A stretch of DNA of 32,000 bases, taken from NCBI RefSeq assembly GCF_000023965.1, contig NC_013202.1, positions 2,790,001 to 2,822,000 of the forward strand. Direction: 5' to 3'. Below are positions 1-32,000 of the stretch, in pieces (positions within the stretch are counted from its first letter, which is position 1; every line of letters begins with the position of its first letter). A program made the position numbers and the translations under genes. This DNA is from Halomicrobium mukohataei DSM 12286. GTDB lineage: Archaea; Halobacteriota; Halobacteria; Halobacteriales; Haloarculaceae. Under the pieces are notes generated by a model. The model was not told the DNA's origin, made no database searches, and saw nothing but the letters and a program-made list of their open reading frames with translations.

Positions 1-146
1 CGAACGGGTCGGCCTCGTGTTCGTCGCCGAGCCGACGCGACCGAACGGGACGGACCCACAGCGCCGAGAGGCGCTGGGGACGTACTCGTGTCGGTCCGCG
101 ACCGAGAAAGGCAACAGTCGAGTGTCGCCCGTGCCTCGGTGAGCCC

Positions 147-443
147 ATGACGAAGTGGCTCCAGAGCGGTCGCCGCCGGGACATCTGTATCATCCTCGCT
201 GGCGAAGACGGACTGAACGGCCAGACGCTCAAGACGCGACTCGAACGACACTACGACGAGCGGATCGACCCAAAGAGCTTCTACGGCGCACTGTCGGCGA
301 TGGTCGACAGTGGATTTCTGGAGAAAGAGACCGAAGGGATCGCCGACGAGTACTCGCTGACCGAGGCGGGTGCTGCTCGTCTCGACGAACAGTACGCGTG
401 GATGCGCGAGCAACTGGACAGGACCGAGGGCGGGGACGGCTGA
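147..443 (+). CDS. PadR-family winged-helix transcriptional regulator
   Basis: 98-aa acidic ORF. The pattern RRDICIILA..GLNGQTLKTRLE....I.PKSFYGALSAMVDSGFLEK......EYSLTEAG matches the PadR-like wHTH layout. ATG start. Confidence 0.7.
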   Translation: MTKWLQSGRRRDICIILAGEDGLNGQTLKTRLERHYDERIDPKSFYGALSAMVDSGFLEKETEGIADEYSLTEAGAARLDEQYAWMREQLDRTEGGDG

Positions 444-516
444 GCCGTTCGATTTGGAGGGCGACCGAGTCGGTGCGAGAGTGACCCTTAAGTGCGGTGC
501 AGCGTATTCCCACAGT

Positions 517-771
517 ATGTTTCCGCCCCGTTCCGCCCTCTACGCGAGTCTCGACGCGCTCCCGTTTGCCGCCCTCGGGACGCTCGCAGTGTTCGTGTTC
601 GGTACCGCTGGCGGTCTGTCGTCCGAAGCAGTCGGCGCGACCGCCGCGCTCGTCGGCGCTGCGCTCCTCCTCGGTCTGGGGACGATCAGCGCCAACCGAC
701 ACCAGACAGAGGGGAAGCCGTTCTACTTCACGCGGGCCGTCGTCGTCGAGGGACTGCTCTCGTTCCCTTAG
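517..771 (+). CDS. small hypothetical membrane protein (2 predicted TM helices)
   Basis: ATG at 517 inside the 370..771 ORF. Two hydrophobic stretches (LPFAALGTLAVFVFGTAGG, ATAALVGAALLLGLGTI). Its stop overlaps the convergent acd stop. No family recognised. Confidence 0.45.
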   Translation: MFPPRSALYASLDALPFAALGTLAVFVFGTAGGLSSEAVGATAALVGAALLLGLGTISANRHQTEGKPFYFTRAVVVEGLLSFP

Positions 772-1937
772 TCGAGCAACTGGTCCGCGATCGTGTTGCG
801 CAGCACCTCGCTGGTGCCCTCGTAGATCTCGTTGAGCTTCGCGTCGCGGTAGAACCGCTCGACGGGGAAGTCCTTGGTGTAGCCGTAGCCGCCGTGGATC
901 TGGATGCCCTCGTTGGCGACCTCGCGCGAGACCTCCGACGCGTACAGCTTCGCCTGTGCGGCCTCCTTGACGAAGTTCTCGCCGCGGATCTTCTTGTCCG
1001 CGGCCTTGTGCATCAGCATCCGGGCGGCCTCGGTCTTCGTGTCCATGTCCGCGAGCTTGTGCTGGATCGCCTGGAAGTCGCCGATGGGCTGGTCGAACTG
1101 CTCGCGCTCACCGGCATAGTCGAGCGCCTCGTCCAGTGCCGCCTGGGCGATCCCGACGCCGCGGGCGGCGATCGTGATCCGGCCGCCGTTGAGCGTCTTC
1201 AGCGCGTGGACGAACCCGCGTCCCGCCTCGCCCAGGCGGCGGTCTGCGGGCAGGTGCATGTCGTCGAACCGCAGTTCCGCCGTCGGACAGCCCTTGTCGC
1301 CGAGCTTGTGTTCGGTGCCCTCGACGTGGAACCCGTCGTCTTCTTCGGGCCGGACGACGAACGACGAGATTCCCTTGTTGCCCGCTTCCGGGTCGGTCTT
1401 GGCGAAGAGGACGACCGTATCTGCGACGGAACCGTTCGAGATCCACAGCTTGCCGCCGTCGACGACGTACTCGTCGGGTTCCTCGCCCTCGTGTGGATCG
1501 CCGCCGACCGGCTTCGCCGTCGTCTCCATGGCCGGCACGTCGCTGCCGGCACCGGCCTCCGACAGCGCGAACGCGCCGATCTCCTCGCCTTCCGCGAGCG
1601 GCGTGAGGTACGCCTCTTTCTGGGCCTCGTCGCCGAACTCGTAGATCATGTTGCAGGCCAGCGAGATGTGGGCCGCGACGACGGTTCCCAGCCCGCCACT
1701 GCCCCGAGCGATCTCTTCGAGGGCCATCGCGTAGGCGTGGTAGTCGAGGCCAGCGCCGCCGTACTCCTCGGGAATCGGCATCCCCATCAGACCGAGATCC
1801 GCCATCTGGTCGACGAGATCCTGCGGGAACTCGTCGGTCTCGTCGATCTCGGCGGCCCGCGGGACGACCTCCTCGTCGACGAACTCGGCGACCATCTCCT
1901 GGATCTGGCGCTGCTCCTGGGTGGGGGCGAAGTCCAT
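768..1937 (-). CDS. acyl-CoA dehydrogenase
   Basis: 389 aa starting at MDFAPTQEQ (cat at 1935-1937). Typical ACAD blocks: GAFALSEAGAGSD, KLWISNG, PTAELRFDD, QIHGGYGY..D.PVERFYRDAKL.EIYEGTSE. The longer 730-aa ORF is an upstream read-through extension. Confidence 0.92.
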   Translation of the reverse strand: MDFAPTQEQRQIQEMVAEFVDEEVVPRAAEIDETDEFPQDLVDQMADLGLMGMPIPEEYGGAGLDYHAYAMALEEIARGSGGLGTVVAAHISLACNMIYEFGDEAQKEAYLTPLAEGEEIGAFALSEAGAGSDVPAMETTAKPVGGDPHEGEEPDEYVVDGGKLWISNGSVADTVVLFAKTDPEAGNKGISSFVVRPEEDDGFHVEGTEHKLGDKGCPTAELRFDDMHLPADRRLGEAGRGFVHALKTLNGGRITIAARGVGIAQAALDEALDYAGEREQFDQPIGDFQAIQHKLADMDTKTEAARMLMHKAADKKIRGENFVKEAAQAKLYASEVSREVANEGIQIHGGYGYTKDFPVERFYRDAKLNEIYEGTSEVLRNTIADQLLD

Positions 1938-2044
1938 ACACCGATGTTGCGAGCCTCGGTGCTTCATACTACCGGCTGTAAATCTGTGAACGATTTCGCG
2001 ACCTCGTGGTCGCGAATATCTTGAAACAGTGACAGTCGGCAGTC

Positions 2045-2905
2045 TCACTCGTACTCGTAGAACCCGTTCCCGCTCTTTTTGCCCAGATGACCGGCCTCGA
2101 CTTTCCGGCGGAGGAGATAGGCTGGCTGGTAGCGGTCGCCGAGCTGCTCGTGTAGCGTCTCGGTGGCGTCCAGCACCACGTCCAGCCCGATGTGGTCGGC
2201 CAACTCCAGCGGGCCCATGGGCACGTTCGTCCCGAGTTTCATCCCCCGGTCGATGTCGTCCTTGGTGGCGACGCCCTCGTCGTACGCCCGGATGCCCTCG
2301 TTGAGCCACGGCATCAGGATCCGGTTGGTGACGAAGCCGGGTTTGTCGTCGGACTCCCAGGTCTCCTTGTCCAGCGAGGCGGCGAACTCGTGAGCGGCTT
2401 CGACCGTCGCCTCCGCGGTGCGCTCGCCGACGACGAGCTCGACCCCCTTCATCAGTGGCACGGGGTTCATGAAGTGGAGACCGACGACGTGCTCGGGGCG
2501 CGTCGTCGCGCTCGCGATGGTCGTGATCGAGATCGTGCTGGTGTTGGTCGCGAGCACGACCCCGGAGCGACACACCTCGTCGAGGTCCGAGAAGACCGAC
2601 CGTTTTACCTCTACGTCTTCGACGACCGCCTCGACGACGAGGTCGGCGTCGGCGAGGTCGTCGAGGTCGGTCGTGCCGGTAATCCGCTCGCGAGCGGCGG
2701 TGCTCTCGGACTCGGTGAGCGTGTCGTTCGCGACGAGTCGCGAGAGGCTGTCGTCGATCGCCTCGAACCCCTCGGTGACCAGGTCCTCGGCGACGTCGCG
2801 CATCACCACGTCGTAGCCGTGGGTCGCAGCCACCTGTGCGATGCCGCTTCCCATCGTGCCAGCCCCGACAACGGCGACCGTCTGGATCTCTCCGATATCG
2901 GACAT
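2045..2905 (-). CDS. 3-hydroxyacyl-CoA (3-hydroxybutyryl-CoA) dehydrogenase
   Basis: 286 aa from MSDIGEIQTVAVVGAGTMGSGIAQ (Rossmann GxGxxG). Also ATNTSTISIT, HFMNPVPLMKGVE, PGFVTNRILMP and a C-terminal GKKSG.GFY.Y. Start chosen at the internal ATG 2905. Confidence 0.9.
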   Translation of the reverse strand: MSDIGEIQTVAVVGAGTMGSGIAQVAATHGYDVVMRDVAEDLVTEGFEAIDDSLSRLVANDTLTESESTAARERITGTTDLDDLADADLVVEAVVEDVEVKRSVFSDLDEVCRSGVVLATNTSTISITTIASATTRPEHVVGLHFMNPVPLMKGVELVVGERTAEATVEAAHEFAASLDKETWESDDKPGFVTNRILMPWLNEGIRAYDEGVATKDDIDRGMKLGTNVPMGPLELADHIGLDVVLDATETLHEQLGDRYQPAYLLRRKVEAGHLGKKSGNGFYEYE

Positions 2906-2927
2906 GCGCGACGGTTCGACCGCTATC

Positions 2928-2940
2928 GTGGTAAATATGG
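2928..2940 (-). promoter_or_regulatory. candidate TATA box for the 3-hydroxyacyl-CoA dehydrogenase gene
   Basis: The minus strand reads accatatttacc about 26-32 nt upstream of the 2905 start. The spacing fits a leaderless haloarchaeal transcript. Confidence 0.3.
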
Positions 2941-3034
2941 TGCCCCGTGACACGCCACACGTCCCCCTACGAAGCGGATAGTAGAGCCGCTTCTTGAGAA
3001 TATTAACTCAGATCGTAGTAAATGTCAAGAACAA

Positions 3035-3044
3035 TGTATATATG
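3035..3044 (+). promoter_or_regulatory. candidate TATA box for fba
   Basis: tgtatatatg lies about 27 nt upstream of ATG 3068, in an AT-rich divergent intergenic region (2906-3067). Confidence 0.45.
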
Positions 3045-3067
3045 CCCTGCTCGTGAATCGACTGGTG

Positions 3068-3856
3068 ATGCGTCCCATCGACGCGACTCCGCTTACGCGC
3101 GACGGCAACGTACTGATCCTGGCATACGATCACGGGCTCGAACACGGCCCAGTCGACTTTGCCGGCCGCCCCGAGAGTGCCGATCCCGAGTCGGTGTTTC
3201 GGGCCGCAACGCACGACGCCGTCACGTCGCTGGCAGTGCAGAAGGGAGTCGGCGAGGCGTACTACCCGTCCTACGAGGACGACGTGACGCTGCTCGCGAA
3301 GCTCAACGGCACCTCGAACATGTGGATAGGCGAACCCGACTCGTCGGTCAACTGCTCGGTCGAGTACGCCGCGACCCAGCTGGAGGCCGACGCCGTCGGA
3401 TTCACGATCTATCCCGGCTCGAACAACGAGGTCGAGATGGTCGAGGAGTTCCGCGAGATCCAGGAGGAAGCTCGCGAGTACGACATGCCCGTCGTCCTGT
3501 GGTCCTACCCGCGCGGACAGGGACTCAAAAACGACACGAAGGAAGACATCATCGCATACGCCGCCCGGCTCGGACTGGAACTGGGCGCGGACGTGACGAA
3601 GGTGAAGTACCCCGGTAGCAAGGAGGGGATGGCCCACGCCGTCGAGATGGCCGGCAAGAGCAAGGTCGTGATGAGCGGCGGTTCGAAACGCTCCGACGAG
3701 GCGTTCCTCCAGAGCGTCCGCGCGGTCATGGACGCCGGCGGCGCGGGGCTCGCCGTCGGACGCAACGTCTGGCAACGAGAACAGCCCGAGCAGATCCTCG
3801 ACGCGCTCGAACGCGTCATCCACGACGGGCAATCCGTCGACGCAGCACTTCAATGA
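3068..3856 (+). CDS. fba: class I fructose-bisphosphate aldolase (archaeal DhnA/FbaB type)
   Basis: LILAYDHGLEHGP, KLNG.S, VGFTIYPGS and DVTKVKYPG (Schiff-base Lys context) are typical of archaeal class I aldolases. It is directly coupled to fbp. ATG 3068 is preferred over GTG 3053 because of the TATA spacing. Confidence 0.8.
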   Translation: MRPIDATPLTRDGNVLILAYDHGLEHGPVDFAGRPESADPESVFRAATHDAVTSLAVQKGVGEAYYPSYEDDVTLLAKLNGTSNMWIGEPDSSVNCSVEYAATQLEADAVGFTIYPGSNNEVEMVEEFREIQEEAREYDMPVVLWSYPRGQGLKNDTKEDIIAYAARLGLELGADVTKVKYPGSKEGMAHAVEMAGKSKVVMSGGSKRSDEAFLQSVRAVMDAGGAGLAVGRNVWQREQPEQILDALERVIHDGQSVDAALQ

Positions 3857-4737
3857 GTAAATCAACCGACCTCACCCCGGGTATGACCGACACGACGACC
3901 GGGCGCATCGTCGGCGAGTTCGCCGACGCCGCGACCGAAATCCGCGAGGCGATCGCGACGGAGCGCCAGTTCGCCGACGAGGAGAACCCGAGCGGCGAGA
4001 GCCAGCTCGCTGCCGACCTGGTCGCCGACGAACTGCTCGAAGAGCGCCTCCTGGCACTCGACGGCGTCGGGAGCTACGCCAGCGAGGAACGCGAGTCAGT
4101 CACCGTCGACGAGGGCCACCGCCACGTCGCCGTCGACCCGCTCGACGGCTCCTCGAACCTCGAACCAAACAGCGGCATGGGGACGATCTTCGGCGTCTAC
4201 GACACGCAGCCGCCGACGATCGGCCGGAACCTCGTGGCCGCCGGCTTCGTCATCTACGGCCCGACGACCTCGATGGTCGTGGCGCGCAACGACCGCGTCC
4301 GCGAGTACATCATCCACGACGGGGACGCTCGCGTCGTCGACGACGACGTGTCGGTCCCGACGGACCCGACAGTTTATGGCTTCGGGGGCGGTCGGGAGAA
4401 CTGGAACGACGCGTTCGCCGACTACGCGACGGAGCTCCAGGAACGGCTCAAGCTCCGCTACGGCGGCGCGATGATCGCCGACGTGAGCCAGGTCCTCACC
4501 TACGGAGGGCTCTTCTCCTACCCCGCACTGGAGTACCGGCCGACGGGGAAACTGCGCCTCCAGTTCGAAGGGCAGCCGATGGGCTACATCGTGGAGGCCG
4601 CTGGCGGCAAGTCATCGGACGGACACCAGTCGCTCCTGGATCGGGAGATCGACGACATCCACGACCGAACGCCGCTGCACCTCGGCAACACGTCGCTGAT
4701 CGAGCGCCTCGAAGAGCGATACGAACGCCACGAGTAG
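3853..4737 (+). CDS. fbp: fructose-1,6-bisphosphatase, class 1
   Basis: Contains VAVDPLDGSSNLE.N (FBPase metal-binding motif), LRY.G.M.AD and GGLFSYP. The start overlaps the fba stop in an ATGA arrangement (3853-3856). Confidence 0.9.
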   Translation: MSKSTDLTPGMTDTTTGRIVGEFADAATEIREAIATERQFADEENPSGESQLAADLVADELLEERLLALDGVGSYASEERESVTVDEGHRHVAVDPLDGSSNLEPNSGMGTIFGVYDTQPPTIGRNLVAAGFVIYGPTTSMVVARNDRVREYIIHDGDARVVDDDVSVPTDPTVYGFGGGRENWNDAFADYATELQERLKLRYGGAMIADVSQVLTYGGLFSYPALEYRPTGKLRLQFEGQPMGYIVEAAGGKSSDGHQSLLDREIDDIHDRTPLHLGNTSLIERLEERYERHE

Positions 4738-4855
4738 TCTGCGGAAATCGACGCTGGTTTTGCGGATCTCGGAACGGTCCAGAGGCGTCACTTGCCACGC
4801 CGACGGGGTCGGACTCGCCGGCAGTCTTGTAACAGTGCGGTGTGATGCGACAGAC

Positions 4856-6616
4856 ATGAAGGTGCGCATCGCCGCCGGTGCAACCCACGAAGAGGCGTCA
4901 GCAATTGCCGCTGCCATCGCCGAACACGTCGGCGAGGCCGTCCGCGTCTTCGTCGGTGACGACGAAGAGCCACGCGTGGTCCATCGGGTCGACGAGTCGG
5001 GCGACGACAGCGGGGACGACGAGACGGCCGACGACGACCTCGGCCCGACCGACCGCGAGCGTCGCCTGCGCGAGGAGATCGCCGACATCGAGGCCGGCGG
5101 TCCGGAGCGATACCGCGAGCGCCTCTCCGACCAGGGGAAGCTGTTCGTTCGGGACCGACTGGAGCTGTGGTTCGGCGATCTGACCTTCGAAGACGGCAAG
5201 TTCGCGAACTTCGACAGCTGGTCGCCGGATTCTCCCACCGTCGACGAGGCAGATCCCGACCGGCGACTGCCGGCCGACGGGCTGTTGACCGGAGCGGCGG
5301 AGTTCGAGGACCGCTCGGTTCACTTCATGGCCAACGACTTCACCGTCAAGGCCGGGTCGATGGCAGAGCGCGGGGTCGAGAAGTTCCTCCGGATGCAACA
5401 GCGTGCGCTGACGACCGGACGGCCGGTGTTGTACCTGATGGACTCGTCCGGGGGTCGAATCGACCAACAGCGGGGCTTTTTCGCCAACCGCGAGGGGATC
5501 GGGAAGTACTACTACAACCACTCGATGCTCTCCGGTCGCGTCCCACAGATCTGCGTGCTGTACGGCCCCTGTATCGCTGGCGCGGCCTACACGCCCGTGT
5601 TCGCCGACTTCACGGTCATGGTCGAAGGGATGAGTGCGATGGCCATCGCCAGCCCCCGAATGGTGGAGATGGTGACCGGCGAGGAGATCGATCTCGACGA
5701 ACTCGGCGGCCCGGACGTCCACGCACGCCACTCCGGGAGCGCCGATCTCGTCGCCGAAGACGAAGAACACGCTCGGGACCTCGTCGCACAGCTGATCGGC
5801 TACCTGCCGGACAACGCCGACGAAGACCCGCCACGGACCGACGGCCACGAGCCCGCCAAGTCCCCAGCGGGGATCGACGGCGTCATTCCGCAGGCACCCA
5901 ACCGGGGCTACGACGTGCGCCGCCTCGTCGAGCGGGTGATCGACGCCGACTCGTTGCTGGAGTTGCGCCCTCGCTACGGCCAGGAGATGCTCACGGCGTT
6001 CGCCCGGATCGACGGCCGCCCCGTCGGGATCGTCGCCAACGACCCGAGCCAGCGGGCCGGCGCGATCTTCCCCGACGCCGCCCGGAAGGCCGCCGAGTTC
6101 GTCTGGACCTGTGACGCGTACAACGTCCCGCTGCTGTACCTCTGTGACACGCCGGGGTTCATGGCCGGCTCGCAGGTCGAGAAAGAGGGGATCCTCGAAG
6201 CGGGCAAGAAGCTCATCTACGCGACCTCCTCGGCGACGGTGCCCAAACAGTGTGTCATCACCCGGAAGGCCTACGGTGCTGGCATCTACGCGATGTCCGG
6301 GCCGGCCTACGACCCGGAAGCGACCCTCGCCTTGCCGTCGGGCGAGATCGCGATCATGGGACCGGAGGCCGCGATCAACGCCGTCTACGCCAACGAACTG
6401 GCCGACATCGAGGACGAGGAGGAACGCGCCAGACGGGAGGCGGAGCTTCGCGAGCAGTTCCGCGAGGACATCGACGTCCACCGGATGGCCAGCGAGGTCG
6501 TCATCGACGAGATCGTCCCGCCGAGCGATCTGCGGACGGAGCTTGCCGCCCGCTTCGCGTTCTACGAGGACGTGGAGAAGGACCTCCCCTCGAAGAAACA
6601 CGGGACCGTGCTGTGA
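4856..6616 (+). CDS. acyl-CoA carboxylase carboxyltransferase subunit (propionyl-CoA carboxylase beta / methylmalonyl-CoA carboxyltransferase family)
   Basis: 586 aa from ATG 4856. Carboxyl-transferase blocks: ANDFTVKAGSM, YLMDSSGGRIDQQ, CVLYGPCIAGAAYTPVF, PLLYLCDTPGFMAG, RKAYGAGIYAM. Carries an unusual N-terminal extension of about 90 aa. Confidence 0.9.
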   Translation: MKVRIAAGATHEEASAIAAAIAEHVGEAVRVFVGDDEEPRVVHRVDESGDDSGDDETADDDLGPTDRERRLREEIADIEAGGPERYRERLSDQGKLFVRDRLELWFGDLTFEDGKFANFDSWSPDSPTVDEADPDRRLPADGLLTGAAEFEDRSVHFMANDFTVKAGSMAERGVEKFLRMQQRALTTGRPVLYLMDSSGGRIDQQRGFFANREGIGKYYYNHSMLSGRVPQICVLYGPCIAGAAYTPVFADFTVMVEGMSAMAIASPRMVEMVTGEEIDLDELGGPDVHARHSGSADLVAEDEEHARDLVAQLIGYLPDNADEDPPRTDGHEPAKSPAGIDGVIPQAPNRGYDVRRLVERVIDADSLLELRPRYGQEMLTAFARIDGRPVGIVANDPSQRAGAIFPDAARKAAEFVWTCDAYNVPLLYLCDTPGFMAGSQVEKEGILEAGKKLIYATSSATVPKQCVITRKAYGAGIYAMSGPAYDPEATLALPSGEIAIMGPEAAINAVYANELADIEDEEERARREAELREQFREDIDVHRMASEVVIDEIVPPSDLRTELAARFAFYEDVEKDLPSKKHGTVL

Positions 6617-6760
6617 CGGTGCGTCGACCGCGAGTCGGGGCTCACCGTCGGGCGCGGCGCTCGCGATCGGTCTGCCAACACCGAACTATTTGAACCAGTA
6701 GCGCCACTGTCGACCTAGCTGCGAGGCGGTTCGCAGAGAGAACCCTGGGTGGGTGGACGA

Positions 6761-7105
6761 ATGGATCAGTACATCGTACCGTCGACACGTGCGTGGCTGG
6801 AGCATCGCTATCTGGAACTGTCGACCGTCGAGCTCGAACTGTGGCTCGTCGCGCTGTCGACCCTGACCCTCGACGTGGTTCTGACGTACGTCGGACTGCA
6901 GTCGGGGTTCAGCGAGGGGAACCCGATCATGGGGTACGCGTTCGAACACGTCGGGTTCGCCGTTCTCGGTCTCGTGAAAGTGCTGGTACTCGGGACCGCG
7001 GGACTGGCACGCGAGTACCGCCCGGAGTACGGGCCGGTCATCCCGCTGGGACTCGCGCTCCCCTGGCTCGCGGCCTCCCTGGTCAACTACACGCTGCTCT
7101 TCTAG
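6761..7105 (+). CDS. small membrane protein, DUF5658-like
   Basis: Three hydrophobic helices and the D..LTY.GL..G..EGNP motif that I associate with DUF5658. Start is ATG 6761, with alternative GTG 6749. Confidence 0.55.
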   Translation: MDQYIVPSTRAWLEHRYLELSTVELELWLVALSTLTLDVVLTYVGLQSGFSEGNPIMGYAFEHVGFAVLGLVKVLVLGTAGLAREYRPEYGPVIPLGLALPWLAASLVNYTLLF

Positions 7106-7560
7106 GGGCGCTGGTCGGGTCGCTTCTCGGCGAGGACCGTCCGTTCGAACGAGCAAACGAGCGTGTCGTCTTGCGTGAACACGTCGACGGACATCGTCAC
7201 GACACCGCGGTCGCCGTCGCTGGTCTCGCGCTTGTCGGTCACGGTCGTTTCCGCTCGGATCGTGTCGCCGTGAAACACCGGCGCGGGGTGTTCGACCTCG
7301 TCGTAACCGAGGTTGGCGACGATGGTTCCGTCGGTCGTCTCCGGGATCGTCAGTCCGACCGCCAGCGAGAGCGTGTAGAGCCCGTTGACGACCCGTTCGC
7401 CGAAGTCGGTGTCGGCGGCGAACTCGGCGTCGAGGTGGAGGGGCTGCTGGTTCATCGTCATGTCGCAAAAGCGCTGGTTGTCGCTCTCCGAGACGGTTCG
7501 GCTGCGGGGGTGTGTGATCGTCTCGCCGACGGTGAACTCCTCGTAGTAGTTGCCAGCCAT
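7102..7560 (-). CDS. MaoC-like (R)-specific enoyl-CoA hydratase/dehydratase (single hot-dog fold)
   Basis: 152 aa from MAGNYYEEFTVGE. Contains D...F...T.N.QPLH.D..FA, VNGLYTLSL and F.APV..GDT, typical of the MaoC dehydratase fold. Confidence 0.85.
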   Translation of the reverse strand: MAGNYYEEFTVGETITHPRSRTVSESDNQRFCDMTMNQQPLHLDAEFAADTDFGERVVNGLYTLSLAVGLTIPETTDGTIVANLGYDEVEHPAPVFHGDTIRAETTVTDKRETSDGDRGVVTMSVDVFTQDDTLVCSFERTVLAEKRPDQRP

Positions 7561-7676
7561 AGCGACTCGTCGTCGGCGTCGGTGAAAGTACTCGGGGGTG
7601 GGAGGAAGCGACTGATAATAGTTTACACAGTAAGGGGTAAGTATTTGGGACCCTCGAAACAAGTAGGTACCATTAC

Positions 7677-9752
7677 ATGAGTGGTTCGGCAGCCCGTGTC
7701 GACAGGTCGACGCTGACCGGCCTCCTGTCCGCGAAGACTCCCGACGACGTGTACGACCGAGTGGTCGACGCCTGTCTCGACCGGCTCGATGCAGATCGCT
7801 GTGTAATCTCGCTGGACACCGGTGACGGCCTGGAGCCGGTCGCAGTCAGCGACGACGGGGCCACTGTCGAGGATCTCCGAGGCCAGCCCGGCTGGGACTA
7901 CCAGTCACTCGCCGTCCGAGACGAGGACTCCTATCTCGTCGGCGACCTCGCCGACGACGGGTCGACCACGAGAAGATCGATCGGGGGCGACGGGGAGAGC
8001 CCCAGAGACGCCACGCGATCAGTGCTCAGCGTCCCGATCGACGGCGTCGGCGTCGTCTTCGCGACCGCCACCGATCCGATGGCGTTCACCGAGTCGGATC
8101 GGGAGTGGCTCGAAGCGGTCGCCCTGTACGTCGGGTCTTCGCTGACGCGGTTTCACTCCCCGGAGCCGGTCTACTCGGTCGTCACGAGTAGTGGATCTAC
8201 GACTCGCTGTGAGCAGACCGAAACGGACGGCGAAGCACCCGTCGCCCTGGAGGATCTCGACGAGCGTCTCTCGTTCGTGCTGGACGCGACCGATTCGGTG
8301 CTCTGGACGGTGAACGTCTCCGCTCGGACGCTCCGGCTGTTCGGACCGGTCGAACGGATCGTCGGTCTCGATCGAGACACCGAATATCCACTCTCGGAGT
8401 TCGTCGACGGGTTCGTCCATCCCGACGACAGAGAGCGCCTCGTCGAGCAGTTACAGGACGTCGCAGTCGGGCAACGAGACAGCGTCGAACTCGAGTACCG
8501 CCTGGAGCCGGCCGACAGCGACGAGAGCAGGTGGTTCAGAAACCGCTCCGGGCTGCTGGAAGACGAGAGAACGACGCTCATCGGTCTGTCGACGGACGTG
8601 AGCGAGCACGTCTCGCGAGAGCGACGGATCAAACGGCTTCAACAGCGGACGACGCGGTTGATCGGTGCACAGTCCCAGTCCCAGATCGCAAACGTCGCAG
8701 TGAACGCGGCCGAGGAAGCGCTCACGCTGCCACTCGCCGGCATTCACCTCCGGGACGGCGACGTGCTCGAACCGACGGCGGTCAACGAGCGCGTGTGGGA
8801 GGTGATCGGCGAAGTGCCGAGCTATCGGGCACACGACGACGATCCCATCGATACGTTCGTCTGGGAGACGTACGGCCGCGGCCGGCCGGCCGTCGTCGAG
8901 GACACGGCCGAGCACGATCAGTTGAGCGAGGCGACGAACGTCCGAAGCGTGATCATCTATCCGCTGGACGACTACGGCGTCTTCGTCGCGTCCGCACGCG
9001 AGCCGGATGCCTTCGACTCCGTCGACGTCGCACTGGGGGAGGTGCTCTCGATGGGGATCGTCGCGGCACTGGAGCGGACCGAACAGGAAGACCGCCTCAG
9101 AGAACAGGCCCGAGAGCTCGAACGGAAGAACGAGCGCCTCGAAGAGTTCACCAGCATCGTGAGCCACGACCTCCGCAACCCGCTCAACGTCGCGCTCGGA
9201 CGCGTCGAGTACGTCCGGAACGACCGGGACGACGATCACCTCGCGACGGCCCAGCAGGCCCTCGAACGGATGGCCTCGATCATCGAGGAGACGCTGGCAC
9301 TCGCCCGGCAGGGCCACTCGGTGAGCGACCGCGAACCGGTCTCGGTACCGGAGATCGCTCGCCGGTGCTGGCAGACGGTACAGACGGCGTCGGCGACGCT
9401 GGAGACGGCGTTCGAGGGAGCGTTCACCGTGCTGGCCGACAGAGAACGGCTCGCACACGTCCTGGAGAACCTGATCACGAACGCCGTCGAACACGGGGGC
9501 GAGAACGTCACCGTTCGGATCGGGCCACTCACGGACGAACCCGGATTCTACGTCGAAGACGACGGTCCGGGGATCCCCGAGACCGAACGGTCCGACGTGT
9601 TCGAGACGGGGTACACGACCGCACAGGACGGGACGGGATTCGGGCTCTCGCTGGTACGAGACATCGTCACGGCACACGGGTGGACGATCACCGCGACGAC
9701 CGGGTCGAACGGCGGCGCACGGTTCGAGATCACCGACGTCGAACGGTCGTGA
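7677..9752 (+). CDS. cytoplasmic sensor histidine kinase (GAF-PAS-GAF-HisKA-HATPase)
   Basis: No TM segments. H-box FTSIVSHDLRNPLN, N-box ENLITNAVEHGG, G1 VEDDGPGIP, G2 GTGFGLSLV. A PAS-like block (DSVLWTVN...VHPDDRERL) is flanked by GAF-like regions. Confidence 0.9.
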   Translation: MSGSAARVDRSTLTGLLSAKTPDDVYDRVVDACLDRLDADRCVISLDTGDGLEPVAVSDDGATVEDLRGQPGWDYQSLAVRDEDSYLVGDLADDGSTTRRSIGGDGESPRDATRSVLSVPIDGVGVVFATATDPMAFTESDREWLEAVALYVGSSLTRFHSPEPVYSVVTSSGSTTRCEQTETDGEAPVALEDLDERLSFVLDATDSVLWTVNVSARTLRLFGPVERIVGLDRDTEYPLSEFVDGFVHPDDRERLVEQLQDVAVGQRDSVELEYRLEPADSDESRWFRNRSGLLEDERTTLIGLSTDVSEHVSRERRIKRLQQRTTRLIGAQSQSQIANVAVNAAEEALTLPLAGIHLRDGDVLEPTAVNERVWEVIGEVPSYRAHDDDPIDTFVWETYGRGRPAVVEDTAEHDQLSEATNVRSVIIYPLDDYGVFVASAREPDAFDSVDVALGEVLSMGIVAALERTEQEDRLREQARELERKNERLEEFTSIVSHDLRNPLNVALGRVEYVRNDRDDDHLATAQQALERMASIIEETLALARQGHSVSDREPVSVPEIARRCWQTVQTASATLETAFEGAFTVLADRERLAHVLENLITNAVEHGGENVTVRIGPLTDEPGFYVEDDGPGIPETERSDVFETGYTTAQDGTGFGLSLVRDIVTAHGWTITATTGSNGGARFEITDVERS

Positions 9753-9796
9753 AAGTGTCGTAAGGGCTATGCCACCGAGTGTGCAAGGGCACATCG

Positions 9797-10876
9797 ATGG
9801 CCGAGCAACGTCGACGCGAACTGGCGGCGTCCGCCCGACTCGCCGTCGAGACGGAGCGGTGGTTCTTCCTCGATTGCCTGCTCGCCGCGATCGGCTTCGT
9901 CGGGTGGGTCGCCGGCACGGCCGCGGCGGCCGCTCTAGGTGCCAGAGAAGCGGGCCTCACGCTCGCGCTCGGGACGGCCTCGACCCAGACGCTGGCGCTC
10001 CTCGCCGGGGCCGTCGTCGCCTGGATCGTGTTGCCCGCACTCGCGGCGACGCTGCGGCTCCGGAGTCGGGTCACGAACGTCTCCGGAAACGTCGAGAGTC
10101 ACTACCGCTTCGACGCGCCGGGAACCCTGCTGTGGCCCCCGGTGGTCGTCCTGGCCGTTTCGCTGGCCGCCGCGATCGCCTCGCCGATCGCCTGGCCGGC
10201 GTACGCGGTCGCCTTCGTCGCTGGCGCACACCTGCTCGCACGCACTGGGGCGTTTAGCTACCGGGTCTTCTCGTTTTCCCGTCCCGGCCTGGTCCACGCC
10301 GCGTCGTTCCTGACGTTCTCGGTGTACGCTACGGCGGGCGTCGTCCAGCTCGGTGCCGTCGCCGGTGCCGGCGCGATGGTCCGGGACGCGATGGCCGTCC
10401 TCGGCGTGCCCACGGCGCTCTTCGGTGTCGTCGATCTCGGTCCCGTCAGCGTTCCGGCGCTCCTGGCGGCCGGAGCAGTGACGCCGGCCGTGCTCGTCGG
10501 CGCGTACCTCGTCTGTCAGTCGCTGGCGGCGGCGTACGTCAGGTGGTCCGAGCCGACCGTCGACCGCGGCTCGCTGCGTGCCGGCCAGCGCAACCCCTTC
10601 GGTCAGGTGGCCGCCAGCACCGCGGGAGGACGGGCGACCGCGACCAGCCAGACGCGATCCAGCACGACCGACAGCGGCGAGGAACGGAGCGTCCCCGTCC
10701 ACATCCAGACGACGCGGGTCTACGATCCCGACGACGAGGTCTCGGACCCCGCCGGTATCGACACCGCACACGAGAGTCCCGTCGGTCAGCGGTGTCGCAC
10801 CTGCAACGCGACGTTCTCGCCGGGGACGGAGATCAGATTCTGCCCGAACTGCGGGCAGCGCCTCGACGACGGATAA
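9797..10876 (+). CDS. polytopic membrane protein with C-terminal zinc-ribbon
   Basis: Ala/Leu/Val-rich region with about 7 hydrophobic segments, then a low-complexity linker and CRTCNATF....IRFCPNCGQRL (CxxC-x13-CxxC). Start is ATG 9797, with alternative 9779. Confidence 0.6.
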   Translation: MAEQRRRELAASARLAVETERWFFLDCLLAAIGFVGWVAGTAAAAALGAREAGLTLALGTASTQTLALLAGAVVAWIVLPALAATLRLRSRVTNVSGNVESHYRFDAPGTLLWPPVVVLAVSLAAAIASPIAWPAYAVAFVAGAHLLARTGAFSYRVFSFSRPGLVHAASFLTFSVYATAGVVQLGAVAGAGAMVRDAMAVLGVPTALFGVVDLGPVSVPALLAAGAVTPAVLVGAYLVCQSLAAAYVRWSEPTVDRGSLRAGQRNPFGQVAASTAGGRATATSQTRSSTTDSGEERSVPVHIQTTRVYDPDDEVSDPAGIDTAHESPVGQRCRTCNATFSPGTEIRFCPNCGQRLDDG

Positions 10877-10954
10877 CACGTCGTCCGGTCGAGGCGGTGT
10901 CCCGAGAACGACCGAGAATCACGGGACACTCCGTGTGAGAACGTTCCGCAACCG

Positions 10955-10970
10955 AGAAAAATATTTTTTG
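10955..10970 (+). promoter_or_regulatory. AT-rich candidate promoter element upstream of sufC
   Basis: gaaaaatattttttg is the only strongly AT-rich stretch in the 174-nt region upstream of sufC. It lies about 85 nt from the ATG, so a leader would be required. Confidence 0.25.
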
Positions 10971-11050
10971 GATCTCGAAAGACAGTTCAGAGGATTGCGA
11001 AAGCATTATGAGCGTGACGACCATCTTTTCGGTTGACCTAAGTACATACT

Positions 11051-11980
11051 ATGGCAGTACTCGAAATCAACAATCTCCACGCGAAAGTGGCAGAGGACGG
11101 CGGTGAACGGATCCTTCGCGGCGTCGACCTCGAAGTCGAGTCGGGCGAGATCCACGCGCTGATGGGCCCCAACGGGTCGGGCAAGTCGACGACGGCGAAG
11201 ATCATCGCGGGCCACCCCGCATACGAGGTGACCGACGGTGAGGTGCTCATCCACCTCGAAGACGGCGACGTCGCCGAGGACATCGAGCTTACCGACGACA
11301 ACCGCACCTGGGATCTGCTGGAGCTAGAGCCCAACGAGCGCGCGGCGCTCGGCATCTTCCTCGGCTTCCAGTACCCGGCCGAGATCGAGGGCGTCACGAT
11401 GGTGAACTTCCTCCGGACGGCGCTCAACGCCAAGCTCGAAGAGCAAGAAGAGCTGTTCGAGGAGGAAGACGAGGAGAGCGAGGCCGACGAGGAAGCGACC
11501 AACGAGGACGCAGCGGGCTACGACAGCTCTCCGATGGAAGGCCCCGCCGACGAGGGCGAGGTCAGCGTCGCCGAGTTCCAGCAGCTCCTCAAGGAGAAGA
11601 TGGAACAGCTCGACATGGACGAGAAGTTCGCCAACCGCTATCTCAACGCCGGCTTCTCCGGCGGCGAGAAGAAGCAAAACGAGGTCCTCCAGGCCGCGAT
11701 CCTCGAACCGTCGATCGCCGTGCTGGACGAGATCGACTCTGGACTGGACATCGACCGCCTGCAGGACGTCTCCAACGGCATCAACGCGCTGCGCGACGAG
11801 CAGGGCACCGGTGTCCTCCAGATCACCCACTACCAGCGCATCCTCGACTACGTCGAGCCAGATCACGTCCACGTGATGATCGACGGCGAGATCGCCAAAT
11901 CCGGCGGCGCGGAACTGGCCGAGAAGCTCGAAGACAAGGGGTACGACTGGGTCCGCGAGGAAGTCTACGAGGCCGCCTGA
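11051..11980 (+). CDS. sufC: Fe-S cluster assembly ATPase SufC
   Basis: Walker A GPNGSGKST, signature GFSGGEKK, Walker B AVLDEIDSGLD and H-loop ITHY. An acidic insert of about 45 aa is present. It precedes sufB and sufD. Confidence 0.95.
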   Translation: MAVLEINNLHAKVAEDGGERILRGVDLEVESGEIHALMGPNGSGKSTTAKIIAGHPAYEVTDGEVLIHLEDGDVAEDIELTDDNRTWDLLELEPNERAALGIFLGFQYPAEIEGVTMVNFLRTALNAKLEEQEELFEEEDEESEADEEATNEDAAGYDSSPMEGPADEGEVSVAEFQQLLKEKMEQLDMDEKFANRYLNAGFSGGEKKQNEVLQAAILEPSIAVLDEIDSGLDIDRLQDVSNGINALRDEQGTGVLQITHYQRILDYVEPDHVHVMIDGEIAKSGGAELAEKLEDKGYDWVREEVYEAA

Positions 11981-12050
11981 GACAGAACGACGACGTTCCG
12001 TCCACGGCACAACCCACATAACCCGCAAACCCTAAGCACGACTACAAAAC

Positions 12051-13481
12051 ATGAGTTCAGATCAAGACCACCTCAAAGAAACAGATACGGAGAAGCGCTT
12101 CGAGTTCAAGAAGGAGGAGAAGTCCGCCTTCGAAGCCGAGAAGGGCCTCACCGAGGAGACGATCCGCGTCATCTCGGAAGACAAAGACGAGCCCGAGTGG
12201 ATGCTGGAGCGTCGGCTCCGGGCACTCGAACAGTGGCACGAACTTCCGATGCCGGACGACTGGCCGGGCGCGCCGGACATCTCGGAAGTCGACGTCGACG
12301 AGATCATTCCCTACATCCGCCCGGACATCGAGACCCGCGGCGGCGTCGACGACTGGAACGATCTCCCCGAAGAGATCCAGGACACCTTCGACAAGCTCGG
12401 CATCCCGGAAGCAGAGAAGAACGCGCTCTCGGGCGTCGGCGCGCAGTACGAGTCCGAGATCGTCTACCAGAACATGCAGGAGCAGTGGGAAGAGAAGGGC
12501 GTCGTCTTCTGTGACATGGACAAGGCCGTCCAAGAGCACGAAGAGATCGTCCGCGAGCACTTCATGACGAAGGCCGTTCCCCCGAGCGACAACAAGTTCG
12601 CTGCACTCCACGGCGCGATCTGGTCGGGCGGTTCGTTCGTCTACGTCCCGGAAGACACGTCGGTCGACATGCCGATTCAGGCGTACTTCCGGATGAACAG
12701 CGACGGGATGGGCCAGTTCGAGCACACGCTCATCATCGCCGAAGAGAGTTCCGAGGTCCACTACATCGAGGGCTGTTCGGCCCCGAAGTACTCGGAGTTC
12801 AACCTCCACAGCGGCGGCGTGGAGGTCTTCGTCGGCGAGAACGCTCACGTCCAGTACTCGACGGTCCAGAACTGGTCGAAAAACACCTACAACCTCAACA
12901 CCAAACGCGCCATCTGCGAGGCCGACGGGACGATGGAGTGGGTGTCCGGTTCGATGGGGTCGAAGGCGACGATGCTGTACCCCTCGACCGTACTCAAGGG
13001 TCCCGGTGCGACGGACAACCACATCACGATCGCCATGGCTGGCGAGGGCCAGAACATCGACACCGGCGCGAAGGTATATCATAACGCACCCGACACGAAG
13101 TCGACCATCGAGTCGAAGTCTATCAGCAAGGACGGCGGCCGAACGAACTACCGCGGCCTCGTCCACATCGCGGACGGCGCGGAGGACGCGTCGACGAGCG
13201 TCGAGTGTGACGCGCTGATGTTCGACAACGAGTCCACGTCGGACACGATGCCGTACATGGAGATTCAGGAGTCGAAAGTCGACGTGGCCCACGAGGCGAC
13301 GGTCGGCAAGATCGGCGACGAGGACGTGTTCTACCTCCAGAGCCGCGGTCTGGACGACGACGACGCCAAACAGATGATCGTCGCCGGCTTCATCGAACCG
13401 CTCACGGAGGAACTGCCCATCGAATACGCGGTCGAGATGAACCGCCTCATCGAACTCGAGATGGAGGGAAGCCTCGGGTAA
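12051..13481 (+). CDS. sufB: Fe-S cluster assembly scaffold SufB
   Basis: 476 aa with conserved SufB blocks: FEHTLIIAEE.S.V.YIEGC, NWSKNTYNL.TKRA, RTNYRGLV, EATVGKI.E...FYL.SRG. Confidence 0.95.
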   Translation: MSSDQDHLKETDTEKRFEFKKEEKSAFEAEKGLTEETIRVISEDKDEPEWMLERRLRALEQWHELPMPDDWPGAPDISEVDVDEIIPYIRPDIETRGGVDDWNDLPEEIQDTFDKLGIPEAEKNALSGVGAQYESEIVYQNMQEQWEEKGVVFCDMDKAVQEHEEIVREHFMTKAVPPSDNKFAALHGAIWSGGSFVYVPEDTSVDMPIQAYFRMNSDGMGQFEHTLIIAEESSEVHYIEGCSAPKYSEFNLHSGGVEVFVGENAHVQYSTVQNWSKNTYNLNTKRAICEADGTMEWVSGSMGSKATMLYPSTVLKGPGATDNHITIAMAGEGQNIDTGAKVYHNAPDTKSTIESKSISKDGGRTNYRGLVHIADGAEDASTSVECDALMFDNESTSDTMPYMEIQESKVDVAHEATVGKIGDEDVFYLQSRGLDDDDAKQMIVAGFIEPLTEELPIEYAVEMNRLIELEMEGSLG

Positions 13482-13495
13482 CTCCCGGATTCACA

Positions 13496-14707
13496 ATGAG
13501 TACGCAGGTACACGCAAATCTCACGGCAGAACAGGTAACGCAGATCTCCGAGGAGCTCGACGAGCCCGAGTGGCTGCTCGAAACACGTCTCGACGCGTAC
13601 GAGGCCCTCGACTCGCTGGACATGCCGGACGTGATCCGGACGCCGGGTCGAGACTGGACGAACCTCGACGCGCTCGACTACGAGACGCTCGTCGATCCCT
13701 TGGAGTGGGAACAGGAGAAAGACCGCGTCGACGCCGAGAGTGTCGACGTGCTCTCGTGGGCCGACGCGCTCGAACAGCACGGAGAGCTGATCGAAGCGCA
13801 GTTCGGCTCGATCGTCGACCCACAGCGGGACTACCTCACGGCACTCTCGACGGCGCTGTTTAGCGCCGGGACGGTCGTCTACGTCCCCGAGGGCGTCGAC
13901 GCCGAAGACGTGAAGATCCGGACGACGATGAACAGCCGATCGCTGTTCAACTACACGCTGGTCGTCGCCGAGGAGTCCTCGTCCGTGACGATCCTCGAAC
14001 GCCAGACCACCGGCACCAACGTCGACGGCGAGCAGTACTACTCCGGCGTCGTCGAAGTCGCCGCCGAGGAAAACAGCAGCGTCCAGTACGGCACGCTCCA
14101 GAACCTCGACGACGACAGCTACAACTTCCAGGTCAAGCGTGGCCACGCCGACACCTACGCCACGGTCGACTGGATCGAGGGCAACATCGGCTCTCGACTG
14201 ACCAAGTCCAACGTCGAGACGCGCCTGCTTGGCGACGCCTCGGAGTCCCAGATCGTCGGGGCCTTCTTCGGCCACGAGGACCAGCACTTCGACATCGCGT
14301 CCCGAGTCTGGCACGAGGCCGAACACACCACGGCCGACCTCGTCACCCGCGGCGTCCTCGACGACGCCGCCCGCTCGGTGTACGAGGGCGTCCAGGACGT
14401 TGGCCGCGAGGCGTGGGACACCAACTCCTACCAGCGGGAGAACACCCTGATGCTCTCAGACGAGAGCGAGGCCGACGCGTCGCCGAAGCTGATCATCAAC
14501 AACCACGACACAGAAGCCAGCCACTCGGCGACCGTCGGACAGGTCGACGAGGAGGACATGTTCTACATGACCTCTCGGAGTGTCGATCCCGAGAGCGCGG
14601 AGAACATGCTGGTGGAAGGCTTCTTCGTGCCCGTCTTCGAGGAGATCGCGGTCGACGAACTTCGCGACGATCTCGACGACCTCGTCGTCGAACGCCTCCG
14701 CGAGTAG
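13496..14707 (+). CDS. sufD: Fe-S cluster assembly protein SufD
   Basis: 403-aa SufB/D-family beta-helix paralog (HEAEHT.ADL.TRGVL, EASHSATVGQVDEE..FY..SR). Third gene of the suf cluster. Confidence 0.9.
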   Translation: MSTQVHANLTAEQVTQISEELDEPEWLLETRLDAYEALDSLDMPDVIRTPGRDWTNLDALDYETLVDPLEWEQEKDRVDAESVDVLSWADALEQHGELIEAQFGSIVDPQRDYLTALSTALFSAGTVVYVPEGVDAEDVKIRTTMNSRSLFNYTLVVAEESSSVTILERQTTGTNVDGEQYYSGVVEVAAEENSSVQYGTLQNLDDDSYNFQVKRGHADTYATVDWIEGNIGSRLTKSNVETRLLGDASESQIVGAFFGHEDQHFDIASRVWHEAEHTTADLVTRGVLDDAARSVYEGVQDVGREAWDTNSYQRENTLMLSDESEADASPKLIINNHDTEASHSATVGQVDEEDMFYMTSRSVDPESAENMLVEGFFVPVFEEIAVDELRDDLDDLVVERLRE

Positions 14708-14789
14708 TTCGTTCACCCACGAACGGCCCGGACAAGGAGTGCTGGCGACGACTTCGGTTCTGACGCTCTTTCGAGATTTCCACGGTTAG

Positions 14790-14855
14790 CCGTGTGCTGT
14801 GGCCGGCTTCGCCAGTCCGGGCGGCGAATCGCTGTACGAAGCCGACAGCGCACGG
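14790..14855. repeat. 66-bp imperfect hairpin in the sufD-chitinase intergenic region
   Basis: ccgtgtgctgtggccggcttcg (14790-14811) pairs with cgaagccgacagcgcacgg (14837-14855), with a 3-nt bulge and one mismatch. Confidence 0.5.
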
Positions 14856-14876
14856 TGATCGTCGTCCCCGTCTCTG

Positions 14877-14958
14877 ATACGGAAAGTTGTAGGTCTTTAC
14901 CAGATCGACCGCACGCCGTCGTGCGGTCGACTGGATAAACGCCTACAACCGTCCGTAT
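14877..14958. repeat. 82-bp imperfect palindrome, copy 1 (inverted relative to copies 2 and 3)
   Basis: atacggaaagttgtaggtctttaccagatcgaccgcacg-ccgt-cgtgcggtcgactggataaacgcctacaaccgtccgtat. Its reverse complement matches copy 2 at 78/82 positions by my hand alignment. Confidence 0.9.
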
Positions 14959-15003
14959 GAGGACTCCAACGGCGTCGTCGGAATCTGTGAGCGAGTGAGC
15001 CGC

Positions 15004-15087
15004 TATAGTAACAATTGAAACGATTTACACACCGATCGCACTGCCGTCGTGCGATCGAGTGTGCATTGATCTTCAATGGCTACTATA
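15004..15087. repeat. 84-bp diverged relative of the palindrome family
   Basis: tatagtaacaattgaaacgatttacacaccgatcgcac-tgccgtc-gtgcgatcgagtgtgcattgatcttcaatggctactata. It has about the same size, the same arm/loop architecture, and shared tttac, cgcac and ccgtcgtgcg segments. Confidence 0.6.
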
Positions 15088-15410
15088 TTACGAAACAGTG
15101 TGATCGTAGTTTGAACGACGTGACGATATTTCGCCAACGTAGACCCGAGTTTTCGTAACGATTTTGTGTGTGAAACGTGTGTGGTTGTGTGGCATCATTA
15201 CACAGGGATGTGCCGAGAAACGCACTCGGCGCTCCGGGGGGTGCCACGAGTGGCGATACGGATCGGCGTATCGGCGACCGATCTGGCACGACGGCTGGGG
15301 GCGCGAAGCTGGGACGGCCACCAGACGCCGTGTCGGTCGGTCGTGGTAGCACGACGCGGCGCTGGTCGGCTCTGGCCCGCGTTCGAACCGACGACACGAT
15401 CACACAACAC

Positions 15411-17282
15411 ATGAAAGAGACACGACGAAACTTCCTGCGAAACGCATCAGCACTCTCCGCGCTGGCGATCGGAGCCAGTGCGAGCGCATCGGCAGCAAAC
15501 TGTAGCGGCGTCGCCGAGTGGGACGCGAGCGCCACCTACACCGGCGGCGACCAGGTCACCTTCGACGGCTCGCTGTGGACCGCCGAGTGGTGGACACAGG
15601 GGACCGAACCCGCCGAGAGCGAGGCCGTCTGGACCCTGGAAGGGGCCTGTGGCGACGACGGCGACAGCGGCGACAGCGGCGGCGTCGACTGTAGCGGCGT
15701 CCAGTCGTGGGCGTCGGACGTTGCCTACTCAGGTGGCGACCAGGTCACCTTCGACGGCTCGCTGTGGACCGCCGAGTGGTGGACCAAGGGCACCGAACCC
15801 GCCGAGAGCGAGGCCGTCTGGACCCTGGAAGGGACCTGCGGTAGCGACGACGGCGACGAGAACACCGCGCCGACGGCGTCGTTCTCGGCCGACGTGAGCA
15901 CGCCCGAACCCGGTGATTCGATCTCCTTCGACGCGAGCGAGTCGAGCGATCCCGACGGCTCGATCGCCAGCTACGAGTGGGAGCTCGGTGACGGAACGAC
16001 GGCGACCGGAGAGACGGTGAGTCACAGCTACGAGTCGGCCGGCGACTACACCGTGACCCTGACGGTCACCGACGACGCCGGTGGGACGGCGACGGACTCG
16101 ACGACGATCTCGGTTTCGAGCGGCAACGCCGCGCCGGACGCCTCTTTCACCGTCTCCCCATCGAATCCGGCTCCCGACGAGTCGGTCACCTTCGACACGG
16201 CCGATTCGAGCGATTCCGACGGCACGATCGAGAGCTACGAGTGGGACCTGGGCGATGGGACGACGGCGACCGGAGAAACGGTCACCCACAGCTACGAGTC
16301 GGCCGGCGACTACACCGTATCGCTGACCGTCACCGACGACGCGGGCGCGAGCGACACCAACGAGACGGTCGTCTCGGTCGGCGACAGCTCCGGTGGCACC
16401 GAAGGAACGACCGAGTTCGCGCCGTACAACTACGTATTCACCGATCCCGAGACGACGCTGGTCGATCACGCAGAGCAGGCGGGCAACGACAGCGTCACCA
16501 CCGCGTTCGTCCTCTCGGACGGAAACGGCAACGCCGCGTGGGGCGGTGAGGCCGACCAGCTCGTCGGCGAGGCCGGTCTCCAGTCGGAGTTCCAGGCATA
16601 TCAGGACCAGGGCGGCACGATCATCATCTCCTTTGGCGGTGCAGTCGGGACGATGATCGCCCAGGACACGACTGACATCGACAAGATCAAATCGGAGTAC
16701 CAGTCCGTGATCGACACGTACGGCGTCACGCACCTGGACTTCGACATCGAGTCCGTAGACGAGGCCGCCGTCGACCGACGCAATCAGGCACTGGCCGAAC
16801 TCCAGTCCGAGAACCCGGACCTGAAAGTGTCGTACACGCTACGCTGTCGGACGACCGGTCTGACCGAGCACGGCACGTACGTCGTCGAGAACGCTCGCGA
16901 CAACGGCGTCGACGTGCAGTACGTCAACGTGATGACGATGAACTACGGCTGGGTCCGTCCGAGTGCGAGCACCGTCAAAGACACCGCGAACGGCACCCAC
17001 GAGGATCTGCTGTCGATCTTCTCGGACCTCTCCTCGGACGAGGCCTGGAGTATGGTCGGCATCACGCCGATGATCGGAGAGAACAACGTCGGCGGCCAGC
17101 ACCGGCCCGAGGACGCCGAGGAAGTCGTCTCCTTCGTCGAGGACAAGGGGATCGGTCTCGTCTCGTTCTGGTCGCTGGATCGAGACAACGGCGACTGTCC
17201 CGACGGGACCGTCTCGGGCAAGTGCAGTGGCATCGAACAGAGCGCCTACGAGTTCGCAGGCATCTACAACCAGGTTCAGTGA
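15411..17282 (+). CDS. secreted modular GH18 chitinase 1 (Tat signal - 2x CBM5/12 - 2x PKD - GH18, hevamine/PF-ChiA-like catalytic type)
   Basis: Start at MKETRRNFLRNASALSALAIGASA (twin-arginine signal). Two Cys-bracketed chitin-binding repeats (YTGGDQVTFDGSLWTAEWWTQG). Two PKD repeats (SFDASESSDPDGSIASYEWELGDG...YTVTLTVTDD). Catalytic THLDFDIE (DxDxE, nt 16731-16751), ISFGG and MTMNYG. Confidence 0.92.
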   Translation: MKETRRNFLRNASALSALAIGASASASAANCSGVAEWDASATYTGGDQVTFDGSLWTAEWWTQGTEPAESEAVWTLEGACGDDGDSGDSGGVDCSGVQSWASDVAYSGGDQVTFDGSLWTAEWWTKGTEPAESEAVWTLEGTCGSDDGDENTAPTASFSADVSTPEPGDSISFDASESSDPDGSIASYEWELGDGTTATGETVSHSYESAGDYTVTLTVTDDAGGTATDSTTISVSSGNAAPDASFTVSPSNPAPDESVTFDTADSSDSDGTIESYEWDLGDGTTATGETVTHSYESAGDYTVSLTVTDDAGASDTNETVVSVGDSSGGTEGTTEFAPYNYVFTDPETTLVDHAEQAGNDSVTTAFVLSDGNGNAAWGGEADQLVGEAGLQSEFQAYQDQGGTIIISFGGAVGTMIAQDTTDIDKIKSEYQSVIDTYGVTHLDFDIESVDEAAVDRRNQALAELQSENPDLKVSYTLRCRTTGLTEHGTYVVENARDNGVDVQYVNVMTMNYGWVRPSASTVKDTANGTHEDLLSIFSDLSSDEAWSMVGITPMIGENNVGGQHRPEDAEEVVSFVEDKGIGLVSFWSLDRDNGDCPDGTVSGKCSGIEQSAYEFAGIYNQVQ

Positions 17283-17328
17283 CGGCGACGAGGGTCGACC
17301 GCGAGGCCGTCACGAGACCACGACGCCG

Positions 17329-17334
17329 TTTTTT
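17329..17334 (+). terminator. oligo-T (T6) archaeal-type terminator after chitinase 1
   Basis: cgccgttttttcgcc lies 47 nt after the stop codon. A weak 6-bp-stem hairpin sits at 17281-17311. Confidence 0.45.
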
Positions 17335-17830
17335 CGCCGCCGATCCGTGCCACGACGGCGACAGTGGCAACCAGGGCACATATCGTTGGCCGTAACTTCG
17401 TGCAGAGATACGCCGCCCGGGGCGGCGAAACCGATTACGTATTTACGGCCGACAGTACCGCTCCGTATCTGACCGCACGACGACGGTGCGAACGGGTGTG
17501 AATCGGTTCGGTCGGTACGGTGGTCGTACGAACGAGCTGTCGCGAGCGACGAAGTCGGTCGGTTCACGCCACGAAACAGCGTTTAGGCTCCGGTAGAGTG
17601 CTTGAAAGGACCCTCTCCGAACCATGGTATAGAAAGACACACAACCGGCCCCACCAGTGCGTTTTTCCTGGGCGAACAATCGTGTAAGACTTCGGCAACG
17701 ACTCGGCACCGGCGTGGAGAGTAGATTGTACGCACGGGCCCTGATAGACCGACGAACGCGACGAGAAGAGTGTTGACAACTGCAGTAGTGGGTGAAAGTG
17801 TCACACACCACGTGTTAGTCGGAGGAGAGA

Positions 17831-17922
17831 TCATTTATCATTATAAAATGACGCAGCTATTCGAATGATTGTGGACCACTGTTCCATGTATGGAAATATT
17901 AATTTTCGGAATTTTTTAGTGT
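17831..17922 (+). promoter_or_regulatory. AT-rich island (about 30% GC), candidate promoter/regulatory region of chitinase 2
   Basis: I count 28 G+C in 92 nt. TATA-like strings are present: tttatcattataaaat, aaatattaatttt and attttttag. It lies 140-230 nt upstream of ATG 18060. Confidence 0.35.
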
Positions 17923-18059
17923 ATGGAGGTGCGTGGTACCCACAGCGGCTGGGTGAGAGAACGTTGGGTGCGGATTGGGGACTAGAACGTCGTCCCGGCA
18001 GTGGGGCGGACAGATCCAACGGTGGCACGCCAACGGTCGACACCGCCGCGACAATAACC

Positions 18060-20033
18060 ATGCAACGTCGCAACTATCTACAATCGCTTTCGGCGCTGGC
18101 CGGTCTGGCCGGCGTCTCCGCGGTAACAGCACAGGAAGAGTATCCGGCGTACGATTCGAGCGCGACCTACAACGGTGGCGATCGAGTCGTCTACGAGGGA
18201 TACATCTGGGAAGCACAGTGGTGGACCAAAGGAACGGCACCGAGCGCAGACAAGGCTGTCTGGGAGAAAGTCGGACCCGCTGACGGAGGCGGCGGGGACG
18301 ACGGCGGCTCCGACGACGGCGGCAGCAGCGACATTCCTGCCTACGATTCGAGCGCCACCTACACCGGTGGCGACCAGGTCACCTACGACGGGTTCGTCTG
18401 GGAGGCCGAGTGGTGGACCAAGGGTACCGAACCCTCCGAGAGCGCGAACGTCTGGACGAAGGTCCGCGCCGTCGACGACGGCGACAACGGCGGCGACGAC
18501 GGTGGATCCTCCGACCTCAACGCCGTCATCGACGCCAGCGCGACGCGCGTCGACGTCGGTGAGGACGTCACGCTGGACGCCAGCGGCTCCGAGGGCGACA
18601 TCGAGTCCTACGAGTGGATGGTCGGCGACCAGGGTCCGATCTCCGGCGTCGAGAACACGGTCACGCTCGACGAGGAAGGCACCTACGAGGTCACGCTGAC
18701 CGTCACCGACGCAGACGGCAACGAGGCGACCGCGACCCGATCCGTGTTCGTCGGCACCGCGGGCGGCACGCAGCCCGGCGACAAGCGAGTCGTCGCCTAC
18801 TACCGACAGTGGGCACAGTACGACCGCGAGTACACCCCGTCCGACATGCCCCTGGACAACATCACGCACGTCCAGTACGCGTTCGCGCGCCCGGAGGAGG
18901 ACGGCTCCGTCAACCTCGTCGGCGACAGTCACGGCCAGCAGGCGTTCTGGGACCAGAACACCGACTGGCGTGACGCACCCGGCGGAAAGAGCATCGCCGA
19001 GCTCGCAGAAGAGAACGAAGACACCAAGTTCACGCTCTCGATCGGTGGCTGGGGCGACTCCGAGTACTTCTCGTACGCCGCAGAAACCGAGGAGAACCGC
19101 CAGCGCTTCGCCGACCAGTGTGCCGAGTGGGTCGACCGAGGCAACCTCGACGGCATCGACATCGACTGGGAGTTCCCCCACGGCGGGGGCTGTCAGGGCG
19201 ACGGCGGCGAGGCGTGTAACAAGGAGAACGTCGAACGTCCCGAAATCGACATTCCGAACTTCACGAAGCTGTGTCAGGCGGTCCGCGATCGCCTCGACGA
19301 GAAGGCGGCAGAGGAAGGTCGCGAAGAGCCCTACGAGGTCACCGCTGCGGTCAACGCGGACCCCGAGGCGATGGCCGACTACGAGCACGAGGCCCTGTCG
19401 GACATCCTCGACTTCATCCTCGTGATGACCTTCGACTACGCGGGTATCTGGAGCGAGTACACCCGCCATCACGCCCCGCTCAAGGAGAACCCGGACAACC
19501 CGTTCGAGAAGTCCGACAGCTGGAACGCCTCCTACGCTCTCAGCTGGTTCGAACAGCAGGGCTGGTCGCCGGACCAGCTCAACATGGCCGTCCCGTTCTA
19601 CGGGCGTAGCTGGAGCAACGTCAACGACCCCGACGGCGAGGGCAACGGCGAGGACGACGGTCTCTTCCAGAAGTTCGACGGAGAGGACGGCAACGCCAGC
19701 GGCGACGGTAGCTTCGGTACTATCGGTGGTATCTACGAGTACTACGACCTCGCCGGTGGCTCCCGTGGCGGCTCCAGTATCATCGACGGCGACGACTACG
19801 AGACCTACATCGACGAGGACGCCATGACGGCCTACAGCTACAACCCCGACAAGGGCGGTGGCTACAACAAGGCCAGCGGCGAGATGATCTCCCACGACAC
19901 CGTCGAGACCATGGAGATGAAAGCCCAGTGGCTCCGCGACTCGCCGTACGGCGGGACGATGCTGTGGGCCATCGGTGGCGACACGAAGGACGGCGAACTG
20001 ATCAGCACGCTCTGGAACACGCTCAACGAATAG
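18060..20033 (+). CDS. secreted modular GH18 chitinase 2 (Tat signal - 2x CBM5/12 - PKD - classical GH18)
   Basis: Start at MQRRNYLQSLSALAGLAGVSAVTAQ. Two CBM5/12 repeats without flanking Cys (YNGGDRVVYEGYIWEAQWWTKG). One PKD repeat. GH18 blocks YYRQWA, THVQYAF, LSIGGW, DGIDIDWEFP (nt 19149-19172), MTFDY and GGTMLWAIGGD. Confidence 0.93.
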   Translation: MQRRNYLQSLSALAGLAGVSAVTAQEEYPAYDSSATYNGGDRVVYEGYIWEAQWWTKGTAPSADKAVWEKVGPADGGGGDDGGSDDGGSSDIPAYDSSATYTGGDQVTYDGFVWEAEWWTKGTEPSESANVWTKVRAVDDGDNGGDDGGSSDLNAVIDASATRVDVGEDVTLDASGSEGDIESYEWMVGDQGPISGVENTVTLDEEGTYEVTLTVTDADGNEATATRSVFVGTAGGTQPGDKRVVAYYRQWAQYDREYTPSDMPLDNITHVQYAFARPEEDGSVNLVGDSHGQQAFWDQNTDWRDAPGGKSIAELAEENEDTKFTLSIGGWGDSEYFSYAAETEENRQRFADQCAEWVDRGNLDGIDIDWEFPHGGGCQGDGGEACNKENVERPEIDIPNFTKLCQAVRDRLDEKAAEEGREEPYEVTAAVNADPEAMADYEHEALSDILDFILVMTFDYAGIWSEYTRHHAPLKENPDNPFEKSDSWNASYALSWFEQQGWSPDQLNMAVPFYGRSWSNVNDPDGEGNGEDDGLFQKFDGEDGNASGDGSFGTIGGIYEYYDLAGGSRGGSSIIDGDDYETYIDEDAMTAYSYNPDKGGGYNKASGEMISHDTVETMEMKAQWLRDSPYGGTMLWAIGGDTKDGELISTLWNTLNE

Positions 20034-20054
20034 CGTCCGTTCCAGCAGCGCCTC

Positions 20055-20136
20055 ATACGGAAAGTTGTAGGCGTTTACCCAGTCGACCGCACGACGGCGT
20101 GCGGTCGATCTGGTAAAGACATACAACTTTCCGTAT
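20055..20136. repeat. 82-bp imperfect palindrome, copy 2
   Basis: atacggaaagttgtaggcgtttacccagtcgaccgcacg-acgg-cgtgcggtcgatctggtaaagacatacaactttccgtat. It starts 21 nt after the chitinase 2 stop. Stems of 15 + 6 + 11 bp are separated by conserved mismatch blocks. Confidence 0.9.
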
Positions 20137-20299
20137 CACGGCCTGTGCGGTGGCGTGCAATTACGGGGGTAACTGACGTTCACCCGCGGGCCGCTTTGCG
20201 AACCGACGGCGAAGGGGGCGACAGCGTGACTCGATAGCCCCGCCGCCGTCACACGGACCGATCAAACACAGACGACGCAGCGAAATCACGACACTATCT

Positions 20300-22225
20300 A
20301 TGAGAGAAACACGACGCGACATGCTACAGAAGGCAACGGCCCTGTCGGCACTGGCAGTCGGAGCCAGTGCGACAGCAACAGCAGCAGACTGCAGTGGCGT
20401 CTCCGAGTGGGACGCGAGCGCCACCTACAACGGCGGCGATCAGGTCACCTACGACGGTGCGCTCTGGACCGCCGAGTGGTGGACCAGCGGCACTCAGCCG
20501 GCCGAGGACGCTTCGGTCTGGACCAAGGAGGGTGCCTGTGGTGACACTCCACCGGGCGACGGCGACGAAGGGACGGACTGCAGCGAAGTCTCCGCGTGGG
20601 AGTCCGACGTTGCCTACACCGGCGGCGACCAGGTCACCTACGACGACTCGCTGTGGACCGCCGAGTGGTGGACCAAGGGCACCGAACCCGCAGAGAGCGA
20701 GAACGTCTGGACCCTGGAGGGTCCCTGCGGTGACGGCGGCGGCGGTGGTGGCGGCGGTGGCGACGAGAACCAGTCGCCCGACGCCTCCTTTACCGTCTCG
20801 CCGTCTTCGCCCGAGCCGGATGAGGAAGTGACCCTCGACGCCAGCGGGTCCTCCGATCCCGACGGCGATTCCCTGAGCTACGAGTGGGAGATCGAGACCG
20901 TCGGCACCGTCGAGGGTGCGGAGAACTCGCTGACCTTCGACGAGGCCGGTGACTACGAGGTCACGCTGACCGTCACGGACGCCGAAGGCGCGTCCAGTTC
21001 GGTCACCGAGACCCTCAGCGTCGCCGAAGCACCCGATCCGCCGAGCGACGAGTTCAAAGTCATCGGTTACTACCCCGGCTGGAAGGCCACGCCGGAGTAC
21101 GACTACTACCCCGAGGACATCCCCTTCGACAAGGTCACGCACGTCCAGTACGCGTTCCTCGGCGTCGACGCGGACGAGGCAGTGCCGACGATCATGAGCG
21201 ACCAGGACCGCGAGAACCTCGAACGGTTCAAGGAGCTCAAGGACGGAGCGGCCTCCGACACCAAGATCACGCTCTCGATCGGTGGCTGGGCGGACTCGAC
21301 CGGCTTCTCCGAGATCGCCGCGACCGAGAGCAATCGACAGTCCTTCGCCGACCGGTGTGTCGAGATCCTCCGGAAGTACAACCTCGACGGCATCGACATC
21401 GACTGGGAACACCCAGGTAGCTCCCAGGGCAAGTGCCAGTGTGGGAGCAACGAGGACTACGAGACTCACGTCGACCTCCTGCAGGCGCTTCGAGACACGC
21501 TCGACGCGGCCGCCGAGGAAGACGGCAAGTACTACGAGCTGTCCGTCGCGAACGGTGGCTCGGACTGGAACGCCGGTGGCCTCCGCCACGGCGACATCGG
21601 CGAGATCTGTGACTTCGCCTCCATCATGGCCTACGACTTCACGGGCTCGTGGATGGACGTAGTCGGTCAGAACGCGCCGCTGTACGGCGACTCTCACCCC
21701 ACGGAGAACAGCCAGTACGGCGAGACCTACACCGCCCAGTACTTCGTCGAGTACTCGGTCGACAAGCTCTACGCTGGCGACCACGGCGAGACGGGCTACT
21801 GGCCCGGCCAGTGGGAGTACCCGCCGGCCGAGCCCGCAGAGTACGACGAACTGGTCCTCGGCCTGCCGTTCTACGGCCGCGGCTTCAACGGCACCGAGAT
21901 GTACGGCAACTACAGCGGCCTCCCGGAGGGCACGTGGCACGACCAGCTCGAAGACGGAGCCGACCCGACCGGCGCGTTCGACTTCGGTGACCTCGAAGAG
22001 AACATCGAGGGCGCGGACGGCTGGACGAAGAAGCGCCACGACCCCGGTGCGGTCCCCTACATCGTCAACGAAGACGAAGAGACGATCATCAGCTACGACG
22101 ACGAACAGGCCATCGAGGAGAAGGTCGAGTTCGCGAAGGAACGAGGCATGCAGGGCGTCATGTTCTGGGAACTCTCCCAGGACTGGAACCAGACGCTGCT
22201 CGACGCGATCAACCGGACCGCGTAG
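20300..22225 (+). CDS. secreted modular GH18 chitinase 3 (Tat signal - 2x CBM5/12 - PKD - classical GH18)
   Basis: MRETRRDMLQKATALSALAVGASA Tat signal. Two Cys-bracketed CBM5/12 repeats, a Gly9 linker and one PKD repeat. GH18 blocks GYYPGW, THVQYAF, LSIGGW, DGIDIDWEHP (nt 21386-21409), MAYDF and GVMFWELSQD. Confidence 0.93.
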   Translation: MRETRRDMLQKATALSALAVGASATATAADCSGVSEWDASATYNGGDQVTYDGALWTAEWWTSGTQPAEDASVWTKEGACGDTPPGDGDEGTDCSEVSAWESDVAYTGGDQVTYDDSLWTAEWWTKGTEPAESENVWTLEGPCGDGGGGGGGGGDENQSPDASFTVSPSSPEPDEEVTLDASGSSDPDGDSLSYEWEIETVGTVEGAENSLTFDEAGDYEVTLTVTDAEGASSSVTETLSVAEAPDPPSDEFKVIGYYPGWKATPEYDYYPEDIPFDKVTHVQYAFLGVDADEAVPTIMSDQDRENLERFKELKDGAASDTKITLSIGGWADSTGFSEIAATESNRQSFADRCVEILRKYNLDGIDIDWEHPGSSQGKCQCGSNEDYETHVDLLQALRDTLDAAAEEDGKYYELSVANGGSDWNAGGLRHGDIGEICDFASIMAYDFTGSWMDVVGQNAPLYGDSHPTENSQYGETYTAQYFVEYSVDKLYAGDHGETGYWPGQWEYPPAEPAEYDELVLGLPFYGRGFNGTEMYGNYSGLPEGTWHDQLEDGADPTGAFDFGDLEENIEGADGWTKKRHDPGAVPYIVNEDEETIISYDDEQAIEEKVEFAKERGMQGVMFWELSQDWNQTLLDAINRTA

Positions 22226-22241
22226 CGACAGTCGCCTCGCC

Positions 22242-22247
22242 TTTTTT
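22242..22247 (+). terminator. oligo-T (T6) archaeal-type terminator after chitinase 3
   Basis: ctcgccttttttcgac lies 17 nt after the stop codon. A small gcgac-a-gtcgc hairpin precedes it. Confidence 0.4.
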
Positions 22248-22294
22248 CGACGCGTTGCATCGATCGCAGACGACCGACTCAGATTATCACACCA

Positions 22295-23860
22295 ATGAAA
22301 CAGACACGACGGAACATTCTACGCAAAGCATCGGCACTGACAGCACTCGGCATCGGAGCCAGCGGCATCGCGGCTGGCGCAGACTGCAGTAGCGTCCCGG
22401 AGTGGGACGCCGACGCCACCTACACCGGCGGCGACCAGGTCACCTACGACGGTGCGCTCTGGACCGCCGAGTGGTGGACGCAGGACGAGCCGTCCGAGAG
22501 CGCCAACGTCTGGACGCGGGAGGGCGCTTGTGGCGGGAACGGCGGCGACGACGGCGACGACGGCGACGACAGTGACAGCGCGAACTGCGACGACTACCCC
22601 GAGTACGATTCGGGGGCGACCTACACCGGCGGCGACCGAGTGATCTACGACGGTCGGCTCTGGGAAGCCGAGTGGTGGACCAAGGGCACCGAACCCGCCG
22701 AGAGCCAGAACGTCTGGACGCTGGTCGGCACGTGTGGGAACTTCGCACCCACTGCGGTCGCCTCGGCCTCGCCCTACTCGCCGGAGGTCGGCGAGACGGT
22801 CACCTTCGACGGCTCCGACTCTTCCGATCAGGACGGTTCGGTCACGAGCTACGAGTGGAGCTTCGACGACGGTACCACCGAGACGGGCGAGACCGTCACC
22901 AGAAGCTACGACGCGAACGGCGAGTACACGGCGACGCTGACCGTCACCGACGACGCTGGCGCGACCGCCAGCGACTCCGTGAGCGTCGCGGTCGGCGACA
23001 CCAGTGGCGGCTCCGAGAAGGAAGACGACGTGTTCGCGCCCTACCAGGGCACGTGGGGAAGTCTCGTCGACGGGACGCTGAACGTCGACACCGATCGGGT
23101 CGTCGTTTCGTTCGTCGGCGACGCGACCGACGACGGCGAGATCAATCCCGGCTGGCTCACCTCCGGCGGCCAGCGTCCGCTCACCGACTACACCGACGAG
23201 ATTCAGACGCTCCAGGACAACGGTATCGAGGTCTGGGTCGCCATCGGTGGCTGGGACGGCCGCACCGTCGCGCGGGACGCGACCGACGCGACGGAGCTCA
23301 AGAACGTCTACGCCGACATCCTCGATACGCTCGGGGTCACCCACCTCGACATCGACGACGAGAACGCCAACGAGGCGGGCCGTGACGGCAGCGTCTACGA
23401 GATCCGCAACGAAGCGCTCGCGATGCTGCAAGACGAGCGCCCCGAGGTGAAGATCTCCTACACCGTCCCGGCAGGACAGGGCGGCATCGAGAACCGCGAC
23501 TATTCGCCCGCCAAGGACATGGTCAGCGATGCCGTCCAGCAGGGAATCGATCTGTCCTACGTCAACATCATGACTATGGGCTTCTCGGGCGATTACACCT
23601 CGATCATCCCCTCGGCCGGCCAGGGCACTGTCGACTGGCTGGCCAACGTCTACCCGGACAAATCCGAGCAGGAACGCTGGGAGATGCTGGGTGTGACGCC
23701 GAACGTCGGCGAGGACAACTTCACGACCGACGACGCCAGTGCCATCGTCGACTGGGCGGAAAACGAGGATCTCGGACTGCTGAGCTTCTGGGCGCTGTAC
23801 AAGTCCAGTGCTGCCGAACAGGCGGAGATCTTCGCCACGTTCGAGTCCGACGAGGACTGA
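22295..23860 (+). CDS. secreted modular GH18 chitinase 4 (Tat signal - 2x CBM5/12 - PKD - GH18, same catalytic type as chitinase 1)
   Basis: MKQTRRNILRKASALTALGIGASG Tat signal. Two CBM5/12 repeats and one PKD repeat. Catalytic THLDIDDE (DxDxE, nt 23342-23362), AIGGWDG, NIMTMGF and LLSFWAL. The layout parallels the chitinase 1 catalytic domain. Confidence 0.9.
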   Translation: MKQTRRNILRKASALTALGIGASGIAAGADCSSVPEWDADATYTGGDQVTYDGALWTAEWWTQDEPSESANVWTREGACGGNGGDDGDDGDDSDSANCDDYPEYDSGATYTGGDRVIYDGRLWEAEWWTKGTEPAESQNVWTLVGTCGNFAPTAVASASPYSPEVGETVTFDGSDSSDQDGSVTSYEWSFDDGTTETGETVTRSYDANGEYTATLTVTDDAGATASDSVSVAVGDTSGGSEKEDDVFAPYQGTWGSLVDGTLNVDTDRVVVSFVGDATDDGEINPGWLTSGGQRPLTDYTDEIQTLQDNGIEVWVAIGGWDGRTVARDATDATELKNVYADILDTLGVTHLDIDDENANEAGRDGSVYEIRNEALAMLQDERPEVKISYTVPAGQGGIENRDYSPAKDMVSDAVQQGIDLSYVNIMTMGFSGDYTSIIPSAGQGTVDWLANVYPDKSEQERWEMLGVTPNVGEDNFTTDDASAIVDWAENEDLGLLSFWALYKSSAAEQAEIFATFESDED

Positions 23861-23941
23861 TACGGACGGTTGTAGCCGTTTACCTAGTCGACCGCACGCC
23901 GTCGTGCGGTCGATCTGGTAAAGACCGACAACTTTCCGTAT
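23860..23941. repeat. 82-bp imperfect palindrome, copy 3
   Basis: atacggacggttgtagccgtttacctagtcgaccgcacg-ccgt-cgtgcggtcgatctggtaaagaccgacaactttccgtat. 74/82 identical to copy 2. Its first base is the last base of the chitinase 4 TGA stop. Confidence 0.9.
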
Positions 23942-24155
23942 GATGCGGACGTAGCCGCGCAAAGAGGATCGCAACCCAGCGGGGATCGCGAGATGGTGTC
24001 CAGACGAACAGGCAGTGCGAAGGGGTCGGCCCGGCGCAGCCGTTTTTAGCTGCTCGGGGCAACGGAGCGTGATCCGCGAGGGAACCGCTTAAGTCGTCGC
24101 CTCCCCGAGAAACGAGCATGACTGTACAGACGCGTGACCGACGGGGGCAGGTACC

Positions 24156-24635
24156 GTGAGCCTCCAGCGGCCAGTCGGCTCCGATCACCAGCTCGCACGG
24201 CTGCTCCAGATCGGCGTCGTCCTCGAAGAGGTCGTCGAGGCCCGCGCCGACAAGCACGCCAGCGTCTCGGCGGATCTCGATCCCGCGGTCGAGGCACTGC
24301 TTGACCACGCTGCCAGCGAGTCCGAAGACCATCGGCGAGCACTCGAAGAGCTGATCGGCGAACTGGAGGCAGAGACGGTGCCGTTCGACGAGATCCAGAC
24401 GCTCGTCGAGGCCCAGTACGAGAGCGACGACGAGTTCGACGGCATCCTCTACGATCAGCTGTGCAACGAGGAGACGGCGTACAAGTTCTACGACGACCTC
24501 ATCGGAGCGATCGAGGCCTCCGAGACCGAGTTCAGTATCGACCGAAATCGGCTCCTCTCGACGCTCGAACGCATCCGCGACGAGGAAGCAGACGGCGTCG
24601 AGGAAGTGACCGAACTCATGGAGGAACGCGAATGA
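24156..24635 (+). CDS. acidic helical hypothetical protein, possibly ferritin-like/rubrerythrin-superfamily
   Basis: 159-aa strongly acidic ORF with a GTG start and helical heptad-like composition (ESEDHRRALEELI, EETAYKFYDDLI). It sits directly upstream of a DtxR-type metalloregulator. The function is only a guess. Confidence 0.5.
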   Translation: MSLQRPVGSDHQLARLLQIGVVLEEVVEARADKHASVSADLDPAVEALLDHAASESEDHRRALEELIGELEAETVPFDEIQTLVEAQYESDDEFDGILYDQLCNEETAYKFYDDLIGAIEASETEFSIDRNRLLSTLERIRDEEADGVEEVTELMEERE

Positions 24636-24665
24636 GCGCCGCCGCGACACAACGGAGGGATCCAC

Positions 24666-25097
24666 GTGAACACCGCTAACCAGTATCTGAAAGCCATCTA
24701 CCTCGTCCAGGAACAGGAGGACGGCCCAGCATCGACCGGTGACGTGGCCGACATGCTCGAAGTCAGCCCGGCCAGTGCCAACGAGATGATCGGCAAGCTC
24801 GAAGACCAGGGCCTCCTCGAACACGAGAAGTACAAGGGCGTCGACCTCACGGACGAGGGGATCCACCGCGCACGCGAGGCGCTCCAGAACTACTGCATCA
24901 TCGAGCGGTTTCTCCTCGAAGTGCTCGAAGTCGAGGAGTTCCGCGGCGAGGCAAAGCAACTGGAGGGCGTCATCGACGAGACCGTCGCCGAGCGACTGGA
25001 CACGATCATCGATCGGGAACCGCAGTGTCCGGACTGTTTCGACGCCGAAGACGACGTGTGCGGGCTGATCGAGCTGGAAGCCGAGGCGTCCGACTAG
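24666..25097 (+). CDS. DtxR/MntR/SirR-family metal-dependent transcriptional repressor
   Basis: The N-terminus NQYLKAIYLV.E......TGDVA..L.VSPASANEMI.KLE..GL..HEKYKGV.LT.EG matches the DtxR wHTH. Followed by a dimerisation/metal-binding helix region and C-terminal CPDC. GTG start. Confidence 0.85.
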   Translation: MNTANQYLKAIYLVQEQEDGPASTGDVADMLEVSPASANEMIGKLEDQGLLEHEKYKGVDLTDEGIHRAREALQNYCIIERFLLEVLEVEEFRGEAKQLEGVIDETVAERLDTIIDREPQCPDCFDAEDDVCGLIELEAEASD

Positions 25098-25184
25098 CGC
25101 CGTCGATCTGGACCGGAGAGGCGATCCGGCCCGGCTGCCCCGTCGCCAGTCTTGCGGTGGAGCGGACGGCGACTGCAAAGACAA

Positions 25185-25194
25185 TTCTATTAAA
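25185..25194 (+). promoter_or_regulatory. candidate TATA box of tRNA-Gln
   Basis: ttctattaaa lies about 27-33 nt upstream of the mature tRNA 5' end. Confidence 0.45.
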
Positions 25195-25218
25195 CACCGC
25201 CGAGCAATACCTGGATGA

Positions 25219-25291
25219 AGTCCCGTGGTGTAGTGGCCAATCATATGGGCCTTTGGAGCCCATGACGGCGGTTCGAATCCGCCCGGGACTA
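25219..25291 (+). tRNA. tRNA-Gln (anticodon UUG)
   Basis: Hand-folded cloverleaf: acceptor AGTCCCG/CGGGACT, anticodon stem TGGGC/GCCCA with loop CTTTGGA (anticodon TTG), T arm GGCGG-TTCGAAT-CCGCC, discriminator A. CCA is not encoded. 73 nt. Confidence 0.9.
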
Positions 25292-25368
25292 TTCTGCGAC
25301 GAACGGACGTGAGGAGCGAATAGTCCTGCGGATTCGGGCCCAGAGGACGAGAGGATTCGAGTCCTCGT

Positions 25369-25389
25369 GGTTCGAATCCGCCCGGGACT
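25369..25389 (+). repeat. exact 21-nt copy of the tRNA-Gln 3' end (T-loop plus acceptor 3' strand)
   Basis: ggttcgaatccgcccgggact is identical to 25270-25290 and lies 99 nt downstream of it. Confidence 0.9.
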
Positions 25390-25439
25390 GTGCGAGAATC
25401 TCACATAGTTCGGACAGGCGAGAGAATTCGAGCCTTCGC

Positions 25440-25460
25440 GGTTCGAATCCGCCCGAGGCT
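25440..25460 (+). repeat. second, slightly diverged copy of the tRNA-Gln 3' end
   Basis: ggttcgaatccgcccgaggct matches 19/21. The preceding ~25 nt (gagagaattcgagccttcgc) is also homologous to the segment preceding copy 1 (gagaggattcgagtcctcgt). Confidence 0.85.
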
Positions 25461-25520
25461 ACGTTCCGGAGTTGCGTCCCGGACCGCAAGGTAGATTCCC
25501 GCGCCCTGGTGAGTGAGACC

Positions 25521-25811
25521 ATGACCGAGACGATCACGGGCGAGGTGATTCACGTCGTCGGCCCGGCGGAACTCGACGAGGCCGAACTGGTCGCAGAGCT
25601 GGCGGCGCTGGCGGAGTCGCGGTACGTCCTCGTCTGTCGCGAGGGCGGCAAGCCGGGCTGGCTCGAACGGCTCTGGTCGTTTCTCAGGCGCGACCCGATC
25701 GAGCCGGTGACGATCGTCGCCGACGACGCCGTCGAAGAGGGCGCGGAACTGACGGCGACGATCCGGAAGACCGACGTACCCGGGGTCTACGAGGCCGTCG
25801 ACGTGCGGTGA
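25521..25811 (+). CDS. small acidic hypothetical protein
   Basis: 96 aa from ATG 25521 (alternative GTG 25509). Acidic, haloarchaeal-like composition. No motif recognised. Confidence 0.45.
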   Translation: MTETITGEVIHVVGPAELDEAELVAELAALAESRYVLVCREGGKPGWLERLWSFLRRDPIEPVTIVADDAVEEGAELTATIRKTDVPGVYEAVDVR

Positions 25812-25821
25812 GGGCGTCGGT

Positions 25822-26694
25822 CTAATAACACTCGCTCTCGACGCGTTCGTCGTAGAGCCGCTGGAGCAGTTTCGTCATCGGACCGGTTCCCACGTCGATA
25901 CCGTCGACGGTGGCGACGGGCCGGATCTCCCACGTCGAGTTGGTCAGGAACGCCTCGTCTGCCTCGCGAACGTCGTCGACGGTGTACGTCCCGGTCTCGA
26001 CGGGGAAGTCCTCGGACTCGGCGAGGTCCATCACGACCGAGCGGGTGACGCCCGGTAGCAGGTCCAGGTCGCTGGCGGGCGTTCGTAGACCGGCCTCGGT
26101 GACGAAAAAGAGGTTGCTGGTGGCACCCTCGACGACGCGGCCCTCGGTGTCGCGCAACAGCGCCTCGTCGGCCCGGAAGCGGTCGGTCGCGGCGCGGCGC
26201 AGTTCCAGCCGAGCGAGGATTCCGTTGAGGTAGTTGTGGGTCTTGGCGTCGGCCGGAAGCGCCGCGTCGGGCACCCGACGGGTCTTGACGGTCTGTACGT
26301 CCGCCGGGCCGTCCCAGACTGAGCGGCCCTCGGTCCCGCCGCGTGGAAGTTCGTCGACGACGACGACGACGGACGGATCGACGGTCTCGTCGGGCGTCAG
26401 CGTCCCGGGCTGGACGCCGCGGGTGACAGAGAGCTTGACGTAGGCGTCGTCGAGGTCGTTGGCGGCGAGAGTCTCGTCGACCCTGTCCCGGAGGCCGTCG
26501 GGCACTGCGTGGCCGAAGCCGAGCGTCTCGGCGGTCCGCTGGAGACGCTCGCGGTGGGCCGTCCACTCGAAGGGAACGCCGCCGTAGGCCCTGATCGTCT
26601 CGAAGGCCGCGTCACCGTACTGGAAGCCTCGGTCTCTGACGGAGACGGTCGCTTCACTCGCCGGGACGAGATCGCCGTTTACGTGGTATTGCAT
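25822..26694 (-). CDS. pabC: aminodeoxychorismate lyase (class IV PLP aminotransferase fold)
   Basis: RGFQYGDAAFETIR, a K in LSVTRG, EGATSNLFFV and FLTNS are class IV aminotransferase blocks. It overlaps pabA by 16 nt in a pabB-pabA-pabC operon. Confidence 0.8.
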   Translation of the reverse strand: MQYHVNGDLVPASEATVSVRDRGFQYGDAAFETIRAYGGVPFEWTAHRERLQRTAETLGFGHAVPDGLRDRVDETLAANDLDDAYVKLSVTRGVQPGTLTPDETVDPSVVVVVDELPRGGTEGRSVWDGPADVQTVKTRRVPDAALPADAKTHNYLNGILARLELRRAATDRFRADEALLRDTEGRVVEGATSNLFFVTEAGLRTPASDLDLLPGVTRSVVMDLAESEDFPVETGTYTVDDVREADEAFLTNSTWEIRPVATVDGIDVGTGPMTKLLQRLYDERVESECY

Positions 26695-27326
26695 TGGAGG
26701 CAGAAGTTCTCGATCATCGTCTTGCCGCCGTCGGTGAGGATGCTCTCGGGGTGGAACTGGACGCCGACGTGGGGTCGCTCGCGGTGGCGCACGCCCATGA
26801 CGATGCGGCGGTCGCCCGCAGCGTCGTCTCTGACATCCCCGTCGGTCCCAGACACCGTGGCCGCGGTCTCTTCGAGCACGTCGGGCAGTGCAGTTCGCTC
26901 GACGGCCAGGGAGTGGTAGCGACCGACCTCGAAGGGGTCGGGCAGGTCCGCGAACACGCCCGTCCCGTCGTGGGTGACCGTCGAGGACTTGCCGTGGACG
27001 ACCGACTCCGCGTGCTCCACCTCGGCACCGTTGGCGCTACACAGCGCCTGGTGGCCCAGACAGACCCCGAGCGTCGGATACCGGAGTCGCGAGAAGATCG
27101 GCATCGAGACGCCGGCCGCCTCGGGGGTTCCGGGGCCGGGCGAGACCACGATCCCGTCCGGATCGAGGCGTTCGATCCCCGCGATCGAGACCGCGTCGTT
27201 GCGCCGGACGAGCACGTCTTCGGGACCGCCGCCGAGGCGCTCGACGACCTCGCCGACGTACTGGACGAGGTTGTAGGCGAAGGAGTCGTAGTTGTCGATC
27301 ACCAGGATCGTCGGCGCGACGGTCAT
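26679..27326 (-). CDS. pabA: aminodeoxychorismate/anthranilate synthase component II (glutamine amidotransferase)
   Basis: [27 protein letters not shown] (catalytic Cys) and [11 protein letters not shown] (His/Glu triad). Confidence 0.88.
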
Positions 27327-28798
27327 CGCTCGGCCTCCACAGTCATCTCGGCGTCGGCGTCGAGCGCCCCGTCGACGGCGTTGATCAGTGCCCGGCCCTT
27401 GGCGAGCGTCTCGTCGTACTCCCGGCGGGGAACGGAGTCGTGGACGATCCCCGCCCCGACTCGGAGGTAGTACCGGGATTCGTAGCGTACCAGCGTCCGG
27501 ATGAGGATGTTCAGCGTCGCGCGGTCGTCGAACCCGAAGATGCCGACCGAGCCGGTGTAGGGGCCGCGTCGGGTCGCCTCCAGTTCGTCGATGAGCTCCA
27601 TCGTCCGGGGCTTGGGGGCACCAGTGATCGTCCCGCCGGGGAAGACCGCGGCGACGGCGTCGGCGAGGTCCATGCCGTCGCGCAGACGACCCTCGACCTT
27701 CGAGACGAGGTGCATCACTTCGGAGTAGCGGTCGACCCGCCGGTAGTCGGTCACCTCGACGCTGCCGAACCGGCTGACCTTCCCGAGGTCGTTTCGTTCG
27801 AGATCGACCAACATCGCGTGTTCGGCCCGCTCTTTCTCGTCGTCGAGTAGCTCCGCTTCGAGGGCGTCGTCGTCTTCGGGCGTGTCACCTCGCGGGCGTG
27901 TGCCGGCAATCGGCTCCGTCTCGATCGCGTCTCCGTCACGGCGGAGCAACAGCTCGGGGCTGGCACTCACGAGATCGACGCCGGGGAACTCCACCAGCGC
28001 CGAGTAGGGGGCCGGATTGACCGTCCGGAGGGCGTCGAACGCCGCGACGGGGTGGACGGCCGCCGGAGCGACGAGGCGCTGTGAGACGTTTGCCTGAAAC
28101 GTGTCGCCGTCGCGGACGGCGTCCTGGACGGCCCGCACGCGGTCGGCGTACCCCTCGGGCGTGCAGTCGCTCTCGAACCGTGCGTCGTCGGCCGCCGAGG
28201 GCGGGTCGCCGACCGACGGATCGCCGTCGACGGCCGCCTTGGCGAGTTCCAGGGCGTGCTGGCGGCCGAACTCGTAGGCCAGGGCCGGCCGTTCGAACTC
28301 GTCGAGGCGCGGACAGGCGGTCACGCGGAGCGTGACCTCGTCGCCGCGGGGCTCCTCCCAGGCGGCGATCCGGTCGTAGGTCGCGAGCTGGAGGCGCGGG
28401 AGCGCACGATCACGGAGCGCGTCGTCGGGAAGCGACTCCAGTTCGCGGGCCACGTCGTAGGAGAGCCAGCCGATCACCCCACACGGATACGGAACGTCGC
28501 AGTCGCCGCGAGCGAGGTCGTCGGCGTCGACGGCGTCGGCCAGAGCGGTCAGCGAGTCGGCCTCGCCGGGTCCGACCTCGCGGAAATCCGCGGGCATCGT
28601 CGCGAAGTAGCCCCAGCCGGACTGGCCCCCGGTCGTCCCGAGATAGACGCCACCGGCCCCGTCGCCGTCGCGTGCGCGTCGGTAGGCGACGAACGGGTCC
28701 GTGACCGTGACGCGAGCCTCGACGGGAACGCGGGCCGTGGGAGCGGCGTCGGCAGCGACCGACAGGAACGAGTCCCTGTCAGTGACGACAGTTGGCAT
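27323..28798 (-). CDS. pabB: aminodeoxychorismate synthase component I (chorismate-binding enzyme)
   Basis: TrpE/PabB-family blocks: [56 protein letters not shown] and VGAGIV.DS. The 4-nt overlap with pabA and the presence of pabC favour PabB over TrpE. Confidence 0.8.
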
Positions 28799-28844
28799 TA
28801 CCGAACAGAAGGTGAGCAGCGGATAATTCCCTTGCGGTCGACGA

Positions 28845-29318
28845 TCAGAAGGCGTTCGCCTGTTCGATCCAGCCGGAGATCCTGTTGGGAGAGAGGTCGG
28901 TCACCTCCCCCAGTTCGTCGGCGTCGGCCGCCGCGAGTTCCGAGACGGTCGAGATCCCGGCGTTTTCGAGTCGCTCGGCGTAGGCCGGTCCGACACCCTT
29001 GATCTCGGTGACCGGTGCGTCGTTGTCGACCGAGGGCTCGTCGGTCGGTTCCGGGGTGGCCGCCGCTACCGTCGTCTCGGACTCGTCGTCTGTGTCCGCG
29101 TCGGCCTGCTCGCTCGCGGACTCGGATTCGGTCGCCGTGTCGGCATCGTACGTTGCTCCTGACGTGTCAGTCTCGGTCCCCTTGACGGCGTCCTCCGACT
29201 CCGTCGACGGCTCGCGCTCGACGGTCACGTCGACGTCCTGTGGAGTGTTTCCACCGGCGGACGGCGACCCCGAAGCGTCGAGCCCGAGTGCCGATTTCAG
29301 TTTCTGCAACAGACCCAT
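28845..29318 (-). CDS. helix-hairpin-helix domain protein with a long acidic low-complexity N-terminal region
   Basis: C-terminal [24 protein letters not shown]...L (HhH motif). The N-terminal 100 aa are Asp/Glu/Thr/Ser-rich. Confidence 0.7.
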
Positions 29319-29373
29319 GTGAGGTGCTACTGGTCGCCGACACTTAACACCTTCCGGCTTACTGGCAACGTTT

Positions 29374-30171
29374 TCACAGGCGATCGCGGAGCGCGTCGTT
29401 CATGTGATCGACCGGTGCATCCAGGCCGGTCCAGCGCTCGAAGGCTTCGACGCCCTGGAACAGGAGCATCCACGCGCCGTCGACGGTCGTCCCACCGGCG
29501 GCGGCGGCGTCCCGGAGCAGTCGCGTCTCGATCGGCGAGTAGACGGCGTCGAGGACGGACAGATCGCCGTGGAGGGCGTCGGCCGGCACCGGGGTCGCGT
29601 CCTCGTCCATCCCGACGCTGGTGCAGTTGACCAGCACGTCCGCGTCGGCGACGGTGTCGTGCAGTTCGTCGAGTCCGTGGCCGGTCGCCCCCGGCACGTC
29701 CGCGGCGAGGTCGTGAGCGCGCTCGACGGTCCGGTTGGCGATCCGGACGGACATCCCCTCGTCGGCCAGCCCGAACGCGACCGCCCGGCCGGCACCGCCC
29801 GCGCCGACCACGACTGCGGTGCCGTCGAGGGCCACGTCGTGACGGCGGAGCGCGCGCACGGCACCGACGGCGTCCGTGTTGTATCCCCGCGGCTCGTCGC
29901 CGGTCAGGTCGACCGTGTTGACCGCACCGATCCGCCGGGCCAGCGGATCCGGGTCGACGGCCTCGAAGGCCGCCTGCTTGAACGGGATCGTAACGTTCAG
30001 ACCCGTGATTCCCAGCGTCCGGGCGCTCTCGATGGCGGCGGCGGCCGCGTCTTCGTCCGGTTCGAAGGTGACGTAGCGAGCGTCCATGTCGAGCTGTTCG
30101 TAGGCCGCTTCGTGCATCGGCGGCGACAGCGAGTGACCGACCGGGTTCCCGATCAGACCGAACACGTCCAT
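29374..30171 (-). CDS. aroE: shikimate dehydrogenase
   Basis: 265 aa from [19 protein letters not shown]. Contains NVTIPFK, NT., [15 protein letters not shown] and MLL.QG. Start is cat at 30169-30171. Confidence 0.9.
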
Positions 30172-30273
30172 ATCTCCTGGGCACGCGCGGTGAATATCAA
30201 AGATACGGTCGCGACGACCGGCGACCACCCGCCGGCCGTTTCGCAAGCTTTTCGGACGGACCTGTCCAGGGAT

Positions 30274-31701
30274 GTGGTAGTGAGCCGCCTTCGTCATCCA
30301 CTGGTGCAGATCGGAGTCGCAGCCGGGCTGACAGCCCCCTGGATGGTGCTGTTCGTCTACAACACGCTGGTCGGGGTCGGTCTGCTCGCCGGCAGCGTCG
30401 TCCACTTCGGAACGCTTCCGGAGGTCGCCCTGACGGGGATCGCCGTCCTCGGTGCGTCCTTCCTGCTGGCGTGGGGTGCCGAGACGGCGGAGAAGGACGT
30501 GCCGCGTGCCTTCGCGATCGCCGTCCTCGCGGTGCTCGCCGTCGCACCGGAGTACGCCGTCGACGCGCTGTACGCCTGGAACGCCGGTGCCGGTGGCGCG
30601 ACGACCGAAGCCTGTAACGCGCTCTCGCCGGCCGCTATCGAGGCCGGCGAGACGGCGCTTGCCGGGGCCTGCCACGACGCCAACCTCGCCGTGGCCAACA
30701 TGACCGGCGCGAACCGCATCCTCATCGGGATCGGCTGGGCCGGTATCGCCGTGTTCACCGTCTGGCGGGCCTTCGAGACGAAAGATCCAGCCGTCCAGGA
30801 CCGCGAGGGATGGCTCGGCGACTCGGTCCAGCTCGACACGGACATCGCGACCGAGATCACCTTCCTCTTTGCGGCGACGGCGTGGGCCTTCCTGGTGCCA
30901 CTGGGCGGGGGCATCGACATCCTCGATACGGTCGTCCTCGTGGGGATCTACGTCGCCTACATCGCGTTGATCCTCAAATCCGACATCGAACAGGGCGAGG
31001 AACACGTCGGCGTCCCCAGATACCTCCAGCAGTGGCCGCTGCCGTGGCGACCCCTGTCCGTGATCGTGCTGTTCGTCTACTCCGGCGTCGTGATCTTCAC
31101 GGCCGTCGAGCCGTTCGCCCACGGACTCGAACAGATCGGGATCGACAACGGGATCCCGCAGTTCTTCATGATCCAGTGGGTCGCGCCACTGGCCAGCGAG
31201 TCGCCGGAGCTGATCGTCGTCGCGGTGCTGGTCAACAAGGCCCGCTCGACGGCCGGTTTCAACGCTCTGATCTCCTCGAAGCTCAACCAGTGGACGCTGC
31301 TGATCGGGACCCTCTCGGTCGTGTTCTCGATTTCGTACGGTGCCTACGGCGTCCTGCCATTCGACGCCAAGCAGGCCGCCGAAATCTGGATCACCGCCGC
31401 CCAGTCGTACTTCGCGCTGGCGATCCTCAGTAACTTCGAGATCAGCATCCGAGAGGCGCTCGTCCTCTTTGGCCTGTTCATCTCGCAGGTGATCCTGGAG
31501 TTCGTCCTGATCCGCGAGTGGCTGGCCCTGCCTATCGACAGCTACGAACTCCTGTTGGCCTACACCGCGGTCTACCTGGTCGCCGGGACGGCGCTGCTGG
31601 TCAAGCGCCGCCAGTCGGTGCAGTTACTGTTCGGGTTGACCGCCGACGCGGTCCGTGACGCGACAGACCGTGAGACCGTCCACGAGGAGTTCGCGGACTG
31701 A
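30274..31701 (+). CDS. CaCA-superfamily (sodium/calcium exchanger-type) membrane protein
   Basis: About 10 hydrophobic helices with two alpha-repeat-like segments (GAETAE...AVAPEY and [13 protein letters not shown]...[11 protein letters not shown]). The start is uncertain: GTG 30274 or 30280, or ATG 30343. The upstream part of the 765-aa ORF is antisense to aroE. Confidence 0.7.
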
Positions 31702-32000
31702 TGCTCGCCGTCGTCGTCTCGCGGTCGGACTCGGCCTCCGAACACGTGGGAGAACGACTGCTCGATCTTGTCGAGTGGACGGAGACCGTCGACGAGGAGC
31801 GGCCGGACGGCGACGGTGGCGGCACCGTCTACCGTCGGGACGAGATCGAACTCCGAACGTTCGACTCGATCCACCTCGACCTCGAATCGGTCGCGACGGC
31901 CTTCGACGACCCCGACCTGCTCGTCTTCGCGTCGCGCCACGCCGGTGAGACGGGGCCGCTCCTGACCGCACATCACACGGGAAACTTCGGGCCGGCGGAG
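31701..32000 (+). CDS. dtdA: D-aminoacyl-tRNA deacylase, archaeal DtdA type (5' partial, runs off the window)
   Basis: My own translation from ATG 31701 gives [21 protein letters not shown]...LLVFASRHAGETGPLLTAHHTGNFGPAE. SRH.GE....LT.H..GN.G.AE is the pattern I associate with the archaeal tRNA_deacylase family. The ATG overlaps the upstream TGA (tgATG). Confidence 0.7.
   Translation, partial: MLAVVVSRSDSASEHVGERLLDLVEWTETVDEERPDGDGGGTVYRRDEIELRTFDSIHLDLESVATAFDDPDLLVFASRHAGETGPLLTAHHTGNFGPAE

Follow-up and report, generated by a model that had tools for sequence, protein, structure and literature searches.

Do the palindromes that surround the four chitinase genes of Halomicrobium mukohataei DSM 12286 organise these genes, or do they lie there for reasons of their own? 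The window analysed here, a stretch of 32,000 nucleotides, carries three near-identical imperfect palindromes at 14877-14958, 20055-20136 and 23860-23941. An earlier note had described them as 82-bp units that bracket the chitinase genes in pairs, and had considered a mobile element, a transcript terminator or stabiliser, and a recombination site. The three palindromes very probably arose by independent insertions, recent in evolutionary terms, of a non-autonomous DNA transposon 80 bp long (a MITE, here "Pal-A"). The bracketing exists by position but is incidental as an arrangement, and Pal-A is not a signal that organises the chitinase genes. Coordinates are collected in Table 1.

Table 1. 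Palindromic elements, their target-site duplications (TSDs) and neighbouring genes in the window.
Feature	Coordinates	Strand	Remarks
Pal-C, third related palindromic MITE family	1967..2044	.	78 bp, TACTACCGGCTGT...
Pal-C TSD	1964-1966 and 2045-2047		TCA
sufD	13496..14707	+	conserved left neighbour of the chitinase array
Pal-A MITE copy 1	14878..14957	+	80 bp, X-loop-Y on + strand
Copy 1 TSD	14875-14877 and 14958-14960		TGA
Pal-B, related palindromic MITE family	15004..15087	.	element 15006-15085 (TAGTAAC...GCTACTA)
Chitinase 1 (CBM5/12 + PKD + GH18)	15411..17282	+	called start 15411
Chitinase 2 (GH18)	18060..20033	+	
Pal-A MITE copy 2	20056..20135	-	80 bp, Y-loop-X on + strand
Copy 2 TSD	20053-20055 and 20136-20138		TCA
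Chitinase 3 (GH18)	20321..22225	+	
Chitinase 4 (GH18)	22295..23860	+	TGA stop is the left TSD of Pal-A copy 3
Pal-A MITE copy 3	23861..23940	-	80 bp, Y-loop-X on + strand
Copy 3 TSD	23858-23860 and 23941-23943		TGA

The identities given in the earlier note were reproduced exactly: the reverse complement of copy 1 matches copy 2 at 78/82 positions, and copy 3 matches copy 2 at 74/82. On the same strand, copies 1 and 2 share just 66/82 identities, so copy 1 is inverted relative to copy 2. All three window copies carry the inner stem TCGACCGCACG-N4-CGTGCGGTCGA without a mismatch, with none expected by chance (0/100 shuffles). Folding supports the proposed architecture of outer stem, internal loops, 6-bp stem, 11-bp inner stem and 4-nt loop; the energies lie between -48 and -55 kcal/mol whichever strand is folded (z -8 to -10). 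The polarity ascribed to two arm types, X and Y, is real. A strand-oriented profile of 102 copies from other genomes assigns the + strand to copy 1 and the - strand to copies 2 and 3, scoring ~1e-23 in the assigned orientation versus 1e-16 for the opposite strand, and the X/Y arm differences are likewise conserved in the Halomicrobium and Halosimplex subfamilies. The 82-bp unit stands as a palindrome but not as the mobile unit, which is 80 bp long; the outermost A and T are part of a 3-bp direct repeat flanking the element.

This flanking repeat is a general property of the family. Pal-A has the form TACGG...CCGTA, has no coding capacity and consists essentially of two 38-bp terminal inverted repeats (TIRs) and a 4-nt loop; 89 of 105 clear-ended copies are exactly 80 bp long. 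In Haloarculaceae genomes, TGA/TGA or TCA/TCA flanks 102/105 copies (54 TCA/TCA and 48 TGA/TGA; the others are 1 TTA/TTA, 1 TTA/TCA and just 1 TCA/TGA, the palindromic combination). These flanks are a duplication and not an extension of the palindrome, because the latter would yield TGA/TCA. Insertions favour C|TSA|G. When every TSD is turned to read TGA, 78% of copies have C at position -1 and 54% have G at position +1, and copies away from stop codons show the same preference.

Pal-A also recurs in relatives. An exact inner-stem search, with one genome per species, returned at least 129 Pal-A copies at at least 120 loci among the matches listed, which come exclusively from haloarchaea and nearly all from Haloarculaceae. 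Halomicrobium katesii has at least 41 copies among these matches; 36 of its copies average 97.7% identity in pairwise comparison, 15 of them being identical. Compared with the H. katesii consensus, the window copies reach 94-99% identity (98.8% for copy 1). At three loci (L014, L045 and L060), Pal-A is nested within a Pal-B element at its TGA, and the uninterrupted Pal-B of the window provides the empty-site counterpart. Elsewhere, copies are dispersed singly beside unrelated genes in several genera and form no cassette arrays.

Comparison with the sister strain Halomicrobium sp. LC1Hm shows that the elements move while the genes stay. LC1Hm has the same sufBD–four-chitinase locus with the same synteny (96% amino-acid identity for chi4). 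Its site 1 is empty (CTGCGG, versus CTGA|element|TGAGG in the window), as is site 2 (CTCCCGG, versus C TCA|element|TCA CGG), although these sites read TGC and TCC, not TGA/TCA, and are thus imperfect pre-insertion sites within a spacer that has also diverged. The Pal-B site is empty too (CGC-TA-TTACG), and the chi4 stop codon bears a different family member of the Pal-C type, also with a TGA TSD. The gene array is therefore older than the elements. The elements are cleanly present in one strain and absent from the other. The mobile, non-autonomous palindrome put forward in the earlier note is upheld in kind by copy number in the wider genome sample and in relatives, TSD and strain polymorphism alike.

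The same comparison bears on the idea that the palindromes are attC-like recombination sites or composite-transposon ends, with the inverted outer copies mobilising the 9-kb array and the middle copy shuffling two 2-gene cassettes. The outer copies are indeed mutually inverted, and the third divides the array 2+2. Moreover, in a Halosimplex MAG sufBD directly adjoins a homologue of window 24174-25072, and chitinase genes are missing from between them. Nonetheless, the cassette reading fails since the array predates the elements: LC1Hm keeps the same four genes, order and chromosomal site although it lacks copies 1 and 2 and another element occupies site 3, and a metagenome contig has the identical four-gene order, with spacers of 91, 25 and 3 nt, without any element. 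Each window copy also has its own intact TSD, no integrase or transposase gene lies in the window, and the elements occur singly. We consider a shuffling role scarcely credible and the proposed recombination site refuted. The palindromic form and the nearby chitinase genes would also suit an operator bound by a dimeric regulator of chitin catabolism, but this reading has a negligible probability: 80 bp far exceeds any operator length, the copies found in several genera lie beside unrelated genes, and Pal-A is absent from the orthologous LC1Hm chitinase spacers at sites 1 and 2.

A function at transcript ends deserves closer consideration. Here the hairpin would act as a REP-like terminator or mRNA 3'-end stabiliser that sets its own positions, with mobile origin secondary or the element exapted. 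The predicted RNA hairpins have high stability whichever strand is transcribed, copy 2 lies 22 nt past the chi2 TAG stop, and copy 3 begins directly after the chi4 stop (0 nt). The bias extends to the family: among the 90 copies that lie between two called genes, 83 are flanked by at least one gene 3' end (the configuration is convergent for 37, tandem for 46 and divergent for 7), and 58/129 end-flank distances are 0-4 nt. In Haloferax volcanii, a tested hairpin stopped 59% of transcripts without a U-tract (PMC7237163). The X arm of Pal-A carries AGATC, reported in the same paper as a weak termination motif. However, no U-run follows any window copy, the copies show no orientation bias with respect to the gene upstream (20 vs 30), and the palindromes have no Rfam match. 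Copy 1 sits in a 5' region, 170 nt 3' of sufD and 453 nt 5' of the chi1 ATG by called gene starts. The chitinase genes do not need the hairpin, given that LC1Hm carries the same genes with sites 1 and 2 unoccupied.

The 3'-end bias itself is reproduced by target motif and tolerance. With crude gene calls (ORF length and GC3), the TSD coincides with the TGA stop of a coding ORF in 55/98 insertions at intergenic or stop-codon sites. Within the stop codon and the 60 nt downstream, the observed stop share is 80%, against 78% predicted by the C|TSA|G model. The sequence C TGA G is frequent where GC-rich haloarchaeal genes end, and insertions into coding or promoter DNA are lost, so that surviving copies accumulate at 3' ends. 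TGA stop codons, hit exactly by about half of the copies, are regenerated through the duplication. The stop-codon bias is thus attributed to the target motif together with tolerance at 3' ends, and the copies around the chitinase genes reflect the local density of tolerated target sites instead of an array-organising function. Positioning by a terminator or stabiliser role is rather unlikely; owing to the unbiased orientation, the missing U-tract and the two of three sites empty in LC1Hm, any such role can only be a putative, if plausible, side effect. An inserted copy adds a predicted hairpin of ~-50 kcal/mol to a transcript 3' end or upstream region, and this may affect termination or stability.

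How Pal-A transposes can be proposed from its insertion pattern. A DDE-type transposase of the cut-and-paste kind, supplied in trans, would cut C|T(G/C)A|G with a stagger of 3 nt, and repair of this cut would leave TGA or TCA duplicated on either side. Neither an autonomous element with matching termini nor a PHIS/IS5-type transposase with matching ends was found in ~1 Mb of sampled Haloarculaceae DNA or in inspected plasmid regions; the proposed enzyme class is read from the TSD and target pattern. IS5 and Harbinger ends are typically G-rich, and the Pal-A termini, which start TA, do not resemble IS5-type ends. A match in target choice and duplication is seen with a group comprising the PHIS superfamily (PIF/Harbinger, NuwaII), Tourist-like MITEs and the bacterial IS5 family. 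Among the eukaryotic PHIS transposons, which are related to bacterial IS5, NuwaII inserts at C|TNA|G and duplicates TNA, whereas the TSD of PIF/Harbinger is TWA (PMC4482050), in line with the C|TSA|G target and TSA TSD of Pal-A and Pal-C.

Pal-A is one member of a larger superfamily of hairpin MITEs, each roughly 80 bp long, in Halobacteria. Pal-B is widespread in this class: 53 haloarchaeal plasmid records, which span more than 15 genera, hold it at 207 places, and the Pal-A and Pal-B profiles cross-match each other. Pal-C duplicates TSA. Pal-B duplicates TA at C|TA|G, and this Pal-B pattern is equally compatible with IS630/Tc1-mariner-type enzymes. In the window, Pal-B lies between Pal-A copy 1 and chi1, flanked by a TA/TA duplication. 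The right-hand TSD copy of Pal-C is the stop codon (TGA, - strand) of a 3-hydroxyacyl-CoA dehydrogenase gene, and an acyl-CoA dehydrogenase ATG follows 26 nt past the element. MITE termini are normally the best-conserved part. In these families, the G+C-rich central hairpin is conserved across Pal-A, Pal-B and Pal-C, which is unusual for MITEs and could point to hairpin recognition; conservation of the core within Pal-A is partly an ascertainment effect, as the scan used the core as bait.

Such hairpins recall PATE/IS200-IS605 or REPIN elements, which would move as ssDNA with the help of a Y1 transposase (TnpA/RAYT) or have a link to TnpB. Haloarchaea commonly carry IS1341/TnpB genes, one Pal-B copy lies ~200 nt downstream of a tnpB gene in the Natrialba plasmid pNMAG02, the element is dominated by its hairpin, and GTAG is present in the Halomicrobium subfamily arms. 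In the Halosimplex subfamily, however, GTAG is not conserved (TTGCAAG there). The window contains no tnpA, tnpB, Y1 transposase, RAYT, integrase or other transposase gene. REPs are known from bacteria and are not known to make a TSD. Like Pal-A, REP/BIME/REPIN sequences with RAYT are dispersed extragenic palindromes at gene 3' ends with proposed roles in termination and mRNA stability, and REPINs are ~100-nt hairpins of two inverted units; The units of REPs, however, measure 20-40 bp and share a GTAG/CGTC tag, which Pal-A does not conserve. PATEs are haloarchaeal, non-coding and palindrome-containing as is Pal-A, but they and IS605-type elements lack TIRs and target duplication, and PATEs carry subterminal hairpins in a ~400-bp element (PMC3119063). 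None of these differences from a MITE applies to Pal-A, which is a TIR pair throughout with a 3-bp TSD as a rule. The affiliation suggested in the earlier note fails on these grounds and is very improbable.

As a MITE, Pal-A resembles prokaryotic counterparts such as Neisseria Correia/NEMIS, Geobacter Chunjie, Haloquadratum HqIRS35-39 and Halobacterium MITEHsal: small, non-coding and multicopy, with TIRs and TSD, strain-variable and mostly intergenic insertions, nesting in other mobile elements and a strong transcript hairpin. In contrast to them, no parent IS was found in the DNA sampled, and at 80 bp Pal-A is among the shortest, palindromic throughout and without internal unique sequence. 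Described haloarchaeal MITEs have TSDs of 6-10 bp and lengths of 118-520 bp, versus the 3-bp TSA duplication. The small mobile repeats (SMRs) of Haloquadratum walsbyi (HqIRS41, 79-80 bp; HqIRS42/43/55, ~110 bp) are likewise haloarchaeal elements of 80-110 bp. They have prominent inverted repeats at their ends, reach tens of copies, match no transposon and insert into other mobile elements (PMC3119063). By their descriptions they are set apart, since SMRs are reported to make no target duplication and to prefer PATE/IS605 hairpins (PMC3119063), whereas the duplicated target is TSA for Pal-A and Pal-C and TA for Pal-B. Their "switch repeats", different elements at an identical position in two strains (PMC3119063), find a parallel in Pal-A and Pal-C at the chi4 stop.

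The palindromes that lie beside the chitinase genes belong to a dispersed family, Pal-A, with the attributes of a MITE. The elements are short and non-coding, carry terminal inverted repeats (TIRs) and a target-site duplication (TSD) of fixed length, occur in dispersed copies, and occupy sites that are filled in one strain and empty in another. Extraction of the sequence recovered all three 82-bp palindromes where the earlier note had placed them, and its identities were reproduced exactly: the reverse complement of copy 1 matches copy 2 at 78/82 positions, compared with only 66/82 on the same strand, and copy 3 matches copy 2 at 74/82. All three copies preserve an exact 11-bp inner stem around a 4-nt loop, a motif that 100 window shuffles never produced. 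Whichever strand is folded, each copy forms a long, interrupted hairpin with an energy of -48 to -55 kcal/mol (z-scores -8 to -10). The unit is 80 bp long, nearly all self-complementary and devoid of coding capacity, which fits the size expected of MITEs (<~500 bp). Its TIRs are two 38-bp arms, 76-79% complementary in the window copies; where the Halomicrobium and Halosimplex subfamilies differ, the arms co-vary.

Features discussed in the text, with gene coordinates as called and the corresponding junctions in the window and in Halomicrobium sp. LC1Hm
Feature	Coordinates	Strand	Window junction	LC1Hm junction
Pal-C (78 bp)	1967-2044			
Pal-A copy 1 (site 1)	14878-14957	+	CTGA-Pal-A-TGAGG	CTGCGG (empty)
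Pal-B	15004-15087		CGC-TA[TAGTAAC...CTACTA]TA-TTACG	CGC-TA-TTACG (empty)
chi1	15411-17282			
Weak palindrome, chi1-chi2 spacer	17385-17453			
chi2	18060-20033			
Pal-A copy 2 (site 2)	20056-20135	-	C-TCA-Pal-A-TCA-CGG	CTCCCGG (empty)
chi3	20321-22225			
chi4	22295-23860			
Pal-A copy 3 (site 3)	23861-23940	-		Pal-C-type element
tRNA-Gln	25219-25291			

The fixed polarity described previously, with an X arm (taccaga) and a Y arm (tacccag), also held. When 102 copies from other genomes were made into a strand-oriented profile, it assigned the strands listed in the table, with approximately six orders of magnitude in E-value between strands. The X/Y differences are kept across genera although the outer stems differ, which suggests a constraint, either in telling the left end from the right or in avoiding a perfect, unstable 80-bp palindrome. 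In some copies (copy 2 and the Halomicrobium katesii loci L059 and L060) the 15-bp outer stem is perfect, and the terminal X/Y mismatch (AAA vs CGG) is identical on both arms. One arm could have been corrected against the other by intra-palindrome conversion.

The flanks define the mobile unit. Simple outward extension of the palindrome would pair TGA at one end with TCA at the opposite end; direct repeats are seen, indicating that the unit is 80 bp long and duplicates 3 bp. Identical TGA or TCA occurs on both sides in 102 of the 105 Pal-A copies with clear ends among the matches listed (TCA/TCA, 54; TGA/TGA, 48). The other three are a palindromic TCA/TGA, a TTA/TTA and a TTA/TCA. The unit reads TACGG...CCGTA and is exactly 80 bp long in 89 of these 105. 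The three window copies each retain their own intact duplication (TGA, TCA and TGA, respectively). Beside the duplicated TSA (S being G or C), the listed copies carry C at -1 in 78% and G at +1 in 54%, a preference also seen away from stop codons. The target of Pal-A is thus C-TSA-G, a palindromic 5-bp preference.

A dispersal scan with the exact inner stem, using one genome per species, returned at least 129 exact-core copies in at least 120 loci, with at least 41 in H. katesii. The matches listed come from H. katesii, several Halosimplex species, Halorarius, Halovenus, Halapricum, MAGs of Haloarculaceae, Halococcaceae and other Halobacteriales, and one Halogeometricum genome. The 36 full-length H. 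katesii copies among them share a mean pairwise identity of 97.7%, with 15 having one and the same sequence; identity of the window copies to the H. katesii consensus is 94-99%. The earlier suggestion of a mobile element hinged on copies elsewhere, and their number in relatives favours mobility. A search of PLSDB plasmids yielded two matches only, both distant and in Haloarcula. Pal-A is largely chromosomal and nearly restricted to Haloarculaceae.

Within the window, a segment of a Halomicrobium chromosome (CP045142.1), Pal-A lies in a gene order of sufC-sufB-sufD, four GH18 chitinase genes (chi1-chi4, with CBM5/12 and PKD domains), a 159-aa protein, an iron-dependent repressor and tRNA-Gln. 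Copy 1 stands 170 nt past sufD and 453 nt ahead of the chi1 ATG, copy 2 stands 22 nt past the chi2 stop, and copy 3 starts directly after the chi4 stop codon. The sister strain LC1Hm has the same sufBD-chi1-4-159aa-repressor synteny (chi4 at 96% amino-acid identity), with sites 1 and 2 empty. A metagenome contig (chi4 at 81% identity) carries four chitinase genes separated by 91, 25 and 3 nt and no element. The array therefore predates the elements, which by these comparisons arrived separately and left gene order independent of them. At site 3, LC1Hm holds a 78-bp Pal-C-type element (L122 11570-11647) on the same chi4 TGA stop codon, flanked by TGA/TGA; either two insertions struck this stop independently or one element took the place of the other.

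These comparisons remove a tempting misreading, namely that the palindromes delimit cassettes in the chitinase array or regulate it. Recombination sites that shuffle the gene pairs, as raised in the earlier note, are contradicted by the unchanged order in LC1Hm and in the element-free contig, and so are a composite transposon and attC-like cassettes. Integron attC sites are imperfect palindromes at the 3' ends of cassettes arrayed beside intI, and what they conserve is structure, not sequence; they are further disfavoured by the conserved (94-100%) and dispersed Pal-A sequence and by the lack of an integrase in the window. The positions on which the paired bracketing rested are correct; the idea of a designed bracket is not, since five elements of three families occur within these 32 kb and three Pal-A copies beside chitinase genes reflect high local element density.

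The non-autonomous mobile element proposed there stands as a kind, given the TSD, TIRs, multiple copies and empty sites; the suggested PATE or IS200-IS605 affiliation does not. PATEs are defined by the absence of TIRs and TSD, by subterminal hairpins and by a relation to tnpA/tnpB elements (PMC3119063). Pal-A has both TIRs and a TSD, and a search throughout the window found no transposase, integrase, tnpB or tnpA gene. REP/REPIN elements are 20-40-bp units that carry a conserved GTAG or CGTC tag, are not known to make a TSD and go with a RAYT gene in the genome. A REP/REPIN origin was rejected because GTAG is limited to the Halomicrobium subfamily and because TIRs and a TSD are present, and an operator was rejected on size and distribution.

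Insertions accumulate at gene ends. Among the matches listed, the TSD doubles as the TGA stop of an ORF whose GC3 signature is that of coding sequence in 55 of 98 intergenic or stop-codon insertions (56%), against an expected stop share over all intergenic and stop sites of 12% for any TSA and 30% for CTSAG. Of the 90 listed copies that lie between two called genes, 83 have a gene 3' end on at least one flank; the layouts are 37 convergent, 46 tandem and 7 divergent. A transposon that targets stop codons looked strong against the all-intergenic null. It dissolved when the null was limited to the stop codon and the next 60 non-coding nt, where C-TSA-G predicts a stop share of 78% and 80% is observed. 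This agreement ascribes the accumulation to the target motif together with selection against insertions in coding and 5' (promoter) DNA. The sequence C TGA G is abundant at GC-rich gene ends, the TSD would regenerate the stop, and coding or promoter insertions would be lost; because the gene calls behind these statistics are crude, we infer this rather than regard it as proved.

Placement behind genes also invites a role as transcription terminator or mRNA stabiliser, which is possible as a side effect of insertion, given that hairpins can terminate transcription in Haloferax volcanii (PMC7237163). As a reason for the origin or placement of the elements, termination is opposed by several observations. 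The G+C-rich hairpin of an intrinsic terminator is present, but no copy is followed by a T-run (U-tract), and none of the five terminator-like matches coincides with an element. Orientation relative to the upstream gene is unbiased (20 vs 30), and orthologous sites 1 and 2 are empty in LC1Hm. The lack of orientation bias, together with equally good folding of both strands, also led to rejection of a strand-specific RNA function. Rfam returned only tRNA-Gln at the gathering threshold and only spurious mir-598 matches at E<=1.

Two related palindromic families, Pal-B and Pal-C, emerged from profile and pattern searches; a gapless palindrome scan missed both. Pal-B is a different palindrome located directly downstream of Pal-A copy 1, and comparison with the empty LC1Hm site indicates a 2-bp TA duplication. 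Its flanks suggest a C-TA-G target. Pal-B is widespread in haloarchaeal plasmids: 53 records from more than 15 genera contain 207 occurrences, 75-95% identical and almost always unannotated (under 'none' or 'hypothetical protein'). Nested insertions occur in H. katesii (L014, L045 and L060), where Pal-A sits within Pal-B at an internal TGA; the filled site reads ...TAGTAACAAT-TGA-[TACGG...CCGTA]-TGA-AACGATTTAC..., and the uninterrupted window copy of Pal-B reads TAGTAACAATTGAAACGATTTAC. A longer Pal-B variant of ~124-126 nt, with extra central stem-loop sequence, is present at L125 7286-7409 and in the plasmid matches H22 and H33 (Natronococcus sp. CG52). The Pal-B copies inspected at L125 20002-20085 (Natrialba magadii pNMAG02) and L126 20001-20091 (a Halomicrobium mukohataei plasmid), in two genera, lie just downstream of an adjoining AbrB/PIN (VapBC-type) toxin-antitoxin pair.

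The sampled loci contain 12 Pal-C copies, 10 with a direct TSA duplication. The window copy fills the spacer between a minus-strand 3-hydroxyacyl-CoA dehydrogenase gene and an acyl-CoA dehydrogenase gene. Its right TSD (TCA 2045-2047) is the TGA stop of the former, and the ATG of the latter lies 26 nt beyond the element. A mechanical ORF (768-2960, minus strand) runs through Pal-C and is hence spuriously long. Pal-A and Pal-B are linked by profile cross-matches (Pal-B profile to Pal-A copies, E ~1e-4; Pal-A profile to Pal-B, E = 0.002). In every family the ends start with TA (TACGG, TAGTA, TACTG, TAGTG, TAATG), and arms richer in A+T surround a G+C-rich central stem-loop.

Pal-A thus combines a non-coding 80-bp TIR pair with a TSD fixed at 3 bp and a preferred 5-bp target that is itself palindromic; it has multiplied in recent bursts and is polymorphic between strains. 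A DDE cut-and-paste transposase acting in trans through 3-nt staggered cuts would mobilise such a unit. The closest documented pattern appears to be that of the PHIS superfamily (PIF/Harbinger relatives of bacterial IS5), whose NuwaII group uses C-TNA-G with a TNA TSD (PMC4482050). Pal-A shares this 3-bp duplication, with its TSA flanked preferentially by C and G. The TA duplicated by Pal-B at C-TA-G would presumably fit the same enzyme type or an IS630/Tc1-type enzyme.

Searches for a parent IS were negative within their scope. Three routes gave only separate MITE pairs or orthologous genes: terminal 16-mers with up to two mismatches, outside known copies; inverted 16-mers that start with TA, lie 0.5-3.5 kb from each other and have corresponding TSA or TA flanks, in all sampled loci; and multi-copy ORFs among these loci. 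No longer element with Pal-A termini was found in ~1 Mb of them. Two 40-kb plasmid regions around Pal-B contained no DDE transposase and no longer matching element, only tnpB genes in pNMAG02. A different reading would treat Pal-A, Pal-B and Pal-C as one Halobacteria-wide superfamily of ~80-bp hairpins without any IS parent, moved by a host-encoded or unrecognised enzyme that reads the conserved central G+C hairpin. This reading likens them to the small mobile repeats (SMRs) of Haloquadratum, whose mobilisation is called 'enigmatic'. If true, it would mean that the same stop codons are hit repeatedly (the chi4 TGA by two family members in two strains) and that haloarchaeal genes possess, in these elements, a mobile and exchangeable module serving as 3' end or terminator; we consider it improbable.

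By description, not by sequence, these SMRs (HqIRS40-43/55) are the nearest described haloarchaeal objects. They measure 80-110 bp, have prominent inverted terminal repeats (ITRs) and no parent transposon, and are reported without TSD; different repeats can occupy identical positions in two strains (PMC3119063). Pal-A resembles them in size, ITRs and the parent element likewise not found, and the Pal-A (window) and Pal-C (LC1Hm) elements at the chi4 stop codon recall their 'switch repeats'. Unlike them, Pal-A and Pal-C have a 3-bp TSD and Pal-B a 2-bp TA. The MITE is a well-known kind of element; the Pal-A family itself is apparently undescribed. The literature searched gave no match to its core or terminal sequences. 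Queries on MITEs with haloarchaea, Halomicrobium or stop codons returned only general comparators and no 80-bp hairpin MITEs targeting C-TSA-G in Haloarculaceae.

Three MITE families are now concretely and checkably defined by their ends, TSD and target motif, and no existing annotation was found to record them. They are abundant, with five copies in the window, dozens in H. katesii, and Pal-B in plasmids of more than 15 genera. The elements inflate spurious ORFs, put hairpins of about -50 kcal/mol directly onto stop codons, into operon spacers and ahead of genes, and mark recent divergence between strains well. They bear on genome annotation, on 3'-UTR and terminator mapping in haloarchaea, and on the question of how such very small repeats are mobilised in these archaea.

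Several further features of the region were observed. In a Halosimplex sp. MAG (L075, ~2177-5398), sufB/sufD lie ~600 bp from a homologue of window 24174-25072 with no chitinases between, indicating that the four-chitinase block is a lineage-specific insertion at this chromosomal position. In window 15400-22800, extensive internal direct repeats (189-264-nt periods, 60-80% identity) run inside and among the four chitinase genes and match their duplicated CBM5/12 and PKD domains. At 90-95% identity to each other, the palindromes are far more alike than these paralogous coding repeats. The long chi1-chi2 spacer holds a weak palindrome (34-nt arms, 71% complementary) and a core-like motif, GACCGCACG...GGTGCGAAC, at ~17471-17500, which together may represent a decayed element. 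An A+T-rich stretch (~17830-17920) precedes chi2. Within 25219-25460, tRNA-Gln is followed by two partial repeats of its 3' half (...GGTTCGAATCCGCCCGGGACT, ~25343-25390; ...GGTTCGAATCCGCCCGAGGCT, ~25421-25460); both are kept in LC1Hm and resemble att sites that integrative elements have left behind.
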